DNA from: an uncultured Leptospirales bacterium
Lineage (GTDB): Bacteria; Spirochaetota; UBA4802; JAFGDQ01
Reading direction: 5' to 3'
NCBI GenBank assembly: GCA_964626055.1
Contig: CAZVDF010000010.1
Location: 5,243-69,242, forward strand
Length of the DNA: 64,000 nt
Shown: piece by piece, positions 1 to 64,000 of the stretch
Layout: the number at the start of each line of letters is the position of its first letter
Numbering within the stretch: the first letter of the stretch is position 1
Notes under the pieces: model-generated
Seen by the model: the letters and a program-made list of their open reading frames with translations, nothing else
Databases searched by the model: none
What the model was told of the DNA's origin: nothing
Translations under genes and position numbers: made by a program

Positions 1-137
1 TCCACTAATTTCGCTTTTTTAAATTTTTCTTTAAGCTTCTCAATAGACCTGTAGTATTCGTGATGATTAACAAAATGCAAAATCTTCTGGATCCGTTCAT
101 AATCATATTTTGTGATCAATCTTTTATTGTTAAACAT
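1..137 (-). CDS. N-terminal fragment of a possible GreA/GreB-family (Rnk-like) regulator; gene continues past the left window edge
   Basis: ATG at 137 on minus strand, open to the edge. Translation is MFNNKRLITKYDYERIQKILHFVNHHEYYRSIEKLKEKFKKAKLV. Only a loose resemblance to Rnk N-termini. Confidence 0.3.
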   Translation of the reverse strand, partial: MFNNKRLITKYDYERIQKILHFVNHHEYYRSIEKLKEKFKKAKLV

Positions 138-379
138 GCTCCCATCCCTGATTAATACAAATAGTATGTAAAGCTGCCGGCCCGATAATAATTGATTAAA
201 ACAGATTAAAGCGCCGTTCCTGAAAAAGTCCGGGAAGGAATTGTCAGGATACTATTAGAAAAAGGATATTATCGACAAAATATATTATAATTGACTATAA
301 ATTGCAATTAGAAAATCAAAAAGTAATTGAAATTTTTATATTTATCCTCTAATTTCCTGATAAACCGGCCCGTAAAAGC

Positions 380-425
380 AAAATAAAATTCACCGGGGCA
401 AGCCCCCGGTACTGACGTACCGGCC
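380..425 (+). repeat. family B element, 5' fragment (hairpins H1-H2 only)
   Basis: AAAATAAAATTCACCGGGGCAAGCCCCCGGTACTGACGTACCGGCC, nearly identical to the 5' ends of the full copies. Confidence 0.75.
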
Positions 426-445
426 GGAAATTGGATTGTTTACAT

Positions 446-1351
446 ATGAAACTGATAAAAATCGGAACACGCGGGAGCGACCTTGCTCTGTGGCAGGCAA
501 ATCATGTCGCCGAACTCATCGGCATAGAAAAAACCGAAATAAAAATAATAAAAACAAAAGGCGATAAGCTTCAGAATTTATCTTTTGATAAGATAGAAGG
601 CAAAGCCTTCTTTACGAAAGAAATCGAGGAAGCCCTTTTAAATAACGAGATCGATATAGCCGTGCACTCCTTAAAGGATCTCCCGACAGAAAATACGGAT
701 AGCCTGACTATTGCCGCAGTTCTAAAAAGAGAGGACCCGTCCGATATACTGTTGATAAGAAGTCAGTGCTGCAACGACAAAAACTTTTTAAAGTTATTCG
801 ACGGGGCAATTGTCGGCACAAGCTCCGCCAGAAGAGCGGCTCAAATAAAAAACACGATGAATACTCTTAGGGTTTCTTCGCTCAGAGGCAATGTGCCGAC
901 CAGGATACAAAAGCTTCGTGCGGGGCAATTTGACGCAATTATTATCGCGAAAGCCGGGATCAACAGGCTGATGCCGGATATAAGCGATTTCAAATCGCTT
1001 ATCCTGCCCTTCAGCTTTTTCCTCCCTTCCCCGTCTCAGGGCGCTCTGGCGATCCAGATAAGGGATAATGAGAATGATTTAAAGGAATTGTTAAAACCCC
1101 TGTCGGATACGGAGACGGAGAAGTCGGTTACTGCGGAAAGAAGCTTTTTAAAGCATTTCGGGGGCGGCTGTCATATTCCTCTCGGGGCGTTCGCATATGT
1201 TACCGAGGACATTATTCATCTGTCCGGCTCGATCACTTCTGCGGACGGAGGAAAGACGATCAGAGGGAATATTATAGGGAATGAGCCGGAGCTGCTTGGT
1301 GGACAGCTGGCGGATCTATTAAAGAAAAAGGGAGCGGATAAATTATTATGA
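446..1351 (+). CDS. hemC: porphobilinogen deaminase (hydroxymethylbilane synthase)
   Basis: ORF 431..1351. First ATG at 446 gives MKLIKIGTRGSDLALWQANHV, a canonical HemC N-terminus. ATGA overlap with the next gene. Confidence 0.93.
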   Translation: MKLIKIGTRGSDLALWQANHVAELIGIEKTEIKIIKTKGDKLQNLSFDKIEGKAFFTKEIEEALLNNEIDIAVHSLKDLPTENTDSLTIAAVLKREDPSDILLIRSQCCNDKNFLKLFDGAIVGTSSARRAAQIKNTMNTLRVSSLRGNVPTRIQKLRAGQFDAIIIAKAGINRLMPDISDFKSLILPFSFFLPSPSQGALAIQIRDNENDLKELLKPLSDTETEKSVTAERSFLKHFGGGCHIPLGAFAYVTEDIIHLSGSITSADGGKTIRGNIIGNEPELLGGQLADLLKKKGADKLL

Positions 1352-2835
1352 AGCCGGGCATTGTGTATCTGATCGGAGCGGGGCCGGGAGATCCCGGGCT
1401 GATAACGGAGAAAGGGCGGAATATTCTGGCAAAAGCCGATTGCGTTGTATATGATTATCTTGCCGGGAACAGCATTGTCGAAAATATTGAATGCGAAAAA
1501 ATTTTCGTAGGGAAAAAAGCGAGCGATCACACCATGCCCCAGGAGGAGATAAACGCGCTGCTGATAAAAAAAGCCGGTGAAGGAAAGCTCGTTGCAAGGT
1601 TAAAAGGCGGCGATCCGTTCATATTCGGCAGGGGCGGCGAGGAAGCCGAAGCGCTTCTTGACGCAGGGGTGCCCTTCAGTATAATCCCCGGAGTATCTTC
1701 ATTCTACTCCGCGCCGGCGTACGCGGGAATTCCGCTTACGCACAGGGATTACGCAGACGCTTTTGAGGTCGTCACAGGCCATAAAAAAGCCGGCTCGTCC
1801 GAAGAAGAGATCAATTTCCCGGAATACAATCCTAAAAAAACTTTTATTTTCATTATGGGCATGAAAAATCTGGAAATCATCTCGAAAAAGCTAATTGAAG
1901 AAAAAAAATTCCCAGAAGATACTCCTGCAGGAATTGTGACATGGGGAACTACGCCTAATCAACGGACTATAACCGGGACTCTGGCCGACATTGCCGGAAA
2001 AGCCGAATCCGCGGGTCTCGGCGCTCCTGCCATAATCGTAATAGGCAAAGTCGTGCTTCTGCGCGACAGGCTGTCGTGGTTCGAGAGCCAGCCTCTCTTC
2101 GGCAAAAAGATAGTCGTTACGCGCACGCGCGATCAGGCGTCTGTGCTCGCTGAAAAACTTGGCGGTCTGGGAGCTGAAGTAATCGAGTTCCCGACTATCG
2201 AGATAAAAATAAAAAGCGATCTTCGCGGGCTTAAAAAAGCGATCGATAATCTTAACAAGTACCACTGGATAATTTTCACTTCACAGAATGCTGTAGATAT
2301 TTTTTTTGATACGCTCAGAAATAAAGCAAAGGACAGCCGCATTTTAGGCAAAACGAAAATTGCTGCCATAGGTCCGGCTACTGCAAAAAAACTGAACGGA
2401 TATTTCATTACGCCCGATCTTATACCTTCCGAATTCATTGCCGAGGAAATTATAAACTCGATGAAAAAATCAAAGCTTAAAAACAAGCGCATATTGCTTC
2501 CGTGCGCTGCTGAAGCAAGACCTGCGCTTAAAAAAGGCCTGGCAAAGCTTGGGGCCAGAGTTGACAGAATAGAAATATACGATACAGTTATACCGGAGAG
2601 GATTTCCGAATACTCCCTGTCAGAGATAGCCTCGGCAGACATGATAACATTCACAAGTTCATCAACGGTTAGGAATTTTTTTAAAATTTTCGATGAAACA
2701 AAAGCAAAACTCGCGTGTATTGGACCGGTCACTGCCGACAGTCTTATATCTTCAGGACATTCACCGGACATTGTCGCGTCCGAATACACGATAGACGGGC
2801 TTGTTGAAGCAATAATGAAGTACTATATTGCATAA
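1348..2835 (+). CDS. cobA/hemD: fused uroporphyrinogen-III C-methyltransferase / uroporphyrinogen-III synthase
   Basis: 495 aa. N-terminal [19 protein letters not shown] signature. The C-terminal ~240 aa are HemD-like. Confidence 0.9.
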
Positions 2836-2910
2836 ACTGCTTCGCAGCTATCCCATTGAGGAAGAGTGTCGTCTCACGTAAAATTTTTTAGTGTAAATAT
2901 GATATGCTAT

Positions 2911-2965
2911 CCCCCCTATCACCGTGCGGAGCCTCCCCTTGGGACGAGAGGGGGCACCGGCTTGG
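2911..2965 (+). repeat. family C GC-rich REP-like hairpin, long form
   Basis: CCCCCCTATCACCGTGCGGAGCCTCCCCTTGGGACGAGAGGGGGCACCGGCTTGG. Reverse-complement match to 20281..20335. Confidence 0.75.
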
Positions 2966-3112
2966 ATAGTAAGCTATATTGCTTCATAATTAACTCAGGT
3001 TGATTGACTTTTTAAAATAAATAGTGTTAATGAATTTTTTAGAATAAAAATCAGTCAATCTGTGTAAGAAAGATTGTTATTGTCTGAAAAAACTAAAAAA
3101 TTATTTTTGTAT

Positions 3113-3136
3113 GCCCCCTCCGGGGGTTAGGGGGCA
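3113..3136 (-). repeat. family C hairpin, short form
   Basis: Reverse complement reads TGCCCCCTAACCCCCGGAGGGGGC. Confidence 0.7.
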
Positions 3137-3271
3137 GAAATGGCATTTTGCATAATTTGCGAGTATTGTTACCATATAAAAATATTTGTTGATAAATATT
3201 TAAAATAAGATAACCCTATTCGGACTATGTCGGCATTTTTCTATTCATATTTATCTCAAACTATAAAATCC

Positions 3272-4195
3272 ATGGTAAAATTATATATCATACTGATCTT
3301 AATGAGTCTTACGCAATGCACGACACTTCTTACAAAAAGCGACTATGCTACATCGGTTAAATATCTCGAGCAATGGGATGTCGATAAATCCCTTAAGCAT
3401 TTCCCAAAGGGAGAAAAAAACACCCTCATAACTGAAATGGAAAAGGCATATCTGAATCTTCTTTCCGGAAAGCCCGAAATCGACAGCCTTATAGAATTTG
3501 CCCGCAAAACAGACAACCAGATAAGAGTTAAAGCGTCAAGGGAGTTAAAATCGTTCTTTTACCTTGAAACTCCGGAAGGATATTACGCCTCCGAGCATGA
3601 AATAATATGGCTGCACCTGCTTTTGTCGTGGGGATATTCGATGCGGGGAGACCGCGGCAAAGCATATGTCGAAGCAAAGATATGCGCGAATCTGTTGAGC
3701 AATGAATGGAGCGTTGAAGGCCGTTTCGATGATCCGTTCATTCGGGTTCTTCTGGGCGCGATGTGGACCATGTGCGGCGAATGGGAAGAAGCGCAGGTCG
3801 ACTTCAGGGCGGCCTATAAGCTCGACAAGTCCATTCGATGGGCAAACACGCTCGGCGATATGAAGCAGCCGCCTGACAGGCTTATTATAATATTATGCGG
3901 GCCCGGACCCGAACCGGAATGGAATCCGGAATTAAAATCGAATCCCATAAGAGGGTTCAGAGGAATAAAATTCCGTCCTCGCGGGATCAAAAGCGCGCTT
4001 GTTTTAAAAGATAAAAATAATTATAATATTAATCTTTATCTTACTCCGGATTCTTCATACTGGTATAAACGGCATTTTATCAGGGATAACGAGATCCAGG
4101 ATCTTATTCAGGATACTAAATACGCCGAGAAAGCCGCGGGAAGCGGCGTAAAAATACAGGGCTTTTTGCGGCAAATGTGGCCGGCGGACTTCTGA
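3272..4195 (+). CDS. hypothetical lipoprotein with helical (TPR-like) body
   Basis: ORF 3227..4195. Internal Met at 3272 gives MVKLYIILILMSLTQC (signal plus lipobox Cys). No recognisable catalytic motif. Confidence 0.6.
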   Translation: MVKLYIILILMSLTQCTTLLTKSDYATSVKYLEQWDVDKSLKHFPKGEKNTLITEMEKAYLNLLSGKPEIDSLIEFARKTDNQIRVKASRELKSFFYLETPEGYYASEHEIIWLHLLLSWGYSMRGDRGKAYVEAKICANLLSNEWSVEGRFDDPFIRVLLGAMWTMCGEWEEAQVDFRAAYKLDKSIRWANTLGDMKQPPDRLIIILCGPGPEPEWNPELKSNPIRGFRGIKFRPRGIKSALVLKDKNNYNINLYLTPDSSYWYKRHFIRDNEIQDLIQDTKYAEKAAGSGVKIQGFLRQMWPADF

Positions 4196-5136
4196 TCGCC
4201 GCGGGAGGCATTGCGCTCGGCGGAGGGGTTATTGTTCTGGGGCTCTATCTTCAAAGCGGTCAGCTTGCCGCTTTAGGCCTGATCCCTTTGATCGGCGGCC
4301 CCGTATGGGGATACAACTATATTAAAAAATCATATAACAACAGAGTAGAAGATTTTGAAAAAGAAACAGACCCCTCCGACAATTACCGATTCGTACGCTT
4401 CCTGCCCGAATATGCGTGGGCCGGATGGGCCATGAAACAGCACGCAGAGCCTTTCACCGCATATAAAAACGGAAAAGCCGTCCTGGCATCCGAGTGTTAT
4501 AATATTTCTTCAAATATTAATAATGTTATATTGGGCTATTTCCCGGATTCAGGAGAAACTCCCGTCGGCTTAAAACCAAGATTATCAATGGGGCGGGCGG
4601 AAAATCCCGACAGCATAAACGATATAGGGGAGACTGAGCTGTTCAATGCTATAAGGACAAATGACTCCGCATATGTAAAAGAAATAATTAAATCAGGTGC
4701 CGATGTCAATCAACTGAGCCGTCTGGGTGTGAGTCCGCTGCATGCCGCAGTCAGCCAGAAAAAAATGGAAATCGCGAAACTGCTTCTGGATAACGGAGCC
4801 AATGTCGACATTATAGATTCAAGCAATGATACGCCGCTCATATCGGCAGTCGTAAATGAGCAGATCGATTTTGTAAAACTTCTTGTAAGCAGAGGAGCCG
4901 ACGTAAATTTCATGCGGAAAACCGGATGGAATCCTCTGCATAACGCAGTATACTGGGAAAGCCCATACATTGTATCTATATTATTGGAGAACGGCGCCCG
5001 GGTTAATGACAGGAGCACGCTTAGTTACAGAACATACCCGGCAGGAACTGCGCCTTTACAGATAGCAGTTAAAAAAGATAATAAATACATTATAGACTTG
5101 CTTAAGAAATATGGTGCAAAGGAAGAAAAAGAGTAA
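4177..5136 (+). CDS. membrane-anchored ankyrin-repeat protein
   Basis: GTG start overlapping the upstream ORF by 19 nt. Two Gly-rich N-terminal TM helices. At least 4 ankyrin repeats (GADVN...SPLHAAV, GANVD...TPLISAV, GADVN...NPLHNAV, GARVN). Confidence 0.75.
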   Translation: MAGGLLIAAGGIALGGGVIVLGLYLQSGQLAALGLIPLIGGPVWGYNYIKKSYNNRVEDFEKETDPSDNYRFVRFLPEYAWAGWAMKQHAEPFTAYKNGKAVLASECYNISSNINNVILGYFPDSGETPVGLKPRLSMGRAENPDSINDIGETELFNAIRTNDSAYVKEIIKSGADVNQLSRLGVSPLHAAVSQKKMEIAKLLLDNGANVDIIDSSNDTPLISAVVNEQIDFVKLLVSRGADVNFMRKTGWNPLHNAVYWESPYIVSILLENGARVNDRSTLSYRTYPAGTAPLQIAVKKDNKYIIDLLKKYGAKEEKE

Positions 5137-5210
5137 CCATTTTTAAATTATTCAGTAAAGTTAGGGAAAGCGAATAAATATGGAAAATGTAGCTGTTATA
5201 TTTGGCTTAT

Positions 5211-5242
5211 CCCCCTATCCCCCGGAGGGGGCACCGGTTTGG
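5211..5242 (+). repeat. family C hairpin, short form
   Basis: CCCCCTATCCCCCGGAGGGGGCACCGGTTTGG. Confidence 0.75.
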
Positions 5243-5421
5243 AAAGTGCCATACTTTTAATATGCTTTAAAAAAATTTCCGGTCATCTACCCTCTGGCGA
5301 AGTTACGAATTGAAAGGGAGTAATTTAGGAAAACAGATCAGAAACAGCAGGCAAGACCAGTTATAAATGAAGAATAAACGATTAACTTTAATGCTTTAAT
5401 TAATACAATAATTTTGCTGAT

Positions 5422-5448
5422 GGTGCCCCCTCCGGGAGATAGGGGGGT
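5422..5448 (-). repeat. family C hairpin, short form
   Basis: Reverse complement reads CCCCCCTATCTCCCGGAGGGGGCACC. Confidence 0.7.
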
Positions 5449-5503
5449 GGGATGATTGCATTATTATAACAGCATTAATTCTTTTATCTCAAGGACAAAT
5501 AAC

Positions 5504-6475
5504 ATGAATATCATATACAGACCACGCCGTTTGCGGCAAAGCCGGATTATAAGAGATCTTGTTGCAGAGACTCTGCCGGATAAAAATAAGCTTATTATGC
5601 CTCACTTTGTTGCTGAAGGTTCAAGTATACGCGAGCCTATCAAAGCAATGCCGGGAATTGAAAGGCTTTGCGTAAACGCTCTTCTTAAAGACCTGGAAAG
5701 CGATTTAAAACTGGGTATAAATAAAATACTGCTTTTCGGGATACCGGCAGAAAAAGATGAAACGGCAAAAAGCGCATATGATAAAAAAGGCGTTGTCCAG
5801 AATGCCGTGCGCAGCATAAAAAAAGAGCTGCCGGAGATCTGTGTGATCACGGACGTTTGCCTGTGCGAGTACACAAGCCATGGACATTGCGGTATAATAA
5901 AAGACGGTAAAATACTGAACGATCCCACTCTGGAGCTTCTTGCGAAGACCGCCGTTTCGCACGCCGAAGCGGGTGCGGACATCGTCGCTCCTTCGGACAT
6001 GATGGACTGCCGGGTTGCAGCCATCAGGGAAGCGCTCGACTGTTCCGGTCTTGCGGACACCGCGATACTCGCGTACTCGTCCAAATACGCGTCCGCGTTC
6101 TACGGCCCGTTCAGGGAAGCTGCCGGGAGCGCTCCGGCGTTCGGGGACAGAAAGACTCACCAGATGGACTATAGGAATGCGTCCGAAGCGGAAAAGGAAG
6201 TTCTGCTCGATATCGACGAAGGCGCGGACATAGTTATGGTTAAACCCGCGCTTTCGTATCTTGACATTATTAAAAGAGTTAAGGATATTATCCGCGTGCC
6301 TTTGTGCGCTTATAATGTAAGCGGAGAATATTCCATGGTAAAGTTCGCGGCCATCAACGGCTACGGCGACGAAAGATCGCTCTGCACGGAGATACTCACC
6401 TCAATTTTCCGGGCAGGTGCTGATATGATTTTATCATATCATACAAGGGATGTTTTTAAAGGGAACTGGTTTTAA
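5504..6475 (+). CDS. hemB: porphobilinogen synthase (delta-aminolevulinate dehydratase)
   Basis: ORF 5456..6475 starts at TTG. ATG at 5504, preceded by AAGGA, gives MNIIYRPRRLRQS, the typical HemB N-terminus. Confidence 0.93.
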   Translation: MNIIYRPRRLRQSRIIRDLVAETLPDKNKLIMPHFVAEGSSIREPIKAMPGIERLCVNALLKDLESDLKLGINKILLFGIPAEKDETAKSAYDKKGVVQNAVRSIKKELPEICVITDVCLCEYTSHGHCGIIKDGKILNDPTLELLAKTAVSHAEAGADIVAPSDMMDCRVAAIREALDCSGLADTAILAYSSKYASAFYGPFREAAGSAPAFGDRKTHQMDYRNASEAEKEVLLDIDEGADIVMVKPALSYLDIIKRVKDIIRVPLCAYNVSGEYSMVKFAAINGYGDERSLCTEILTSIFRAGADMILSYHTRDVFKGNWF

Positions 6476-6516
6476 AAAATTTTTAAACATAGCGCAAATA
6501 GATGTAAAATTATTAG

Positions 6517-6636
6517 ACTTAAGTTATGATTTGATAATATCTATGGAGCAGGCGACAGGGATGTCGCCGGAACGGCGTAAAACAGGATGTTTTTTACGCG
6601 GTTCCGAAATAGATATTATCAAGTCATAACTTAAGT
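6517..6636. repeat. singleton 120-bp palindromic element between hemB and hemL
   Basis: 28-nt arms ACTTAAGTTATGATTTGATAATATCTAT / ATAGATATTATCAAGTCATAACTTAAGT (one mismatch). They enclose GC-rich sub-hairpins GGCGACAGGGATGTCGCC and CGGAACGGCGTAAAA...TTTTACGCGGTTCCG. Confidence 0.8.
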
Positions 6637-6683
6637 GAATTTTCCGAAGAAATAAGTATTAAGACTATATTTAAATAAAGAAC

Positions 6684-7979
6684 ATGAACATAAAAAATTC
6701 CGTAAAATTTTACAAAAAAGCGCTCTCGCTCATGCCCGGCGGAGTGAACTCGCCCGTCCGCGCTTTTAAATCTGTCGGAGGCAATCCGTTATTCATAAAA
6801 CGAGGAGCAGGCTCGCATATATACGATGAGGACGGCAATGAATATATCGACTACTGCATGTCATGGGGGCCGCTGATCCTCGGGCATGCGGACAGGGATG
6901 TCATCAAAGCAGTGACAGAAGCTGCAAAAAACGGAACAAGCTTCGGAACGCCGAACCGCTTTGAAGTAGAGATAGCCGAAATGATCGTTAAACGATTCCC
7001 GTCTGTTGAAAAAGTGCGCTTTGTAAGCTCCGGTACTGAAGCGGCGATGAGCGCTATAAGGCTCGCGAGAGGTTTTACCGGAAAAGATAAGATCATCAAG
7101 TTCGACGGATGCTATCACGGGCATGCTGACTATCTGCTTGTAGCTGGCGGATCGGGCCTTGCGACTTTCGGTATGCCGGATTCGGCGGGAGTGACAAAAG
7201 ACAACGCAAAAGATACAATAGTCGTTCCTTATAATTATCCCGGGCTGCTGGAGCAGGCTCTTAAAAAAGAGAGCGATAAAATTGCTGCAATAATAATGGA
7301 ACCTGTTCCGTGTAATTACGGGCTCATCCCGCCCAGGGAAAATTATTTGCGGGAAGTCAGGAATCTGTGCGACAGGTACGGCGTTCTTTTGATCTTCGAT
7401 GAAGTGATCACCGGGTTCAGGATGGCAAAAGGAGGCGCGCAGGAATATTTCGGAGTAAAACCGGACATAACAGTCTTCGGTAAAATAATCGGCGGAGGCC
7501 TTCCGGTAGGGGCATACGGCGCGTCAAAAGAAATTATGGCGAAAGTCGCGCCCGATGGGCCTGTTTATCAGGCAGGCACGCTTTCGGGCAACCCGCTCGC
7601 CATGGCTGCGGGCATTGCAACGCTGAAAAAACTAAAAGCAGATTCATACGGTTTACTCCGCAAAAAGGCAAAAAATTTCCGAAAACTTTTACAGCCCGCT
7701 TTACATAAATATTCCGGCAAAATTTTATTCCTGCAGATGGGATCCATTTTCGCGTTTTATTTTACGGAAAAAAATTTCATAAACACAGTTAACGATGTGA
7801 AGCAATCGGATATGAAGCTATTCGCGAGATTCCACAAAGCAATGCTCGGGAAAGGGATATATCTTTCGCCCTCGGGCTACGAGGTCGGATTTCTTTCTAC
7901 GGCTCACAGCGAAAAAGATATCGTCAAAACAGCAAAAGCGGCTTCGGAATCATTGGATGAGATTATGGCTTTGCAATAA
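6684..7979 (+). CDS. hemL: glutamate-1-semialdehyde 2,1-aminomutase
   Basis: 431 aa. N-terminal LMPGGVNSPVRAFKSVGG and the overall class-III aminotransferase pattern. Confidence 0.93.
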   Translation: MNIKNSVKFYKKALSLMPGGVNSPVRAFKSVGGNPLFIKRGAGSHIYDEDGNEYIDYCMSWGPLILGHADRDVIKAVTEAAKNGTSFGTPNRFEVEIAEMIVKRFPSVEKVRFVSSGTEAAMSAIRLARGFTGKDKIIKFDGCYHGHADYLLVAGGSGLATFGMPDSAGVTKDNAKDTIVVPYNYPGLLEQALKKESDKIAAIIMEPVPCNYGLIPPRENYLREVRNLCDRYGVLLIFDEVITGFRMAKGGAQEYFGVKPDITVFGKIIGGGLPVGAYGASKEIMAKVAPDGPVYQAGTLSGNPLAMAAGIATLKKLKADSYGLLRKKAKNFRKLLQPALHKYSGKILFLQMGSIFAFYFTEKNFINTVNDVKQSDMKLFARFHKAMLGKGIYLSPSGYEVGFLSTAHSEKDIVKTAKAASESLDEIMALQ

Positions 7980-8113
7980 CCCGGCCACAGCTAATTAGTC
8001 ACATATTTTCACTGATTTTACAAGCGTACGTCCCAAAACTTCTGTAACAACTTTAGAAAATAATTCAGCTATAATCATCTGGAAAGGGACAAGTCAATAT
8101 AATGAGTTTACTT

Positions 8114-8315
8114 GAAGCCATCCCATAATTAAAGATTCAAATAAGTGATTAACGATAAATAAGGATACACTAAAAAATTTTCTGCGGAATCAGACCTTCC
8201 TGGTAAGTATTCCATGCTTTTAAACGCTTTTGCATCAGGTCTGAAAGGCGTCCTCAAAAATTTTCTAGTGTATCCTTATTTATCAGTAAATAAAATATAA
8301 TTTTGAGATGGCTTC
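8114..8315 (+). repeat. family A nested-palindrome element, copy 1 (inner hairpin 8154..8284)
   Basis: Outer termini GAAGCCATCCCATAATT / AATTTTGAGATGGCTTC. Inner stem GATAAATAAGGATACACTA.../...TAGTGTATCCTTATTTATC. Conserved core CTGCGGAATCAGACCTTCCTGGT...GCATCAGGTCTGAAAGGCGTCCTCA. Confidence 0.85.
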
Positions 8316-8509
8316 TATATATTTGCCAATATCCCGAGAGCGCCGTGCAGGATACCGGTAATTAAAAGAGTGATCCCTGTTTTTTTATGTACTCCAATTT
8401 TAACCTGTATGATCCTCATACCGGAAAGGAACTGGAATATTAAAAGAAATAAATTGATTATTCCAAGTATCATAATTATTGATATTCCGAATATAGACAT
8501 GGTGAACAT
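8315..8509 (-). CDS. 64-aa two-TM membrane protein with His-x13-His on TM2
   Basis: AAGGAG RBS. Lies 17 nt downstream of the SOR-like gene on the same strand. Two hydrophobic helices, with H41 and H55. Confidence 0.55.
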   Translation of the reverse strand: MFTMSIFGISIIMILGIINLFLLIFQFLSGMRIIQVKIGVHKKTGITLLITGILHGALGILANI

Positions 8510-8526
8510 AAACTACTCCTTGAATG

Positions 8527-8907
8527 TTATTGTATCTCTATTTTCTTTTCGACTTTCCCCGTGCTTCCATGCAGGTTGCAGTTGCCCTCAGCTTCAATGA
8601 CGAGCTGGCCGCTGACTTCGGCTTTATAGCTTACCTCGCGTGTAAAATTTTCGTTTTCCGGCAGTTTCCCTGCGGAAAATTCCCAGCGGCCGATTTCCTT
8701 GCCATTGACCTTAACGTAGATCCAGTCCGTATGATGAATAAAATTATTCCCGCTGTGAGTTACATTAATCTTTATTTTTATTTCCGATCCTTTAGCGGCT
8801 TTATCCGGGGCGTCTATTATCACTGAAGTTTTATTGGCGAATAACGGCGAAGCTATTAAAAAAACGGAAATTATTATTGTAAAAAAAAGTCCATATTTAT
8901 TCAGCAT
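8527..8907 (-). CDS. exported superoxide-reductase-like (desulfoferrodoxin Fe-binding domain-like) protein
   Basis: GGAGG RBS 8 nt upstream. Sec-type signal MLNKYGLFFTIIISVFLIASPLFA. Motifs THSGNNFIHHTDWIYV and GNCNLHG resemble SOR centre ligand motifs. Confidence 0.6.
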   Translation of the reverse strand: MLNKYGLFFTIIISVFLIASPLFANKTSVIIDAPDKAAKGSEIKIKINVTHSGNNFIHHTDWIYVKVNGKEIGRWEFSAGKLPENENFTREVSYKAEVSGQLVIEAEGNCNLHGSTGKVEKKIEIQ

Positions 8908-8945
8908 GAATATTTCCTCCTGGAAAAATTAATATTAAATTATTA

Positions 8946-9236
8946 GAAGTCATCTCAAAATTATATTTCAATAGAAGACTTTAGTCAAGACTGATTTTTC
9001 AACGGCTTATCTCAGAAATAAGTACGACCCGATTAAAAAATATTATTTTATATGGACTATTTATGAAAAATCGAAATACATTACTAAATTTACTCCGGAA
9101 TCAGGCCTTCCTGGTTCATTTTTCTTATTTCAGAATGCTATTGCATCAGGCCCGAAAGGCGTCCTCATAAATTTAGTAATGTATTTCGATTTTTCAAACT
9201 ATAAAACCTAATTTTGAAATTACTTCTAATGTTTTC
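8946..9236 (+). repeat. family A element, copy 2 (inner hairpin 9065..9205; long left spacer)
   Basis: Outer termini GAAGTCATCTCAAAATT / AATTTTGAAATTACTTC. Inner stem GAAAAATCGAAATACATTACTAAATTTA and its complement. Subfamily-2 core (CTCCGGAATCAGGCC...CAGGCCCGAAAGGCGTCCTCAT). Confidence 0.8.
8960..8988 (-). promoter_or_regulatory. putative sigma70-type promoter of the SOR-like cassette
   Basis: On the minus strand, TTGACT (8988-8983), 17 nt, TATAAT (8965-8960). The -10 lies within the left outer terminus of family A copy 2. Confidence 0.55.
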
Positions 9237-9264
9237 TAAAAAATCAATATTTAAAAGAATATTT

Positions 9265-10749
9265 TTAAATATCCAGCTCCTTAAAAAATTCGGTGAAAAG
9301 ACGCACGCCGAAACCCGTAGCGTATTTCGGCCTGTATCCCCTTGCCTTTGAATTCCATGCCGTGCTCGCGATATCGATGTGAGCCCAGGGAACATCCTTG
9401 ACGAATTTTTTAATAAACGTTGCCCCTACAATCGTACCCGCGTTCCTGCCCTGGCCGACGTTCTTAACGTCCGCGATGTCGGATTTGATCAGATCTTCGT
9501 ACTCTTTATAAAGCGGCATGCGCCATATTCTCTCGCCGGTATCTTCGCCAGCTTTAAAAAGAGCTCCCGCGAGTTTATCGTCATTCGAGAGAAGCGCCGC
9601 AACCAGTTCGCCGAAGCAGACAAGGCACGCGCCCGTGAGCGTGGCGATGTCTATTATGGCGGACGGCTTCACGGTCTTTTCCGTGAAAGCAACGGCATCC
9701 GCGAGTATCAGCCTGCCCTCCGCATCGGTATTCCCGATCTCCACATTCCGTCCGTTATAGGCAGTAAAGACATCCCCTGCCCTGTATGCCGTATTTCCTA
9801 TCATGTTTTCGCATAACGGCATGACAGCCACAATATTCCTTCTTAGCTTTAACTCGGCCGCTGTCTTCAAAGCGTACATACAGGCCGCCGCGCCGGCCAT
9901 ATCGCTCCTCATATCCTCGATTGAGGAGGATGGCTTAAGATTCATGCCTCCGGAATCGAATGTAATTCCCTTGCCTATAATTGCGATCTGCTTATTGCTT
10001 CCCGGATTTCCGCTGTACTTCAGCACAACCAGTTGAGGGGGGTACTTGCTGCCTTTGCTTACTGCCAGGAATAACCCCATTTTAAATCTTCCAACATCTT
10101 TCTTACCGTAAACCCTGCATGTAACTCCTTTTAACGCGGAGAGGCTTTTTGCTTTTGCGGCAATTGCCACAGGGTTCGAGATTTCGCTGGATTCATTGAT
10201 AAGATCTCGGCAGAGAACCGTGTTCGCGCTTATAATTTCCGTCTCTTTTAAAATTTTTTCTATTCTGCCGGAATCCCTGCACAGGAAATACGCTTCTTTT
10301 GTCTTTTTTAAAGACTCGTCATCTTCTTCGTTAGGGGATTTGTATTTGTCGAAAACGTAATCCGAAAGCAGCAGACCTTCGGCAATAGCGGATGCTACGG
10401 GGATTTCACCGAGCTCTTTCAGCTCCGGCATAATAATATGAATACGTTCGATATTTTTGCTTTTACAGACCTTGACAACTGCGGCCGAATTCTCCCTTAA
10501 TGACTCTTTTGTAATTTTCGATCTTTTACCCATGCCGGCTAATATTATATTGGGAAATCCCTTAAAAGGAATGAACATTGTTTCCGAAGGCTTTCCCTTA
10601 AAAGACGAAATATCCGCTCTCTCTTTAATAAAGGACAGCTGGCCGGCAATTGCCTTATCGATTTCCTTTTTATATTCCTCAGTCAGGAATAATACAGCAA
10701 TATCGGTATTTTTAAAATTATATGCTCCGGATTTAACAACAAGTTTCAT
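9265..10749 (-). CDS. pepA: leucyl aminopeptidase (M17)
   Basis: 494 aa. NTDAEGRL motif (IGNTDAEGRLILADA) and M17 catalytic-domain pattern. Confidence 0.92.
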   Translation of the reverse strand: MKLVVKSGAYNFKNTDIAVLFLTEEYKKEIDKAIAGQLSFIKERADISSFKGKPSETMFIPFKGFPNIILAGMGKRSKITKESLRENSAAVVKVCKSKNIERIHIIMPELKELGEIPVASAIAEGLLLSDYVFDKYKSPNEEDDESLKKTKEAYFLCRDSGRIEKILKETEIISANTVLCRDLINESSEISNPVAIAAKAKSLSALKGVTCRVYGKKDVGRFKMGLFLAVSKGSKYPPQLVVLKYSGNPGSNKQIAIIGKGITFDSGGMNLKPSSSIEDMRSDMAGAAACMYALKTAAELKLRRNIVAVMPLCENMIGNTAYRAGDVFTAYNGRNVEIGNTDAEGRLILADAVAFTEKTVKPSAIIDIATLTGACLVCFGELVAALLSNDDKLAGALFKAGEDTGERIWRMPLYKEYEDLIKSDIADVKNVGQGRNAGTIVGATFIKKFVKDVPWAHIDIASTAWNSKARGYRPKYATGFGVRLFTEFFKELDI

Positions 10750-10859
10750 CCTCCGCTCCTTTTTTAAAGTGGTTACCGAATGTTGTGCTAAAATAACAGT
10801 CTGTTTAATAAATGTAAAGAAAATTTATTAATAGATTTTGAATGCTTAATAGATTATTA

Positions 10860-12992
10860 TTAATTTTTAACCACATCAAAATCGATTCTCATGGTCTCGT
10901 ACGATACTTCTTTCAGACGGACACGCAGCCTGTCGCCTATCCTGAATCTCCTTCCGAGCCTTCTGCCTGTTACGCTGTAATCGTCCTCTTTAACCAGGTA
11001 ATAATCGTCCGTGAGAAATCTGAGCGGTACCATGCCTTCTATTGGTTTGTCGATGAGTGATACAAAAAATCCAGCCTTTCCGATACCGCTTACGATTGCG
11101 TCAAATACGTCGCCGACTTTATCCTGCATATAGCGGCACGAGATTAGCTTAAAGAGATCGCGTTCAGCATTCTGGGCTATCCGCTCCATCTCCGAGCTCT
11201 GTTCGCCGATCAATTCAAGCTCTCCGGTCTCGTACGGAGCCGGGCTTTTATCGATCAGACTTTTAAGGCAGCGGTGAACCACCAGATCCGGGTATCTTCT
11301 TATCGGAGATGTAAAGTGAGTGTAGTCGGCGAATCCCAGACCGAAATGCCCGAGAGGATCCGCGCCGTAATATGCCTGCATGAAGGATTTCAGTATGAGA
11401 AAATTAACAACTTTCTCGTATTCCCTGCCCTTTACATTATCAATCACCTTTTGCAGGGCGAGCCCTATATTCTTTGTTTCTTTAAGCGTAATGCCGAGCG
11501 TCCTGAAAAAATTCTTCAGCGAAAGCAATTTTTCGTCGCTGATATTCTCATGCACTCTGTAAAGCGAAGGGATATTGTTTTCAGTGAGCGCTCTCGAAAC
11601 GGTTTCATTAGCGCTCAGCATGAATTCCTCTATTATCATATGGCTTCTGAGCCTTTCGGCAAACTCAATATCCTTCAGATCATCCCTGTCATATACGAGC
11701 TCATGATCCGGCAGATCCAGATCAACGCGCCCGCGCTTTAACCGGTTCTTTTTAAGCATGGAAGCCAGTTCGAACATTTGCCGCAGGACGCTCTGCGGAT
11801 CGCCGCATGTTGCATTTGTTCCGTCGTATTCGCCATCTATGGCTTTGTCTGCCGAAATATAGGTCATTCTTTTATCAACATTTATAATACCCCGATAGAA
11901 CCCGTGCCCGATATCATTGCCGTATTTATCAAATATAATTTCTGCCGACAGAGTGAGCCTGTCGACTCCTGCTTTTAAAGAACAAAGATCATTAGAGAGC
12001 ATTTCAGGGAGCATGGGAATAACCGAATTCCCCAGATAATAGCTCGTCCCTCTTTTAAAGGCCTCGCCGTCCAGCTCGCTTCCTTTTTTTACGAAGGACG
12101 AGACATCGGCAATGTGCACGTAAAGCGTAAAACCGTTCTCCGTCTTTTCAAGCGAGACCGCATCGTCAAAGTCTTTTGCCCTTTCGCCGTCTATTGTGAT
12201 CGTGAAAATATCCCTATAATTTTTTCTGCTCTGAATATCAGCGCGCATAATTTTATCAGCATGTTCAAGCTCGGCATATTCCTTATGAAGGCCGGGAAGA
12301 GAATGCTTGGCCATGATACGCCCGACATCGTATCTGTCAATTGAGGAAAAATATGTTACGACCTCACATAGCTGTTTGCCGGATATAAATTCATCAGTTA
12401 AGCGGACAATGGCAAATTCCGCGTCTGCTACGGCATTACTATTCCTGCCTTCAGCGAGCCCGGCGCAGGCATCCATTTCGCTGTAAACATCAACAAGTTT
12501 AAAATGAACATATCTGCTGTTTTTTTGCGTTACTTTTGCAAAGTATTCGTCTTTTTTGCGTTCCAGAATGCGCGTAATTTTTCCGAATAATTCCCCATCC
12601 GCATAATCAACGAATACCGCTTCAGCTTTATCGTTATTACGAGCTTTATTTAAATCCTCTTTCCCTATTAAGATATCATCTCCGTCATCGGTTTTGAGTA
12701 TAGCGCTTCCGGTTGTATTTAATATCACCCTGCCGGTTAATTTAAAACCGCGATTTCTATAATATTCTTTTCTCTTTTTATTAAGAAAACCGGCATAAGC
12801 CAGAGCCCTGAGTATATCGCCGGTTTTTGATAATGCTGCGTTTTCTCCGGACGCGTCTTTTTTCTTCTTTTTACCTGCATTTGATCTTTTTCCTTTTGCA
12901 GGAGAAAATAAATCCCTGGCTATCCGGTGCGCGCTGAACGGCGGGTCATTTTCATAAACGTACGATATTATTTTTTTTGAAGATATTGACAT
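10860..12992 (-). CDS. rnr: ribonuclease R
   Basis: RNB-domain pattern and C-terminal S1 domain. ORF extends to 13013, but ATG at 12992 is preceded by GAGGA. Confidence 0.9.
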   Translation of the reverse strand: MSISSKKIISYVYENDPPFSAHRIARDLFSPAKGKRSNAGKKKKKDASGENAALSKTGDILRALAYAGFLNKKRKEYYRNRGFKLTGRVILNTTGSAILKTDDGDDILIGKEDLNKARNNDKAEAVFVDYADGELFGKITRILERKKDEYFAKVTQKNSRYVHFKLVDVYSEMDACAGLAEGRNSNAVADAEFAIVRLTDEFISGKQLCEVVTYFSSIDRYDVGRIMAKHSLPGLHKEYAELEHADKIMRADIQSRKNYRDIFTITIDGERAKDFDDAVSLEKTENGFTLYVHIADVSSFVKKGSELDGEAFKRGTSYYLGNSVIPMLPEMLSNDLCSLKAGVDRLTLSAEIIFDKYGNDIGHGFYRGIINVDKRMTYISADKAIDGEYDGTNATCGDPQSVLRQMFELASMLKKNRLKRGRVDLDLPDHELVYDRDDLKDIEFAERLRSHMIIEEFMLSANETVSRALTENNIPSLYRVHENISDEKLLSLKNFFRTLGITLKETKNIGLALQKVIDNVKGREYEKVVNFLILKSFMQAYYGADPLGHFGLGFADYTHFTSPIRRYPDLVVHRCLKSLIDKSPAPYETGELELIGEQSSEMERIAQNAERDLFKLISCRYMQDKVGDVFDAIVSGIGKAGFFVSLIDKPIEGMVPLRFLTDDYYLVKEDDYSVTGRRLGRRFRIGDRLRVRLKEVSYETMRIDFDVVKN

Positions 12993-13279
12993 TTTTCCTC
13001 TAAGAAACCGCATACTTCTAATAATTTTAAAAATTATCTTAAAACCGGTTTTTATTTAATATCCGGTGCTCCAGAAACTTAGAGCAACTATCTTGGTAAA
13101 TAAACATTGCAAATTAGTCATCCTTATTTTTTAATATTATAAAAATATTTAAATATTTAGTTTATCACATCCAATGATTTTCTTGACAGAAAATAAATCA
13201 GCCTTTTTATTAAGGCATAGCAATGCTGATTTTCGATTGCCGGTTTTTTATTTAAAATATTTTTTTATCCGCGGGATAT

Positions 13280-14011
13280 ATGCCTAAAAAAATATTACGG
13301 ATATTATATAAATTTTACGAATGGTTTATTTTTGTACCCCTTCTCGGATTATCCACGCTTATATTCGGGACCTCAGCGGCAATCCTGGCCATTATTGTAA
13401 ATCCGAATTTCGCCAGTCAGGTATGCGCGGTATCATGGGCACGCTTCATTTCATTTATAACTCCTGTGTTCGTAAAGGTAACGGGAAGAGAAAACCTGGA
13501 TAAAAATAAATCCTATATTATTGTTTCCAATCATCAGAGCCACTACGATATACTTACAGTTTACGGATGGCTTGGAGTCGATTTCAAATGGGTCATGAAA
13601 AAAGAACTGAGGAAAATACCGGCGCTGGGAATAGCGTGCGAAAAGATCGGACATATATTTATCGACAGATCAAATCCGGGGGCTGCAGTAGAATCTTTAA
13701 AGGAAGCAAAAGCCAAATTAACCGCCGGAACCTCGGTAATGTTCTTCCCCGAAGGGACAAGAAGCAAGGACGGTAAAATTGGACAATTTAAGAAAGGAGC
13801 GTTCAGAATGGCAGCCGATCTTGATTTGCCGCTTCTTCCTGTAACGATAAAAGGCACAAGAGAGATATTGCCGGCGGGAACATATAATCTATTTCCGGGG
13901 AAAGCGGAATTGATCATTCATAAACCTATCGAACCGTCAAATTACGGCAGCGCCGATATTGAAAATCTGATAGAAGAAACTAGACAGGCAATTATTTCGG
14001 GTATGGTATAA
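13280..14011 (+). CDS. plsC: 1-acyl-sn-glycerol-3-phosphate acyltransferase
   Basis: HX4D motif (NHQSHYD) and FPEGTRS motif. N-terminal TM helix. Confidence 0.85.
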   Translation: MPKKILRILYKFYEWFIFVPLLGLSTLIFGTSAAILAIIVNPNFASQVCAVSWARFISFITPVFVKVTGRENLDKNKSYIIVSNHQSHYDILTVYGWLGVDFKWVMKKELRKIPALGIACEKIGHIFIDRSNPGAAVESLKEAKAKLTAGTSVMFFPEGTRSKDGKIGQFKKGAFRMAADLDLPLLPVTIKGTREILPAGTYNLFPGKAELIIHKPIEPSNYGSADIENLIEETRQAIISGMV

Positions 14012-14146
14012 CGGATGGCCGGGCCTCAAAACCGCTGCGCAAAAAAAGCATGTTTTTTAATTGATTTATATTGATTATCCGGTATATTTATTGAATATGC
14101 CGTCTGCCGATCGGAAAATACATTTTAAAAATATCCGAGGACTATC

Positions 14147-16030
14147 ATGAAAGATTCTCTTTCCAGCTGGATTAAGATTTATCCGGAAAAATTCGTACCG
14201 GAAGAGGAGATTTTCCGTCACATTGGAAGAGGCTTTAAAATATTCATCAGCACTGGATGCGGCGAACCTGTCTACCTCGTAAGAGCGCTTGTCAGATATG
14301 TCGAGGAGCACCCCAAAGCCTTTGCCGATGCGGAAATTTTCCAGGTATGGACTCTCGGCATAGCAGTCTATACCGAAGAAAAATTCAATTATAATTTCAG
14401 GCACAACTCATTCTTTATAAGCGACAAATCAAGAGAATCTATCAATACGGGACTTGCCGATTATACGCCGATATTCCTCTCCCGCGTGCCCGATCTGCTG
14501 CGCAGAAAATACATCAAGTTCGACGCGGCACTTATACAGACATCCCTGCCCGACAGGAACGGGAACGTGAGTCTCGGCATAAGCGTCGATATCTGCAAAG
14601 CCGCAATAGAGAACGCAAGCCTTGTTATCGCCCAGATGAACCCCAGTATGCCGCGCGTGCACGGGGACACATTTATAAATATTAAAAATATTAATTATCT
14701 GATTCATCATGAAGAAAAGCTGCTTGAATATATGCCTACGGTTCCCAGCGAGATCGCGCAGCAGACGGGGAAATACGTCTCCAAGATAGTAAACGACGGC
14801 GATACGATACAGATAGGTTACGGGAGCCTGCCGAACGCCATATTGCAGAATCTTAAAGATAAAAAAGACCTCGGCATTCACTCCGAGCTTCTGACCGACG
14901 CTGTCGTTGAGCTTATTAGGCTTGGCGTCATCAATAACTCGAAAAAAACCATAGATCGCGGTAAAACGGTGGCTTCATTTTGCATGGCTACCGAACAAAC
15001 CTACAGATATATAGACGATAATCCCGAAATGGACTTCAGGACAATCGATTATACGAATGATCCGCTGGTGATTTCCCGCATTCACAACATGGTTGCGATC
15101 AATTCCGCGCTTGAGATAGATCTCACAGGGCAGGCAAGCGTTGAATCCATAAACGGCAAATTTTACAGCGGCATAGGAGGCAACGCCGATTTCATGCGCG
15201 GCGCAATACTCGCTCCCGGCGGGAAGACAATACTCGCAATAGAATCGACAGCCAGAAACGGACAGATTTCGCGCATCGTGCCTTCTCTTCAAAACGGCAC
15301 AGGCGTAACGCTTAACAGGGGCGACATATTTTATGTAGTGACGGAATACGGCATTGCATATCTCCACGGTAAAAACATACGCGAGCGCGCAATGGACCTG
15401 ATCGCCATCGCTCATCCGAAATTCAGAAGCCGGCTCATAGAAGAAGCGAAAAAATTGAACATCATTTACAAAGACCAGGCATATATTTCAGGCAAGAACG
15501 CCGAGTATCCGGAATATCTTGAAGAATACAGGACAATGAGAAGCGGCCTTATACTGTGGTTCAGGCCCGTCCGCATCAACGATGAAAGCCTGGTCAAGGA
15601 TTTCTTTTATTCACTCTCCGACCAGAGCCTTCAAAGACGATTCATGTCATTCAGGATAGACGTGCCTCATAAAGTAAGGCAGGAGTTCGTAGTAATCGAT
15701 TACACAAAAGAGCTGATCATACTTGCAACGACCATGCTTGAGCAAAAGGAACTCGTTGTGGGCATAGGCCAGATATCCAAGAACGAAAACACACTCTTTG
15801 CTGAAGTCGCCTTCGCCGTCAGGGACAACTATCAAAATCAGGGTATCGGATCAGAGCTCCTGGAGTACCTGACTATCATTGCAAAAAAAGAAGGTTTGCA
15901 TGGATTTACCGCTGAAGTACTGATGGAAAACCAGCCCATGCTCCATGTATTTGAAAAAATGGGCTTTAATATTCACCGGAAGCTCGAAGAAGGCGCTTAT
16001 AAGCTTATAATGAGATTTAATATTAATTAG
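14147..16030 (+). CDS. acetyl-CoA hydrolase/transferase-family domain fused to a C-terminal Pat-type GNAT acetyltransferase domain
   Basis: 627 aa. The N-terminal ~460 aa are CoA-transferase-like. The C-terminal ~155 aa (from about 15554) carry GNAT motif A, QNQGIGSELLEYL, in a Pat-like context. Confidence 0.8.
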   Translation: MKDSLSSWIKIYPEKFVPEEEIFRHIGRGFKIFISTGCGEPVYLVRALVRYVEEHPKAFADAEIFQVWTLGIAVYTEEKFNYNFRHNSFFISDKSRESINTGLADYTPIFLSRVPDLLRRKYIKFDAALIQTSLPDRNGNVSLGISVDICKAAIENASLVIAQMNPSMPRVHGDTFINIKNINYLIHHEEKLLEYMPTVPSEIAQQTGKYVSKIVNDGDTIQIGYGSLPNAILQNLKDKKDLGIHSELLTDAVVELIRLGVINNSKKTIDRGKTVASFCMATEQTYRYIDDNPEMDFRTIDYTNDPLVISRIHNMVAINSALEIDLTGQASVESINGKFYSGIGGNADFMRGAILAPGGKTILAIESTARNGQISRIVPSLQNGTGVTLNRGDIFYVVTEYGIAYLHGKNIRERAMDLIAIAHPKFRSRLIEEAKKLNIIYKDQAYISGKNAEYPEYLEEYRTMRSGLILWFRPVRINDESLVKDFFYSLSDQSLQRRFMSFRIDVPHKVRQEFVVIDYTKELIILATTMLEQKELVVGIGQISKNENTLFAEVAFAVRDNYQNQGIGSELLEYLTIIAKKEGLHGFTAEVLMENQPMLHVFEKMGFNIHRKLEEGAYKLIMRFNIN

Positions 16031-16048
16031 AAGCCATCTTAAAATTAT
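16030..16048 (+). repeat. solo family A left terminus
   Basis: GAAGCCATCTTAAAATTAT directly abuts the stop codon of the CoA-transferase/GNAT gene. No inner hairpin follows. Confidence 0.45.
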
Positions 16049-16198
16049 TTTTTTTATTTTCTTAATATTGACCTTAACAGTAATTTTTTTTAAAAATCCT
16101 TATTGCTTTTTTATAGACCATTTAAAAATATTGATTAATCCGGTCGCTACGAATATAATTATTTGTGGCGGGCATAAATCAGGCTACCGGAGAGTGAA

Positions 16199-18322
16199 AT
16201 GGGAATTAAAAATAAATATAACATAAAAAGTCTTTTCGAACCGGAAAGCATCGCGGTAATAGGCGCGTCGCAGGATAAACAGAAGATCGGCTATACCGTA
16301 TTCAACAACATAATCTCAGGCGGATACAAAGGCAGGGTTTTCCCCGTAAGCCCCAGAGGCGGCGAGATCGACGGCCATAAAGTTTTTAAGGATATAAGGG
16401 ATATTGAAGCACCTGTAGACTGCGCCTCTATAGTCATACCCGCAAAACTCGTAAAAGACGCGGTAACAAGCTGCGCCCTGAAAAAAGTCAAATTCATACA
16501 AATTATTACGTCAGGATTCTCGGAAATCGGGAACGTAAAAGAAGAAAAAGAAATTACCGCTATAGCAAGGGAGGCCGGGACGCGGATAGTGGGACCAAAC
16601 ATGTTCGGCCTTTACTCCAGAGCCGCCTCCCTCAACTCTACTTTTTCAGCTACCAGGATAAATCCGGGCAATGTTGCCATACTCACTCAGAGCGGGGCTC
16701 TCGGCATCGCGATGATAGGCAAAACTGCGGTCGCGAACATGGGACTTTCCGCGATCATATCAATCGGCAATAAATGCGATGTTGACGACGCCGATCTTTT
16801 GGAATACCTGATCGGAAACGAAGAAACAAAAGTGATTCTCATGTATATAGAGGGAGTTAAGAACGGCGAAAGGCTCATAGAGATCCTGAAGATGGCAACA
16901 GGGAAAAAGCCGGTAGTGGTAATTAAATCCGGCAAATCAAAGAGGGGTGCGCAGGCCGCCGCATCGCATACCGGATCGCTTGCCGGTTCCGATGCTATAT
17001 TCGACGCCGTCATGAAACAATGCGGAGTTCTCAGGGCGGAAGGCCTTGAAGAAGCTTTTAACTGGTGCAAGTTCCTGGCGTCAAGCCCGGCTCCGAAGAA
17101 CTTCCAGAGCGTAATAGTGACCAACGGCGGAGGTATCGGCGTAATGGCAACAGACGCATGCGAGAGATCAGGCGTTGCCCTATACGACGATCAGGCTTCA
17201 TTAAAAGCTGCATATGAGACAGTAACTCCGTCTTTCGGATCGACTAAAAATCCCATCGATATCACCGGCGGAGCGAACGCTGAAGACTATACGGCCGCTC
17301 TTACCGTCACAGCGAAAAATAAAGATATCGGATCAACCATCGGCCTTTACTGTGAAACTGCGGTATTTAACTCCGAAAACCTGACTAAAATGCTGTCGGA
17401 AACTTACGCAAAACACAGGGAACAAGGCAAACCGATCGCTTACGCTCTGGTCGGCGGGAAGCAGGTTGAAAACGCGATAACCTCCCTCAGGACGGACAGT
17501 GTTCCCGTCTTTAACGATGTTGAACAGGCTGTTTCCTGCATAGGCGCGCAATATAAATATTACAAATACATCGATGAAATATCCGACAGGATTGACGACT
17601 ATGATGTCAATGTAAACTCGATAAATAACATAATAGATGCCGCATTAAAGGAGGGACGGACTTTTCTCCTGGCAAATGAAGGCGCGGCGGTTATGAGGGC
17701 CGCGAATATCCGCATGCCTGAAAGCCGGATCGCGCGAAATATAGATGAGGCCGTAAGGTTTGCGGAAGAGATCGGATATCCGGCAGTAATGAAAGTCGTA
17801 TCGAAAGACATAGTTCACAAGAGCGACGTCGGCGGAGTAATGCTGGACCTCGACAATCGGAAAGAGATCGTGGATGCATACGAAGCCATAATGTATAGCT
17901 GCAAGTCGTACAATCCTAACGCCGTGATCGAGGGCATAGAGGTTGCGGAGATGGTTAAAAAAGGCGTTGAACTGATTGTAGGCGCAAGGCGCGACCAGTC
18001 GTTCGGACCGGTTGTCATGTGCGGGCTCGGCGGCATTTATGTCGAAGTGATGAAGGATATCTCGTTCAGGGCGCTGCCGTTGAACCGTAATATCGCCCTT
18101 TCCATGCTTGAAGAAGTACGGTCATATCCTTTGCTGCTCGGCGCAAGAGGAGAAGAAAAGAAAGACATCGAAGCGGTTATTGACACTATAATTAAAATCG
18201 GTTCCATTATTAAAAAATGCGAAAGGATCACAGACATTGAGATAAATCCGGTTGTTGTATATAATATAAGCAGCGGGCTCACAGCCGTTGACGCGAGGAT
18301 ATTGATAAGCAGGCAGAAATAA
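16199..18322 (+). CDS. ADP-forming acetyl-CoA synthetase (fused alpha/beta; acetate--CoA ligase family)
   Basis: 707 aa. CoA-binding N-terminus, conserved phosphohistidine segment AASHTGSLAGSD, C-terminal ATP-grasp. Confidence 0.85.
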   Translation: MGIKNKYNIKSLFEPESIAVIGASQDKQKIGYTVFNNIISGGYKGRVFPVSPRGGEIDGHKVFKDIRDIEAPVDCASIVIPAKLVKDAVTSCALKKVKFIQIITSGFSEIGNVKEEKEITAIAREAGTRIVGPNMFGLYSRAASLNSTFSATRINPGNVAILTQSGALGIAMIGKTAVANMGLSAIISIGNKCDVDDADLLEYLIGNEETKVILMYIEGVKNGERLIEILKMATGKKPVVVIKSGKSKRGAQAAASHTGSLAGSDAIFDAVMKQCGVLRAEGLEEAFNWCKFLASSPAPKNFQSVIVTNGGGIGVMATDACERSGVALYDDQASLKAAYETVTPSFGSTKNPIDITGGANAEDYTAALTVTAKNKDIGSTIGLYCETAVFNSENLTKMLSETYAKHREQGKPIAYALVGGKQVENAITSLRTDSVPVFNDVEQAVSCIGAQYKYYKYIDEISDRIDDYDVNVNSINNIIDAALKEGRTFLLANEGAAVMRAANIRMPESRIARNIDEAVRFAEEIGYPAVMKVVSKDIVHKSDVGGVMLDLDNRKEIVDAYEAIMYSCKSYNPNAVIEGIEVAEMVKKGVELIVGARRDQSFGPVVMCGLGGIYVEVMKDISFRALPLNRNIALSMLEEVRSYPLLLGARGEEKKDIEAVIDTIIKIGSIIKKCERITDIEINPVVVYNISSGLTAVDARILISRQK

Positions 18323-18515
18323 CCGTCATGTCCGGATTTATAAATTCGTCAGTATTCGGCGGATCCGGAAAATTGCTCTGATACGCTGGAATGGTTTTTT
18401 AAACTACGGATAATTTAATCCGGGCAGTCAGAAAAAATAAATTTTAGCTTCTTTCGCCTTCTCACGGAATGTCGGGGGGAGGGAGTTAGGGTTAAGGCAT
18501 AAAAGGGGGAAACCA

Positions 18516-19583
18516 ATGAACAATATAGTAATTGCATCGATCAGGAAAAATGCCGGGAAAACCAGCATAATAGCAGGAATAATTTCTCATTTTAAGAATA
18601 TAAAATTCGCTTATGCCAAACCGCTGGGCGACAGGCTGATCTATCGCAGGAAAAAAAGCTGGGATTACGACGCAAGTCTGATGATCAATCTCCTGGGCCG
18701 GGAGGGAGAGCTTGAAAGCCGCTTTGAAAAGATCACTCTCGGTTTTGACCATTCCAAGCTCAGATATATGTACGACGAAGCCGGAATAAAAAAAGCTCTT
18801 TCCGACATGGTGACCGAAATCGGCGGGAGCAACGATGTGATGTTCCTCGAAAGCGGGAAAGACCTGGAATCCGGCTCGTATCTCAATCTTGACGCTTTAT
18901 CCATGGCAAAATACGTCAACGCCAGACTGGTCGTAATAGTAAGCGGGGACAGCGACTTTATACTGGACGATATTAAATTCATTGAAAAATATGTAAAAAT
19001 AAAAGATAATAATTTTGCAGGCGTGATCGTCAACAAAGTCAACGATCTGGATATTTTTGAAAACTCATATGCGCCCGCAATAAAAGAAATGGGTATCAAT
19101 ATAATCGGAGCAATACCGTATAAGGAACAGCTTACATATCTTACGGTTGGATACCTGGCGGAAAAACTACTGGCGCGCGTGCTGGCAGGCGAACAAAAAT
19201 TAAAAAATATAGTGAAAAATATAATAATAGGGGCCATGTCAACGGCCGATCCCAATAAAAATCCGCTGTACATCAGGCCGACACTTAACAGGGAAAATCA
19301 GCTCATGATAACAAGCGGGGACAGAAGCGACATGATTCTGGCTGCGCTTGAGCGCGACACTACAGGCATTATCCTTACAAACGACATTGTACCCCCGCAG
19401 CTTATCCTTGCCAGGGCAAAGGAGCGCGGCGTGCCTGTTCTGCTCGTACCCATGGATACATTCAAGGCTGTAAAAACAATCGACGATATAGAAGCGCTGC
19501 TTACAAAAGACGATCCCGAGAAGATCGCTCTGATATCCCAGATGATCGAGAAATACACCGGGATGAACGACATTTTAAAATAG
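18516..19583 (+). CDS. Pta-N-terminal-like protein (BioD/CobQ-like P-loop domain plus DRTGG domain), no phosphotransacetylase catalytic domain
   Basis: 355 aa. N-terminal IASIRKNAGKTSI. DRTGG-type segment ITSGDRSDMILAALERDTTGIILTN. RBS AAGGGGGA. Confidence 0.75.
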   Translation: MNNIVIASIRKNAGKTSIIAGIISHFKNIKFAYAKPLGDRLIYRRKKSWDYDASLMINLLGREGELESRFEKITLGFDHSKLRYMYDEAGIKKALSDMVTEIGGSNDVMFLESGKDLESGSYLNLDALSMAKYVNARLVVIVSGDSDFILDDIKFIEKYVKIKDNNFAGVIVNKVNDLDIFENSYAPAIKEMGINIIGAIPYKEQLTYLTVGYLAEKLLARVLAGEQKLKNIVKNIIIGAMSTADPNKNPLYIRPTLNRENQLMITSGDRSDMILAALERDTTGIILTNDIVPPQLILARAKERGVPVLLVPMDTFKAVKTIDDIEALLTKDDPEKIALISQMIEKYTGMNDILK

Positions 19584-19591
19584 CGAATGAA

Positions 19592-20248
19592 TTATATGGG
19601 ATAATTATCATCCCAGAAACCGTCTTTTATTTTAAGCGTCTCTTTTTCCCACGCTATAATCCCGGTTTTCGTAAGCCTTAAAAGCAGACGCGAGAACGTT
19701 TCCGGTATGGTTCCAACGGCGGAAGCAATATCCTTTTTCGGCAATGTAATTTTATAGCTGTATTTCTTCCCATAGTTACTTATAATAAACCTGAAAAATC
19801 TCTCTTCAACATCGTGAGAAGACAGGTAATGTATCTGCTCGGTGAGGAATCTTAGCTTTTCGAACATGGCTCTTAAAAAATTATTTCTCGATGCCGGTTT
19901 GTCCATCATCTTCCAGAAAGAGTCACAGCGTATTGCTATTATCCCGGACTGTTCCAGCGCGGCAGCGCTGGCGGGATATTGCTTTCTTCCGAATAGTACC
20001 GCTTCCGCAAAAAATTCTCCCGGATATATTATTTTTATCGTGCTCTCCTTGCCGTCATAGGACGATTTATAGACCCGCACTGTTCCTTTGACTAGTATAT
20101 AGAAATATTTTCCCTCAAATCCTTCATTGAATAGAATCTCTTTAGGATCCAGCGTTCTTTGAATCGCGTCCCTGGCAAGCTCGCCGAGAGCCTGTTCGTC
20201 AAGGTCTTTAAAGAGGTCCAGATTTTTCAGTACGCTATTTAATTCCAT
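19592..20248 (-). CDS. Crp/Fnr-family transcriptional regulator (HcpR-like by context)
   Basis: 218 aa. cNMP-binding-like fold and C-terminal HTH with an FNR-type E-x-x-S-R helix (PETFSRLL). No N-terminal Cys cluster. Divergent from hcp. Confidence 0.85.
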   Translation of the reverse strand: MELNSVLKNLDLFKDLDEQALGELARDAIQRTLDPKEILFNEGFEGKYFYILVKGTVRVYKSSYDGKESTIKIIYPGEFFAEAVLFGRKQYPASAAALEQSGIIAIRCDSFWKMMDKPASRNNFLRAMFEKLRFLTEQIHYLSSHDVEERFFRFIISNYGKKYSYKITLPKKDIASAVGTIPETFSRLLLRLTKTGIIAWEKETLKIKDGFWDDNYPI

Positions 20249-20280
20249 AATAGTCTATTAAGAGATTTTACTCATTTTGT

Positions 20281-20335
20281 CCAAACCGGCGCCCCCTTTG
20301 TCCCAAAGGGAGGCTCCGCACGGGGATAGGGGGCG
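20281..20335 (-). repeat. family C hairpin, long form
   Basis: Reverse complement reads CGCCCCCTATCCCCGTGCGGAGCCTCCCTTTGGGACAAAGGGGGCGCCGGTTTGG. Confidence 0.75.
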
Positions 20336-20425
20336 AGAACATTATAAGCATTTACATTCACTGTCTTTTTTGCTTTTCCCAGGTGTCCGGAATGCGCCAT
20401 ATTTTATATAATAAACGTTCTGTTT

Positions 20426-20439
20426 TTGACTTATGTCAA
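20426..20439. promoter_or_regulatory. Crp/Fnr-type palindrome TTGAC-N4-GTCAA upstream of hcp
   Basis: Perfect inverted repeat TTGACTTATGTCAA. Its centre is about 41-42 nt upstream of the TSS expected from the TATAAT at 20462-20467. Confidence 0.6.
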
Positions 20440-20461
20440 TGAGTATTTTTGCCGGCCGGAC

Positions 20462-20467
20462 TATAAT
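20462..20467 (+). promoter_or_regulatory. putative hcp -10 hexamer
   Basis: TATAAT, 65 nt upstream of the hcp ATG. No good -35, consistent with activator dependence. Confidence 0.45.
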
Positions 20468-20531
20468 ATATACATAAAGAAAATGTTTTAATCCGTTACG
20501 ATATAAAAAATTATTAACAAGGAGCAAGAAT

Positions 20532-22166
20532 ATGAGTATGTTCTGTTTTCAATGCCAGGAAACCGTAAAAAACGAAGGATGCACGATCCGCGGCGTATGC
20601 GGGAAATACGAAGAAACGTCAAATCTTCAGGACCTGCTTTTATTTGTGTGCAGAGGGATTTCCGTCTTTGCCGCAGAATCTGCCGGGACGGGAAAACCGG
20701 ATAAAAACGCCGGCCGCTTTATCGTTAAAGCGTTATTTTCCACAATAACGAATGCGAATTTCGACAACAATAGAATTGCCGCTTTGATTAAGGAAGGGCT
20801 TGCCATACGCGAAGACCTGGAAAAGAAAAGCGCGTTGACCGGCGGTCTTCACGAGTCTGCAACATGGTTTGGCGACAGTACCGAAGAATTCAATGAAAAG
20901 GCAAAAGAAGTCGGCATACTTGCCACAAAAGACCCGGATGCGCGGTCGCTCCGCTCGCTTCTGCTGTTCGGGCTAAAAGGAATAGGCGCTTATGCGGAAC
21001 ACGCGGCCGTACTCGGATATGAGGACGACGGCATTTACAGTTTTCTTATGGAAGCGCTCGAGAGCACGACGAGAGACCTCACGGTTGACGAAATGATAAA
21101 CTGGGTCATGAAAGCCGGCGAAGCGGCGGTGAAGACCATGGCGCTCCTGGATAAGGCCAACACCGGAACATACGGGAATCCCGAGATCACAAAAGTAAAC
21201 ATCGGGGTAAGGAACAATCCCGGCATTCTCGTATCCGGTCATGATCTTAAAGATCTTCACGAACTTCTTGAACAGACCCGGGGCAAAGGCGTGGATGTCT
21301 ACACCCATGGCGAAATGCTGCCCGCGAATTACTATCCGGCATTTAAAAAATACGGCAATTTCGCGGGAAATTACGGCGGATCGTGGTGGCATCAGGACAG
21401 GGAATTCGATACATTCAACGGGCCGGTACTGATGACGACCAACTGCATAATCCCCGTGAAGGATTCCTATAAAGACAGGATATTCACCACAGGAATGGCC
21501 GGATATCCGGGTGTGCGGCATATCGAGGATCGCGATGACGGCGGGAAGAAAGATTTTTCCGTAATAATAGATCTTGCTAAAAAGTGCAAACCTCCTGTCG
21601 AGCTCGAAAGCGGTGAGATTGTCGGAGGATTTGCACACGAGCAGGTTTTTAAACTGGCTGATAAAATCGTGGAGGCGGTAAAATCCGGAGCCGTTAAGCG
21701 TTTTGTTGTAATGGCAGGATGCGACGGAAGGCAAAAGTCCAGGAATTATTTTACGGAGGTTGCGGAACAACTGCCCAAAGATGCGGTCATACTTACAGCA
21801 GGCTGCGCAAAATACAGGTACAACAAGCTAAAGCTCGGCGATATCGGCGGCATACCCCGCGTTCTCGACGCCGGTCAGTGCAACGACTCGTATTCGCTTG
21901 CAGTCATTGCGCTCAAGCTGAAGGAAATCTTAGGGGCAAAGGACGTGAACGAACTTCCAATATCTTTTGATATCGGCTGGTACGAACAGAAAGCGGTAGC
22001 AGTGCTTCTTGCGCTTTTATCTCTCGGGTTTAAAGGGATCAGGCTTGGGCCGACAATGCCGGCATTCCTGTCGCCGGCCGTAGTCAAAGTACTGGTTGAA
22101 AACTTCGGAATTAAACAGACAGAGGATCCGGAGAAGGATATTGACGCGATGATGGCTGGCAAATAA
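20532..22166 (+). CDS. hcp: hybrid cluster protein (hydroxylamine/NO reductase), class I
   Basis: 544 aa. N-terminal C-x2-C-x8-C-x5-C spacing ([22 protein letters not shown]). Confidence 0.93.
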
Positions 22167-22186
22167 AATTTCCGGGGCAAGCCCCC
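22161..22186 (+). repeat. family B element, 5' fragment (H1 only) containing the hcp stop codon
   Basis: AAATAAAATTTCCGGGGCAAGCCCCC. The TAA of hcp (22164-22166) lies inside the AAATAAAATT terminus. Confidence 0.6.
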
Positions 22187-22236
22187 TGAAGCGAGCTTTA
22201 AGAACAGTAATTGAAGATAATCTAATAACATTAAGT

Positions 22237-22260
22237 TCCCCTTCAGGGGGTCTGGGGGCC
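22237..22260 (-). repeat. family C-like hairpin (divergent)
   Basis: Reverse complement reads GGCCCCCAGACCCCCTGAAGGGGA. Same CCCCC-N3-CCCCC-loop-GGGG layout. Confidence 0.5.
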
Positions 22261-22304
22261 GCAGGAAAGATATATATTTACAATTAGCAAAAGGAGGATT
22301 ATCG

Positions 22305-23147
22305 ATGAAACGAAAAATAATTAATATTGACGATACCAGATGCAACGGCTGCGGCCTTTGCATGCCCGACTGCCCGGAAGGCGCGCTTCAGCTTATCGAA
22401 GGCAAGGCCCGGCTGGTTAGCGACATTTTCTGCGACGGGCTCGGCGCGTGCATAGGCAGCTGCCCGCAGGGCGCAATTTCGGTGCTGGAACGCGAAGCGG
22501 AGCCCTATAGCGAAGCGCGCGTCGTCGAGAACATAGCCCGCCAGGGAGAGGCAGTACTGAAAGCTCATCTTGAACACTTGCTTCATCACGGAGAAACTGT
22601 TCTTTATAATGAAGCGATTGAATACCTGGAAAAAAATAATATTAAAATTCCGGAACATGCGGAACCGGCATCGGAATGCGGGCACGAATTCCACAGCTGC
22701 CCGGGCTCGGCTCCGAAAACTATAGCGAGAAATACGTCCTCCGGATCCGATCCCGCTCCTGTCCCGGGAGCGCAATCTGTATCCGAACTCCGGCAATGGC
22801 CCGTGCAACTGATGCTTCTCAATCCGCAGATGCAGTATTTCGATAATGCCGATCTTCTTATATCTGCGGATTGCGCGCCGTTCGCCTACGGAAATTTTCA
22901 CAGGGATTTTCTGCGGAATAAAGTCGTAATAATGTTCTGCCCGAAACTGGATCCCCACATAGACGAATATATTGAAAAGATGACGGCCATTTTCACTAAT
23001 CACAACATTAAGTCGATCACTATTGCGAAAATGGAAGTGCCGTGCTGCGGTGGAGTAAATTACGTCGTGGATCAGGCATTGCGGAGATCCGGCAAGGACA
23101 TCCCGCTGAAAGATTACACTATCAGAATAAACGGAGAAGCCGGATAA
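22305..23147 (+). CDS. 4Fe-4S dicluster ferredoxin-domain protein with Cys-rich C-terminal extension (FrdX-like by position)
   Basis: CNGCGLCMPDCP and CDGLGACIGSCP motifs. Directly downstream of hcp. Confidence 0.75.
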   Translation: MKRKIINIDDTRCNGCGLCMPDCPEGALQLIEGKARLVSDIFCDGLGACIGSCPQGAISVLEREAEPYSEARVVENIARQGEAVLKAHLEHLLHHGETVLYNEAIEYLEKNNIKIPEHAEPASECGHEFHSCPGSAPKTIARNTSSGSDPAPVPGAQSVSELRQWPVQLMLLNPQMQYFDNADLLISADCAPFAYGNFHRDFLRNKVVIMFCPKLDPHIDEYIEKMTAIFTNHNIKSITIAKMEVPCCGGVNYVVDQALRRSGKDIPLKDYTIRINGEAG

Positions 23148-23169
23148 CGGGAGAGCGGGCTCTCTCCTG

Positions 23170-23727
23170 TTATTCCTTCTTTGCAACCGAGCGCCCGAAT
23201 ATAGTGAAAGTCTTCTTTTTCTGCATAAAACCCGTCCTGTGGGACTGGACGTTTTCTATTGTGATAAAGGCGCTCGGCTCCAGCGCATTGGTGATATCCA
23301 TAATTTTTTTCAAATGCCTTTTGCGTACAACGGTATAAATGATAAAAATCTCGCCCCTGCTGCCTCTCCCTTTAATAATGGAAATATCGAAACCCTCTTC
23401 TTTCAGCATCATCGGAAGAGCCGTCACCTTCTGGCTTGTAATAATCCTTACGGACTGGAATCCGATCGATAATCTTGACTCAAGAAGCATCCCCACGTAA
23501 TTGCCGGCTGCGAAACCGGACGCGTATATCAGGTAGCTGTAAATGCCGTTTAAATTACCCAGAGCTTTTCCGATAGCAGTCAGCCATATCAGGATCTCAA
23601 AAAATCCGAGAACAGGAGCGAGTTTTCTGTACCCCTGCGAGATTAAAATTATTCTAATAGTCCCTATTGATACGTCGATTACCCTCGCAAAAAATATGTA
23701 AACTAACGCAATATATTCCTCTCCCAT
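23170..23727 (-). CDS. UPF0316/DUF2179-family membrane protein
   Basis: 185 aa. Three TM helices followed by a C-terminal soluble domain, as typical for the family. Confidence 0.7.
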   Translation of the reverse strand: MGEEYIALVYIFFARVIDVSIGTIRIILISQGYRKLAPVLGFFEILIWLTAIGKALGNLNGIYSYLIYASGFAAGNYVGMLLESRLSIGFQSVRIITSQKVTALPMMLKEEGFDISIIKGRGSRGEIFIIYTVVRKRHLKKIMDITNALEPSAFITIENVQSHRTGFMQKKKTFTIFGRSVAKKE

Positions 23728-23731
23728 GATA

Positions 23732-24106
23732 TCACCTGAACATATCTTCTATCCATTCCGCCTTTCCGCCGTCTACTGCTATCATATCGAATCTGAAAGT
23801 CATTTCCTTAGTGAGAAAAGCGGGATGCGTGTGTAAAAACTGCCTTGCGACTTTTTTAAGAGTCCGCTTTTTTTTGTCTGTTATTGAATAATATGCTCCG
23901 CCGTATGCCCCGGAATTCCTGCTTTTCACCTCGGCGAATACGAGGAGGTTCTCCCTTCTCGCAATAATATCTATTTCCCCTATTTTCCCGAACCTGTAAT
24001 TCCGTTCTATGATGTCGAATCCATTTTCCCTGAAAAAAGACGCGGCTATCCCCTCGCCTCTGTTGCCGAGCTCTTTTTTATAGCCCGATTTTTTTTCCGG
24101 ATGCAT
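23732..24106 (-). CDS. yraN: YraN-family (UPF0102) endonuclease-like protein
   Basis: 124 aa. GEIDIIA...VFAEVK pattern. Confidence 0.8.
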   Translation of the reverse strand: MHPEKKSGYKKELGNRGEGIAASFFRENGFDIIERNYRFGKIGEIDIIARRENLLVFAEVKSRNSGAYGGAYYSITDKKKRTLKKVARQFLHTHPAFLTKEMTFRFDMIAVDGGKAEWIEDMFR

Positions 24107-24175
24107 ATTAATAAAATAATAATATAAAATTTCACCGGTTGTGATGGCTAAATGCCATTAAATTACGATTATAAG

Positions 24176-25357
24176 TTAAAGAACTTCAAGGAGATTTACG
24201 CCTGCTTCTTTTTCATCCAGCACTTTAACAATAAAAAAAGCCGGCTCTTCAGGAAGGCTTAATATCATGGTATCTTCGATCTTTTTCCTGCTGCCGTCGA
24301 ATACAAGCTTGATTATCGGGCGAAGCGGTTTGTCCTGGGCGGATCCGATCACGATGCCGATACTTTTGTCGTTGAGTTCTACGATCGAACCGATGGGATA
24401 GACCGACATTTTTGAGATAAATACGCGTAGAATGACCGGATCGAACTTATTGCTACCATGTGCAATAAGCTGTTTCATCGCATGGTAGAAAAGCTGTTTC
24501 TTTTTATAGCTTCTATTGACTATCTGCGCTTCGTAGCTGTCTGCGATAGTAGCGATCCTTGCATACTCGCTTATCATTGTGCCTTTCAGCCCTCTGGGAT
24601 AACCGCTGCCGTCAAACTGCTCCTGATGCTGAAGTGAAATGAGAGCGATGGACTCTTTTACCTTGCCAAGATCGCGAAGGCATTTGTATCCGTGAAGCGG
24701 GTGCGTTTTGATCAGGTTGAATTCCTGCTCCGTTAAAGCCGACTGTTTGTGCGTTATATATACCGGGATCTTTGCCATGCCTGCGTCTATAAGCAGCGTC
24801 CCCAGTCCGAGTTCACGCAGCTTAACCGGCGAATATTTGAGGCCGATTCCTATAAGAAGCGCATAAAATGATACGTTAACTGAATGATACATCAGATAAT
24901 TTTTCCCTTCATCGAGGCCGTAGAGAAAAAGAAAGATATTATTATTTTCCTTAATGAGATCTATTATATCCCCCAGGGCGAGCTCAAGATCATCGGTCAC
25001 GAAATTCTCGCCGTTCTTGATAGCGCTGTAGATGTCGCCGACAGCTTTGCATGCTCTTTTGTGCACCTCAATCAGGTTTTTTCTTTTTTTCAAAAGATTA
25101 TTATATTCGGTTATGATCCTTTTGGAATCGCTTACAGCCTGGCTTTCGGCCCTTGCGGAATAATGTTTGATTTCTTCTTTCGTGGATACCATATTGCCGG
25201 CAGTTTCCAGATCGCTGACGCCCCATCTCATCAGCCTTTTAATATCCTCTTCCTTTATGGTGATATTAGCGCCGATAAAAATATTGTTGCTGTCGATGTA
25301 AACCGGTTTATCGAATCTCATGCCCGGTTTTAACTCTTCAACCTGAATTTTTTTCAT
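24176..25357 (-). CDS. HD-GYP domain protein (putative c-di-GMP phosphodiesterase)
   Basis: 393 aa. HD and QHQEQFDGSGYPRGL (HD-GYP) motifs. Confidence 0.85.
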   Translation of the reverse strand: MKKIQVEELKPGMRFDKPVYIDSNNIFIGANITIKEEDIKRLMRWGVSDLETAGNMVSTKEEIKHYSARAESQAVSDSKRIITEYNNLLKKRKNLIEVHKRACKAVGDIYSAIKNGENFVTDDLELALGDIIDLIKENNNIFLFLYGLDEGKNYLMYHSVNVSFYALLIGIGLKYSPVKLRELGLGTLLIDAGMAKIPVYITHKQSALTEQEFNLIKTHPLHGYKCLRDLGKVKESIALISLQHQEQFDGSGYPRGLKGTMISEYARIATIADSYEAQIVNRSYKKKQLFYHAMKQLIAHGSNKFDPVILRVFISKMSVYPIGSIVELNDKSIGIVIGSAQDKPLRPIIKLVFDGSRKKIEDTMILSLPEEPAFFIVKVLDEKEAGVNLLEVL

Positions 25358-25376
25358 TTTAATCTACCTGTTAAAT

Positions 25377-25652
25377 TCAGATTTTATCCATTTTATCTCT
25401 GAATTTTTCATTTATCCTGTAGCAATAAGCTAATATTTCCGACAGCGCGCTAAAAAGACTCTCCGGGATGCAGTCTCCGGGCGCCATATTCGAAAGAACT
25501 TCAGCCAGGTCAGAATCTTTATAGATCGTTATATCGTTCTCCCTGGCAATTACGAGCATCCGTTCTGCAAGAAGTCCCCTTGCAACAGCGAGTATTTCCG
25601 GCGCAGGTTCTCCCGGCGAATACCCGACGGCAATGCCTTTTTTCCCTTCCAT
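25377..25652 (-). CDS. FlhB C-terminal-domain-only protein (EscU/YscU/FlhB switch-domain family)
   Basis: 91 aa. The pattern APEILAVARGLLAERMLVIARENDITIYKDSDLAEVL is typical for stand-alone FlhB-CTD homologues. Confidence 0.75.
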   Translation of the reverse strand: MEGKKGIAVGYSPGEPAPEILAVARGLLAERMLVIARENDITIYKDSDLAEVLSNMAPGDCIPESLFSALSEILAYCYRINEKFRDKMDKI

Positions 25653-25685
25653 AATGCTCCGGTTCCCGCATACGAGCGAAGAATA

Positions 25686-26756
25686 TCATACTTTGGCATC
25701 AAATAGATAATTTAAATCAATGGCCGAAATAATTTCAATAATTTTTTCAACCGATTTTTTTTTGTTAAAAAAAACAATATGGGTTTTCTTTTTCTCTACC
25801 GAGTTTAAAGCCGATTCAAGAACCTTCAGCCCGCTTTTCAAAGCATCGATGCTTTCTTCTTTTTCGCAGTAAAAAGAAACAGACCTGAATGAATTCTCCA
25901 CTTTGATCAATATTTCCAGACTGCCGAGGTACGACATATCAAGCGATAACACTATATTGTTTTCATTGAAAATATATTTGCAAGGCCTGAATTTATTTGC
26001 TTCGAAAAAGATCAGTACGCCGTGCCGCAAACCGGCTTTTTCGGATCCGTTAAAGCACAGATCCAGAATAGTTTTGACTGTCTCTATATTATCATCCCTG
26101 CCGCTTTCAGTAAATAATTTATTTAGAACATTAAAAAAGTTTTCGATTTTCTTGCTGATATCGTTCATATTGCGAATTTGTCCGTAACCCGGGACCAGAA
26201 CGGATAAAATTAGATACAAATAACCGGCGGACGTATTTTTCCCCTGATTTAACACAGCGGCGATCAGCAGCAAATCTTTATGATCCGCTCCTTTCGAGAG
26301 CATTTTATTTAAAAGATTAATTATTTTCTCAAACTTCTTTTCATGCTCGTTAAAACCGTTAATTTTAATAAGTGCCCTGTTCAGGGAAAATATACTAAAT
26401 ACGCCTTCTCTTAAATACAAACGTAATTCATTGATCGATTTATTCAAATCATTCAGGGTTAAAATTGTTGATTTGTTCAAATCCACAAACAGGTTTTCCT
26501 TATAACCTTCTTTTATACTGAAGAGCAATGTGCCGTTAACTTCTTTTTCGAGAGCAAGGAAAAGGCTGCCGGACTTCGGAATGCCGTTAAGGAATTCCGC
26601 GCTTATTTTTCTGCCGCCGATATCCAAAACGGCATACCGGTCTCCCAGCCTCTCGCTTATCCTTGCGGGTACACTGCTGCCCTCTTTCAGGTTCTTTAAC
26701 ATATCCGGAACGGGCAACTGGCCGGATATTCTGATCAGGTTGTTGTCGATCTTCAT
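25686..26756 (-). CDS. hypothetical protein with FliK-like (hook-length control) C-terminal pattern
   Basis: 356 aa. C-terminal LDMSYLGSLEILIKVENSFRSVSFYCEKEESIDALKSGLKVLESAL resembles the Flg_hook domain pattern. Weak. Confidence 0.45.
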   Translation of the reverse strand: MKIDNNLIRISGQLPVPDMLKNLKEGSSVPARISERLGDRYAVLDIGGRKISAEFLNGIPKSGSLFLALEKEVNGTLLFSIKEGYKENLFVDLNKSTILTLNDLNKSINELRLYLREGVFSIFSLNRALIKINGFNEHEKKFEKIINLLNKMLSKGADHKDLLLIAAVLNQGKNTSAGYLYLILSVLVPGYGQIRNMNDISKKIENFFNVLNKLFTESGRDDNIETVKTILDLCFNGSEKAGLRHGVLIFFEANKFRPCKYIFNENNIVLSLDMSYLGSLEILIKVENSFRSVSFYCEKEESIDALKSGLKVLESALNSVEKKKTHIVFFNKKKSVEKIIEIISAIDLNYLFDAKV

Positions 26757-26838
26757 TTTTAATTATTAAGGAGGCATTTAATAAGTCATCTGAAAAGTAT
26801 ATTTATTTGTTGATAAATTATTTTCGGATTATTTCATT

Positions 26839-27495
26839 CTATGAATTTGATTTCGATATAATGCTCTTTACCGGTTCATAACTTCTTCTATGAATCAGGC
26901 ACGGCCCCAGCCGGGCAATAGCTTCCCTGTGCACGCATGTACCATACCCCTTATTCTTATTAAAAGAATATCCGGAATATATCAATTCATATTTATCCAT
27001 AATATCGTCTCTATTAACTTTAGCGGCTATTGAAGCCGAAGCTATTGAAATGGATTTCGAATCGCCTCTGATAACCGGAAGATAGGGTATGCCAAGATCG
27101 AATTTAAAGTTGCCGTCCATAATTATTATATCCGGCCGGGGAGATGTTTTTTCAAGAAGTTCCCTGACTGCGAACTCGGTCGCGCGGTTGACATTCAATC
27201 TGTCGACTACGTCATGCGGGATAAGAACGGTATGAGCACAGACGGATTCCTTCTTTATCAATTTTAAAGCATTATTTCTTTTTGCGGAAGACAGCTCTTT
27301 GGAATCGCGTATCTGTGTAAGAATTTCTTCCGTGGGATTACGTATGAACGATCTGTCGAAAATGACGAGACCGGCCGCGAGCGGGCCGGCTAATGCGCCC
27401 CTGCCGGCCTCGTCGACTCCGGCAATTATTCGGTATCCTTCTGCTAATAATCTCTTTTCGATATCAAACGAAATTCCATTATTAACTTCGGACAA
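26839..27495 (-). CDS. rnhB: ribonuclease HII
   Basis: VDEAGRGALAGP motif. 218 aa. Confidence 0.92.
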   Translation of the reverse strand: MSEVNNGISFDIEKRLLAEGYRIIAGVDEAGRGALAGPLAAGLVIFDRSFIRNPTEEILTQIRDSKELSSAKRNNALKLIKKESVCAHTVLIPHDVVDRLNVNRATEFAVRELLEKTSPRPDIIIMDGNFKFDLGIPYLPVIRGDSKSISIASASIAAKVNRDDIMDKYELIYSGYSFNKNKGYGTCVHREAIARLGPCLIHRRSYEPVKSIISKSNS

Positions 27496-27497
27496 GT

Positions 27498-27923
27498 TTA
27501 TTCACCCGGATTCCGATTGCCTTCCGCGTTTACTGGTGCCGATTCCCGGGGTGCTGAAACAACGCTTGAATTCTGCGATGTCCGTTTTTCCCTTAATTTG
27601 GTGGCTTTCCCGGTCCTTTCTCTTAAATAATAAAGTTTAGCTCTCCTGGTTTTACCCTTTCTTATAACCTCGATCTTTGCAATCCTGGGTGAGAATACCG
27701 GGAAAACACGCTCAACGCCGATATCAAATGAAATCTTTCTGACAGTAAATGTCTTGCTTATGCCTTTATTGTCAATAGCGGTAACAACGCCTTCATATAC
27801 CTGGATTCTTTCCCTGTCGCCTTCCACTATTTTATAATGCACTTTGACAGTGTCGCCTACGTGAAAATCTACTTTTTTATCAACAGGCACCATCTTTTTT
27901 TCGATTGTTTGCATAATATTCAT
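27498..27923 (-). CDS. rplS: 50S ribosomal protein L19 (with ~25-aa C-terminal extension)
   Basis: [28 protein letters not shown] pattern. Confidence 0.93.
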
Positions 27924-27937
27924 ATTTAAAGCTCCTA

Positions 27938-28645
27938 TTAATTTTTTTCCTGTCCTTTAATAATTTCCAGATATTTTCTGTAAAGATCCGGACGTACCCT
28001 CCGGGTTTTCTCTATCGATTTTTCCTTGCGCCATTCCTGTATCTTTCTGTGATCCCCGCTTAAAAGCACGGCGGGAACTTCCAAACCTTCGATCTCCGCC
28101 GGCCTGGTATATTGAGGATATTCAAGAAGATGGCTTTGAAAGCTCTCCTCCGTCAGCGATTCCGGATTGGACATAAATCCAGGCACGTATCTGGCTATCG
28201 AATCGATAATGGCGAGCGCCGCGTATTCTCCGCCGGATAAAACATAATCGCCTATGGATAATTCATAATCAACATACCGGTCAACGACCCTCTGGTCGAT
28301 GCCTTCATATCGTCCGCAGATTATAGTGATATTTTCTTCATTTGAGAGCTGTTTCACCAGTTCCTGTGTCAGAAGCGTCCCTGAAGCGGATGTCAGAATT
28401 ATCCTTGTATTTTCTTTCTTCAAAGAATCGATAGCCCTGAAAAGCGGCTCCGGTTCCAGAACCATACCGCTTCCGCCGCCGTAAGGCGAATCGTCACAGC
28501 GATGGAACTTATCAGCTGAAAAGGATTTTAAATCCACTAATTCGACTTTTATTATCTCACTGCCTACAGCCCTACCCAGAAGACTGGTTTTTAAAGGGCT
28601 TTCGAAAAAATCCGGGAATAAGGTTATAATATTAAATATTTTCAA
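27938..28645 (-). CDS. trmD: tRNA (guanine37-N1)-methyltransferase
   Basis: 235 aa. TrmD pattern ([30 protein letters not shown]). Confidence 0.93.
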
Positions 28646-28729
28646 CTCATTCTTCCAAGCCTTATTCCATGGCTTCCCTCAAGTCCCCCTGCTTTCGCAT
28701 GGGGATGGTCTGCAAACAGCCCGGGGGGC

Positions 28730-29266
28730 TTATTCTCCCGAATCAAAAAGCCCTTCAACCGGGCTTATGTCTATTCTGCCGCTAAAAATACTGCTCGTGT
28801 CAACCATGGAGTTATTAAACGGGATCAGGAATTCTTTTCCTTTATCATCATTTAAAACCAGTATTGTATTCTCTCCCGAGCCCATGAGATCGACGACTTT
28901 GCCGAAAATCCTATTTTCTAGATAAACGCTGCATCCGATTAGATCATAAAAATAAAAAGAACCGCTTTCAAGCTTATCCCTTGTTTTCTCGGCATCGCTT
29001 CTGGTTATATAAATCTCCGATCCCTTTAAAGACAGCGCGGCATCCCTGTCGTTTATATTCTCAAATTTTATAATCGAATTTTTGCTTTTATCAAAAAATT
29101 CACCGCACAGGAAAGGTTTATATGTGCTGCCGATTTTTATATGCAGTATGCCGCCGGGAGCGAAACGTTCAGTGAAATCCGTGACAACTTCCAATTTTAA
29201 CCGCCCGTTCAAGCCATGTGCTCCCGTGATCCTGGCGACTCTTACAAATTGGTCAGTCGAGTTCAA
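28730..29266 (-). CDS. rimM: 16S rRNA processing protein RimM
   Basis: ARITGAHGLNGRLKLEV N-terminus. Position between the KH protein gene and trmD. Confidence 0.88.
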   Translation of the reverse strand: MNSTDQFVRVARITGAHGLNGRLKLEVVTDFTERFAPGGILHIKIGSTYKPFLCGEFFDKSKNSIIKFENINDRDAALSLKGSEIYITRSDAEKTRDKLESGSFYFYDLIGCSVYLENRIFGKVVDLMGSGENTILVLNDDKGKEFLIPFNNSMVDTSSIFSGRIDISPVEGLFDSGE

Positions 29267-29499
29267 TCAAGTATTTCCAAAACAACCTTTTTCCCTAATT
29301 TTGTTGCAGAAGCATTAAGGATAGTCCTGATGGCTCTGGCAATTCTTCCATGCTTTCCTATGACTTTCCCGATGTCTTCCTTTTTTACTTTGAGCTCAAG
29401 GATGGTCGACTTCTCTCCTTCAACTTCATGAAGTTCGACATCGTTGGGATTATCGACAAGACTTTTAACCATATACTCAACAAGCTCTTTAAAGTCCAT
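29263..29499 (-). CDS. KH-domain RNA-binding protein (UPF0109/YlqC family)
   Basis: ORF extends to 29526. ATG at 29499 gives MDFKELVEYMVKSLVDNPNDV, the typical family N-terminus. VIGKHGRIARAIRTIL KH motif. Confidence 0.85.
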   Translation of the reverse strand: MDFKELVEYMVKSLVDNPNDVELHEVEGEKSTILELKVKKEDIGKVIGKHGRIARAIRTILNASATKLGKKVVLEILD

Positions 29500-29779
29500 T
29501 TGCACCTCCAGCGGAAACATTGCCATCTTTGAATTTTTTCCAGATGCCTGTTTTTTTCAACAATCTCTCGATTGTCCCGGTGGGCACTGCGCCGGCCTTA
29601 AGCCAGTTAATTACACGACTTTCATCAACAGTAAATTGCTCTGCTTTTGAAATTGGATGATATTTTCCGAGATATTCAATTACCTCTCCATTTCTTTTCT
29701 TTTTGCTGTCAACCGCCGCTATTCTGTAGAATGGTCTCTTTTTTGTCCCTAATCTTTGTAATCGTATTTTTACCGACAC
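29489..29779 (-). CDS. rpsP: 30S ribosomal protein S16
   Basis: GTG at 29779, 8 nt after GGAGG, gives MSVKIRLQRLGTKKRPFYRI. The ORF track starts it at an upstream TTG (29794). Confidence 0.92.
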   Translation of the reverse strand: MSVKIRLQRLGTKKRPFYRIAAVDSKKKRNGEVIEYLGKYHPISKAEQFTVDESRVINWLKAGAVPTGTIERLLKKTGIWKKFKDGNVSAGGANGL

Positions 29780-29855
29780 CTTATTAACCTCCAAATTATC
29801 ATCAAAGGGCTGATTATTTAATAAGCCCCATTTTTGTCAATAATAAATATAATAA

Positions 29856-30893
29856 TTAATTAAACTCATCAGGTTCTATATTGATCGTTTCGACAATCTG
29901 CCTGTTATTTACAATGCTTATCCTTGCCGCTCCCTTTCTTAAAAAAATAAAATCTATTTTCCCTCCGGCTTTCATTTTTCTTGAAAATCTAATCCTCTTT
30001 GGGCCGCCGTCGTCGATATAAGCTTCGAATATACCTTCTTTCTCGCCCGATGGGATTGTATAACTGACTCTTTCATAAGAAGTATATGCTTTTTCCTTTT
30101 TAGGATAGTAATTTACTTTCAGCTTAACAATCATTCCCGTCAGAATTGCATCGCCTGTTCCTGGAATATGCGATTCAATAATCCCGCTTTTCGAAGCCGT
30201 ATCGGCTGTTGCTATTTCTTCCTGAACGAACAACCCTTTTGAAAGCAAAAGATCAAAAGCTATATCTATCGACTGTCCATGCAGCCCGGGCATCTTCATT
30301 TCTCCTCCCGCCTTCCCGGACGATACAAGCAGGTTAACCCTGCGGTCCGGCGATATCTCTTCTCCGGCTTCGGGACTCTGCTGAATGACGACGCTCTCGG
30401 TTATTTTATCGGACGGAATATACGAAATGACGCCTGTGCCTATTGCATAGGATCTGTCGTTATAATGAATATTCTTAAGCTTATTTATCGCAAAAGGCAG
30501 CTTTAAACCCGCGAGATTCGGCACAGGCAGAAATACTTTGCTTCTGCTTATGACCAGCTTAACTTTTTCTCCTTCGAAAACTATTCTGCCGCTCTCGGGA
30601 TATTGATTAAGAATAATACCGTCGTCCATATCGTAGACTTCATAAGGCTTTAATTCCGGGACAAGTCCTTTTCTTACAAGACTGTTATAAACATCTTCAA
30701 ATCTCCTGCCAACGACGTGAGGCACGGCGATCTCTTTGTCCGGCTTCGTCAGGAAAACAAGAATTACGGAAGAAACTAAAAGATACAGAGACAATCCGAT
30801 AAACAATATTAATGCGATGCGTCCCGCAAAAATCACTAATCCTTTCTTCTGTTCTTTATTGTCTATACCGGCATCCATCTGATTTTCCGCCAC
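29856..30893 (-). CDS. membrane-anchored PASTA-repeat protein without kinase or PBP domain
   Basis: 345 aa. One N-terminal TM helix. Three PASTA-like repeats (VPHVVGRRFEDVYNSLVRKGL..., VPNLAGLKLPFAINKL..., MPGLHGQSIDIAFDLLLSKGL...). Confidence 0.7.
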   Translation of the reverse strand: MAENQMDAGIDNKEQKKGLVIFAGRIALILFIGLSLYLLVSSVILVFLTKPDKEIAVPHVVGRRFEDVYNSLVRKGLVPELKPYEVYDMDDGIILNQYPESGRIVFEGEKVKLVISRSKVFLPVPNLAGLKLPFAINKLKNIHYNDRSYAIGTGVISYIPSDKITESVVIQQSPEAGEEISPDRRVNLLVSSGKAGGEMKMPGLHGQSIDIAFDLLLSKGLFVQEEIATADTASKSGIIESHIPGTGDAILTGMIVKLKVNYYPKKEKAYTSYERVSYTIPSGEKEGIFEAYIDDGGPKRIRFSRKMKAGGKIDFIFLRKGAARISIVNNRQIVETINIEPDEFN

Positions 30894-31068
30894 AATTTAA
30901 ATCCTTAATTCATTCACAACATTTCAATTCAGCAGCAAATATCACAGAAAAGAAATACTAAATGAGGGGATAATATATTGTTTAATCCGACTGTACTTAT
31001 TAAACAAATTATTGTTCATTTGTAAATCATAAAATAATAAATAATTACAAACATTTTTAAAAGCGGCA

Positions 31069-31128
31069 GTAATTTATTCCGATTTACAGTCAATCGCTTA
31101 TATGAATCTATAATTTTAAAATGACTTC
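31069..31128 (+). repeat. family A right-half remnant
   Basis: GTAATTTATTCCGATTTA matches the copy-4 right inner stem (GTAATGTATTCCGATTTA) at 17 of 18 positions. It is followed by CTATAATTTTAAAATGACTTC. Confidence 0.6.
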
Positions 31129-31173
31129 TAATTAAAATCATTCGATATTTCGATATATTAATAGAGTATTATA

Positions 31174-31331
31174 ATAAAATTCCCCGGGGCAAGCCCCCGG
31201 TACTGACGTACCGGCCGCCACCTTCGGTGTTGGCGGGGTATTATGTTTCAAGGCGTTATCGATTTGCTCCGCAAATCGATTGGCTTTCATCCTCGACGCA
31301 AGCGTCAAGGTATTACGCCTTGAAATAAAAT
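31174..31331 (+). repeat. family B element, full copy (six hairpins)
   Basis: H1 GGGG-CAAG-CCCC. H2 CCGGTAC-TGAC-GTACCGG. H3 CCGCCA...TGGCGG. Closing stem TTTCAAGGCGT/ACGCCTTGAAA encloses ATCGATTTGC-TCC-GCAAATCGAT and CCTCGACGC-AA-GCGTCAAGG. Confidence 0.85.
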
Positions 31332-31347
31332 CATACGGATATTTTCA

Positions 31348-32466
31348 ATGGTTAAACTATTATTGACAGCCGATATCCACCTGGGTTCCAGTATCGGAAA
31401 ATTGACTGTACCGGAGGAATGCCGCTTAAAGACATTTAAAAAGCTGTCTTTTCTGGCAAAATCCCACGATTTATTCATTATTGCCGGCGACATGTTCCAT
31501 AGCAACGGTTTAAATGAAAGGATTGCCGATTATGTGGCCGGGGAGTTCAAAACCCTGAGGGAAAGCGGAGTGGAAATAATTTATACTCTGGGGGAGCACG
31601 AACTTGACGGCAATGACACGTCTCTGCTGTCCGGGCTTAACGCTTCAAAAATATTTTCAGATACCGATGGGATCTCGCCTTTCAGGTTCGAAAAAGAAAA
31701 CCAGGAAATATTCATCTACGGCCTTCCTGCCTTCAGCAGGCATGACCTGTCCGAAATTAATAAAATCTCAGGATACGGATTTCACATAGGCGTATTTCAT
31801 GCTGATTTTTACTTCAATGAAGAGAACAGAACAAACAAAATACGCATGATCGAGAAAGAGGATATAATGTCTTTAAATCTGGATTTTTATGCTTTAGGGC
31901 ATAACCATCAGTTCAAATTGTTCAAATCCGGGGGCAAATACATCGGCGCGTACCCCGGCAGCCCGGAAGCGGTTAAATTCGATGAAGACGGCGACAGATA
32001 TGCTCTTTCAATTACCGTTAAAGACAACGATATATTTCAGATCAAAAGGCACACCGTCAATTCACTAAAGCTTGAAAGCATTGTTTTCGACTGCGGGACA
32101 TCGAAGGATCTGAATTCAATACTTGAGATGTTGAATGGAAAAAAATCCGACGATAAAATTCTGAAAGTTCGGTTAACCGGTAGAAGGAATTTCCGGCTCG
32201 ACCATGGAGATATTGAAAAAATAAACAGCGAAAACAAAAATATATATATAGAGAACGAATCATCCCCGACAATCAACTTATTCATCGATGAATTCGCAAA
32301 TGAAGATTCGCTGAGAGGAGAATTCTTTAAACTGCTGGATCAAAAAATAAAAAATGACCAGTTCCCTCCCGGCATAAATGCGGATATTTTGTCCGATATA
32401 TTCGATAAGGTAATTAATTCCGGATCTTATACTTTGGAGGATCTATGCAGTTATTGGAGTGCATAG
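31348..32466 (+). CDS. calcineurin-like metallophosphoesterase, SbcD/YhaO-like nuclease
   Basis: LLLTADIHLGS, IIAGDMFH and GHNH motifs. 372 aa. Confidence 0.8.
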   Translation: MVKLLLTADIHLGSSIGKLTVPEECRLKTFKKLSFLAKSHDLFIIAGDMFHSNGLNERIADYVAGEFKTLRESGVEIIYTLGEHELDGNDTSLLSGLNASKIFSDTDGISPFRFEKENQEIFIYGLPAFSRHDLSEINKISGYGFHIGVFHADFYFNEENRTNKIRMIEKEDIMSLNLDFYALGHNHQFKLFKSGGKYIGAYPGSPEAVKFDEDGDRYALSITVKDNDIFQIKRHTVNSLKLESIVFDCGTSKDLNSILEMLNGKKSDDKILKVRLTGRRNFRLDHGDIEKINSENKNIYIENESSPTINLFIDEFANEDSLRGEFFKLLDQKIKNDQFPPGINADILSDIFDKVINSGSYTLEDLCSYWSA

Positions 32467-34637
32467 TTTCAAAACCCGGACTTTTTAACAATATTAAGCT
32501 GAAATTCGACAGCGGCCTGAACGTTATCTACGGCAGGAACGAGTCCGGCAAAACCATGATGGCAAAGGCCATAATAGATACGCTGTGGGGTGAGTTTTCC
32601 GGGTATTTATCGCTTAACGGAAATACATGGGATAATCTTTATTCCGAAGTATTATTTAAAAATTCCACTGGAAGATACAGGTTCATCAGGAATAAAAAAG
32701 AATTATTCTCGGTAAATTTTGTCAGCGCCGGCGAAGCCGCTTTTACCCGGGAAAATGAGATTTTTAAAAGAGATCGGGAAGGGAGCCGGGACGGCGACGG
32801 CGCATGGTATTTAAAAATATATGAATCGACGAACGACAGGGAAACCACCAGGCTTTTTAATAAAATTGACATTCGCACATTTATGGATATCTCATATCTG
32901 CCGGAACCGATTAATATTTCTCAAAACGGCAAGCCGGACGGCAATATTATATCAAAATTTTTAGTCGATGACGGCAGCAACTTCTATGCGCTATATGAGA
33001 ATATCTCCGATGCGATCGGGAATGAATGCTCAGCAGGCAGCTTAAGCAACTCAATATTCAATGAGATATTGAAAAAAGAAAGCGAAATAAAAAAAATCAA
33101 TCAAAAGCTGCAGATATTCGATATACAGAATAGTAAATCCGAACGCATAAACAAGGAAAAAGCCAGAATCCAGCAGGAACTGAAAGACCTTAATGACGAA
33201 CTGGCAAAAGTCCGGTTTGATAAATCAAAGCTCATAAATGTTCGGGAAAGCCTGAACAAACTGTCCGAGATCGACGCTGTCATAGAAGGGAAAAACAGTC
33301 AAAAACGGATCGAACGGGAAAAAACCGAATCCATAAACAACCTGGAAGATCTCATCAAAAACCGCTTTCCTCAATTCTATAATTTCGAAGAAAAAAATAT
33401 TAAGAATCTAAAAAATATACAGGAAACGTACAGGGAAGTAAGAGATGTACATGAGCAAATTGAAAATTTTTATTTATTAAGAACCGAGAAAAAAAATAAA
33501 TTTAAAAATATAATTTTAATTATTAATATCTCATCGATATGCGCGCTGGCAGCGCTTCTTGGTATTTCGAATAATGCTTTCCCTTCGCGGTTTTTGAATG
33601 AATATAAAATATATTATATAATCGGGCTTCTGATATTATGCATTTCCAGTTCCGTTATGTTTTTACTCTTTTATCTTTTAACTTCAAGATCCGTCGATTT
33701 AAAAAGGATCATGAAAAAAAAGTCGGAAGTAGAAAAAAAACTGGAGGAAATCCTGCAGAAAAACAATATAACGCTTAACGAATATAAGCTTGAAGCCATT
33801 TATGAGTACCTTGTAAAATACTTCGAGGAATACGGAGAATATTCAATAAGCCAGACCGAACTGACCAACATCAAGGAATCCCTGAAACCGGATGAATATG
33901 CGAAAGCAATTGACGATGAGATCAGCAAACTGGAAAACACACAGAATATCATAAGACAGGAAATCGATAACGACTTAAAATCGTTGAACGAAAAAATGCT
34001 GATTGAAATAAATCCGGATAAAATAAAAAAATTAATACTGAGCAAAAACTCCAAAATTAAGGATATCAAGGAAAGCATAATACATTACAAAAAAATATTA
34101 TCACAGGTGGAAAAAGAGTTTGTTCCGGCAGAGTCGCATTCCGCGGAATTAAAGAACTACAAAGATGAAAAAACGAATATACAGATATCGCTTGACAGGC
34201 TTAATAATTATAAAGATTCCGTTTCGTACGTCATGGATCTTCTCAAAGAAGCCATTGATGCCAGAGAATATAAACAAATAACACTACTTGCAAAAACAGC
34301 CTGCAGTAATTTTCATTTTTTAACGGATAATCAATATACCGGAGCAATAAATGACGACGCTATTATTAAGACAATAAAAGGGGAAATGCCGCTCAACGAA
34401 TTCAATCCCTCCGTAATTCATTCATTGCTTCTTTCCGTCAAGCTGGCCGTGACCGATAAATTCAACGACCTGGAAGTTAATCTTCCCCTTATTATTGATG
34501 AGCCGTTCCAGCAAATGGACGATCAAAGGATCGGCAGATTTAAAAAATTGCTGGACGATATATCATCTAAAAGGCAGATTATTATATTTACGCGCAGCAC
34601 CAAATACAAAGACTGGGGTTCTTATAAAGAATTATAA
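32445..34637 (+). CDS. Rad50/SbcC/YhaN-like AAA ATPase with coiled coils and a central two-TM hairpin
   Basis: Walker A GRNESGKTMMAKA. Long coiled coils. TM segments IILIINISSICALAALLGI and IYYIIGLLILCISSSVMFLLFYLL (about 33507..33704). Walker B LPLIIDEPF. Confidence 0.8.
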   Translation: MQLLECIVSKPGLFNNIKLKFDSGLNVIYGRNESGKTMMAKAIIDTLWGEFSGYLSLNGNTWDNLYSEVLFKNSTGRYRFIRNKKELFSVNFVSAGEAAFTRENEIFKRDREGSRDGDGAWYLKIYESTNDRETTRLFNKIDIRTFMDISYLPEPINISQNGKPDGNIISKFLVDDGSNFYALYENISDAIGNECSAGSLSNSIFNEILKKESEIKKINQKLQIFDIQNSKSERINKEKARIQQELKDLNDELAKVRFDKSKLINVRESLNKLSEIDAVIEGKNSQKRIEREKTESINNLEDLIKNRFPQFYNFEEKNIKNLKNIQETYREVRDVHEQIENFYLLRTEKKNKFKNIILIINISSICALAALLGISNNAFPSRFLNEYKIYYIIGLLILCISSSVMFLLFYLLTSRSVDLKRIMKKKSEVEKKLEEILQKNNITLNEYKLEAIYEYLVKYFEEYGEYSISQTELTNIKESLKPDEYAKAIDDEISKLENTQNIIRQEIDNDLKSLNEKMLIEINPDKIKKLILSKNSKIKDIKESIIHYKKILSQVEKEFVPAESHSAELKNYKDEKTNIQISLDRLNNYKDSVSYVMDLLKEAIDAREYKQITLLAKTACSNFHFLTDNQYTGAINDDAIIKTIKGEMPLNEFNPSVIHSLLLSVKLAVTDKFNDLEVNLPLIIDEPFQQMDDQRIGRFKKLLDDISSKRQIIIFTRSTKYKDWGSYKEL

Positions 34638-34645
34638 ATATAATT

Positions 34646-35632
34646 ATGGATAATAACGGTCAGCTTTCATTCTCGGACGATCCCCTTTCAAGCGGTATAA
34701 ACGAAGTTTACCAGTTCATTGAAGATGGCGATTTCAAACAGGCGATTCTGAAACTGGACGGACTGATGAATATGGATCCGGATTTCCGCGGGGTCACGGA
34801 AGCATACAGAGCCGCGAAGTTCTGGGCAAACCGGTCCGGTGAAATCGACAGCCTGCCCGAGGGAAAACAAACAGCGGATTTCTTAATGCGCGAGTGGGAA
34901 GATTTTAAGGTATACGCTGCCAATAACGATATGTCGGATTCCGCCGCGTTCATCTCCGCCATGAAATATGTTTTTTTTAACGCGTCAGAGAATTATAAAA
35001 CCGCTTTTAAAGAGCAGGAAAGCACGGCGGATAATTTCGATCTATTGCTGAATTTAGGAATGTGCTTTATTATTCTGAAAGAATATAAAGCATCGATTGA
35101 AACTCTCGAGTACGCAAGGAGTTCGAACAGAAACAGCGCCAGGCTGAATTCCCTGCTTGGGGAAGCCTATTTTAATTCAAATGAAATGTCGAGAAGCCTG
35201 CTGTTCTTCAAGGAAGCTTTCTTTATAAATCCTTCGGAAATAGACCTGTCCCCTTTAAAAGCAAAACCCATACTGGACCTGGTCGCAATCACAAAAGAAA
35301 AAAAGCCCGGGTCAAGCGATATCAGAGAATGGATGCCCGTATTCGGATTTACAAACGATATATTTTACTCGAGAAGAAATATCAACAGCGAGCAGATCGA
35401 GTCCATTAAACGGGAAATATACACACTTGAAAAGAACCTGCATGCTTTAAGCAAAGAAAAATCCGCCGAATCGAACATTATTCCCAGATTGATAAACAAG
35501 TATATCTGGATGCTCGATTATTTCCGGTTCCAGAACTATGATTACGAAAGCATTATGGAGATCAAGAACAGGCTGATCCAGCTTGACGGGGAAACCTTCG
35601 AAGGATATTTTAAAGAACACGAACTTAAATAA
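34646..35632 (+). CDS. hypothetical helical-repeat (TPR-like) protein
   Basis: 328 aa, 8 nt after the ATPase gene. Helical repeat composition only. Confidence 0.55.
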   Translation: MDNNGQLSFSDDPLSSGINEVYQFIEDGDFKQAILKLDGLMNMDPDFRGVTEAYRAAKFWANRSGEIDSLPEGKQTADFLMREWEDFKVYAANNDMSDSAAFISAMKYVFFNASENYKTAFKEQESTADNFDLLLNLGMCFIILKEYKASIETLEYARSSNRNSARLNSLLGEAYFNSNEMSRSLLFFKEAFFINPSEIDLSPLKAKPILDLVAITKEKKPGSSDIREWMPVFGFTNDIFYSRRNINSEQIESIKREIYTLEKNLHALSKEKSAESNIIPRLINKYIWMLDYFRFQNYDYESIMEIKNRLIQLDGETFEGYFKEHELK

Positions 35633-35643
35633 AGAAAATATTA

Positions 35644-38600
35644 TTATTTTTCGTCCAGGATCTCGCCTATTTTCTGAAGCAAATCGCCGGGCGTAATGGG
35701 CTTGGGCAAAAAATTAAATTCCTTATCCTGTATGCCTTTATCCAGAATAACATCCCTGGTATAACCGCTTGTAAATATGGTTTTGATGCCCGGTCTGAAT
35801 TTAAGCACCTCATCGTATACTTCCCTGCCGTTCTTTTTCGGCATTATAGTATCCACTATCATAAGATCGATATTTTTTATTTTCTTCGATTTTTCAACGG
35901 CATCCTCGCCGTCGACGGCTTCAATAATAGTATACCCGTAAGCGGTAAGTATCGTTTTCATCAGCTTTCTTACGCTTTCGTTATCCTCCGCAATCAGTAT
36001 CGTCTCGCCCCCTTTCCTGAATTGCCGCAACGCGGGTTTCACAGATTCTTCCGAAGTAATACTTAAAGGAAAATAAAGATGGAAAGTCGTTCCTGCATTT
36101 TTTTCGCTATGCACGCCGATATGCCCGCTGTGCTGTTTAATAATCCCGTACACTGTTGAAAGCCCCAGCCCGGTGCCCCTGCCGACCTCCTTGGTAGTAA
36201 AGAACGGATCGAAAATATGTTCGCGGATTTTTGCGTCCATCCCGATCCCCGTATCCGAAAAGGAAAGCAAAGCGTATTTTCCACGCTTCTCAAAACCGGT
36301 GGAATTTTTTTCCATATTCAATACGCGGGTTTCTATGGTTATAGTCCCGCCCTTCGGCATCGCATCCCTCGAATTGGTCGCAAGATTGAACAATATCTGG
36401 TCTATCTGCGAAGGATCGCCCAGTATCGTAGTATCATCCCCGGTCAGTTTCTTCTTAAGAACAATGTCTTCAGTTAAAAGGGTTGCCAGCAGTTTCTCGG
36501 TGCTATTTATGACTTCGTTCAGTTTAATGTTTTTTAAATTGATAGGGCGCTTCCTGCTGAACGATAAAAGCCCCTGAGTCAGGCTTGTCGCTTTTTCGGC
36601 GGATTCGACTATAAGATCAACATACTTTCTCATCGGATTGTCCGTCATTAATCCGCTCTGCAGAAGGGAGCCGTACCCGAGCATAACGCTGAGCATATTA
36701 TTGAAATCGTGCGCAATGCCTCCGACGAAAGTTCCGATGGCTTCCATCTTCTGAGCCTGGCGAAGATCGATCTGAAGTTTTTCCTTTTCCAGCTTGGCCT
36801 GAATATGTTTGGTTATATCGAAGGAAGAACCTTCGTAATAAAGAACCTTCCTGCCGGGATCGCGAACAGCGCGGGCATTTGTCGAAATCCATATTTTTAC
36901 GCCGTCTTTTCTGTAGACTTGATGTTCAAACGCGATCAGGGATTCGTTTTTTTCAAGAGTTCTGATAAACTTGACCTGATCCTCCGGGTTGACGAATAAT
37001 TGTCTTTTTATGTCCGTTATGCTCTTAATCAGTTCATCTGCCGATTCATACCCCAGCATTGAAACAAAAGACGGATTTACATTAATAAACTTTCCTTTGT
37101 AAGTGCACTGGAAAATCCCTTCAACAGATCTGTTGAAAATATCGCGATATTTCTCTTCGCTCACGCGAAGGGCTTCCTCCATTCGCATATGTTCCGTAAT
37201 ATCGCTTATCAAACCGTCGTAGGCAATCAGGCTGCCGCCTTCATAGCGTCTCACGGATGTATTTCTCACCCACCGTACTGTTCCGCTTTTATGAATTATA
37301 CGGTGCTCAATTGGCTTAACTTCTTCATTCCCGAGCACTTTTACCGACTGCTCAACAACCTTCTGCCTGTCGTTATCGTGTATCATTCTATACCACAGCA
37401 TGGGATCGAGCTCAAATTCACGCGAAGAATAGCCTGTTACCATGATACATCCCGGCCCGTGTTTCGTTGAGACGGGAATTCCATTTTCGATTCTGACCGT
37501 ATATATGTAATCCGTAACGGATTCTATAAGTTTTTTAAAGCGCTCCTCGCTTGCCCGCAGTTCTTCCTCTGTCCGCTTGCGTTCGGTTATATCCTGGGTA
37601 GTAAATACGACACCTGCCGATTTATCGTCAAGGTCTACCGCCGCGGCTGTGACATGGACATCCAGGATCCGGCCGTCTTTATGAATCCATTTGGTGTCTG
37701 TCTCGCCCACTTCCCCGTCCCATACTTTACCGTAAACTGCCTCTCCGACGCGCTTGAATTCTTCTTCGCTTAAATAAACATTTTTCGCGTTAAATTCAAG
37801 CTCTTCTATGGTATGGCCGGTTATATGTTTCATCCCGTCGTTTGTCCACGAGATTTTTCTGTCATTTGTTATCAGGGCTATGCCTACCGGCGCTGCGGCA
37901 AAAATTGACCCCATGGTCGCTTCGTTTCTTTTAAGGATTTCTTCCATCTGTTTTCGTTCCGTAATATCCTGCACGGTAAAAACCACACCTGCCGATTTAT
38001 CCTTATAATCTACTGCCCCAATACTGACATGGACGTCCAGTATCCTGCCGCCTTTATGAACCCATTTAGCGTCTGTCTCGCCGATTTTCCCTTCCCAAAC
38101 ATTTTTGTATACCAAATCCCCGACGCGTGAGAACTCCTCTTCTGTTTTATATAGTTCCCTTACGGCTTTGCCGCTCATTTCTTCCATTGAATAACCCGTT
38201 ATAGCGGCTATCCTGTCATTTCCCCACAGAATCTTCCTGTCATCCGTAAGAAATGCAATGCCGATCGGCAATGCGGCAAAAATGGATCTCATGGTCTCTT
38301 CGTTTCTTTTTACAGTTTCTTCCGCAGCCTTGCGCCGGGTTATATCCTGGGCGATAAAGACCACCCCGGCAGATCTGTCATTCGGGTCCAGGGCGGCGAC
38401 GCTGATATGGACGTCAAGAATGCGGCCGTCTTTATGCTTCCATCTGGCGTCTGTCTCCCCGACTTCTCCATTCCAGACTTTACTGTATATAACTTCTCCG
38501 ACGCGCTTATATTCTTCTTCGCTTAAATAAACTTTTTTCGGATCGTATCCGATCTCCGCCACTGTATGGCCGGTTATTAAAGGTTTTGTTTCATTGGCCC

Positions 38601-39513
38601 AGAGAAAATTCCTCTCCGGGCTCATCAGAGTGATATTAATAGGTGAAGCCGTGATAATAGATCTTAACGTGGCCTCGCTTCTCTTCAGCGCTTCTTCAGC
38701 CTGCCTGCGCTGCGATATATCAATTGCGGCCCCTATTATCCTGACAGGCTTGTCCGAACCGTCGCGGACCGTGAAGGAGCGATCTAAAACAAATGCATAG
38801 CTTCCGTCTGAACGCTGAAATCGATATTCGCACGATGAACTGAGCTCTCTTGCTTCAAGCATGACTTCAAGACTATTTTTAAACCGATCTCTGTCTTCCG
38901 GATGAATTTTTTCTATCCACCACTCGATTGTGGCCTCTCCAGCCGAATATCCGAATACGGACTGACAGGCTTCATTCAGCCACATGGTCTTCGAAGCCAG
39001 GTCCCAGTCATGAATTGCTTCGTTAATCGCTCTGGAATAAAGATTGAGACGCTCTTCTTTTTCCATGGACGTTTTTTCGGCTTCTTTGAATTCTGTAATA
39101 TCCGCGAAAGCCCCGACAATCCTGAGCGGACTGCCTGCTGCATTATATGTTACTATCTTCCCCCTGTTCAATATCCAGCGCCATACCCCGTTTTTTGCTT
39201 TAAGACGAATTGTGATCTTATGGCTTTCAATACGGTTCTCTTTGTAAAGGCTGATTATATCCCGCATCGGGGCTTTGTCTTCCGGGTGTACGTAATCAAA
39301 CAATGTTTCGAATGTTGGCGTTAATTTATAGGGTTTGTAACCCAGCATTTTATAAAAAAGAGGGCTTATATAGAGTTCTCCGGTCTCTATATTTAAATCA
39401 AAGATGCCGTTACCGGTAGCATCCAGCGCAAGCGCAAGTCTTTCTTCAGTTTTACTTAAAGTATGTTCTGTATCTTTTTGTATTGAGACATACTTTTTTT
39501 TGCCGTTTTTCAT
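35644..39513 (-). CDS. multi-PAS hybrid sensor histidine kinase / response regulator (HK1)
   Basis: 1289 aa. Multiple PAS modules, H-box GGIAHDFNNMLSV, HATPase G-boxes, C-terminal REC (ILIAEDNE...DLMIVDTIMPKKNG). Confidence 0.9.
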   Translation of the reverse strand: MKNGKKKYVSIQKDTEHTLSKTEERLALALDATGNGIFDLNIETGELYISPLFYKMLGYKPYKLTPTFETLFDYVHPEDKAPMRDIISLYKENRIESHKITIRLKAKNGVWRWILNRGKIVTYNAAGSPLRIVGAFADITEFKEAEKTSMEKEERLNLYSRAINEAIHDWDLASKTMWLNEACQSVFGYSAGEATIEWWIEKIHPEDRDRFKNSLEVMLEARELSSSCEYRFQRSDGSYAFVLDRSFTVRDGSDKPVRIIGAAIDISQRRQAEEALKRSEATLRSIITASPINITLMSPERNFLWANETKPLITGHTVAEIGYDPKKVYLSEEEYKRVGEVIYSKVWNGEVGETDARWKHKDGRILDVHISVAALDPNDRSAGVVFIAQDITRRKAAEETVKRNEETMRSIFAALPIGIAFLTDDRKILWGNDRIAAITGYSMEEMSGKAVRELYKTEEEFSRVGDLVYKNVWEGKIGETDAKWVHKGGRILDVHVSIGAVDYKDKSAGVVFTVQDITERKQMEEILKRNEATMGSIFAAAPVGIALITNDRKISWTNDGMKHITGHTIEELEFNAKNVYLSEEEFKRVGEAVYGKVWDGEVGETDTKWIHKDGRILDVHVTAAAVDLDDKSAGVVFTTQDITERKRTEEELRASEERFKKLIESVTDYIYTVRIENGIPVSTKHGPGCIMVTGYSSREFELDPMLWYRMIHDNDRQKVVEQSVKVLGNEEVKPIEHRIIHKSGTVRWVRNTSVRRYEGGSLIAYDGLISDITEHMRMEEALRVSEEKYRDIFNRSVEGIFQCTYKGKFINVNPSFVSMLGYESADELIKSITDIKRQLFVNPEDQVKFIRTLEKNESLIAFEHQVYRKDGVKIWISTNARAVRDPGRKVLYYEGSSFDITKHIQAKLEKEKLQIDLRQAQKMEAIGTFVGGIAHDFNNMLSVMLGYGSLLQSGLMTDNPMRKYVDLIVESAEKATSLTQGLLSFSRKRPINLKNIKLNEVINSTEKLLATLLTEDIVLKKKLTGDDTTILGDPSQIDQILFNLATNSRDAMPKGGTITIETRVLNMEKNSTGFEKRGKYALLSFSDTGIGMDAKIREHIFDPFFTTKEVGRGTGLGLSTVYGIIKQHSGHIGVHSEKNAGTTFHLYFPLSITSEESVKPALRQFRKGGETILIAEDNESVRKLMKTILTAYGYTIIEAVDGEDAVEKSKKIKNIDLMIVDTIMPKKNGREVYDEVLKFRPGIKTIFTSGYTRDVILDKGIQDKEFNFLPKPITPGDLLQKIGEILDEK
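37573..38697 (-). repeat. in-frame tandem triplication (period 375-378 nt) of a PAS module inside HK1
   Basis: GTCTGTCTC(G/C) recurs at 37696, 38071 and 38449. The three ~125-aa units share ...GETDAxWxHKxGRILDVHV...KSAGVVFxxQDITxRK. Confidence 0.85.
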
Positions 39514-39856
39514 AGGTTAAGGAGACAAAACTGAGTGCATATGTTTTATTTGAAAATTATCGCTACATTATATATAAATTTTACCTTATTATCAAGAAAA
39601 ATAATTGCCGGCGATATTAAAAATATCAAAACAAGTCATTAAAATCCGGTTCCGCAGCAAACTTCAACCAACAAAATATTGAAAGTGCAGCCGTAGCCAT
39701 GGACGGCGATAAGCGGCAGCTATTGAAGGCGGAAAATTCTTAAAAATATGAATATTTTATCGTTGATGCTTACAATCCGAAACATACGAGATGAGTGATT
39801 TTTCAAATTATCTGTATAATTTAATTTTCGGACTTTATGGCATTATTGGTGAGAAA

Positions 39857-39947
39857 TTTTATTTCAAGGCGTAATACCCCGCCGACACGGAAGGTGGCGG
39901 CCGGTATGTCACCTTCAGCCGGGGTGTTGCCCCGGGGAATTTTATTT
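39857..39947 (-). repeat. family B element, short variant (lacks 72-nt H4-H6 segment), contains the HK2 stop codon
   Basis: Reverse complement reads AAATAAAATTCCCCGGGGCAACACCCCGG...CCGGCCGCCACCTTCCGTGTCGGCGGGGTATTACGCCTTGAAATAAAAT. Confidence 0.8.
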
Positions 39948-42900
39948 CCTGTCCAGCATCTCTCCTACTTTATAAAGCAGCTTTTTAGGGGTAACCGGCT
40001 TTGAAATAAAGTCGAATTCCTTTTCTTCTATGCCTTTATCGAGAATTACATCGCGTGTGTATCCGCTTGTGAACAATACTTTAACCTTGGGATTAATCTT
40101 GATTATTTCGTTGTACACTTCCCTGCCGTTCTTTTTCGGCATTACTGAATCAATTATTACCAGGTCCGCTTTTTTATTTCTGCGGAATTTTTCAATCGCA
40201 TCCTGGCCGTCCACAGCTTCAATAATCTGATAGCCGTATCTGGCGAGTATTTTCTTAATCAGCAATCTGACTCCTTCATTATCTTCGGCGACAATGATCT
40301 TCTCGTTCCCGGACCTGATCTTCGGGCTGGCTTTCTTTTTTTCTTTTCCCATCCTTTTTGCAGAAGGGAAATATATATGGAAAGCTGTGCCTATATTAAG
40401 CTCGCTGTATACGTTTATATAGCCGTTATGCTGCTTTACAATGCCATATACCGTGGAGAGCCCGAGGCCTGTTCCTTTGCCCACTTCCTTTGTCGTAAAG
40501 AAAGGATCGAAAATGTGCTCCCTGGAATCCTTATCAATTCCAACTCCCGTATCCGATACCGAGAGAAGGACATATTTGCCGGGTTTGCCGTAACCGACAA
40601 GATTAAAAAATTCCTTATCGAGCTCGACAACGCTTGTTTCAATTAGTAACGTCCCGCCTTTAGGCATAGCGTCTCTCGCGTTTGTCAGGAGATTGAACAA
40701 TATTTGATCTATCTGCGTGGGATCTCCCAAAATACTTGTATTTTCTTTTGTCAGTTTTTCCTTTAATAAAATGTCTTCCGTAAGCAGACGCTTTAATAAT
40801 TTTTTTGTCCCTTTAATGGCGTCATTCAATTCTAACTGCGTTAAATTAATGGCCTGTTTTCTGCCGAATGCAAGAAGCCCCTGGGTCAGACCGGTGGCTT
40901 TCTCCGAAGACGAAAGTATGAGATCCGCATAACTGCGCAGAGGATTATCTTTATCCAGTTCCATCTGCAAAAGAGTGGCGTATCCGACAATAATGCTTAA
41001 TATGTTGTTAAAATCGTGCGCTATTCCTCCGACGAAAGTCCCCAGGGCTTCCATTTTCTGAGCCTGGCGAAGCTGGGCATATAGCTTCTCCTTATCCTCT
41101 TCATCCTGCTTGCGTCTGGTAATATTATCAGCTATGCCTTCAAAATAAAGCACTTTCCCGTCTTTATCTCTGACTGCGCGGGCATTTACAGATATCCATA
41201 TTTTATTGCCGTCTTTTCTGTAAAGCTCATGTTCGAATCCGAATATTGTACCGGCCTTTTTAAGCGTTTCCTCAAAGAATGCAGCCGCTTCTTCTTGGAC
41301 AAACAACTGTTTCTGAATATTATTGATACTCTCGATTAATTCCTTCGGCGAATCGTATCCCAGCATAGCCGCAAATGAAGGATTAATATCTAAAAATTTT
41401 CCTCCGGTGCTGCTCTGAAAAATCCCCTCGACAGCCCTTTCGAATATATCGCGGTATTTCTCTTCGCTTACGCGCAGGGCTTCCTCCGCCATCTTACGAG
41501 CAGTAATATCCTGCACAATGCCCTCCTCCTTTTTCACCTGTCCGGCTTCATCAAAACTGGAGCGGCCTTTAACTCTTAACCAGCGGATTTCCCCATCAGG
41601 ACATTTGATGCGGTATTCGACTTCAATGATTCCGAAATCTTTCCCTGTCCATGTATTTGCCTTCTTCACGGCTTCAACAAGTGTTTCTTTATCAATGATA
41701 TTAAATATCTTCGGTATCCCGATCTCGTCCAATTCTACTACCGGGGTATCCGGCGGAAAACCGTATATGGCAAGATGTTCCTGCGAAAGGTATAGCTTAC
41801 CAGTCCGCAAGTCGAATGAATAAGTTCCGAAATTGGCCGCTTCCGCCGCATTGCGCAGACGTTCCTCGTTTTCGCGCAGGGCTTCCTCCGCTTTCCTGCG
41901 TTCCGTTATATCCATCCCGAATGAGATTATGCCGGTGACTTTTCCCTGTTCCCGCACTAAATTATTCCGCCATACTATATAACGCTCCTCGCCGGTTTTA
42001 GTTAAAATGGGATTTTCAAAACGCATCGGCGGTCCGCCATCGCTCAATCGCTCAAATTCCGTCCATACTTCCTGGTACCGGTCCCTGGGAACGATTGTTT
42101 CAAACCAGTTTTTCTTTTTCAATTCCTCGCGGGTATAGCCTGTGATCTCCCGGGCGGCCTGGTTGAAAACGGTTATAAATCCCTTTAGATCAAGCCCCAC
42201 CACGATCGTATTGGCGGTCTGGATCAGATTTTCCGCGTAATCTTTGGCTGACTGCAAAGCTGTCTCCGCCTGCTTCCGTTCGGTTATATCGCTTATAATC
42301 CCGTCATAGCCGATAAATTTCCCATCCGGATCATGATGCGGCACTGGAGTATTCCTCACCCAGCGAATCGTGCCGTTTTTATGTATTATTCGATGCTCAA
42401 CGGCACGCACTTCTTTGCCCGCAAGAATACCGTTTGTCTGTTCAGCCACAGTATCTCTGTCCGCCTCGTATATCATCCTGTACCAGAGATAAGGATCTGC
42501 GGCAAATTCATGAGGAGAATAACCAGTCAGCGCCATGCAGGCCGGGCCGTGCTGTGTGGATACCGGCCGGTTATCTTCGATCTTTACGCTGTAAATATAA
42601 TCGCTAACCGAATCCAGAAGCTGTTTATAGCGTTCCTCGCTTTCCAGGATTGCTTCTTCAAACTGCTTTCGTCTGGTAATGTCGACATGCTGGATTATTG
42701 CGTTTGTTATTTTACCCTCCGCGTCCCGGATCGGGAAGATGGTCACATCAATAATTACAAACACATGATGCTTCAGTTTAATATTTTTCAGCTCCGCGCT
42801 CTTATATTTAAGCTCGAATTTTGCCGTCTCGCCGGATTCGTATACTTTCTTTACAAGAGGCATATATCCCTGTTCTTTTACAATATTGTCGCTAAAAATA

Positions 42901-43874
42901 TTGTACTTGCCTAAAACATCTTCTTCGGATAAATGCAACAATTCCAGACAGGCTTTATTGATCTTTATAAGCGTGCCCTTTTCATCCGAAATCCACATCG
43001 GGATCGGGCTTTGATTTATAATGCTGTTAAGAAAGGATTCGGAGGATGCCAGCGCTTCTTCATAACGTTTCCGCTCCGTTGTGTTCACAAGCATTGCAAT
43101 ATTTCCGTTGACAATCCCATTCGGATCGCGGAGCGGGGAAGCATAAAGTGTGTAGCTGATAGGAGTTCCGTCCTTACGGTGCCGTGACAGGTCAATACCG
43201 ATAACAGACTGCCCGGATTTAATGGCTTCTCTTAACTTTTTAAACTCCCTTTTAGCGGCTTCCGTCTGAACGCTCGGCAGGAAATGGCCTATCGCTTCTT
43301 CTTTTGTCCATCCCAGCATCTGCTCGGCTGCCGGATTCCATATGCTTTGAACTATCCCGTCCTCAGTGAGATCGAATATGGCGACAGGAAGCGAATCCAG
43401 CACTGCCCGTAATGTGTCCTTTGCTTTATACAGCGTCCCATTGAAATGTCTGCGCTGCGTAATGTCGCGCAAAAAAGCCAGCATGCGGTCAAGCTCGCGG
43501 TAATATGTTACGCTGATCTCAATATCTATAACATGGCCGTCTTTATGCTTCAGCCTCGATTCAAAAATATCGGAGCCGTACTTTTTTATCTTTAGTATAT
43601 GAGCCCTGACTTCATCCGGCGTCTCTATCATTTCAAGATCGCCGATGGTCATATCAAGAAGCTCATCCTCGCTGTAACCGACCATTCGGCAAAAAGTATT
43701 ATTTACTTCAATAAGCTTACCATCCGTATCGGCAGCCCAGAATCCATCCATTGAAGTGCCGGTGAGGATATGATACTGTTCGGCATAAATGCGCAGCAGA
43801 TCGCTCTCGCTGTGTGAGCCGGAAGATGTTTCGGATACGGGTTTTTTTATAATATTTTTCCTTATATTTTTCAT
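39942..43874 (-). CDS. multi-PAS hybrid sensor histidine kinase / response regulator (HK2, paralogue of HK1)
   Basis: 1310 aa. Same C-terminal architecture as HK1 (GGIAHDFNNILSI, REC with DLVIIDSVMPKKNG). Confidence 0.9.
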   Translation of the reverse strand: MKNIRKNIIKKPVSETSSGSHSESDLLRIYAEQYHILTGTSMDGFWAADTDGKLIEVNNTFCRMVGYSEDELLDMTIGDLEMIETPDEVRAHILKIKKYGSDIFESRLKHKDGHVIDIEISVTYYRELDRMLAFLRDITQRRHFNGTLYKAKDTLRAVLDSLPVAIFDLTEDGIVQSIWNPAAEQMLGWTKEEAIGHFLPSVQTEAAKREFKKLREAIKSGQSVIGIDLSRHRKDGTPISYTLYASPLRDPNGIVNGNIAMLVNTTERKRYEEALASSESFLNSIINQSPIPMWISDEKGTLIKINKACLELLHLSEEDVLGKYNIFSDNIVKEQGYMPLVKKVYESGETAKFELKYKSAELKNIKLKHHVFVIIDVTIFPIRDAEGKITNAIIQHVDITRRKQFEEAILESEERYKQLLDSVSDYIYSVKIEDNRPVSTQHGPACMALTGYSPHEFAADPYLWYRMIYEADRDTVAEQTNGILAGKEVRAVEHRIIHKNGTIRWVRNTPVPHHDPDGKFIGYDGIISDITERKQAETALQSAKDYAENLIQTANTIVVGLDLKGFITVFNQAAREITGYTREELKKKNWFETIVPRDRYQEVWTEFERLSDGGPPMRFENPILTKTGEERYIVWRNNLVREQGKVTGIISFGMDITERRKAEEALRENEERLRNAAEAANFGTYSFDLRTGKLYLSQEHLAIYGFPPDTPVVELDEIGIPKIFNIIDKETLVEAVKKANTWTGKDFGIIEVEYRIKCPDGEIRWLRVKGRSSFDEAGQVKKEEGIVQDITARKMAEEALRVSEEKYRDIFERAVEGIFQSSTGGKFLDINPSFAAMLGYDSPKELIESINNIQKQLFVQEEAAAFFEETLKKAGTIFGFEHELYRKDGNKIWISVNARAVRDKDGKVLYFEGIADNITRRKQDEEDKEKLYAQLRQAQKMEALGTFVGGIAHDFNNILSIIVGYATLLQMELDKDNPLRSYADLILSSSEKATGLTQGLLAFGRKQAINLTQLELNDAIKGTKKLLKRLLTEDILLKEKLTKENTSILGDPTQIDQILFNLLTNARDAMPKGGTLLIETSVVELDKEFFNLVGYGKPGKYVLLSVSDTGVGIDKDSREHIFDPFFTTKEVGKGTGLGLSTVYGIVKQHNGYINVYSELNIGTAFHIYFPSAKRMGKEKKKASPKIRSGNEKIIVAEDNEGVRLLIKKILARYGYQIIEAVDGQDAIEKFRRNKKADLVIIDSVMPKKNGREVYNEIIKINPKVKVLFTSGYTRDVILDKGIEEKEFDFISKPVTPKKLLYKVGEMLDRK

Positions 43875-44057
43875 AAAAAAAGAAAAACAAGCAGGATAAT
43901 TCAGCCGGGTATTATCGATAGAATTAGATATTTACTTTATAATAGCATTGCTATTAAATCAAGAAATATTCTTTAAAAAATTTTAATTATTCATAAAAAA
44001 ATTATAAAAATTTTCATTTATTAATTTACGGTCCGAAAATTTTTTTTTCTTGCGTCC

Positions 44058-44087
44058 TTGACATCCGGATACTCATATGACTAAAAT
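44058..44087 (+). promoter_or_regulatory. putative sigma70-type promoter for exbB
   Basis: TTGACA (44058-44063), 18 nt, TAAAAT (44082-44087). Implies a ~165-nt leader. Confidence 0.4.
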
Positions 44088-44261
44088 AAACGACAAGCAG
44101 CAGAGCTGGTAGTATTAAAAACATTATTAAAATACATTTTTTATAGCAGTGTTGTGGTCGTTTGTTTTGAAAAAGAATCCGGGCATAGCCCGTATTCCCA
44201 CCGGTGAAAAGACCGGTTGGTAATAATGCGGCTTTAAAAGCTAAAATACGAGAGAGAGCTT

Positions 44262-44888
44262 ATGTCAGAATTATTCTTAATAGATTACGGAGAGTTTTTT
44301 ATATTTTCCATGCTTGTGCTCGCCAGTATCACCGCTCTGGCAGTGGGTATCGAAAGAACAATTGTTTTTAAAAAAAATTCCAGTAAAAGAATCACGGCGT
44401 TTGCCGAAAAACTGATCCTGCTTATAAGGAAACGCGATATTAAGGCGGCTTTGAATCTGGTAAAAGAATCGGGCGACAATGCTTATACGAGATTCGCCCT
44501 GTTCTCAATAGACCACCTGAATGAAAGTGAGGAAGGCCTGACCAATTTAATGTCGGGTAAAATTATTGAAGAAAAAATTAACCTTGAAAAACGGCTCACT
44601 ATTCTGAACACGCTGGGGAACAATGCGCCTTTTATCGGGCTTCTCGGGACGGTGCTGGGCGTGATCAAAGCATTCTACGGCCTCGGAACTCTCGGCAGCA
44701 CTGGCGCTGAGGTCGTAATGCGCAGCATATCCAAAGCCCTTTACGCAACGGCATTCGGGCTTTTCATAGCGATACCGGTGGTAATGGCGAACAATTACTT
44801 TTCCAAGAAAGTAAAAATCATTATACAGCATCTGGAAATATTGTCAAAGGAAATAAGCGCAGGATTAAATTCTAAAAAAAAGAAATAA
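44262..44888 (+). CDS. exbB: MotA/TolQ/ExbB proton-channel protein
   Basis: 208 aa. Three TM helices and conserved LGNNAPFIGLLGTVLGVI segment. Confidence 0.85.
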   Translation: MSELFLIDYGEFFIFSMLVLASITALAVGIERTIVFKKNSSKRITAFAEKLILLIRKRDIKAALNLVKESGDNAYTRFALFSIDHLNESEEGLTNLMSGKIIEEKINLEKRLTILNTLGNNAPFIGLLGTVLGVIKAFYGLGTLGSTGAEVVMRSISKALYATAFGLFIAIPVVMANNYFSKKVKIIIQHLEILSKEISAGLNSKKKK

Positions 44889-44904
44889 TTAAAATAATTG
44901 CGTC

Positions 44905-45144
44905 GAATCCATTTCGAAAAAATTAATTAATATGCGTAGCTATAAGTTATATTTATAATATGTTTTTCTTTTAAATAAATCTAAATACATTACAGAATTT
45001 TCTGCGGAATCAGACCTTCCTGGTTAGTTTTTCATATTTTTGGCAGCTGTTGCATCAGGTCTGAAAGGCGTCCTCAAAAATTTTGTAATGTATTTAGATT
45101 TATTGATAATTATTTAGAATAATATTATATTTTAAAATGACTTC
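44905..45144 (+). repeat. family A element, copy 3 (inner hairpin 44974..45104), between exbB and exbD
   Basis: Degenerate left terminus GAATCCATTTCGAAAAAATTA. Right terminus ATTTTAAAATGACTTC. Inner stem AATAAATCTAAATACATTACAGAATTTT and its complement. Subfamily-1 core. Confidence 0.8.
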
Positions 45145-45161
45145 TGGAAAGAGGTAGTTAT

Positions 45162-45563
45162 ATGGCATTCTTACCGGGCAGCGAAGACGATGAAATAGGT
45201 TATATAAATATCACCCCCATGGTCGATGTTCTCCTTGTGTTGCTGGTGATATTCATGGTGACTGCAAACTTTTTAAAAATGGAATCCGTCAACATCAATC
45301 TTCCGAAGGTTAACGCGGCCGATCCCAATATACAGAAATCCGTACAGATCGCGCTTACCATAAACGGCAAACTGCTTCTGGAGGATACCGAAGTAACGGA
45401 AGAAAGGATGATAGACAGGCTTAAACAGGAAGCCAAGTACAGACCCAATATGAGAGTAACGCTTTCGGCTGACGAACGGCTCTCCTACGGGAGAATAGCG
45501 CGCGTAATGGGACTGATCCGCCAGGCCGGCGTAACGCGTATCGCGTTGTCCGTTAAACGATGA
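45162..45563 (+). CDS. exbD: ExbD/TolR biopolymer transport protein
   Basis: 133 aa. INITPMVDVLLVLLVIFMV N-terminal TM pattern. Confidence 0.85.
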   Translation: MAFLPGSEDDEIGYINITPMVDVLLVLLVIFMVTANFLKMESVNINLPKVNAADPNIQKSVQIALTINGKLLLEDTEVTEERMIDRLKQEAKYRPNMRVTLSADERLSYGRIARVMGLIRQAGVTRIALSVKR

Positions 45564-45575
45564 TGAGTAAATATC

Positions 45576-46241
45576 ATGGTATTTCGTTTGCGAAAAAAAA
45601 TATTTGAGTTTTTCCGCCGGATGGATCTTTTCCAGAGGTGTTTCACCGGTTCATTTATCCTGCACATGATTATTCTGATAATATATTACGGCCCGAGCAT
45701 CTTTGCCTTCACATTTGATGGTGACGCAATTGATGCCGGTAAAATTGCGGCCAGTGCAAACGTAGAAGTCGATTTCATCGAAAGCCTTCCTGCCTCAATA
45801 ACGCTCGGCGGCGATACGAATCCGGCGCCCGTGCAGAAAGAAGAATGGATCGAGGGCACAGGCGAAGACAGGCCGGACGCGGCAAACACCGACGTGAATA
45901 TCAACAAGCTTTCCGGTACCGGGACCGATGCGGACGGGTACATGTTTGCGGATCTCGCAGACCGCCCGCCGATACCTATGATAGATTTCAATCCGAATGA
46001 TTATTTTCCGAAGGAAGCAAGATCGGCAAATATTTTCCGCCAGAGCGTAATCGTCCGGTTCCAGGTCAATGAAAACGGAAAAGTCAACAGCGCAAGAATA
46101 ATTTCCCCGCCGGCAAAATACGGTTTTGACGAAGCCGCAATGAAGGTGGTAAGTAAAATAAAATTCAGACCCGGAAAAGAAAAAGGCAAGCCAAAAAAAA
46201 TGTGGACGGATTATGAGCTCAGATTTGAATTTGAAGACTGA
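45576..46241 (+). CDS. tonB: TonB-family energy transducer (C-terminal TonB domain)
   Basis: 221 aa. N-terminal TM and C-terminal YPKEARSANIFRQSVIVRFQVNENGKV...KFRPG pattern. Confidence 0.75.
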   Translation: MVFRLRKKIFEFFRRMDLFQRCFTGSFILHMIILIIYYGPSIFAFTFDGDAIDAGKIAASANVEVDFIESLPASITLGGDTNPAPVQKEEWIEGTGEDRPDAANTDVNINKLSGTGTDADGYMFADLADRPPIPMIDFNPNDYFPKEARSANIFRQSVIVRFQVNENGKVNSARIISPPAKYGFDEAAMKVVSKIKFRPGKEKGKPKKMWTDYELRFEFED

Positions 46242-46378
46242 GGATCAATTTTAACAGATGCTGAATGATTTTTCCGATAGTCGGGCCTGTCAATCGATTA
46301 GTTATCTACTGGAATAAGCCCTAAAAAATATTCTTGAAATAATTAGTCTGTTTTCCTATTATTGCCGGTTAAGAGAAT

Positions 46379-46450
46379 GCGGGCGTAATTCAGTGGCAGA
46401 ATGCTAGCTTCCCAAGCTGGACGTCGCCGGTTCGACCCCGGTCGCCCGCT
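46379..46450 (+). tRNA. tRNA-Gly (CCC)
   Basis: Cloverleaf GCGGGCG...CGCCCGC with discriminator U. Anticodon loop TTCCCAA. TTCGACC T-loop. Confidence 0.9.
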
Positions 46451-46459
46451 CATTTATCC

Positions 46460-46485
46460 GAACGAGGGGTATAAGCCCCTCGTTC
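46460..46485 (+). terminator. hairpin after tRNA-Gly
   Basis: GAACGAGGGG-TATAAG-CCCCTCGTTC followed by TGCACTTT (weak U tract). Confidence 0.35.
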
Positions 46486-46519
46486 TGCACTTTAAGCAAC
46501 AACATTAATTGATCTGATT

Positions 46520-47452
46520 ATGCAGAAAACATCCATAAAAAGTCACGGAGTAATCGCAGCAATAGGCAATACTCCTCTTGTGGAATTAAAATATCTTAAT
46601 CCGAACAAAAAGATCCGTATAATGGCAAAGCTCGAAGGCTCGAATCCCGGGGGATCGGTTAAGGACAGGCCTGCTTATTACATGCTCAAGAATGCCGTCG
46701 AATCCGGACTTTTAACGAAGAATAAAACGATACTGGAACCGACAAGCGGCAATACGGGCATCGGCCTTGCGATGGTAGGAGCCGCATTGGGGTTTAAAGT
46801 TAAGCTCTGTATGCCGGACTGCGTGTCCTTCGAGCGGAGAGCAATCCTTGAAGCTCTCGGCAGTGAGCTTGTTTTGACCGACGGATCGAAAGGTACCGAC
46901 GGCGCGATCATAATGGCAAAACAAATGCTCAGGGAAAATCCGGAAAAATATTATATGCCGGATCAATTCTCAAATCCATTCAATATACAGTCCCATTACG
47001 AGACCACAGCGCCGGAAATAATAAACCAGACGGGAGGAGATATCGCAGCTTTTGTGGCGGCTCTGGGCACCACCGGAACCCTTATGGGAACATCAAAAAG
47101 ATTCCGCGAATACGACAGAGACATTAGAATAATAGCAATTGAACCTGCGGTGGGGCATACTATTCAGGGATTAAAGAACATGCAGGAATCCATAGTCCCG
47201 GCAATTTATAATCCGGACATGCACGACGAAAAAATTACAGTTACCGATAATGAAGCTTTCGATATGTGCAAACAACTCGCGTTAAAAGAAGGGCTGTTCT
47301 GCGGGATGTCGAGCGGAGCGGCGGTAGCCGGGGTTTTAAAATATGCCGCGCAAATAAAAAGCGGCACAATAGTGACGCTTCTGCCGGACAGGGGAGACCG
47401 GTATCTTTCAACCGCTCTTTTTAAATCCGTATGCGCCAAATGCCCGCCGTAG
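46520..47452 (+). CDS. cysK: cysteine synthase (CysK/CysM family, PLP-dependent)
   Basis: 310 aa. KLEGSNPGGSVKDRPA and TSGNTGIGLA motifs. Confidence 0.85.
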   Translation: MQKTSIKSHGVIAAIGNTPLVELKYLNPNKKIRIMAKLEGSNPGGSVKDRPAYYMLKNAVESGLLTKNKTILEPTSGNTGIGLAMVGAALGFKVKLCMPDCVSFERRAILEALGSELVLTDGSKGTDGAIIMAKQMLRENPEKYYMPDQFSNPFNIQSHYETTAPEIINQTGGDIAAFVAALGTTGTLMGTSKRFREYDRDIRIIAIEPAVGHTIQGLKNMQESIVPAIYNPDMHDEKITVTDNEAFDMCKQLALKEGLFCGMSSGAAVAGVLKYAAQIKSGTIVTLLPDRGDRYLSTALFKSVCAKCPP

Positions 47453-47536
47453 ACAAAGGTGTATTTTCACTTGACTTTTTACAACCGGCATCTATCCATT
47501 TTAAAAATTCAGTATTCTATAAGTACAAATTATTTC

Positions 47537-47695
47537 AAAATAAAATTCCCCGGGGCAAGCCCCCGGTACTAACGTACCGGCTGCCACCTTTGGTGTCGGC
47601 GGGGTATTATGTTTCAAGGCGTTATCGATTTGCTCCGCAAATCGATAGGCTTGCATCCTCGACGCAAGCGTCGAGGTATTACGCCTTGAAATAAA
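47537..47695 (+). repeat. family B element, full copy
   Basis: Collinear with 31174..31331 with scattered substitutions. The H6 stem is perfect here (CCTCGACGC/GCGTCGAGG). Confidence 0.85.
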
Positions 47696-47752
47696 TTTTA
47701 AATTTCCCTCATAAATTAAAAACCAACAGAAAAATATGGAGGCATGCCGGCA

Positions 47753-48733
47753 ATGGATATACAGGCAATTGCTATCAGAGTCGAAAAAGAAAACATAATT
47801 GTCCGAAAGATTCTGGCCGAGATCGAAAAGGCAGTCGTTGGACAGAGAAACCTTCTTGAAAAAATGCTGATAGGGCTTATCTGCGACGGCCATATACTGC
47901 TTGAAGGACTGCCCGGTCTTGCAAAAACTACGGCGGTGCGCGCCCTGGCAGCGGCAATAAGCACTTCTTTCCAGAGAATCCAGTTTACACCCGACCTTCT
48001 GCCTGCGGATATTCTGGGGACTCAAATTTACAGACCGGACAGCGGGAAATTCGAGATACGTAAAGGGCCCATTTTCCATAACATCATCCTCGCCGACGAA
48101 ATAAACCGCGCGCCCGCGAAAGTTCAGAGCGCGCTTCTTGAGGCCATGCAGGAAAGACAGGTAACTATAGGTGAAACGACCTTTGAGCTTGCAAAACCGT
48201 TCCTTGTTCTTGCAACGCAGAACCCTATTGAGCAGGAGGGAACATATCCTCTGCCGGAAGCGCAGATCGACCGTTTTATGATGAAAATAAAAGTCGATTA
48301 TCCCAGCGCCGAGGAAGAAAAAGAAATTATGCAGAGAGCAAATAATCTTTCAATCGCAAATATATCCGGGATTGCATCCGTTGCGGAACTGGGATCCGTC
48401 AGGGAAACAGTCAAATCAATCCACATGGAAGAGAAGATAGTGCAATATATAGTGAATATTTCAAGGGCTACGCGCATGCCCGGAGATTTCGGCCTTAACA
48501 TTGGCTCCATGATACATTACGGCGCTTCGCCGAGAGCGTCCATCTGGCTCGGCGAAGCGAGCCGCGCGCACGCATTCATGGCCGGACGCGGATATGTGAC
48601 GCCCCAGGACGTCAAGACCATGGCGCCGGATATCCTTCGCCACAGGATTATCCTGAGTTACGAAGCGGAAGCCGAAGGCAAAAGCGCGGACGAATTTATC
48701 GCCATGTTCCTGGAAAGGATAGAAGTGCCGTAA
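47753..48733 (+). CDS. moxR: MoxR-family AAA+ ATPase
   Basis: ORF from 47744. ATG at 47753 lies 10 nt after GGAGG. Walker A GLPGLAKT, Walker B ILADEINRA. Confidence 0.9.
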   Translation: MDIQAIAIRVEKENIIVRKILAEIEKAVVGQRNLLEKMLIGLICDGHILLEGLPGLAKTTAVRALAAAISTSFQRIQFTPDLLPADILGTQIYRPDSGKFEIRKGPIFHNIILADEINRAPAKVQSALLEAMQERQVTIGETTFELAKPFLVLATQNPIEQEGTYPLPEAQIDRFMMKIKVDYPSAEEEKEIMQRANNLSIANISGIASVAELGSVRETVKSIHMEEKIVQYIVNISRATRMPGDFGLNIGSMIHYGASPRASIWLGEASRAHAFMAGRGYVTPQDVKTMAPDILRHRIILSYEAEAEGKSADEFIAMFLERIEVP

Positions 48734-48737
48734 TTAT

Positions 48738-49613
48738 ATGATCCAGCAGGAAATATTCAAAAAGATACAGACTCTGCATTTCAAAACAAGGCGCATGGCA
48801 AGCGATCTTTTCGCAGGACGCTATGTAAGCGCTTTTAAAGGCCGCGGGATGGAGTTTGCGGAAGTCCGCGAGTATTGTCCGGGAGACGATATCCGCACCA
48901 TAGACTGGAATGTGAGCGCCCGCTACGGGCACCCTTTCGTGAAGGTATTTCACGAAGAGCGGGAACTTACGGTGATACTCATGCTGGATATTTCCGGATC
49001 GCATTCATTCGGCACGCGGAATAAACTGAAACGCGAACTTCTGGCGGAAGCCGCAGGCATGCTCGCGTTCCTCGCTATCAGGACAAATGACAAAGTCGGG
49101 GCGCTGTTATTCAGCTCTGGCGTTGAAAAATACATCCCTCCGAAAAAGGGCGCCACTCACGTATGGAGAGTTATAAAGGAAATATTCACATATGAGCCGC
49201 GCGAAACAAAAACCAGCCTGAATGAAGCTCTGACTTTTTTAAACAGAGCCGTGAAACGCCATGCTATCGTATTTTTAATATCAGACTGTATCGATGAAGG
49301 ATTCGAGAAACCGCTGCGGCTTGCCGCAAAAAAGCACCAGCTTACCGTAATCCGGCTAACCGATCCGGCTGAAATAAGACTGCCCGACGCCGGGCCGGTA
49401 AGGCTTAAGGATCCGGAAACAGGAGAAAATGTCATTATAAATTCTTCAAAAAAAACGACAAGACAGCTCTGGACGGAATACGTGTATAGAGAGAGAAGAA
49501 AGCTCAACGACCTGCTCAACGCGACCGGCGTCGATCTCGTCGAACTTTATACGGATAAAGACGTAGTAGAACCGCTTATGCGGCTTTTTGAGATTAAAGG
49601 CAGAAGACAATGA
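48738..49613 (+). CDS. DUF58-family protein (MoxR partner)
   Basis: 291 aa. EFAEVREYCPGDDIRTIDWNVSAR motif typical for DUF58. Confidence 0.85.
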   Translation: MIQQEIFKKIQTLHFKTRRMASDLFAGRYVSAFKGRGMEFAEVREYCPGDDIRTIDWNVSARYGHPFVKVFHEERELTVILMLDISGSHSFGTRNKLKRELLAEAAGMLAFLAIRTNDKVGALLFSSGVEKYIPPKKGATHVWRVIKEIFTYEPRETKTSLNEALTFLNRAVKRHAIVFLISDCIDEGFEKPLRLAAKKHQLTVIRLTDPAEIRLPDAGPVRLKDPETGENVIINSSKKTTRQLWTEYVYRERRKLNDLLNATGVDLVELYTDKDVVEPLMRLFEIKGRRQ

Positions 49614-50623
49614 TCAGGAGAATATTCACATTTCTTATTCTCTCATTAGTATTCACTGTCTGCGAGAGCGGCGTTAATAACGATGCCTCTAAAGAAGCAG
49701 GCACTTTGAAGGAAAATACGCCGGCACATGACCGGATCCCGAAAATTTACACTTCTACAGATAAATCAAAAGCGTATGTCGGGGATATTATTAATCTATC
49801 AGTTAAATATTTTATACCGGGAAGCAGCACTTTCAGTCCCGATACGGATTTAACAGGGCTAGACGGCCTTACAATAACAGGGAAAAAATCCGCAAAAGGA
49901 GAAATAACCCTTAAGATTATCATAGATAAAACTGCATCATTCGATATCGGGCCAGTAAATCTTTCCTTTAAAGACAGCAAGGGCATTCAAAACATTATCA
50001 GAAGTGAAACGTTGCATATCGAGGTATTGTCCAATCTCGGAGACAGGCCGTCGGAAGCGCAGCTCAAGCCGATAATGGACATTATACCAACATATCCATT
50101 TATACTAAGAATGCTGCCGTGGCTGGCCGGGTTTCTGGTTTTAGCCGCCGCATGTATAGGATTTTATATCTGGAAAAGCAGAGAAAGGAAAAAAGCCGAA
50201 GCATTAAAAGAGATAAAACCTGCTCATGTTATTGCCGGGGAAGAGATCGAAAAATTGAAAGCTATGAATCTCTTTGAAAAAGGCCGGCATAAAGAGTTCT
50301 ATTTCAGGTTCTCCGAAATATTACGCAGGTACCTTGAAAATCTCAGGGGATTTCCTGCTGTTGAACTGACCACTGAAGAAATTGCGCGCAGGATAAAAAC
50401 GGACGCGGACAGGAAGCTTGTGACGGTTCTGCGCGAAGCCGATCTAATAAAATTTGCGGACGCAATACCGACAAAAGCAAAAAGCGAAGAAGATATAAGA
50501 GCGGCGCTGAAGTACATAAAAGCGACAACACCGGCAGAGACGGCTAGCCCCCTAAATCCCCCTAAAGGGGGACTTAATATCCAAAAACCTACTATAAATG
50601 GTAAGGTAAAGAGAGTAAATTGA
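49610..50623 (+). CDS. Bat-operon orf3-type lipoprotein/membrane protein (DUF4381-like C-terminal half)
   Basis: Lipobox LVFTVC, central TM helix, and position between DUF58 and batA. The 3' end contains a family-C repeat. Confidence 0.6.
   Translation: MIRRIFTFLILSLVFTVCESGVNNDASKEAGTLKENTPAHDRIPKIYTSTDKSKAYVGDIINLSVKYFIPGSSTFSPDTDLTGLDGLTITGKKSAKGEITLKIIIDKTASFDIGPVNLSFKDSKGIQNIIRSETLHIEVLSNLGDRPSEAQLKPIMDIIPTYPFILRMLPWLAGFLVLAAACIGFYIWKSRERKKAEALKEIKPAHVIAGEEIEKLKAMNLFEKGRHKEFYFRFSEILRRYLENLRGFPAVELTTEEIARRIKTDADRKLVTVLREADLIKFADAIPTKAKSEEDIRAALKYIKATTPAETASPLNPPKGGLNIQKPTINGKVKRVN
50547..50571 (+). repeat. family C-like hairpin inside the 3' end of the Bat orf3 CDS
   Basis: GCCCCCTAAATCCCCCTAAAGGGGGAC, translated as SPLNPPKGGL. 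Confidence 0.55.
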
Positions 50624-50624
50624 A

Positions 50625-51620
50625 ATGAATTTTACTTTTGCATACAAGCCAATGCTGCTATTATTTCTCCCGGCAGCTCTATGGGTATATTTAAAATATA
50701 AAAACGGCAGCCGCAGCATAAACTTTTCGCTTACGCACACGCTTTCGAAATTCACCGGGACTTTTGAAAAATCGATAGGCAGCGTTCCGTTAATACTGCG
50801 AGCAACAATACTTGTTCTTATGGTATTGGCAGCCGCAAGGCCGCAGCTGTACAATATATCAGCGGACACGCGCTCCCGGGGAGTCGACATTATTCTCTGC
50901 CTGGACGCGTCCGGCACAATGCGCGCCCTCGACTTTACGCTTAACGGCAATCGCGTGACAAGGCTTACTGCAGTAAAAAAAGTTGTATCCGATTTCATCA
51001 GAAAGCGCGAGCACGACAGGATAGGGCTTGTAGTCTTCGGAACGGACGCTTACACGCAGTCGCCGCTTACGATGGACAAGGGTCTGCTGCTCGCGCTCGT
51101 CGACAGGCTCGAGATCGGGATGGCGGGAGACAGGACTGCAGTCGGGTCCGCGATCGCGGTCGGGGGCAAACGCCTCAAGGATCTCGAAGCAAAATCGAAA
51201 ATACTTATCGTGCTTACCGACGGGAGGAACAATACCGGGAGCGTAAGCCCGGAACTGGCAGCCGAAGCGGTAAAAGCTTTCGGCGTGAAGATATACGCGA
51301 TCGGGGTAGGCGGCAAAGGCCCTGCACCCGTTGTCGAGCAGACACCCTTCGGGCCTCAGGTTATGTATATCCAGGAAGACCTCGACGAGGAAGCGCTTCA
51401 GAAAATCGCCGGCATCGGCAGCGGCCGTTATTTCCGGGCGAGCGACAGCAAGAAGCTTGCGGAGATATATGATATAATCGACAAAGCGGAAAAAACGGAG
51501 ATTAAACAAAAAGAATATTTCAACTTCCGGGAATTATACCTGTATTTTCTGATTCCGGCATTTATTTTACTGCTTATTGAAGTCATACTGCAAACAACAA
51601 TATTAAGGATAATTCCATGA
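50625..51620 (+). CDS. batA: BatA-type von Willebrand factor A membrane protein
   Basis: 331 aa. N- and C-terminal TM helices. VWA MIDAS DASGTM. Confidence 0.85.
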   Translation: MNFTFAYKPMLLLFLPAALWVYLKYKNGSRSINFSLTHTLSKFTGTFEKSIGSVPLILRATILVLMVLAAARPQLYNISADTRSRGVDIILCLDASGTMRALDFTLNGNRVTRLTAVKKVVSDFIRKREHDRIGLVVFGTDAYTQSPLTMDKGLLLALVDRLEIGMAGDRTAVGSAIAVGGKRLKDLEAKSKILIVLTDGRNNTGSVSPELAAEAVKAFGVKIYAIGVGGKGPAPVVEQTPFGPQVMYIQEDLDEEALQKIAGIGSGRYFRASDSKKLAEIYDIIDKAEKTEIKQKEYFNFRELYLYFLIPAFILLLIEVILQTTILRIIP

Positions 51621-52672
51621 GCTTTAATAATTTATGGGCGCTTAATTTTTTATGGATTGTTCCCCTGGTCGTCCTGGCTATGATATTCTCCCTGCGGAAA
51701 AAAAGACAAATATTAAAAAATTTTGCGGACATCAAACTCCTTTCAAAGCTTACAGGGGAAGAGAATAATACAAAAACATACATAAAAATTATCCTTCTGG
51801 TGATTTCCTTTATTCTTATTATTTTCGGCCTTGCAGGGCCCAGATGGGGAAGCCATTACCAGGAAGTGAGCCGGCAGGGAGTCGATATCATGATAGCGGT
51901 AGACGTATCATCCAGCATGCTCGCTCAGGACGTAAAACCGAACAGAATGGAAAATGCAAAAAGAGAGATACGGGATTTCATTAAAGTTATACAGGGAGAC
52001 AGGATAGGGCTTGTCGCTTTTGCGGGAGCGGCATTTGTACAATGCCCGCTCACTCTCGATTACGGAGCATTGCAGATGTTCCTTTCGGATCTGGGCCCTG
52101 ACCTTATCCCTGTCTCAGGAACCGACATAGGAGCCGCCATCGATACGGCGGCATCCTCTTTTGACGACAAATCCAATACTGACAGGGTTGTTCTTCTCAT
52201 TACAGACGGAGAAGACAACGAAGGAAGAGGCATCAAGGCAGCCGGGAATGCCGCTGGAAAAAACATCAGGATATTCATATTCGGGACGGGAGACCCTGCC
52301 GGCGCTCCCGTGCCCGCAACCGACGGCTCCGGGGGTTTCATAAAAGACAGCCGCGGCAACATGGTTCTCTCCAGGCTGGATGAAGAAGGATTGACCGGAA
52401 TAGCAACCGCGTCCGGAGGCGGATATGTAAGATCCGCGCCGGGAGATCTTGATCTTGACATGCTTTACTACAGCGGCATAAAATTCAAGACTGAAGCAAA
52501 AACATTAAAGAGCGGCAAAATAAAAGTTTACGAAGAGCGCTTCATGATATTTATATTTGTCGCTATAATACTGCTTTTAATCGAAGGATTTGTTGATATA
52601 AATTTGAGAAGTAGATCTGGGAAATCCCATGGGAGCATTAAAAATTATCTTAAAATGATTTTAATGAAATAA
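51617..52672 (+). CDS. batB: BatB-type von Willebrand factor A membrane protein
   Basis: 351 aa. VWA MIDAS DVSSSM. 4-nt overlap with batA. Confidence 0.85.
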   Translation: MSFNNLWALNFLWIVPLVVLAMIFSLRKKRQILKNFADIKLLSKLTGEENNTKTYIKIILLVISFILIIFGLAGPRWGSHYQEVSRQGVDIMIAVDVSSSMLAQDVKPNRMENAKREIRDFIKVIQGDRIGLVAFAGAAFVQCPLTLDYGALQMFLSDLGPDLIPVSGTDIGAAIDTAASSFDDKSNTDRVVLLITDGEDNEGRGIKAAGNAAGKNIRIFIFGTGDPAGAPVPATDGSGGFIKDSRGNMVLSRLDEEGLTGIATASGGGYVRSAPGDLDLDMLYYSGIKFKTEAKTLKSGKIKVYEERFMIFIFVAIILLLIEGFVDINLRSRSGKSHGSIKNYLKMILMK

Positions 52673-52687
52673 TACAATTCAAATTTA

Positions 52688-53452
52688 ATGATTTTTATGC
52701 TAAATCCGACGAAATACATATTACTTTTAATTATTCTATCTTTTGCTTCTTCTGCATTCGCGAAGAACGCCGACGATCTTTACAGGGACGGCAATTTCGC
52801 CGAGGCGGAAAAAAAATATGAACAGGGGGACCTAGAGGATCCGAAAGATCTGCGCTGGCGCTACAACAAAGGATGCGCGGCTTATCAGAAAAAGGATTAC
52901 GAGGCGGCGGAGGCAGCGTTTACAAGCGTGCTTCGCAGAGCCAGAGATAAGGAAATGCTGTCGAGGGCGGCCTACAATCTCGGCAACACGGCTTTTGCGC
53001 AGAACGACTTCAGCGCGGCTGCGGACTTCTACAGGCAGGCGATCGTTTATGATCCGAATAATCCGGACGCAAAATATAATCTTGAATTGTCCCTGAAAAA
53101 AATGGAAGAAGCGAAAAAGAACCCGGATAACAGGAATAACAAAAACGACAAAAAGGTCAATCAAAAAGACAGTCAAAAATCCCGGCAAGATGACACCGGC
53201 AAACAGGATCAAAAAGGAAAAGAAAATCCGGATAAATCCGAAGACAGGCAAAATCCTGGAGACATGTCGGGCGATTTGAAATCCGCAAAACCCATGGGTG
53301 ACAGGCCGAAACAGGAGCTCTCTCCCGCGCAAATACTCGAAAGAAAAAAAGCAGAAGCTTTGCTTGACAATATAAAGGAAGACCGTGCTAAGATAATGCA
53401 ACATCAGACGAAAGAGGTGAAAAAGAAAGCCGGATCCGGAAAGAACTGGTAA
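52688..53452 (+). CDS. batC: BatC-type TPR protein with Lys/Asp-rich tail
   Basis: Signal peptide, TPR repeats and a low-complexity charged C-terminus. Confidence 0.75.
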   Translation: MIFMLNPTKYILLLIILSFASSAFAKNADDLYRDGNFAEAEKKYEQGDLEDPKDLRWRYNKGCAAYQKKDYEAAEAAFTSVLRRARDKEMLSRAAYNLGNTAFAQNDFSAAADFYRQAIVYDPNNPDAKYNLELSLKKMEEAKKNPDNRNNKNDKKVNQKDSQKSRQDDTGKQDQKGKENPDKSEDRQNPGDMSGDLKSAKPMGDRPKQELSPAQILERKKAEALLDNIKEDRAKIMQHQTKEVKKKAGSGKNW

Positions 53453-53459
53453 TATAACC

Positions 53460-53662
53460 GGACTCCGTCTCATCAATATTAACTTTGATGAGTAAGTAGC
53501 AATATATCGGAATACATTACAAAATTTACTCCGGAATCAGGCCTTCCTGGTTAGTTTTTTATGTTTTCGAAAGCTGCTGCATCAGGCCTGAAAGGCGTCC
53601 TCATAAATTCTGTAATGTATTCCGATTTATCAAAGTATAAAATCAAATTTTGAGATGATTCC
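53460..53662 (+). repeat. family A element, copy 4 (inner hairpin 53506..53626), between batC and batD
   Basis: Right terminus AAATTTTGAGATGATTCC; left terminus degenerate. Inner stem ATCGGAATACATTACAAAATTTA and its complement. Subfamily-2 core. Confidence 0.8.
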
Positions 53663-53682
53663 AAATTTAATTTTACAAGCAA

Positions 53683-55422
53683 ATGAATTTATTATACAAA
53701 AATAAAATAATTTTCATTTTAATTCTGCTATTAGCCATGCAGGCATACGCAATTGCGGACATTGCCGTTTCATTGAAACTTAACCGATACGAAGCTTCAA
53801 TAACGGACGCGATTAAAATGACGGTAAGCATATCCGGGTCGAGGGACGCAGACGCTCCGCTGATAAAAGGGATCGAAAATTTTGTTGCGCAAAATGCCGG
53901 CAGATCAAGCCGGGTACAGATCGTTAACGGACGCGTAAATTCAAGTCTTGACTTCACATACTTTCTTCAGCCGAAGCGCGCCGGCATATTCGACATCGGC
54001 CCCGTAACCGTAAAAGTGGAAGGGAAAATTTACCAGAGCGCTTCCGTGAAATTAATCGTAAAAACTTCTCTGGATCATAAGAACGGGGACAATATACCTG
54101 CTTTTATGAGCGCAACCGTATCTTCAAGAAGAGTCTATCTTGAAGAACAGATCCAATACACAATAAGACTTTATCATTTAAGCGATGTTTCGAATGTTTC
54201 TCTCAGCATGCCCGAAGCAGACGGGATTGAATTCAAACAAATAGGCAAGCCTGCGGAATACAATACGGTTTACAATTCGAGAAATTACCAGGTTTTCGAA
54301 ATAAAATATTCACTCATTCCGTCAAAGACCGGCAGGCTGAATATCAATTCTGCAAAAATGAGCATGGTTGCGCATTCCAGGCACAGGCTCCAGGATGACG
54401 ATGATTATTTTTCGATGGATGACTTTTTTGCTAACGCAAGGGGGAGACAGATTACGCTCGCAAGCAACTCTGTAGTTCTGGATGTACTGACCGTGCCTGA
54501 AACAGGAAAACCGGCGGACTACGCAGGCCTTGTCGGATCTTACAGCATCACATCCGAACTCGCTCCGGCCCGCATTAAAGCAGGCGAGTCCGCGACTCTG
54601 ACGGTTACCGTGAGAGGCTCCGGCAATGTAAACAGAATACCTGATCTTAGAATGCCGGATATAAAGGATGCGAAGGTTTACGCGGATGAGCCGAAGCTGG
54701 AAGTCCGGCAAAGCGAGAAAGGAATTGAGGGCATAAAGACAATGAAATGGGCCATTGTGCCCGGCAGGCAGGGACGGTATACTATTCCTCCAGTATCCTT
54801 GGCTTATTTCGATACCTTAAACGGGTATTACAGCAGGATCGGCACCAGGCCGTTCGCGCTTTATGCCGATCCCGGAACGGGGATCATAGCTCAATCTCCG
54901 TTCGCAAAGGAGAGATCGTCAAGATACGGTAAAAATGAAGTGGAGGAGATCGGAAAAGACATTCTTCCGATTCACAGATCGGCCATCGACCTGTCAAAAG
55001 AATCCGGGCAGGCGATCGGTTGGATTTCATGGATGTTGCTGGTTTTGCCTGCTCTTTTATCCGGCGCTATTCTTGCAGGTTATAAAATTACAGGCAAAAA
55101 TTCAGTAAAATTCAAATCGTACGGAGCTGCAAAAATTTTTTTTAAAATATGCGAAGATAAGGAGCTAAGCGCCGAAAAGCTTTCAAATGCCATGCGCGAA
55201 TATTTTAACGGACGTTTCGCTTTGGAACTGGGCACTCTTGCGCCGAAAGACGCATCCGATATCCTGAAGGAAAAAGGATGCGAGGAAGATACCGCTGACC
55301 AGATGGAATGGATAATAAAAAAAATAGAGACTTTGATCTACACGGGGAAAGGGAAAGATCCGTGCGATCTGTCCGTGGAAGCCGTACTTATCGTCAAAAG
55401 CATCGAAAAGGAGATTAAGTGA
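53683..55422 (+). CDS. batD: BatD-type (oxygen-tolerance) protein
   Basis: 579 aa. Signal peptide, repeated Ig-like modules and a late TM helix. Position in the operon. Confidence 0.75.
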   Translation: MNLLYKNKIIFILILLLAMQAYAIADIAVSLKLNRYEASITDAIKMTVSISGSRDADAPLIKGIENFVAQNAGRSSRVQIVNGRVNSSLDFTYFLQPKRAGIFDIGPVTVKVEGKIYQSASVKLIVKTSLDHKNGDNIPAFMSATVSSRRVYLEEQIQYTIRLYHLSDVSNVSLSMPEADGIEFKQIGKPAEYNTVYNSRNYQVFEIKYSLIPSKTGRLNINSAKMSMVAHSRHRLQDDDDYFSMDDFFANARGRQITLASNSVVLDVLTVPETGKPADYAGLVGSYSITSELAPARIKAGESATLTVTVRGSGNVNRIPDLRMPDIKDAKVYADEPKLEVRQSEKGIEGIKTMKWAIVPGRQGRYTIPPVSLAYFDTLNGYYSRIGTRPFALYADPGTGIIAQSPFAKERSSRYGKNEVEEIGKDILPIHRSAIDLSKESGQAIGWISWMLLVLPALLSGAILAGYKITGKNSVKFKSYGAAKIFFKICEDKELSAEKLSNAMREYFNGRFALELGTLAPKDASDILKEKGCEEDTADQMEWIIKKIETLIYTGKGKDPCDLSVEAVLIVKSIEKEIK

Positions 55423-56186
55423 AAAAAATATTTTTTGCTATTATTCTTTTAATCCCGCTTGCTTTATATCCTCAGGCTAAAAACGGCATAACGGACAGAC
55501 GGGAGGAACTCTTCCACAAAGCCAATCAGTTTTATAAAGACGGCAGATTCGAGAATGCCCTTAATACTTATCTTGAGATACTCGGATCAGGCCATTCGAG
55601 CGGCGATCTTTATTACAACATGGGCAATACGTGTTACCGATTGAAAATGACAGGCCATGCCATACTTTATTATGAAAGAGCACGCGCATTTATTCCGCGC
55701 GATGCGGATCTGGACTTCAATCTCAGATACGTAAGAAAATCTGCGAGAGACGAAATTGAAGCTCCTGCCGATATTTTTTCAAGCATATTTTTCTGGACCG
55801 CATACATGACGCATAAGGAATTGTTTGCATTTTTTGCGGTTATTAATTTTTTCGCATGGGGCCTACTTGTGCTCCGGATGTATTTAAAAAAAGAGTGGAC
55901 TTATTACGTTTTAACGGTCTTATTAGCTGCGTGGTTCATTACAGGCGCCTCCTTCTCATGGAAGTATTACCTTTTCCTGAACGACGACAGGGCCGTCATT
56001 CTTTCCGAAGAAGCGGACGTGCTGTCCGGGCCGGACTCCGGGGATAAACTGCTTTTTCAGCTTCACGCAGGGGCTTTAGTGACTATCAAAGATGCTGAAG
56101 ACAAATGGAAGTTCATCAGCCTGCCGGATAAAAAAAGAGGATGGATAAAAGCAGATGCCCTTGAAAGCATAAGACCGCAGCTGTAA
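55419..56186 (+). CDS. batE: BatE-type TPR / SH3b protein
   Basis: GTGA overlap with batD. TPR repeats, TM helices and a C-terminal SH3b-like segment (KRGWIKADALE). Confidence 0.75.
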   Translation: MKKIFFAIILLIPLALYPQAKNGITDRREELFHKANQFYKDGRFENALNTYLEILGSGHSSGDLYYNMGNTCYRLKMTGHAILYYERARAFIPRDADLDFNLRYVRKSARDEIEAPADIFSSIFFWTAYMTHKELFAFFAVINFFAWGLLVLRMYLKKEWTYYVLTVLLAAWFITGASFSWKYYLFLNDDRAVILSEEADVLSGPDSGDKLLFQLHAGALVTIKDAEDKWKFISLPDKKRGWIKADALESIRPQL

Positions 56187-56267
56187 GCACGCGTCCCATA
56201 ACTTATTTTGCCAGCAAAAAAATGTCTTATTGTATATTTATTTAAAAGTTCAAGCAGAGGTTTAACT

Positions 56268-56648
56268 ATGAACGGAAACGACACTTTCCATCTTGATGAC
56301 GGCCGGAAGATACATTCGTCCGGAATATTGGGAACGAAAGGAGTACTCCTGATCCTTTCCGAAAACTTTCTCGGTAAATCCTATATAATTGATAAAAAAG
56401 TTACATTAATCGGCCGGGACGAAACCTGCGATTTAATATTAAACGACCCTCTGATAAGCAAAAAACACTGCAGGATTACGCTCACCGATGAAGGGCATTA
56501 TCATATTGAAGATCTCGATTCAACGAATTCCACATTTCTTAACGGTAAACTTTTAAAAAAGCCGGGGCATATAAGTTATGGAGACAGAATTATAATCGGC
56601 GATACGATACTCCGGTTTTTCCACCAGGAAAAATTTGAAAGCAAATAA
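56268..56648 (+). CDS. FHA-domain protein
   Basis: ORF from 56208. ATG at 56268 follows AGAGG. FHA pattern LIGRDETCDLILNDPLISKKHCRI...STNSTFLNGK. Confidence 0.8.
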   Translation: MNGNDTFHLDDGRKIHSSGILGTKGVLLILSENFLGKSYIIDKKVTLIGRDETCDLILNDPLISKKHCRITLTDEGHYHIEDLDSTNSTFLNGKLLKKPGHISYGDRIIIGDTILRFFHQEKFESK

Positions 56649-57967
56649 TGATAAAAAAATTACCAATAACTGCGATAGTAGGGAGACAGAACGTAGGCAA
56701 GTCAACCCTTTTCAACGCGCTCAGCCGTCAGAAGAAAGCTATAGTCGATTCTTTTCCAGGTTTAACAAGAGATATTCTGTCCGTTACGGTGACTCACGGT
56801 TCGGCCTCGTTCATTCTTTCGGATACTCCCGGGCTTGACATAAAAGACTCCACCGAGCTGTCGCTTGCCATACTTGCGAATGCCAGGAGCTATCTTGAAA
56901 AATCTTCTGTCATAATATTTCTTCTGGAAAATCCGAATTTAACTCCTTTCGATTTTGAGCTTTACGATCTTATTAGAAAAACCTCGATACCTGCCATAGT
57001 TGCCGTCAATAAAATGGATTCGAATGCCGACCTTGAAAATATGGCCAACTTCTACGAACTCGGCTGTGCCGATATACTGCCGGTTTCCGCCGTAAAAAAA
57101 GTAAATATTAATTTATTGCTTGATAAAATAACCGACCTTCTGCCGGAAAAAAAACAAAGTACGGAAAAGATCGACCTGAAAATAGCGATCGTCGGCAGGC
57201 CGAATTCGGGCAAGTCCACGCTGCTTAATTCTTTTATAGGCGAAACAAGATCTGTAGTATCGGACGTTCCCGGAACTACAAGGGATTCCGTAGATGAAGA
57301 TTTCATGTTTTACGGGAAAAGCATTAAAATAATCGATACCGCCGGCATGAGAAAAAAAAGCCGAATCAAAGAGGATATAGAATTTTATTCGAAAACAAGA
57401 ACCCTGGAATCCATAAAAAAATCCGATGTCGTGATCCATCTGCTGGATGCGCGCGCCGGCATTACGGACACGGATAAAAAAATATGCGATGTGATCCTGC
57501 TGGCAAATAAGCCGTGTATTATCGCGATCAACAAATGGGACCTGATCACAAAAAATACCAATACCTTTAATGATTACAGAGGAGAAATTATCTTTAAACT
57601 TTACAGATCAGAAGATTTTCCCATAATCTCGATCTCAGCCAAAGAGAAACAAAGAATACATAATCTTATTGAAACCGCTTTTGAGCTGCAGGGAAGAGCA
57701 AAAAAAAGGATAGATACATCAAAGCTGAACAGGCTCCTGGAAGAAATCCAGAACAAAAAGACAATGCCTATGCTCGGAGAAAAATTAAAGATCTATTACG
57801 CGACTCAGATCGAGACCATTCCACCGAAGTTCAAATTTTTTGTCAATAATGCCGATTTTTTCAAAAAGGATATAATAAGACATCTTCAGAAGATACTGCA
57901 AAAAGAGCTGGATATTAAAGGAGTGCCCGTGTTGATATCTGTTGAAGGCAGAAAAAAAATTAAATAA
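56648..57967 (+). CDS. der: ribosome-biogenesis GTPase Der (EngA)
   Basis: Two G domains (GRQNVGKSTLFN, GRPNSGKSTLLN) plus a KH-like C-terminus. TAATG overlap with the FHA gene. Confidence 0.93.
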   Translation: MIKKLPITAIVGRQNVGKSTLFNALSRQKKAIVDSFPGLTRDILSVTVTHGSASFILSDTPGLDIKDSTELSLAILANARSYLEKSSVIIFLLENPNLTPFDFELYDLIRKTSIPAIVAVNKMDSNADLENMANFYELGCADILPVSAVKKVNINLLLDKITDLLPEKKQSTEKIDLKIAIVGRPNSGKSTLLNSFIGETRSVVSDVPGTTRDSVDEDFMFYGKSIKIIDTAGMRKKSRIKEDIEFYSKTRTLESIKKSDVVIHLLDARAGITDTDKKICDVILLANKPCIIAINKWDLITKNTNTFNDYRGEIIFKLYRSEDFPIISISAKEKQRIHNLIETAFELQGRAKKRIDTSKLNRLLEEIQNKKTMPMLGEKLKIYYATQIETIPPKFKFFVNNADFFKKDIIRHLQKILQKELDIKGVPVLISVEGRKKIK

Positions 57968-58002
57968 TAAAGAGTTACTCGATTGCTGGATATAAATTAA
58001 AA

Positions 58003-58031
58003 CCCTCTCCAGCGCGAAGCGTGGGAGAGGG
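58003..58031 (-). terminator. putative intrinsic terminator after recR (hairpin shared with the convergent der gene)
   Basis: CCCTCTCC-N13-GGAGAGGG. On the minus strand it is followed by TTTAATTTATAT. Confidence 0.5.
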
Positions 58032-58062
58032 AGGCCGCGCTACAGCGTCGGCCGGGTGAGGG

Positions 58063-58662
58063 CTAAATCTCCACTCTGCCCTCGAGCGATTTAATAATTG
58101 TAGCGGCGTCTGCAAACTCGATGTTTGAACCCACCGGTAGCCCGTGCGCTATCCGCATAATCCTGACGCCGACAGGCCGCAGCTCCTTTGCAAGATAAAG
58201 CGCTGTAGCATCGCCCTCCATGGTCGGATTCAGAGCGATTATTGCTTCCTTTATCACGCCCTCCCTGCATCTTATAATAAAAGAACTTATGTTGAGCTCC
58301 TCGGGACCAATGCCGTCGAGAGGCGATATCACCCCTTTAAGCACATGGTAGACGCCATGATATCCGCCGCTTTTTTCAATTGTAAGGACATCTCTTGCTT
58401 CTTCAACAACGCATACCGTGCTTTTATCGCGGTTTTCGTCCGAACAGATGGAACAAACGTTCCCGTCCGAAATACCGCCGCATACTTTGCAGAAAGTGAT
58501 ATTTTCTTTAAGCGCAATAATAGCCCTGGACAGCCTTTCCACTTCCGGCATGGGCTGTTTGAGTATGTGAAAGGCAAGCCTGCCGGCGCTTTTCGGGCCT
58601 ATTCCGGGCAGCCTTGAAAATTCTTTGATCAGAGCATCTAAATACGCGGAAGGACTGCTCAT
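58063..58662 (-). CDS. recR: recombination protein RecR
   Basis: 199 aa. HhH N-terminus (LPGIGPKSAGRLAFH), C4 zinc finger and Toprim. Confidence 0.93.
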   Translation of the reverse strand: MSSPSAYLDALIKEFSRLPGIGPKSAGRLAFHILKQPMPEVERLSRAIIALKENITFCKVCGGISDGNVCSICSDENRDKSTVCVVEEARDVLTIEKSGGYHGVYHVLKGVISPLDGIGPEELNISSFIIRCREGVIKEAIIALNPTMEGDATALYLAKELRPVGVRIMRIAHGLPVGSNIEFADAATIIKSLEGRVEI

Positions 58663-58668
58663 ATCATC

Positions 58669-58995
58669 TTACTTTAAAAATTTATCCATGCCGGGGATGT
58701 TGAGCCCGCCTGTCAGCTTTTGCATCTCCTTCGCCGCGTATTCCTTGCTGAACTCGACGGCTTTATTAACGGTCGCAATAATATCCTTCTCAAGCTTTTG
58801 TTTGTTGCTCTTTTCCAGCAGTTTTTCATCAATGCTGAGGCTCACGAGGCTGAACTCGCCGTTTACCGTCGCGCTTATCAGACCGTCGGGACTGTCTGCA
58901 ATGGCTTCCGCCTTCTTTAATGCTTTCTGCACGTTCTTCAGATCTTTCTGCAGTTTAAGCATATTACCGATATCTTTTAGCATTTTTTTCTCCAT
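58669..58995 (-). CDS. ybaB: nucleoid-associated protein YbaB/EbfC
   Basis: 108 aa. Conserved position between dnaX and recR. Confidence 0.88.
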   Translation of the reverse strand: MEKKMLKDIGNMLKLQKDLKNVQKALKKAEAIADSPDGLISATVNGEFSLVSLSIDEKLLEKSNKQKLEKDIIATVNKAVEFSKEYAAKEMQKLTGGLNIPGMDKFLK

Positions 58996-59015
58996 TCAAT
59001 ATTTTAACAAATTTA

Positions 59016-59211
59016 TAAGTGATCTTAAAATAATTTTTTTAAGATAAATTGGGATACATTACAAAATTTTCTGCGGAATACCTTCCTGGTCAGTCTAATA
59101 TGTTTCCGAACGCAATTACATCAGATCTGAAAGGCGTCCTCAAAAACTTTGTAATTTATCCCAATTTATTGATGATCATTCAATATTTATAAATAATTTT
59201 GAGATAACTTC
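59016..59211 (+). repeat. family A element, copy 5 (inner hairpin 59044..59169), between dnaX and ybaB
   Basis: Termini TAAGTGATCTTAAAATAAT / AATAATTTTGAGATAACTTC. Inner stem ATAAATTGGGATACATTACAAAATTTT and its complement (one mismatch). Core has a 3-nt deletion. Confidence 0.8.
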
Positions 59212-59218
59212 AATATAT

Positions 59219-60475
59219 TTATTCAATTACTTCTCCGTGGAACAGGCTTTTAATGCTGTTTATGGCAGATTCCTCGCTGTCAGCCTGCCTCTTTTTGTCT
59301 GCCTCGTTTTCCGGAACAGATGGCTTGTTATTACCTTCTGCTTCTGAAATTTTCCGGAGTATCGATGCAAGAGAAGGATTCTTTTTAACGTTCACCATAT
59401 CCAGAAGCGCCATCTCAAGGCATATTCTTTCATTTGTCGAGAATCTCAGATTATTCTGAAGGTCTACAGCCAGCTTGAAAATAATTCCGAGTTCCTCATC
59501 GTTAAAATTACCGCCGGTTTTCTTTAAAAGCAGCATCTCGTCTTCGGAAAATCCCAGGATATCTGTTAAAATTATACCATTATTGACAAGCCTGACCGTC
59601 CTTATTATATCAATAAAGCCCGCGGCATATCTCGGGATATCGACGCCGAGCGTAACGATCCTGTCGATCTCATCTATAATTTTAACAGGTTCTATGTTAT
59701 TTATGAATGTCAATAATTTCAGATAGCTCTCGAGCGTGACGATTCCAAGGATCGAAAGCGCGTCTTCCTCGCTTATGCTTCCGTCGGAGAAGGATATCAC
59801 CTGGTCAAGCAGGGACTGCGAATCCCGCATCGATCCTTCGCCGGCGCGCGCAATCGGATGAAGCGCGCCTTTGTCTATCCTGTAACCTTCTTCGCGGACA
59901 ATTTTCTCCAGATGACCGGCGACGGCATCAACCGGGATCTTTTTAAAGAGGAATTTCTGGCATCTGGATAATATTGTTTCGGGTATGCGATGAATTTCAG
60001 TTGTTGCAAAAATAAAAACCACATGTCTTGGAGGCTCCTCAAGAGTTTTGAGAAGAGCGTTAAATGCCTCCTTTGTCAGCATATGGACTTCATCTATTAT
60101 GTAAACCTTATACCTGGCTTTTACCGGCGCAAGGTTTACATTCTCTCTCAGTTCCCTTATGTTGTCGATCCCCCTGTTGGAAGCGCCGTCGATCTCAATA
60201 ACGTCAAAAGAGTACCCTCTTCTTATCTCAACGCAGTTTTCACAGGTATCGCACGGGCTATCGGTAGGATTTTCACCGGAAAGGCAGTTCAAAGCTTTGG
60301 CGAATATCCTTGCCATAGTTGTCTTGCCGACGCCTCTCGGGCCGGAGAAGAGATAAGCCTGTGAAATTCGGCCCATCCTTATGCTGTTTCTTATTGTTTT
60401 TGAGATGTGATCCTGGAAAACAACATCTTCAAACTTCTGCGGACGCCATTTCCTGGCAATCACCTGGTATGTCAT
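59219..60475 (-). CDS. dnaX: DNA polymerase III gamma/tau subunit (short form, 418 aa)
   Basis: YQVIARKWRPQKFEDVV, Walker A GPRGVGKTT, zinc module CDTCENC, SRC motif. Confidence 0.92.
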   Translation of the reverse strand: MTYQVIARKWRPQKFEDVVFQDHISKTIRNSIRMGRISQAYLFSGPRGVGKTTMARIFAKALNCLSGENPTDSPCDTCENCVEIRRGYSFDVIEIDGASNRGIDNIRELRENVNLAPVKARYKVYIIDEVHMLTKEAFNALLKTLEEPPRHVVFIFATTEIHRIPETILSRCQKFLFKKIPVDAVAGHLEKIVREEGYRIDKGALHPIARAGEGSMRDSQSLLDQVISFSDGSISEEDALSILGIVTLESYLKLLTFINNIEPVKIIDEIDRIVTLGVDIPRYAAGFIDIIRTVRLVNNGIILTDILGFSEDEMLLLKKTGGNFNDEELGIIFKLAVDLQNNLRFSTNERICLEMALLDMVNVKKNPSLASILRKISEAEGNNKPSVPENEADKKRQADSEESAINSIKSLFHGEVIE

Positions 60476-60647
60476 TGCTTTTCCGTAAATGTACTTTTGA
60501 AATATTTGTATTTAATCTTTTTTTCTGTGTCCAGCCGTGTCCATCTGTGGTTTACTATTACGCGATGTGCGAGTTTTACAGACTTGAGAGAATGCCGCAC
60601 ATGACGTTAAATATTGTATAACTCTAATGCAGGAGCAAACGAACATT

Positions 60648-60732
60648 CGGAGAGGGAGGGATTCGAACCCTCGGTAGCTTGCGCTACACACGGTTTCCAA
60701 CCGTGCTCCTTCGGCCTCTCAGACACCTCTCC
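60648..60732 (-). tRNA. tRNA-Ser (GGA)
   Basis: Reverse complement GGAGAGG...CCTCTCC plus G. Anticodon loop TTGGAAA. Long variable arm. GTTCGAATC T-loop. Confidence 0.9.
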
Positions 60733-60789
60733 AGAATTGAACAAATTCTATTGATCCCGGATACAGCGATTTGTCAACAAACAAATATT

Positions 60790-60876
60790 CGGAGAGAGAG
60801 GGATTCGAACCCTCGGTGGGGTTGCCCCCACAACGATTTTCGAGACCGTCCCATTCGACCACTCTGGCATCTCTCC
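60790..60876 (-). tRNA. tRNA-Ser (CGA)
   Basis: Reverse complement GGAGAGA...TCTCTCC plus G. Anticodon loop CTCGAAA. Long variable arm. GTTCGAATC T-loop. Confidence 0.9.
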
Positions 60877-60940
60877 ATAAACTGTCTTGCGATTTTATCC
60901 CCGATACGGGCGTCAATGTATTGAATAAACCAGATTACAA

Positions 60941-62071
60941 TTATCCTGTTGTAAAGCCTTTTTTAATATATTTTTCCCCAAATGTTTTCAGATATTTCAC
61001 ATCTAATATAACAAGAATTACGGCAGCAATAAACAATACAACCGCGATGACAGGCACAAACAGGTACGCCCTGCCTGTAAGGCAAATTAAAAAAAACAAT
61101 ATTGAAAAAAATTCTTTTTTTGTAACGTATTTCAGCTTATGAGTAATGGACACAAGCGGATCATTGACAGGGAGTTTCTGTAAAAACTCCCTGTCATAGG
61201 CGACAAGAGAACCGGACTTGCTGTATCGCTTTAAATATCTGAGCATTGCTCCCATAGTAAGGGCGAGCCCGGCAAATACGGTTATAATCACAATCATCGA
61301 AAAAATCCCGCCCGTGTTTATTAAATACAAATAAGACAGAACGGATACAAAAAGCAGCAATGTCATATTATCGCTAAATGTATCCAGCCAGCTCCCGATT
61401 TTAGATACCTTGAACGTAAACTTGGCCACCTCGCCGTCAACCCCATCCATTACGGAAGCAGCCTGAAATAAAAATCCGCCCGCTACGGTATGCCAGTATG
61501 TATTGAACAGAAGAAGTATGCTGCTCGAAATCCCGATTATCATATTTATAAAAGTCAAATAATTCGGGTGTATCCTTGTTCTAACCAGAGCAAGACTTAT
61601 GGGGATGGAAATCTTTTTATTGATTTTTTGGGCTATATAACCGCCTGTATTTTGTATAATATGCCGTTTAAGCAGATTCACAGCTCTTTTGTATGCCAGG
61701 TCTTTTGAAAGCAAGAACTGATCCTTCTTAATAACAGGAGAAAAAACAACGCCTCTTCTTTTAAAATATTTCGATAAATCATTTAAATAATGAGCCTGCA
61801 TGAATAGATTTGATTGAATTAAAAAATACGGCTTGCCAGTCCCGGCTTTACCGCCGAATGCGATCCCGGTATTTAAATATTTTTTTAAATGCTTATATAT
61901 CGTTAAGGTATAGAAATTTTTTTCACGCTCCGAAAGGTCAAGAAAAATCTTCTTTACACCGGCCTTTATCAATATTATAATATTTCTTTCAAGAGGATAC
62001 AGCCCGCATATTTTTTTTCGGTATTCATAGCCGGCTTTTCCGCTTTTAATTATTGCAAATTCTGGCATCAT
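60941..62071 (-). CDS. CDP-alcohol phosphatidyltransferase with an extra ~150-aa N-terminal cytoplasmic domain
   Basis: 376 aa. DGVDGEVAKF...GSWLDTFSDN matches the D-G-x2-A-R...G-x3-D-x3-D family motif. Multiple TM helices. Confidence 0.75.
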   Translation of the reverse strand: MMPEFAIIKSGKAGYEYRKKICGLYPLERNIIILIKAGVKKIFLDLSEREKNFYTLTIYKHLKKYLNTGIAFGGKAGTGKPYFLIQSNLFMQAHYLNDLSKYFKRRGVVFSPVIKKDQFLLSKDLAYKRAVNLLKRHIIQNTGGYIAQKINKKISIPISLALVRTRIHPNYLTFINMIIGISSSILLLFNTYWHTVAGGFLFQAASVMDGVDGEVAKFTFKVSKIGSWLDTFSDNMTLLLFVSVLSYLYLINTGGIFSMIVIITVFAGLALTMGAMLRYLKRYSKSGSLVAYDREFLQKLPVNDPLVSITHKLKYVTKKEFFSILFFLICLTGRAYLFVPVIAVVLFIAAVILVILDVKYLKTFGEKYIKKGFTTG

Positions 62072-62392
62072 GAAAGTTTGCTCCGTTTTTCGGCCAATAA
62101 ATATATATTATGACTGTTTTGACAATAAATATATTTAAACTTTTAGAAGTGATAATAAAAAATATAGCGGCATGAATAAAATATCCGTCTTCCAAGCATT
62201 GCAGAATTTAATATTAAGATATACAATTTTACTTGACTTCGGAATATTTTACAGAATATTATAACAAATTGTACCGATAATTATATAACGGCTTAATACC
62301 GTATATAACTGAATAAGCAGGAATTTCCTTTTACGGGAAGTTACATAAATAAAGCATACGCTAATTTAACAACTATAAACAGGAGTTAAAAA

Positions 62393-63049
62393 ATGATTAA
62401 AGGAATGAGATATTATATTGCATTTTTAATAGTACTGTGTTTCCTATCATCGGCTGGCGCCCAATTTCAAACTGCCAAAAAAGAATTCAACCCTCTGTAT
62501 ATCCCGCATGATGTTGTGATGAATTTAAGCTATGACAACTTTAAAAGGATAAAGCTCCTGCACAGCGCGATCATGAATTACGGCGGAGGCAAGGAAGAAT
62601 TTGACAGGATTGTAGACACATACGCCGAGGCAAGCGCTTTATATTTCCAGAATAAAATAATAGAATCCGCGAATCTATTTACCAAGAATCAAAAAGACAT
62701 AGACGAAATCGCGGCGCGAATTGCTAAAATTTATAAAAACGATACGGACAAACTGCATACGAATATAATCAAAATGCATGTTAAATATAAAGTAAAAATG
62801 TCCATAAAGGGAGAGCGGGTTAATCCTCAATCCGAAACCGCGCTCCACAGCGCCGCCGGCGGTGTCCAGCTGGCTAACGATTATCTTGACAGATCGAAGT
62901 ACGTTGATGCGATCATTTATTTCAGAAGAGCCAAAGATAATTGTTTTCTGGTCTACAGGATACTGGAAGTTCCGTTACCCGAAGAATTTAAAAAGGACGT
63001 AGTTGACAATAAAAATCAGATTTATACATCAAAAGAGAAAAAGATATAA
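62393..63049 (+). CDS. hypothetical secreted protein
   Basis: 218 aa. AGGAG RBS and signal peptide MRYYIAFLIVLCFLSSAGA. No recognisable domain. Confidence 0.5.
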   Translation: MIKGMRYYIAFLIVLCFLSSAGAQFQTAKKEFNPLYIPHDVVMNLSYDNFKRIKLLHSAIMNYGGGKEEFDRIVDTYAEASALYFQNKIIESANLFTKNQKDIDEIAARIAKIYKNDTDKLHTNIIKMHVKYKVKMSIKGERVNPQSETALHSAAGGVQLANDYLDRSKYVDAIIYFRRAKDNCFLVYRILEVPLPEEFKKDVVDNKNQIYTSKEKKI

Positions 63050-63085
63050 TCATCCGCAGGCTGTGGATTTACCTGCACGCAGCCT

Positions 63086-63886
63086 TTATAATTGTTTTAA
63101 TTTTAATTCATTTTCCTGCAATTCTTTATCTTTTTTCAGTGCCCCCAGGGAAGAGATCCTTATATCAGTATTGGGATGCGTGAGAAAGCCGATGATCTTT
63201 TCCCGGGTTTTTTTATCCAGCAAATAGCCGTTGATTGCCTTTATTGCCGCTTTTAAAAGATCGATTTTATTATAATTCTCTTCACTATTAATAATAGCCG
63301 ACAATTCATTGTAAATTTCTTTGTTCCTGACATTAAGATTTTCAAGCGTCGCAAGTACCACATTTATACGGGGATCATTTAATGCCTGCACAATATAAGG
63401 TACAGAGATCCGCCTGATCACCATATCATTTATCATTAAAAGCCCTCTTATCGATTCTTCCCTGATCAGCCAGTCATCGCTTGCAAGTCCTTTTGCGAAG
63501 ATCAGGGCCGAAGCGGGATCACGGTATTTTGAAAGGGTTTTTATGGCAATCATCCTGACATTTTCGTTGGCTTCGAATTCAGCTATCTGACGAATACTTT
63601 TTTTTGCCTTATTTGTTTTTTTAACGGCAATACAGTTTAATGCTTCTATTTTAACAATCGGGTGGGTGTCGTTCAGTGCTTCGATCAAGAGATCTTCGGC
63701 TTCCGGGGAATCATGGGAACAGAGGCTGCTTAATGCTTCCTTTCTAATCTGCCAGTTATCGCTCCTGTAAGACCTGGAAAGAATCTGAACGGCCTTTCTT
63801 TCTTCCTCTTCCGTTATATATCTTCCGGAACATCCATGCAAAACTACAATCAAGATAACAATAATTATGGGTAGAATTTTTATCAA
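63086..63886 (-). CDS. HEAT-repeat lipoprotein
   Basis: TTG start. Lipobox VLHGCS. Repeated HEAT-like units (D..W.IR..A...L). Confidence 0.6.
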   Translation of the reverse strand: MIKILPIIIVILIVVLHGCSGRYITEEEERKAVQILSRSYRSDNWQIRKEALSSLCSHDSPEAEDLLIEALNDTHPIVKIEALNCIAVKKTNKAKKSIRQIAEFEANENVRMIAIKTLSKYRDPASALIFAKGLASDDWLIREESIRGLLMINDMVIRRISVPYIVQALNDPRINVVLATLENLNVRNKEIYNELSAIINSEENYNKIDLLKAAIKAINGYLLDKKTREKIIGFLTHPNTDIRISSLGALKKDKELQENELKLKQL

Positions 63887-64000
63887 AATTTTCTTTTCCT
63901 GAGAATATCGTCAATAATCCCCGTATCCTGTCTCCCTTTAATTACTATCCTGTTTTTATCAACGATATCGTAATAATCAAGCCATGCATCAAGAATTTCC
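63883..64000 (-). CDS. C-terminal fragment of an unidentified protein (enters from the right window edge)
   Basis: Open frame ...EILDAWLDYYDIVDKNRIVIKGRQDTGIIDDILRKRKF, with stop at 63883-63885 overlapping the next gene's TTG start. Confidence 0.35.
   Translation of the reverse strand, partial: EILDAWLDYYDIVDKNRIVIKGRQDTGIIDDILRKRKF

Follow-up and report, generated by a model that had tools for sequence, protein, structure and literature searches.

Family A, a TA-flanked, hairpin-shaped MITE with a flippable core in uncultivated Spirochaetota

Correia elements (CREE/NEMIS) of Neisseria are small intergenic elements of 100–160 bp with terminal inverted repeats (TIRs) and TA flanks. They carry an internal conserved site and −10-like hexamers at their ends, form a long hairpin if transcribed and exist as end and arm variants. 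Plant Stowaway MITEs are derived from Tc1/mariner elements. Both Stowaway and the 107-bp RUP element of Streptococcus pneumoniae are non-coding, carry short TIRs, insert at TA and are present in many copies, and for both, movement in trans by a transposase of the IS630/Tc1-mariner type is presumed (PMC2229807). RUP is derived from a known parent IS, IS630-Spn1, with which its TA targets are paired, and the internal site of Correia is an IHF site (PMC2229807). Dispersed imperfect palindromes are also found as ERIC/IRU and as bcr1 in the Bacillus cereus group; bcr1 has 5-bp direct repeats and hairpin-preserving compensatory base changes, which were read as RNA-level compensation (PMC3184786). 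REPINs and the IS200/IS605-derived PATEs are hairpin-forming, multi-copy and intergenic, have neither TIRs nor target duplication, and depend on HUH enzymes. REPINs are inverted pairs of 20–40 nt GTAG-headed REPs, with a RAYT gene flanked by REPs, and PATEs have subterminal hairpins and strand-specific insertion. An unusual richness in MITEs has been reported for spirochaetes (PMC11602168).

The element analysed here, Family A, is a real, non-coding, hairpin-shaped MITE from uncultivated Spirochaetota, new and as yet without a name. It joins the well-known kind of TA-flanked hairpin MITEs and is distinguished by a flippable core and conserved internal boxes. The initial annotation of this DNA had named Correia-type and REPIN-type elements as the closest analogies. 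The first analogy was found to be apt: the copies of Family A are small, non-coding and dispersed between genes, with TIRs and flanking TA. At about 200 bp it is longer than Correia, with which it also shares an internal conserved site, −10-like hexamers at the ends, a long hairpin predicted to form on transcription, and variant ends and arms. The likeness is one of architecture only: no relationship in sequence is apparent, the host belongs to another phylum, and Family A shows no recognisable IHF consensus. Unlike Correia, Family A carries an extra inner inverted repeat of 25–27 bp around an asymmetric, flippable core. With RUP and Stowaway it shares short TIRs, a non-coding body and many copies, and probably also insertion at TA and a presumed IS630/Tc1-mariner mover in trans. 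RUP has no nested hairpin-plus-core, whereas Family A has both, and the parent of Family A was not found in the 165 kb examined. Like bcr1 and ERIC/IRU, Family A consists of dispersed imperfect palindromes, and like bcr1 it shows hairpin-preserving compensatory changes; in contrast to bcr1, these changes have no RNA-strand preference and the loop is inverted in some copies. The REPIN analogy did not hold. Family A is hairpin-forming, multi-copy and intergenic as REPINs and PATEs are, but its ends are TIRs flanked by TA and its copies contain no REP unit with a GTAG head. The analogy failed on the TIRs, the TA flanks and the REP heads. Strand-specific insertion of the PATE type is at odds with two copies about 13 kb apart that have opposite cores.

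The anatomy was read from an alignment of all copies plus their flanks. From end to end, the order is TA, TIR, arm, helix-1 5′ strand, box 1, apex, box 2, helix-1 3′ strand, arm, TIR and TA. Thus all three layers described in the initial annotation (inverted termini, inner hairpin and asymmetric core) are present. The TIR is 19–20 bp long with the consensus (C/G)AAGYCATCTCAAAAWTAT, and its reverse complement stands at the other end. Eight TIR matches were counted in the window (the whole stretch of 64 000 nt that was analysed) against 0.12 expected, and copies in the metagenome-assembled genomes (MAGs) described below carry the same termini. A TATAAT hexamer, reading outward, lies inside each terminus. 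TA stands immediately outside both termini in about 10 of the 12 complete copies, and could belong to the terminus instead of being a duplication. These TA flanks, found on most complete copies, had gone unremarked before. The arms are AT-rich and unequal, the long one being about 10 nt longer than the short one. Helix 1 is a near-perfect inner inverted repeat of 25–27 bp. Between its arms lies an asymmetric core of about 75 nt, with two conserved boxes, CTSCGGAATCAGRCCTTCCTGGT (box 1) and GCATCAGGYCTGAAAGGCGTCCTCA (box 2), separated by a variable apex of about 26 nt. Since the core is asymmetric, every copy has a clear orientation. Folding z-scores are −8 to −9.6 on either strand.

Copies were located in the window with R1, a covariance model built from 19 copies, which was applied to the entire window with all filters disabled. 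Five copies were found and no more, scoring 122–153 bits on the + strand and 46–51 bits on the − strand. A 24-nt core string, CATCAGGTCTGAAAGGCGTCCTCA, occurs at 8233, 9144, 45053, 53580 and 59119, always on the + strand, with 0 occurrences expected (shuffled sequence gives none); box 1 and the terminal repeat are also far above chance. Core string and model therefore agree on the five full copies, at about the coordinates proposed beforehand. Copy 1 (8114–8315, + strand, 148 bits) is complete. It starts with the left TIR (8114–8132), followed by the long arm to about 8154, the helix-1 5′ arm (8155–8181), box 1 (8182–8204), the variable apex (8205–8230), box 2 (8231–8256) and the helix-1 3′ arm (8257–8283), and ends with the short arm and the right TIR (8297–8315), after which TA stands. 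Copy 2 had been drawn as 8946–9236. The element itself is confirmed, but these bounds are composite: they join a solo terminus (TA|GAAGTCATCTCAAAATTAT, 8946–8964, + strand) to the element proper, which begins about 58 nt further on and runs from about 9004 to 9226 (+ strand, 147 bits). Copy 2 belongs to the TTTACTCCGG/CATAAA subfamily and has its long arm on the left, a degenerate left terminus (about 9004–9026), box 1 at 9093–9115, box 2 at 9142–9167 and the right TIR at 9208–9226, then TA. In copy 3 (44905–45144, + strand, 153 bits; box 1 45002–45024, box 2 45051–45076), the left arm is the short one and the right arm the long one; compared with copies 1, 2 and 4, its core is therefore inverted with respect to the arms. 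An ExbD-family gene starts 18 nt past the end of this copy. Copy 4 (53460–53662, + strand, 150 bits; box 1 53529–53551, box 2 53578–53603) is a second member of the TTTACTCCGG/CATAAA subfamily; its TIRs are degenerate and its left arm is the long one. Copy 5 (59016–59211, + strand, 122 bits) again has the short arm on the left and an inverted core; its box 1 is shortened by a 3-nt deletion, box 2 lies at 59117–59142 and the right TIR at 59193–59211. Two further pieces lack the core: a remnant at 31069–31128, in which half of helix 1 survives together with a long arm and a TIR, TA coming next, and a solo terminus (TA|GAAGCCATCTTAAAATTAT) at 16030–16048 with no recognisable element body. As their ends are symmetric and the core is missing, neither can be oriented.

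Beyond the window, a pattern scan over one genome per species gave 14 loci, 12 of them in the MAG 'Spirochaetes bacterium Zod_Metabat.878' and 2 in 'Spirochaetota bacterium MEGAHIT-group-0.510'. Profile and covariance-model searches of these 14 loci added one further copy, bringing the MAG copies to 16 and the total to 21 copies over three genomes. Each copy is 190–250 bp long. There is no coding capacity: the sole ORF is a spurious one of 42 aa, and indels in the apex disrupt every reading frame. Every copy is intergenic, often 10–40 nt from a gene end. The window itself is ordinary chromosome, with heme biosynthesis, flagellar, TonB/ExbD and similar genes. Four MAG contigs terminate within a Family A element, as is typical for a high-copy repeat, and the MAGs are fragmented because contigs break at the repeat. 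In public data the window genome is represented by Logan contigs of 1–2.5 kb that are likewise broken within the element. One MAG copy is nested, having been inserted at a TA in the stem of another copy. The earlier description of the element as MITE-like is thus borne out by its TIRs, TA flanks, small non-coding body and dispersed intergenic copies, and by the contig breaks and the nested insertion. Like the initial annotation, which could assign the element to no named family, the Rfam search gave no match: at gathering thresholds three tRNAs passed in the window and nothing for Family A, and a permissive search returned generic long-hairpin microRNA models alone (14–34 bits against thresholds of 83–211). 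A pattern scan of JGI metagenomes returned 11 matches, all chance matches in GC-rich coding DNA. Two patterns gave no match in viral contigs, BLAST gave none in plasmids and phages, and a full-text literature search with box and TIR strings retrieved only an unrelated primer. No synteny was found between the window loci and the MAG loci.

Complementarity of the stems was analysed on an author-specified structure, in which standard pairs were counted in 96.3% of 695 cells. Both-sided changes affect 12 pairs (37 cells), of which 11 are in helix 1 and one is in the inner TCAGRCC/GGYCTGA helix. The observed pairing and covariation values were attained in none of 500 shuffles, and pairing fell to 32–48% when the 3′ partner was shifted by one to three columns. 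Stem complementarity is actively maintained. The copy-specific complementary basal stems quoted in the initial annotation are real, and so are both of its paired subfamily substitutions. From the covariation, that annotation had argued for selection on the fold itself, as RNA or ssDNA, a conclusion that the mismatches do not bear out. A folded RNA would accept G·T on its own strand and reject A·C. On the + strand, G·T and T·G occupy 12 cells (about 8 independent events) and A·C and C·A occupy 10. G·T is thus no commoner than A·C, there is no RNA-strand signal and the covariation does not show that an RNA fold is selected. Transversions, which have no wobble intermediate, make up many of the compensated changes. 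Within a copy the helix-1 arms are 88–100% complementary, whereas the two TIRs are less alike (a qualitative comparison only), which fits a process acting on the closely spaced inner repeat. The pair within the core, TCAGACC/GGTCTGA versus TCAGGCC/GGCCTGA, also covaries; arm-to-arm conversion is less plausible for this 7–8 bp repeat with a spacer of about 40 nt.

The arrangement of core and arms bears on the same question. The long arm is 5′ of the core in window copies 1, 2 and 4 and in MAG copies L001, L005a, L005b, L006, L007 and L012; the short arm is 5′ of the core in window copies 3 and 5 and in L002, L010 and L011. The core is therefore flipped in about one third of all copies, window copies 3 and 5 among them, and by arm orientation the window copies split 3:2. 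When L010 is read with its core in register, the core matches those of L005a and L001 and the arms are swapped. When the core of L010 is reverse-complemented instead, the copy matches L005a and L001 nearly base for base, in both arms and both helix-1 strands. A segment of about 75 nt between the helix-1 arms has thus been inverted among very close relatives. Template switching is known to yield compensatory stem changes and loop inversions in single events (PMC8794818). Together, the mismatch balance and the core inversion fit a DNA-level process, either template switching or arm-to-arm conversion, which would explain the complementary stems, the missing wobble bias and the flips.

Conservation is concentrated in the boxes. 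Among the five window copies, which were picked by no search pattern, mean pairwise identity is 0.90 for box 1 and 0.93 for box 2, against 0.76–0.79 for helix 1, 0.60 for the apex and 0.56–0.57 for the arms. The search pattern itself prescribed 23 of the box positions in the MAG copies, but the box positions that it left free are nearly invariant too. The boxes are also more constrained than the TIRs. This would not be expected of an element in which mobility depends on the ends alone, and it leaves room for a role of the boxes at each locus through exaptation by the host. Most likely, the boxes form a putative duplex-DNA protein-binding site needed for propagation, comparable to the Correia IHF site. 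Alternatively, they may have been conserved through a lower mutation rate, being GC-richer and non-repetitive compared with the slippage-prone A/T runs, through host exaptation, or as part of a structured RNA or ssDNA. The boxes showed no known binding motif, a promoter and terminator scan of the core gave nothing above the shuffled expectation, and no convincing promoter was found in or beside the core. Several readings of the core were tried by eye and rejected: hammerhead, hairpin-ribozyme, sigma-54 and IHF, whose consensus positions do not fit, and a short peptide, for which neither the apex ATG nor the frame is conserved. A candidate apex helix, AUGY/RCAU, was not significant.

Taken as a whole, these features are probably best explained by a MITE that is moved in trans, whose helix-1 arms are kept complementary and core flipped at the DNA level, and whose boxes are a putative protein site. 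Under this model the element would insert at TA and duplicate it, through a cut-and-paste transposase of the IS630/Tc1-mariner type that is yet to be seen. The TA flanks fit such an enzyme, but some IS5 subgroups make AT-rich duplications of 2–3 bp, and a source among these is also conceivable. The arms of the inner repeat would be kept complementary by replication template switching or by gene conversion on the hairpin or cruciform, and the same arm-to-arm events would now and then flip the core. The two boxes would be a double-stranded site for a host or transposase protein, which might bend the element of about 200 bp so that its ends meet, as proposed for the Correia IHF site; such a site would function in either orientation. 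As for an autonomous element, no terminus pair encloses an ORF in the 165 kb examined. The window was said to hold no transposase gene, and a partial check agrees: its ten transposase-sized ORFs are housekeeping genes or have no Pfam match.

Orientation relative to replication was considered separately. All five window cores are on the + strand (two-sided p = 0.0625), most likely by chance, although five of five cores on one strand (p = 0.06) should not be dismissed altogether. The initial annotation had given the same orientation to seven occurrences. This stands for the five cores; the other two are the coreless remnants, which cannot be oriented, and the arms are split 3:2. It had also placed the neighbouring genes on both strands, which is correct: the copies are intergenic with neighbours both ways, and relative to these genes the cores are sense, antisense, convergent or divergent with no pattern. 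GC skew, against which it had been proposed to plot orientation, was uninformative. Both GC and AT skew follow the local gene strand in the window, as GC skew also does in the MAG loci, so that replication direction is not revealed and there is no replichore signal. On the MAG contig JAFGSG010000052.1, the L010 and L001 blocks appear to be adjacent, a 316-aa ORF crossing their junction; no such ORF was present in four control pairings of blocks. L010 and L001 are about 13 kb apart and have the same arm orientation but opposite core orientations, and an origin or terminus within this interval is unlikely. With only the five window cores in its favour and opposite cores in a related MAG, a core orientation locked to replication is not supported, and neither is the coupling to replication or ssDNA that had been suggested. 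It is nevertheless conceivable, if doubtful, that the boxes and inverted repeat are a functional module kept by selection at each locus, with its orientation selected relative to replication or to a chromosome-wide polarity. Such a module might be DNA bound by a protein, or else ssDNA or RNA with a structure of its own. If true, this would explain the five same-strand cores despite the mixed arms, with flipping as the means of resetting orientation.

Other explanations share part of this evidence. The inner hairpin and core could act as structured RNA, be it a small RNA or an mRNA element working in cis, with the + strand fold under selection and the MITE as its vehicle. In its favour are a strong fold (z = −8 to −9.6), covarying stems and unpaired boxes conserved next to a variable apex; box 1 also holds a weak hairpin that resembles a terminator, with a U run after it, and the bcr1 repeat offers a precedent for RNA-level compensatory changes (PMC3184786). 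The candidate apex pair is found as U-A, C-G and U·G and never as C·A, but with about 1 expected the missing C·A is not significant. Wobble pairs are unbiased between the strands, the Rfam matches are generic long-hairpin microRNA models far under their thresholds, and there is no convincing promoter in or beside the core. Moreover, the orientation of the core varies relative to genes and arms, so that a read-through transcript would carry either strand. A structured RNA is therefore unlikely. Mobility through ssDNA in the style of REPIN/RAYT or of the IS200/IS605-derived PATEs, in which recognition of the hairpin by an HUH enzyme on the lagging-strand template would fix the orientation relative to replication, would account for five window cores on one strand, and for complementarity kept without wobble tolerance, as DNA would keep it. 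Against it, Family A has true TIRs and TA on both flanks, which the REPIN and PATE families lack, and no GTAG-type REP head; a single MAG contig has opposite cores at a distance of about 13 kb, cores are also found flipped with respect to the arms, and no HUH gene was seen in a non-exhaustive search. This makes ssDNA mobility highly improbable.

The flips themselves admit two further readings. In an inverton, the inner inverted repeat and core would be a multi-copy switch whose boxes are recognised by a recombinase; conserved boxes bracketed by a perfect inverted repeat, and both core orientations between otherwise near-identical arms, have the look of one. The flips are, however, known between paralogous copies, where template switching or homologous exchange of palindromes explains them equally well, the core has no promoter, and no recombinase gene was identified beside any copy, so that there is very little chance of a switch of this kind. 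Alternatively, an inner hairpin that is mobile in its own right may have entered an older outer MITE, in one orientation or the other. This nested composite, though very unlikely, would fit the layered architecture, the two orientations of the core relative to the arms, and the four copies (L008, L009, L013 and L014) in which the inner module is kept and the outer termini have decayed. Those copies were found via the core pattern and are a biased sample, and they retain recognisable arms; in the 165 kb examined there is neither an outer MITE without the inner module nor a free inner module. A trans-mobilized MITE, with helix-1 arms kept complementary and core flipped at the DNA level, is the preferred explanation.

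A loop inverted between near-identical copies is the signature of template switching or arm exchange at the DNA level, and Family A illustrates clearly that a hairpin repeat may show compensatory changes that are no proof of a selected RNA fold. With it, a MITE family is added to a little-studied lineage of uncultivated spirochaetes. If the conservation of its boxes reflects a host function, Family A would be domesticated repeat DNA.

One Family A element (a MITE of about 190-250 bp with terminal inverted repeats) was found nested in another at MAG locus L005 (7640-7700 and 7446-7637, - strand). The inserted copy, which is without its right terminus, lies at a TA within the left arm of helix 1, the 25-27 bp inner inverted repeat, of the other. 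At locus L010, the copy at 2027-2159 carries its core flipped relative to the arms. In this copy, one helix-1 arm reads GT where AC is expected, the dinucleotide itself being inverted, and this GT may be a trace that the inversion event left at its switch points.

A second long hairpin of Family A layout is present in the window at 6517-6636 (DNA fold z = -11). It was matched at 32 bits by R1, the covariance model of Family A. Its inverted repeat, ACTTAAGTTATGATTTGATAATATCTAT, is AT-rich, perfect and 28 bp long, and encloses an asymmetric, GC-richer core of 64 nt with two small stem-loops. This hairpin occurs once in all the DNA examined (165 kb).

Family B is a repeat family distinct from Family A. 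Its two long copies (31170-31329 and 47539-47695) are 96% identical to each other and start with AAAATTCCCCGGGGCAAGCCCCCGGTACTGACGTACCGGC; partial copies lie at 382-426, 39858-39946 (- strand) and 22162-22186. Only 40 nt separate the coreless Family A remnant at 31069-31128 from a Family B copy on its right.

Two paralogous ORFs, each about 1300 aa long, lie side by side on the - strand (35644-39513 and 39942-43874), and both contain internal repeats of 375-390 nt, which are the direct-repeat families D2, D4, D5, D8, D11 and D12. On the + strand, the ORFs of 322 aa (3227-4195) and 328 aa (34646-35632) gave no match in a Pfam search at E <= 1e-5, and Family A termini flank neither of them.

At 8960-8988 on the - strand lies a sigma-70-like site close to the consensus, TTGACT-17-TATAAT (11 of 12 positions matching), which faces the - strand gene at 8527-8907. 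It is partly built from the solo Family A terminus at 8946-8964. Since TATAAT lies within the consensus of the terminal inverted repeat, all Family A copies bear -10-like hexamers facing outward.

Follow-up and report, generated by a model that had tools for sequence, protein, structure and literature searches.

A conserved CoA-transferase–acetyltransferase fusion encoded with an ADP-forming acyl-CoA synthetase and a catalytic-domain-less phosphotransacetylase homologue: a probable control module of the acetate/acetyl-CoA node in anaerobes

Regulation of prokaryotic metabolism by acetylation has its paradigm in acyl-CoA synthetases, which are acetylated on lysine, and in all characterised multi-domain lysine acetyltransferases (KATs) the sensor domain is, to our knowledge, catalytically inactive. 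What, then, is to be made of a protein family which joins the same GNAT subtype to an apparently working CoA-transferase, encoded beside an ATP-yielding ADP-forming acyl-CoA synthetase (ACD)? The hosts are anaerobes living close to what thermodynamics allows, and their ATP yield is decided by how acetyl-CoA is turned into acetate. Such a locus is present in the window, i.e. the whole stretch of 64,000 nucleotides that was analysed. The CoA-transferase–Pat GNAT fusion, the ACD and a P-loop/DRTGG protein (PtaN) form a real, conserved and uncharacterised module, which is probably an unstudied control of the acetate/acetyl-CoA node in anaerobic bacteria and archaea. The three open reading frames lie on the plus strand at the positions given for them in a first-pass annotation of this DNA:

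14147..16030, plus strand: gene 1, CoA-transferase–GNAT fusion, 627 aa (ORF; Pfam PF02550, PF13336 and PF00583)
16199..18322, plus strand: gene 2, fused alpha-beta ADP-forming acyl-CoA synthetase (ACD), 707 aa (Pfam, PDB)
18516..19583, plus strand: gene 3, stand-alone P-loop (AAA_26/BioD-like) and DRTGG protein ('PtaN'), 355 aa (Pfam, NCBIfam)

Sequence comparison revealed that each of the four units of the module with a catalytic or nucleotide-binding role keeps its catalytic residues. The N-terminal half of the fusion comprises the following elements:

14177..15448, plus strand: family I CoA-transferase domain of the 4-hydroxybutyrate/butyryl-CoA:acetate clade, aa 11-434 (PDB matches, motifs)
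14816-14824, plus strand: G224-Y225-G226 loop of the CoA-transferase domain
14885-14887, plus strand: E247, putative nucleophile (invariant in alignments A1 and A2; RipA spacing)
15170-15193, plus strand: CoA-transferase motif G342-x-G-G-x-x-D-F349

The two-domain alpha/beta CoA-transferase architecture was recovered by Pfam, with AcetylCoA_hydro at aa 11-193 (5e-47) and AcetylCoA_hyd_C at aa 283-434 (1.9e-60), and residues 10-436 gave a full-length alignment with PDB 3eh7 (6e-113), followed by matches to 9vag, 2oas, 3gk7 and RipA (3qli). The fusion has in common with AbfT, butyryl-CoA:acetate CoA-transferase and Yersinia RipA the two Pfam domains, the nucleophilic Glu, the G-x-G spacing and the GxGG..DF motif; it differs from them by an additional GNAT at its C-terminus (about 190 aa), by the family's own 'NFRHNSFF' signature, and by E323 of 'EIDLxGQ', a position occupied by Gln in most family members. 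E247 is the putative nucleophile because it lies 22 residues from the G-x-G loop, the same spacing as from G-V227-G to Glu249 in RipA (PMC3180442). Both E247 and GxGG..DF were invariant in family alignments of 14 and 24 sequences (A1 and A2), which span bacteria and archaea and contain sequences sharing 61-79% identity with the window fusion. The substrate of the transferase is not fixed by NCBIfam, where all equivalog scores were far under their cut-offs, e.g. 263.9 against 674.8 bits for the butyryl-CoA:acetate CoA-transferase model TIGR03948.

The first-pass annotation had put forward, as one hypothesis, that the CoA-transferase domain senses acyl-CoA. If it were a regulatory domain only, gating a GNAT which acetylates the ACD or other enzymes, its function would correspond to that of the inactive ACD-like domain in PatZ, or to the one which the cAMP, ACT and NADP domains have in type III KATs. 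This possibility, which we regard as rather doubtful, draws on the fact that the extra domain is a ligand sensor in every multi-domain bacterial KAT described (PMC8556138, PMC12184503), and the tight conservation of linker and GNAT (see below) is compatible with allosteric coupling. The catalytic histidine, however, is lost in PatZ-type sensor domains (PMC8556138), while E247, the G-x-G gating loop and GxGG..DF are invariant in the fusion alignments; the whole domain matches true transferases at the E-value given above, and its mean column identity of 75-76% exceeds the usual needs of ligand binding. With E247 invariant, the N-terminal domain therefore looks, from its sequence, like a working CoA-transferase and like more than a sensor of acyl-CoA. 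A catalytic transferase would still 'sense' acyl-CoA via its covalent glutamyl-CoA intermediate, such that both readings overlap; a dead sensor is at odds with the invariant motifs.

The C-terminal half is introduced by a linker which is itself conserved:

15449..15553, plus strand: conserved inter-domain linker, aa 435-469, including Y454-P455-E456..E459 (family alignment; PatZ alignment)
15554..16027, plus strand: Pat-type GNAT domain, aa 470-627 (Pfam, NCBIfam, PDB and PatZ alignment)
within 15554..16027, plus strand: gating-motif region of the GNAT domain, aa 488-508
15803-15805, plus strand: E553, acidic catalytic residue (aligned with PatZ E809)
15833-15850, plus strand: acetyl-CoA loop Q563-N-Q-G-I-G568 of the GNAT domain

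Pfam placed Acetyltransf_1 at aa 525-607 (3e-13) and Acetyltransf_3 at aa 470-608, the latter starting at nt 15554 in agreement with the GNAT previously delimited at about 15554-16030. The eight best solved-structure matches were all of Pat type, namely the PatZ-like KATs 9it0/9isq (2e-18), Streptomyces Pat (4nxy/4u5y), M. tuberculosis Rv0998 (4ava) and M. smegmatis Pat (4orf/4oll/4onu). An ungapped alignment with E. coli PatZ 710-878 was obtained at 28% identity (E 2e-24), and the best NCBIfam GNAT match was the mycobacterial Pat model at 1.4e-23, against 1e-7 for RimI. The acidic residue required of a Pat GNAT, equivalent to PatZ E809 or MsPat E234-235, is represented by E553, which aligns with E809 and is replaced, if at all, only by D in the aligned homologues; the acetyl-CoA loop Q/R-x-x-G-x-G/A is present, with G566 invariant and G or A at position 568 in the family alignments. 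Judged by these features, the fusion GNAT is a member of the Pat-type (PatZ/Pat/MtPat) subfamily, so that the union of a Pat-type GNAT with an acetyl-CoA hydrolase/transferase-family domain, as originally read from the DNA, is borne out by the Pfam, PDB and NCBIfam matches.

The linker contributes a 'YPxxLE' segment common to the fusion and to PatZ 710-717 ('YPHQLEEW'). Linker residues I440, Y441, D443, Q444, A445, G449, Y454, P455, E456, E459 and R462 were invariant in the family alignment, as were Y488, S491, R498, F499, R503, D505, P507 and H508 of the gating region; the near-invariance of both stretches is an argument that the two domains form an integrated machine and that its protein substrate is conserved. 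The AF2 model of the fusion (pLDDT 64, pTM 0.48) was too poor for domain packing. Small molecules are the substrates of most GNATs, and the fusion of an acyl-CoA producer to an acyl-CoA consumer is a classic channelling design; one could thus envisage a two-step biosynthetic or detoxifying enzyme whose GNAT acylates an amine or amino acid with acyl-CoA from the transferase, ACD and PtaN only supplying or recycling CoA esters. Weak NCBIfam matches to RimI, ArsN1 and aminoglycoside acetyltransferases would fit, but they range from E 1e-7 to 1e-2, compared with 1e-23 for Pat (NCBIfam) and 2e-18 for PatZ; the match extends over the Pat-specific pre-GNAT 'YPxxLE' and the gating motif, and small-molecule pathway genes were not conserved in the fusion neighbourhoods examined, all of which renders this alternative highly improbable.

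It is also decidedly unlikely that the fusion is primarily a CoA-transferase whose GNAT is an accessory and not a trans-acting acetyltransferase, serving as a module that binds acetyl-CoA for allostery or oligomerisation, or auto-acetylating the transferase. Against such a role stand the retained E/D553, the Q-x-x-G-x-G/A loop and the nearly invariant substrate-gating region; the nearest relatives of the GNAT include stand-alone GNATs of about 200 aa, the closest characterised ones are all trans-acting KATs, and the recurrent placement of the fusion by Acs, the classical Pat substrate, would be hard to explain. The idea is not without merit, as the CoA-transferase is the larger and better-scoring part of the protein, the module has a separate regulator candidate in PtaN, and structural GNAT roles exist, e.g. 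for the inactive GNAT of Eis-like (type V) proteins (PMC8556138).

Gene 2 encodes an ACD with three residues of interest:

16283-16285, plus strand: K29, aligned to PatZ R26
16967-16969, plus strand: H257, phospho-His in SHTGSLAG
17816-17818, plus strand: H540, second His in 'HKSD'

Pfam identified the subdomains CoA_binding_2, Succ_CoA_lig, Ligase_CoA_2 and ATP-grasp_5, and the best structural matches were 8wzu (2.9e-144) and 4xyl (1e-107), with PatZ reaching only 2e-73. H257 is kept in all 54 linked ACDs and H540 in 53 of them. Its motifs predict an apparently catalytically competent ACD, and the earlier description of a full-length enzyme carrying SHTGSLAG thus holds. The protein stays under the NCBIfam cut-offs of the acetate–CoA ligase (ADP-forming) equivalogs TIGR02717 (481 vs 567 bits) and NF045494 (512 vs 1200) and of the 4-hydroxybutyrate–CoA ligase NF045493 (563 vs 1300). 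It agrees with known archaeal and bacterial ACDs, such as those of Ca. Korarchaeum (4xyl) and the Nitrosopumilus 4-hydroxybutyrate-CoA ligase (8wzu), in having all five subdomains in fused alpha-beta order and in keeping the two catalytic histidines. In Archaeoglobus, whose AF1211 is a characterised ACD, the P-loop/DRTGG gene comes next after the ACD, as in the window; unlike the known ACDs, most members of the window's ACD clade are preceded by a CoA-transferase–GNAT gene.

In the third gene the following elements were located:

18552-18566, plus strand: Walker A A13-G-K-T-S17 of PtaN
19155-19484, plus strand: DRTGG domain of PtaN, aa 214-323
19311-19331, plus strand: 'TSGDRSD' of PtaN

Of the 708 positions in the Pta model NF004167, PtaN covers 3-365, corresponding to the N-terminal half of a class II Pta, and it aligns to E. 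coli Pta residues 126-368. Pfam and NCBIfam found AAA_26 and DRTGG only, the PTA_PTB catalytic domain being absent, just as the first reading of this gene had it. The N-terminal region of class II Pta (E. coli, Salmonella) consists of the same two domains; the PtaN family, however, has a strict AGKTS Walker A where E. coli Pta has VGLTS without the Walker A lysine ('GTSVGLTS' at the P-loop), and PtaN partners with ACD, not with Pta. With AAA_26 followed by DRTGG, a length of about 350 aa (351 aa in the homologue at locus L180) and nothing further, PtaN has the AF_1212/DVU3031-type architecture, and it matched PDB 2ioj (AF_1212) at 2e-15. Desulfovibrio DVU3031 shows the same catalytic-domain-less arrangement, beside pta-ack (PMC4481167). 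PtaN is the usual partner of this ACD clade and most likely its regulatory subunit; were this role correct, stand-alone P-loop/DRTGG proteins of the AF_1212 and DVU3031 type would gain a function after two decades without one.

The fusion and its neighbourhood extend well beyond this genome. Relatives of the fusion are encoded in at least 573 reference genomes spread over many phyla of both bacteria and archaea, and hundreds of uncultured anaerobes (including syntrophs, spirochaetes, Bipolaricaulota and Thermoplasmatota) have the family; the 80 best of these relatives cover the full length, with identities of 61–82%, and at least 120 full-length homologues were counted at 64-91%. The window copy is an ordinary member of this family, and a Spirochaetes MAG is the closest syntenic relative of the window DNA. 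The order fusion, ACD, PtaN was found in 50 of the 73 informative fusion-anchored loci, usually with gaps of 8-40 bp, and the cluster also occurs in Thermoplasmatota archaea; permuted orders are ACD, PtaN, fusion in Smithella, and fusion, PtaN, then ACD alpha and beta in locus L019. This conservation strongly supports a functional module. ACD directly precedes PtaN in 59 of 64 PtaN-anchored loci, and the pair occurs in Archaeoglobus without the fusion. Neither partner is adjacent in 21 of the 73 fusion-anchored loci, and 11 PtaN-anchored ACD–PtaN pairs lack a fusion match in the 13 kb covered, so that the pair can exist without the fusion; the linkage of ACD with PtaN is the tighter and older one. 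Some of the fusions without ACD–PtaN have, in a recurrent pattern, an AMP-forming Acs close by. Its sequence ends ...PKTRSGKIMRR, which is the site canonically targeted by Pat, and this recurrent linkage supports the broader suggestion, made at the outset, that 'other acyl-CoA enzymes' are targets. Two features flank the fusion gene in the window:

13280..14011, plus strand: PlsC-type acyltransferase gene, directly upstream of the fusion (Pfam PF01553)
16031..16198, plus strand: AT-rich fusion–ACD spacer of 168 bp (8-40 bp here in relatives)

The acyltransferase is possibly a loose associate of the module and not a core part. With the window genes 168 and 193 bp apart, co-transcription is not assured; the spacer contains a weak sigma-70-like match, TTGATT-17-TATAAT at 16131-16159, and promoter-like matches in this region were not above shuffled expectation.

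How might these proteins act together? The reading we favour, which we hold to be about evenly balanced between right and wrong, is that the bifunctional fusion, ACD and PtaN work together as a single module at the acetyl-CoA/acetate node of an anaerobe; we infer its substrates, what the GNAT acetylates and what PtaN does. The N-terminal half of the fusion would move CoA between a short-chain acyl-CoA and acetate, and the conserved linker would join it rigidly to a Pat-type protein-lysine acetyltransferase. The ACD would catalyse acyl-CoA + ADP + Pi <-> acid + ATP + CoA, with the nucleotide-binding PtaN as its regulatory subunit, such that transferase and ACD jointly could convert acyl-CoA to acetate and ATP, or the reverse. 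The GNAT would read the same acetyl-CoA pool and, by acetylating an acyl-CoA synthetase, throttle or direct flux; in the window its target would be the adjacent ACD, and in genomes where an AMP-forming Acs stands beside the fusion, that Acs. We know of no acetylation of any ACD; that of the neighbouring ACD by the fusion GNAT is a plausible prediction. If the proposed roles were true, the fusion would add a class to the known KATs, and the module would provide the first regulator of ADP-forming acyl-CoA synthetases.

With PatZ/Pat (YfiQ; E. coli, Salmonella; type I) the fusion has in common the GNAT subfamily (E809 equivalent, acetyl-CoA loop, 'YPxxLE', gating region) and the association with an NDP-forming acyl-CoA-synthetase-fold protein, or with Acs in some genomes. 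In types I and II (PatZ, SlPatA) the GNAT is fused to a dead ACD-like domain; here the fusion partner is a PF02550 + PF13336 CoA-transferase, the ACD-fold protein is a separate polypeptide which keeps the phospho-histidine H257 where the PatZ regulatory domain has L244, and a third, P-loop/DRTGG protein is added. The gene order in the window, GNAT then ACD, mimics the domain order of type II Streptomyces PatA. An unlikely but far-reaching extension is a split, still-catalytic Pat, in which the GNAT on its live CoA-transferase docks in trans on the active ACD, much as the PatZ GNAT packs on its own dead ACD-like domain, with PtaN as nucleotide-sensing third subunit; one complex would then couple CoA transfer, substrate-level phosphorylation and lysine acetylation, and would constitute a sixth prokaryotic KAT class and the first acetylation-regulated ADP-forming acyl-CoA synthetase. 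Under this reading the module might, given its type II-like order, also resemble an evolutionary precursor of PatZ-type enzymes.

A functional analogy is offered by Bacillus acsA–acuABC, where the GNAT AcuA is likewise encoded beside an acyl-CoA synthetase, AcsA, and a small nucleotide-sensing regulator; AcuA controls this synthetase and forms a stable complex with it (PMC13039410, PMC8556138). The target of AcuA is an AMP-forming Acs, and the adaptor AcuB (CBS+ACT) acts on the deacetylase AcuC; a deacetylase was not seen in the window cluster. The acetate:succinate CoA-transferase/succinyl-CoA synthetase (ASCT/SCS) cycle gains ATP from acyl-CoA. In this cycle of anaerobic eukaryotes, mentioned in PMC12817287, a family I CoA-transferase is again paired with an NDP-forming acyl-CoA synthetase. 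The resemblance is an analogy only; the module contains different subfamilies plus an acetyltransferase and a P-loop/DRTGG protein.

The KAT classifications list types I-V, none with a CoA-transferase (PMC8556138, PMC12184503), and the CoA-transferase–GNAT architecture was not found in reviews, a PatZ survey or full-text literature searches, in line with the initial impression that the fusion has no characterised example. The window DNA was found in bioreactor metagenomes, with only DNA runs containing its sequence. PlsC-like genes recur a few kb from the fusion in loci L016, L019/L032 and L097.

The three open reading frames lie on the plus strand at the positions recorded in the first-pass annotation, and are flanked by housekeeping genes unrelated to the module.

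Genes and Pfam domains of the module and its flanks (window coordinates)
Upstream flank: RNase R and a PlsC-type acyltransferase
14147-16030, +: gene 1, the CoA-transferase (CoAT)-GNAT fusion, 627 aa; AcetylCoA_hydro (aa 11-193), AcetylCoA_hyd_C (aa 283-434), and the C-terminal GNAT as Acetyltransf_3 (aa 470-608) and Acetyltransf_1 (aa 525-607)
16199-18322, +: gene 2, the ADP-forming acyl-CoA synthetase (ACD), 707 aa; CoA_binding_2, Succ_CoA_lig, Ligase_CoA_2 and ATP-grasp_5, the complete ACD set
18516-19583, +: gene 3, PtaN, 355 aa; AAA_26 and DRTGG
19592-23147, just downstream of PtaN: divergent Crp/Fnr regulator, hybrid-cluster protein (Prismane) and ferredoxin-like gene

The PlsC-type gene (PF01553; 13280-14011, plus strand) adjoins the fusion on its upstream side, and in unrelated genomes PlsC-like genes recur, on one strand or the other, no more than a few kb from the fusion (loci L016, 12353-13054; L019, 12004-12633; L097, 12617-13198); this is either a loosely associated fourth gene or a coincidence.

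The assignment of the C-terminal domain to the GNATs of the Pat type was upheld by structure matches, the alignment with E. coli PatZ, shared motifs and conservation of the gating region. For residues 445-627, the eight best matches among solved structures are all Pat-family lysine acetyltransferases (KATs), namely PatZ-like 9it0 and 9isq, Streptomyces Pat (4nxy, 4u5y), Rv0998 (4ava) and MsPat (4orf, 4oll, 4onu). The ungapped alignment with PatZ 710-878 (28% identity, E 2e-24) takes in the pre-GNAT 'YPxxLE', the gating motif, Glu 809 (Glu 553 of the fusion) and the Q-x-x-G-x-G acetyl-CoA loop. The name gating motif was given to PatZ V746-T763 (PMC12184503); in the family alignment, Y488, S491, R498, F499, R503, D505, P507 and H508 of this region are invariant, which suggests a conserved macromolecular substrate. 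A small-molecule acyltransferase is a weaker reading of the domain, since the similarity is specific to the Pat family. An AF2 model of the fusion, built on a 24-sequence alignment (pLDDT 63.8, pTM 0.48), is confident in the GNAT part only.

Along its full extent, the transferase part resembles genuine 4-hydroxybutyrate/butyryl-CoA transferases (3eh7, 6e-113; RipA 3qli, 3e-75), and the window fusion scores 264 bits against TIGR03948, for which the cut-off is 675. In RipA the nucleophile Glu 249 follows the G-V227-G gating loop by 22 residues (PMC3180442), and the spacing from G224-Y225-G226 to E247 of the fusion is equal to this. Both E247 and the motif G344-G345..D348-F349 are invariant in two family alignments that cover bacteria and archaea. 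Glu 323 of 'EIDLTGQ' was discarded as the nucleophile, being Gln in most homologues, and the RipA spacing favors E247; the window protein and its nearest relatives do retain this residue (window 15113-15115), which belongs to a motif characteristic of 4-HB CoA-transferases. Whereas the regulatory domain of PatZ has lost its phospho-histidine (Leu 244; PMC8556138), the CoAT domain of the fusion has kept E247. With nucleophile and motif invariant and a full-length transferase match, unlike the dead PatZ domain, it is read as a predicted enzyme. The earlier proposal of a pure sensor of acyl-CoA is weakened by the invariance of the nucleophile.

The view of gene 2 as a catalytically competent ACD is backed, at the sequence level, by the complete domain set and by the motif SHTGSLAG. 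Its best structure matches are real ligases of the ACD family (8wzu, 3e-144; 4xyl, 1e-107), whereas the dead domain of PatZ reaches 2e-73 only. Of 54 ACDs linked to a fusion, all have His 257, within SHTGSLAG, and 53 have His 540, within HKSD. Since the protein scores below the equivalog cut-offs, its 'acetyl-CoA' specificity is an assumption. Lys 29 (window 16283-16285) aligns with Arg 26 of PatZ, an acetyl-CoA contact of the PatZ regulatory domain; the 54 fusion-linked ACDs all have Lys at this position, as against Asn or Ser in a tiny comparison set of four unlinked ones. By eye, the Archaeoglobus ACD, which is without a fusion, has Lys here too (GASPQEGKVG), so K29 may track PtaN or CoA binding instead of the GNAT, and as a candidate acceptor lysine it is a lead only.

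Gene 3 had been described as the regulatory part of phosphotransacetylase (Pta) alone, and indeed AAA_26 and DRTGG are its only domains, matching positions 3-365 of the 708-position Pta model NF004167. Among solved structures it has a single relative, the DRTGG domain of Archaeoglobus AF_1212. The Walker A sequence AGKTS is invariant in the family, which also shares a KPxGDRLxYR motif and a TSGDRSD core, whereas E. coli Pta, which aligns with PtaN from residue 126 on only, carries GTSVGLTS at the P-loop position. With its Walker A intact, stand-alone PtaN looks nucleotide-binding in a way that the N-domain of Pta may not be. DVU3031, likewise devoid of the catalytic domain, is mentioned in the literature only as 'not involved' in lactate oxidation (PMC4481167). 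In the spirochaete loci L078, L083, L085 and L093, two PtaN paralogues follow the ACD in tandem (in L083 at 12215-13243 and 13576-14604).

The fusion extends far beyond this genome. A profile scan with one genome per species recovered relatives in at least 573 genomes, every one of the best 80 being full-length. Full-length homologues number at least 120, at 64-91% identity and with the same Pfam set, under the generic names 'GNAT family N-acetyltransferase' or 'acyl-CoA hydrolase/GNAT'. Among the best 80, the bacteria comprise Spirochaetota/Leptospirales, Desulfobacterota (Syntrophales, Desulfatiglans), Bipolaricaulota, Planctomycetota, Balneolales, Eisenbacteria, WOR-3, Actinomycetota and Aminicenantes, and the archaea Thermoplasmatota, Iainarchaeum and one contig labelled 'Halobacteria archaeon'; an earlier scan added a relative on an Altiarchaeales contig. 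Bacterial and archaeal copies are 61-65% identical, which points to strong constraint and probably to lateral transfer. An exhaustive search with the GNAT alone adds many more divergent proteins of 585-663 aa whose GNAT occupies the same place at the C-terminus, and five sampled ones (615-643 aa) are all CoAT-GNAT fusions by Pfam; the nearest non-fused relatives are stand-alone GNATs of ≈ 200 aa. The GNAT-only search also brought up variants of ≈ 960 aa (P0192, P0195), in which an extra N-terminal 4Fe-4S dicluster region precedes the CoAT-GNAT core, a hint that certain lineages have a redox input. A deltaproteobacterial contig (L060, 8001-13719) holds three fusion paralogues in tandem, with neither ACD nor PtaN nearby; the second matches query residues 117-612 only, and the third, giving two separate matches, may be frameshifted.

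The neighborhood is conserved as well. In counts made with tblastn on MAG contigs, at thresholds chosen by the analyst, the order fusion>ACD>PtaN was found in 50 of the 73 non-redundant loci that were anchored on the fusion and had 3.5 kb or more of downstream sequence, mostly with gaps of 8-40 bp; fusion>PtaN accounted for two loci, and 21 had neither partner. Anchoring on PtaN (64 loci with sufficient upstream sequence) placed an ACD directly upstream in 59 and, in 44, a fusion ahead of that ACD, while 11 loci had the ACD-PtaN pair with no fusion match in the 13 kb of sequence covered. Locus L019 has the order fusion>PtaN...PlsC...ACD alpha, ACD beta, and four Smithella loci have ACD>PtaN>fusion. 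Chance or hitch-hiking was dismissed as an explanation, as the triad is kept in three different arrangements and in both bacteria and archaea. On a 6.3 kb Archaeoglobus contig an ACD is followed after 5 nt by a 351-aa AF_1212 homologue, and the fusion is absent from the contig; AF_1211 is a characterized ACD. The linkage counts and this pair without a fusion indicate an older ACD-PtaN core, often joined by the fusion as a third member.

Where fusions occur without ACD-PtaN, about nine loci have a bona fide gene for the AMP-forming synthetase Acs no more than 8 kb away; these genes encode ACAS_N, AMP-binding and AMP-binding_C, and the C-terminus ...PKTRSGKIMRR. Among 117 pooled non-redundant fusions, a sample in which the pair is over-represented because 78 loci are PtaN-anchored, 83 had an ACD and/or PtaN context (one also with Acs), seven Acs only and 13 neither; in 14 the flank was too short to judge. 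Separate Acs-linked and ACD-linked clades were rejected, since a rough, crude NJ ordering scatters the Acs-linked fusions among the others. The recurrent partners all interconvert acetate or another acid and its CoA ester, and among them is Pat's textbook substrate. That the GNAT merely serves the transferase is a reading weakened by the Acs linkage and by its intact catalytic and gating residues. Genes for an aldehyde:ferredoxin oxidoreductase and a sensor histidine kinase recur beside Acs in several Acs-linked or orphan loci (L011, L072, L077, L090).

A CoA-transferase rigidly linked to a KAT is thus genetically coupled to a predicted competent ACD and a P-loop/DRTGG protein. In two steps, transferase and ACD would connect a short-chain acyl-CoA, acetyl-CoA and acetate and yield ATP, similar in logic to the ASCT/SCS cycle. 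Acetyl-CoA in or close to the transferase site would serve the GNAT as both donor and signal, and the GNAT would acetylate an acyl-CoA synthetase, the ACD here and Acs elsewhere, which might either set flux or stop an ACD/Acs futile cycle. PtaN could be a regulatory subunit of the ACD that senses a nucleotide or metabolite. The N-terminal region of class II Pta, reportedly allosteric according to Campos-Bermudez et al. 2010, offers a possible parallel for this role. Another may be AcuB of the acuABC system (PMC13039410). Although it has genes for nine ACDs, Syntrophus aciditrophicus makes ATP by an AMP-forming Acs (PMC4992975), so the choice of synthetase is a live question in lineages that carry the module.

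KAT types I-V comprise enzymes with ACD-like, cAMP, ACT and NADP sensor domains, GNAT-only and tandem-GNAT forms (PMC8556138), and the same regulatory domains appear in a 2025 structural survey of PatZ (PMC12184503); a CoA-transferase type is absent from both. A full-text literature search likewise turned up nothing on the fusion or on an ACD-DRTGG complex or partnership, in agreement with the earlier statement that no characterized example was known. The architecture is already visible in databases under generic names, and as a system it is uncharacterized.

The window fusion protein has no exact-sequence database record, and the sequencing runs that contain the window sequence are all DNA, from bioreactor and freshwater metagenomes, with 99% and 80% of the sampled words present in bioreactor metagenome runs. 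The sole peculiarity of this copy, otherwise a typical family member, is its long, AT-rich spacers of 168 bp (16031-16198) and 193 bp (18323-18515), compared with 8-40 bp in relatives. The first spacer contains a sigma-70-like hexamer pair (16131-16159), promoter-like and terminator-like matches near the module are no more frequent than by chance, and Rfam gave no RNA motif match at 13000-20600. The closest synteny is found in Spirochaetes bacterium Zod_Metabat.878 (L102, downstream block at 6173-9612), with identities of 83% for ACD, 76% for PtaN, 74% for Crp, 78% for HCP and 74% for Fer4; upstream of its ACD there is no fusion match, and unrelated ORFs occur there, one Rhs/toxin-complex repeat-like by eye. 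Elsewhere in the window are a tetrapyrrole biosynthesis block at 1348-7979 (HemD/uroporphyrinogen methylase fusion, 1348-2835; ALAD, 5456-6475; class III aminotransferase, 6684-7979) and two very large minus-strand ORFs, at 35644-39513 (1289 aa) and 39942-43874 (1310 aa).

Follow-up and report, generated by a model that had tools for sequence, protein, structure and literature searches.

What kind of element occupies the intergenic region between cysK and moxR? The preliminary description of the window (the whole 64-kb stretch of DNA analysed here) had noted a hairpin-rich sequence at this site, grouped it with four further copies as family B, and proposed it as a candidate structured RNA module, always co-oriented with transcription. 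Our analysis supports a different reading, to which we give a probability of roughly 0.6: family B is a lineage-specific set of small, non-coding, modular interspersed repeats that are non-autonomous and mobile now or were so recently.

Exactly five copies of family B are present in the window, as determined by BLAST of the element against the window, by the repeat search (families D7, D13 and D15) and by a covariance model. The model was built on the first structural domain (domain 1) of 17 copies and run unfiltered over the whole window, where nothing above noise was detected beyond the five copies already listed. The ~158-nt family of the preliminary description is real, and its two full copies, short minus-strand copy and two 5' fragments were all recovered.

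47539..47695, plus strand: full long copy in the cysK-moxR intergenic region, 87 nt past the cysK stop and ~49 nt ahead of the moxR start
31173..31329, plus strand: full long copy between a divergent PASTA-domain gene and an sbcD-like gene
39858..39946, minus strand: deletion derivative, with domain 1 fused straight to the 3' end, between two tandem histidine-kinase paralogues
382..426, plus strand: 5' fragment consisting of AATAAAAT, H1 and H2, scoring 44.1 bits with the covariance model
22162..22186, plus strand: 5' fragment consisting of AATAAAAT and H1, with the hcp TAA stop (22164-22166) inside the fragment

The two full copies share 95.5% identity over 157 nt by BLAST and were paired by the repeat search as D7; their flanks are unrelated, which rules out a segmental duplication. 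The copy at 47539 scored 100.6 bits with the covariance model (domain 1), and the 3' end of the copy at 31173 lies ~17 nt ahead of the sbcD start codon. The junction in the 39858 copy is a deletion between two GGTATTA repeats, and the TAA stop of the upstream kinase (39944-39942) falls within the element's AATAAAAT. The 382-426 fragment stops 5 nt short of the first possible start (TTG) of the hemC frame; the likely ATG is ~21 nt downstream. The kinases flanking the short copy, at 35644-43874 on the minus strand, are two tandem paralogous PAS-rich hybrid histidine kinases of ~70-73% DNA identity with internal 375-nt PAS repeats. One such kinase is present at this position in the related locus L048 and none in L050, and the kinase site is therefore a variable spot within an otherwise collinear region.

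When the 164-nt stretch 47537-47700 was folded as RNA, a free energy of -75.6 kcal/mol was obtained, compared with -45.7 +/- 3.7 for dinucleotide shuffles (z = -8.1; 0/200 shuffles as good). All of the hairpins proposed earlier were recovered in this fold. They had been described as six consecutive hairpins; an enclosing CCCC/GGGG stem had been missed, and the layout is in fact that of two multi-branch domains. The closing stem of the second domain, proposed to be 11 bp, is present but extends to 13 bp in the fold.

47539..47611, plus strand: domain 1, a four-way junction defined by the fold, covariation and the covariance model; it starts with the 5' AATAAAAT
47548-51 with 47601-04, plus strand: closing stem of domain 1, CCCC with GGGG, 4 bp, lengthened by AAU/AUU and enclosing H1-H3
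47552-63, 47564-79 and 47580-47600, plus strand: H1, H2 and H3 of domain 1, from the fold
47610..47695, plus strand: domain 2, a three-way junction defined by the fold and the alignment; its last bases are TTGAAATAAA
47610-22 with 47681-93, plus strand: closing stem of domain 2, 13 bp in the fold
47623-47 and 47657-76, plus strand: H5 and H6 of domain 2, from the fold

The fold is kept by compensatory changes, which bears out the claim of a structured element. In the 17-sequence alignment 90.9% of stem cells are paired, versus 39-49% after the 3' partners are slid by 1-3 columns. Six base pairs in H2 and H3 show compensatory changes, as in the variants CCGGTAC/GTACCGG, CCGGTGC/GCACCGG, CTGGTAC/GTACCAG and TGATAC/GTATCA; in the alignment of domain 2, H5 is compensated or expanded in L011 and L004. 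The independent compensatory events are few, because most of the changes separate two subfamilies. Substitutions between the two full window copies do not preferentially break stems: 4/7 fall in loops or linkers, 2/7 yield G-U and 1/7 yields C-A.

One reading is a dedicated cis-acting RNA, a module under selection wherever it occurs because, as a UTR element, it would stabilise, process or regulate the mRNA of its host. The very stable fold and the compensatory pairs speak for it, and the compensatory changes together with the invariant 5' motif would fit selection on RNA equally well. The strand on which selection acts is a separate matter. Stem mismatches comprise 9 G:T and 11 A:C, and with G:U not preferred over A:C a sense-strand RNA signature was rejected. 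The opposite strand of 47537-47700 folds nearly as strongly as the sense strand (z = -7.2), and the element also folds as single-stranded DNA (z = -5.0); both the missing preference for G:U and the almost equal folding of the opposite strand count against an RNA module. Judged from the aligned copies, the hairpins are constrained, and the constraint could act on the sense RNA, on the DNA or on either strand.

Rfam searches returned nothing at the element at gathering score, nor at E<=1 over the whole window; at E<=10 with the element alone, the best score was 13 bits, to U2 and microRNA models. The earlier statement that the element is no known ribozyme or riboswitch stands, with no Rfam family matching it even at E<=10. 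The element was likewise not found in scans of metagenome and viral collections or by plasmid and phage BLAST (the distant BLAST covered 72,556 plasmids), and a full-text literature search with the element's own sequence words gave no match. Pattern-only matches in Porticoccus and other taxa, where the searched word alone matched, were taken as chance or ordinary terminators.

When one genome per species was scanned for exact words of the element, only two Spirochaetota MAGs, JAZDKB01 and JAFGSG01, proved to carry it, with one 5' fragment also in a MAG labelled Leptospirales. The window and these three Spirochaetota MAGs together yield at least 31 copies, a lower bound that comes from exact-word scans and is partly biased towards copies with intact 5' ends. 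Gene calls at the MAG loci (designated by L numbers) are crude longest-ORF heuristics.

The copies occur in long, short and mini or truncated classes that have the same ends. The long form measures ~160 nt. In the short form (~95 nt) a TTTCAA-GGCG-TTGAAA hairpin takes the place of the second domain, and the junction is recurrent, indicating that the short form itself has propagated. In the mini form (50 nt) H1 is fused to H6 at their common GCAAGC. About a third of the copies are truncated, with about eleven 5' fragments that have differing cut points and one or two 3' fragments. Three JAZDKB copies are interrupted inside or beside H3 by another repeat with the ends GTACATGCAGGGCTGCCTCACG / CGTAAGGCAGCCCTCCTGCGTAC (L001 about 60-250, L046 about 120-205 and L018 about 1290-1330), and some apparent fragments are therefore split copies. 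A weak covariance-model match of 32.6 bits was also seen at L007 5667-5740 on the plus strand, starting at the 3' AATAAAATG of a mini copy; a diverged relative may have inserted there, in tandem and into the same AATAAA.

The ends of the element are sharply defined. The preliminary description had both ends carrying AAATAAAAT; the 5' end is an invariant AATAAAAT with unrelated sequence ahead of it, and the 3' end is an invariant GAAATAAA (in its fuller form ...CCTTGAAATAAA) followed by variable bases, reading AAATAAAT in the 47539 copy. The layout is variable chromosome, AATAAA, ATTCCCC ... CCTTGA, AATAAA, variable chromosome, with the same AATAAA hexamer as the flanking repeat in every copy. 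Outside AATAAA, the bases at one end show no covariation with those at the other, two copies (w39 and L007b) excepted. A fixed AATAAA target would give such a constant bracket equally well by being duplicated or by serving as a common crossover core, and the insertion boundaries drawn here are putative.

A classical cut-and-paste MITE, derived from an IS with terminal inverted repeats and flanked by AATAAA as its ordinary target-site duplication, would account for a small, non-coding, dispersed and structured element with direct repeats at both ends, and family A, in the same genome, is a true MITE-like family with inverted repeats. Family B, however, lacks terminal inverted repeats: TCCCCGGGGCAAGC and the reverse complement of ...GTATTACGCCTTGA match at 6/14 positions, and the only inverted matches in the element are its internal hairpins. 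The flanking hexamer is constant in all copies, without the site-to-site variation of ordinary duplications, and 351 kb of loci yielded no parent element with these ends. A MITE origin was rejected on the inverted repeats and on the site-variable target duplication, although the element is small, non-coding, multi-copy and variably present as MITEs are, and we regard it as very improbable.

The element shows a marked relation to stop codons. In 13/31 copies the stop of the upstream gene lies in or beside the 5' AATAAAAT; in 11 of them the TAA of a co-oriented upstream ORF falls within AATAAAAT, and two more copies abut the stop. At these copies the final sense codon is AAA or GAA without exception, consistent with an RAA-TAA-A site that was there beforehand. 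The Hcp C-terminus (...AMMAGK*) agrees residue for residue with that of Desulfovibrio Hcp 1e2u, and the histidine kinase ends in ...LDRK*, the same as its paralogue and its L048 orthologue. By these comparisons the stop codons at the element are native in both cases tested (Hcp and the histidine kinase), and the other proteins upstream of stop-codon copies have complete domains. Stop-overlapping AATAAA hexamers represent ~7% of non-disruptive background sites versus 35-42% of the copies (p about 1e-7), so either insertion or survival favours stop codons. This six-fold enrichment exceeds what simple AATAAA targeting provides and needs a survival bias or an extra preference. The striking placement at stop codons also favours an RNA module, which could for example block 3'-to-5' exonucleases past the stop codon; further in its favour, 5' fragments that keep H1 persist mostly as stop carriers (7/11 fragments versus 5/18 complete copies carry a stop codon, p=0.12).

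No consistently conserved ORF is present in family B. The long form can be read through in one frame, and short ORFs begin at an internal ATG in GGGGTATTATG; the frames and ends of these ORFs differ between copies, and they are in frame with the downstream gene only in L013, so that coding potential was rejected as chance. In L013 (999-1044, minus strand) the ATG in GGGGTATTATG shares its frame with the exbB start, which lies 45 nt downstream, and no stop intervenes. A 15-residue N-terminal extension of exbB is possible there; we judged it to be chance, as other short copies run into stops.

The orientation of the copies was evaluated statistically, counting as informative only those between same-direction genes. 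Among 20 such copies from the window and the MAGs, 16 are co-oriented and 4 anti-oriented (p=0.012). The bias between same-direction genes is thus real and is one of the points in favour of an RNA module, but the claim that the element is always co-oriented with transcription fails, and the bias is carried wholly by the stop-codon copies: these make up 10/16 co-oriented copies, and without them the ratio is 6:4 (p=0.75). Stop-codon copies are co-oriented by necessity, because AATAAA is not palindromic and provides TAA on the sense strand only. All five window copies are indeed co-oriented with their neighbours, but only three (22162, 39858 and 47539) are informative; the 31173 copy has divergent genes on its two sides, and for the 382 copy the upstream gene is outside the window. 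Copies in the window and in contig JAZDKB010000029 change strand as the local gene does, a pattern that would argue against a purely replication-strand bias. Two further statements of the preliminary description agree with our data: no conserved promoter precedes the copies, their 5' flanks being unrelated, and the positions of the copies imply transcription within leaders, intercistronic regions or 3' UTRs, that is, expression as parts of UTRs.

A second contribution to the bias may come from polarity. A terminator scan picked out the following sites at the element.

47539..47566, minus strand: intrinsic-terminator shape, H1 with the T-rich tail CCGGGGGCTTGCCCCGG GGAATTTTAT
31173-31200, minus strand, and 39919-39946, plus strand: the same reverse-H1 terminator shape

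In 30800-48000 the three best terminator-like sites are all H1 in reverse, with GGAAUUUUAU after it. The intrinsic-terminator shape, H1 and then AAUUUUAU, arises in the reverse orientation only; none of the sense-strand hairpins has a U-tract behind it, and UAC... or AAAUAAA follows instead. Both full window copies sit in leaders, and a reversed copy at 47539 or 31173 would be expected to block the operon.

The same feature raises the possibility that the element acts as a mobile terminator or insulator, in which reverse-strand H1 and its U-tract stop antisense or convergent transcription into the upstream gene, a SPRITE-like co-option. That the reverse strands of H1 rank first in 17 kb is consistent with this, as is the invariance of the 5' AATAAAATT, a U-tract when reversed; copies in L002, L016 and L044 lie between convergent genes, the one in L002 just 8 nt past the stop of the opposite-strand gene. 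An opposite-strand gene reads into only 7/27 copies with known flanks, however, and most copies lie between same-direction genes with no antisense gene to stop. The sense strand, moreover, lacks a U-tract after any hairpin. Termination or insulation as the element's useful activity is improbable in our estimate.

The presence of the element was compared at orthologous sites in related genomes. From sbcCD through exbBD-tonB-cysK-moxR, two loci run collinear with the window: L048 (JAFGSG, MoxR 90% identical) and L050. The cysK-moxR intergenic region is without the element in L048, L049, L050 and L052, and the PASTA-sbcD intergenic region is without it in L050; the covariance model detected no copy over 88 kb of related contigs. 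Upstream of exbB the situation is reversed, with a short copy in L013 (JAZDKB), 21 nt upstream, and none in the window or L048. In this empty-site comparison the nearest relatives have MoxR proteins 88-91% identical, and the intergenic regions align only near gene ends. The window copies are 95.5% identical, versus 88-91% for the orthologous MoxR proteins, and presence differs at orthologous sites; this pattern points to a repeat that has recently spread within genomes. The host neighbours are unrelated housekeeping genes, including hemC, hcp, sbcD, moxR, leuS, mdh, znuA, a permease and others, and no transposase lies next to a copy among the neighbouring genes checked.

These data are difficult to reconcile with the proposed dedicated structured RNA module. 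The element is absent from orthologous intergenic regions of relatives, its host genes have no functional theme, copies also occur in leaders, between divergent genes and reversed, and about a third are truncated, with many of them decayed; the mismatch counts (G:T 9 versus A:C 11) add to this. Selection as an RNA module at each site is on this evidence unlikely, although somewhat less so than the other alternatives. We favour a dispersed mobile repeat because the element is absent at orthologous sites, has unrelated neighbours, is truncated in about one third of copies and bears no sense-strand signature. Secondary co-option as RNA at some sites may have occurred and is compatible with the repeat reading, though the evidence does not need an RNA module.

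Two other sequences were seen near these sites. Upstream of exbB in the window (44170-44245) are the hairpins CGGGC-ATA-GCCCG and ACCGGT-GAAAAG-ACCGGT, followed by GGTAATAATG. The layout loosely recalls domain 1, at the site where JAZDKB has a short copy, and the reverse strand of the first hairpin scores terminator-like; a diverged orthologous copy (44170-44240) was considered and rejected, as the covariance model does not detect one. Past the cysK stop, a block TTTTCACTTGACTTT..N..TTTATCCATTTTAAAA is found at 47455-47510 of the window, at 9760-9815 of L048 and at equivalent positions in L050 and L052. This block (CACTTGACTTT...TTATCC) is kept in four genomes, the remaining intergenic DNA is not, and it probably serves the moxR/bat operon as promoter or operator. 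The 47539 copy is situated downstream of the block.

Several families of small bacterial repeats resemble family B, of which bcr1 of the Bacillus cereus group is the closest analogue by its described features. As described in PMC3184786, PMC6542083 and PMC6199540, bcr1 is a ~155-bp repeat with TTTAT flanking repeats, many partial copies, compensatory changes and a non-conserved distribution, and its mobilisation is unexplained and termed 'site-specific recombination-like'. So far as these descriptions go, the two families share their size (~155 bp), restriction to a single lineage and positions that are not conserved between close relatives. Both are bracketed by a constant short AT-rich direct repeat, and the complement of TTTAT, ATAAA, lies inside AATAAA. 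Like family B, bcr1 is predicted to have two independent stem-loop domains with compensatory changes; its partial copies far outnumber the complete ones, which we also count as a likeness. Family B thus shows the bcr1-type set of features by comparison with the descriptions in PMC3184786 and PMC6199540. The host phyla differ, and the stop-codon placement and the reverse-strand terminator shape of family B are not mentioned for bcr1 in the texts consulted. The distant BLAST gave no sign of homology to bcr1-bcr3, with no match in the 72,556 plasmids, some of which reportedly carry bcr1 (PMC6542083); this comparison is indirect.

The pneumococcal BOX elements are modular, with constant end modules and an internal module that is optional or repeated, and are tightly folded and co-transcribed with adjoining genes; SPRITEs lie near gene 3' ends and are terminator-like, and the BOX and SPRITE families are confined to one species group (PMC3049150). 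Family B shares modularity with BOX and the gene-end position with SPRITE. Terminal inverted repeats and target duplications, both absent from family B, are features of BOX and RUP. SPRITE is AT-rich and a terminator in its own orientation, whereas the terminator shape of family B exists on the opposite strand only; on the sense strand, a GC-rich hairpin with a U-tract after it, reading in the direction of the upstream gene as in an intrinsic terminator or SPRITE, is absent. Overlap with stop codons is not reported for BOX, SPRITE or RUP.

REP/BIME sequences and the IS200/IS605-derived PATEs are known to be mobilised in trans by HUH tyrosine transposases (PMC3597680, PMC3733652). As in family B, they are extragenic and hairpin-based, lack terminal inverted repeats and have a short conserved motif at the foot of a hairpin; their insertion is strand- and orientation-specific, beside a fixed short target and without ordinary target duplication. 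REPs are single palindromes of 20-40 nt tagged GTAG or CGTC, whereas family B extends over 95-160 nt in multi-branch domains and has no GTAG or CGTC tag at a hairpin foot. The features of a PATE are found in family B, namely sub-terminal hairpins, no inverted repeats and a fixed short 5' sequence: the invariant AATAAAAT begins 13 nt ahead of H1, and the 3' stem ends within GAAATAAA. The left and right end hairpins of IS200/IS605 elements are alike, whereas those of family B are dissimilar by eye, the G-CAAG-C loop common to H1 and H6 being the only likeness between H1 and the 3' hairpin; this would argue against membership among IS200/IS605-derived PATEs. An IS200/IS605-like single-strand mechanism would fit the lack of inverted repeats, the sub-terminal hairpins, the fixed 5' target and the orientation specificity.

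MIRUs, which are small and mobile, go into the start codons of host genes in a single orientation relative to transcription, with minimal disturbance of host expression (PMC12548453). They provide a precedent for codon-boundary insertion in one orientation, and differ in having a small coupled ORF and tandem units, where family B has stop codons and a single hairpin-rich unit. An integron attC site or cassette was rejected, since the ends AATAAAAT and GAAATAAA lack RYYYAAC...GTTRRRY cores; no integrase was found among the genes checked, and the copies are spaced 8-22 kb from one another, with housekeeping genes around them. The end sequences and the absent partner genes also led us to reject a retron, a group II intron fragment and a tRNA-like element. 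Judged by these likenesses, family B is best placed as a new family in the class that includes bcr1, BOX/SPRITE and REP/BIME.

The repeat reading suggests the following course of events. The element would integrate at AATAAA hexamers in an orientation-specific manner, by a reaction supplied in trans that could be site-specific or single-strand and hairpin-dependent (HUH/IS200-IS605-like or bcr1-like), or could involve duplication of AATAAA. Copies away from stop codons would survive mainly in the non-terminating orientation. Once inserted, the element would be transcribed passively along with its neighbours, adding a very stable structured segment to a leader, an intercistronic region or a 3' UTR. 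Conservation of the hairpins would primarily reflect a need of the mobilising machinery, and any stabilising or insulating effect on the mRNA would be secondary. Apparent perfect co-orientation can in this way come from an asymmetric, stop-containing target together with orientation-dependent polarity, with no RNA function.

There is also a more speculative scheme, which we consider improbable, about as much so as the terminator/insulator role. The element would be a mobile structured-RNA/DNA module that homes one-way to TAA stops in RAA-TAA-A by an undescribed, hairpin-dependent and inverted-repeat-free mechanism, with gene-end copies domesticated as 3'-UTR or antisense-insulator modules; the candidates for the machinery would be a trans-acting HUH enzyme, or an RNA-guided recombinase with the element as guide or donor structure. 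If the stop-codon placement is true targeting, family B offers a tractable case for how bcr1-type repeats move without inverted repeats. As a dispersed repeat, family B adds a well-defined family without inverted repeats to the uncultured Spirochaetota of anoxic habitats; to our knowledge, small repeats of such kind are essentially undescribed in Spirochaetota. For annotation, the element should be masked and not called as an sRNA or riboswitch.

Other elements were seen in the window. A second repeat of ~190 nt, presumably family A of the preliminary description, is present at 8118-8324, 9029-9235, 44938-45130, 53465-53657 and 59025-59220, with a partial copy at 31069-31137, and also at L048 8370-8565 and L049 1282-1408. 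It has the inverted ends GGGATACATTACAAAATTTT ... AAAACTTTGTAATTTATCCC and is on that account classical MITE-like; one copy lies between exbB and exbD, where L048 has just a 33-nt gap. A weak match to the Rfam family MIR8562 at 8149-8289 corresponds to this repeat and is spurious. At 6497-6652 on the plus strand, upstream of the ORF 6684-7979, a TwoAYGGAY RNA (RF01731) was matched over the full model with 46 bits against a gathering score of 43, seen in the E-value search only and not in the gathering-threshold search. Finally, the repeat search (D16) found four copies of a G/C-run motif, TGCCCCCTCCGGGGGTTAGGGGG, at 3112-3134, 5424-5446, 20311-20333 and 22236-22258, each preceding a plus-strand gene by 20-200 nt; hcp and the ferredoxin-like gene that follows it are among these genes, and the motif may represent a regulator site or else a hairpin of a small RNA.
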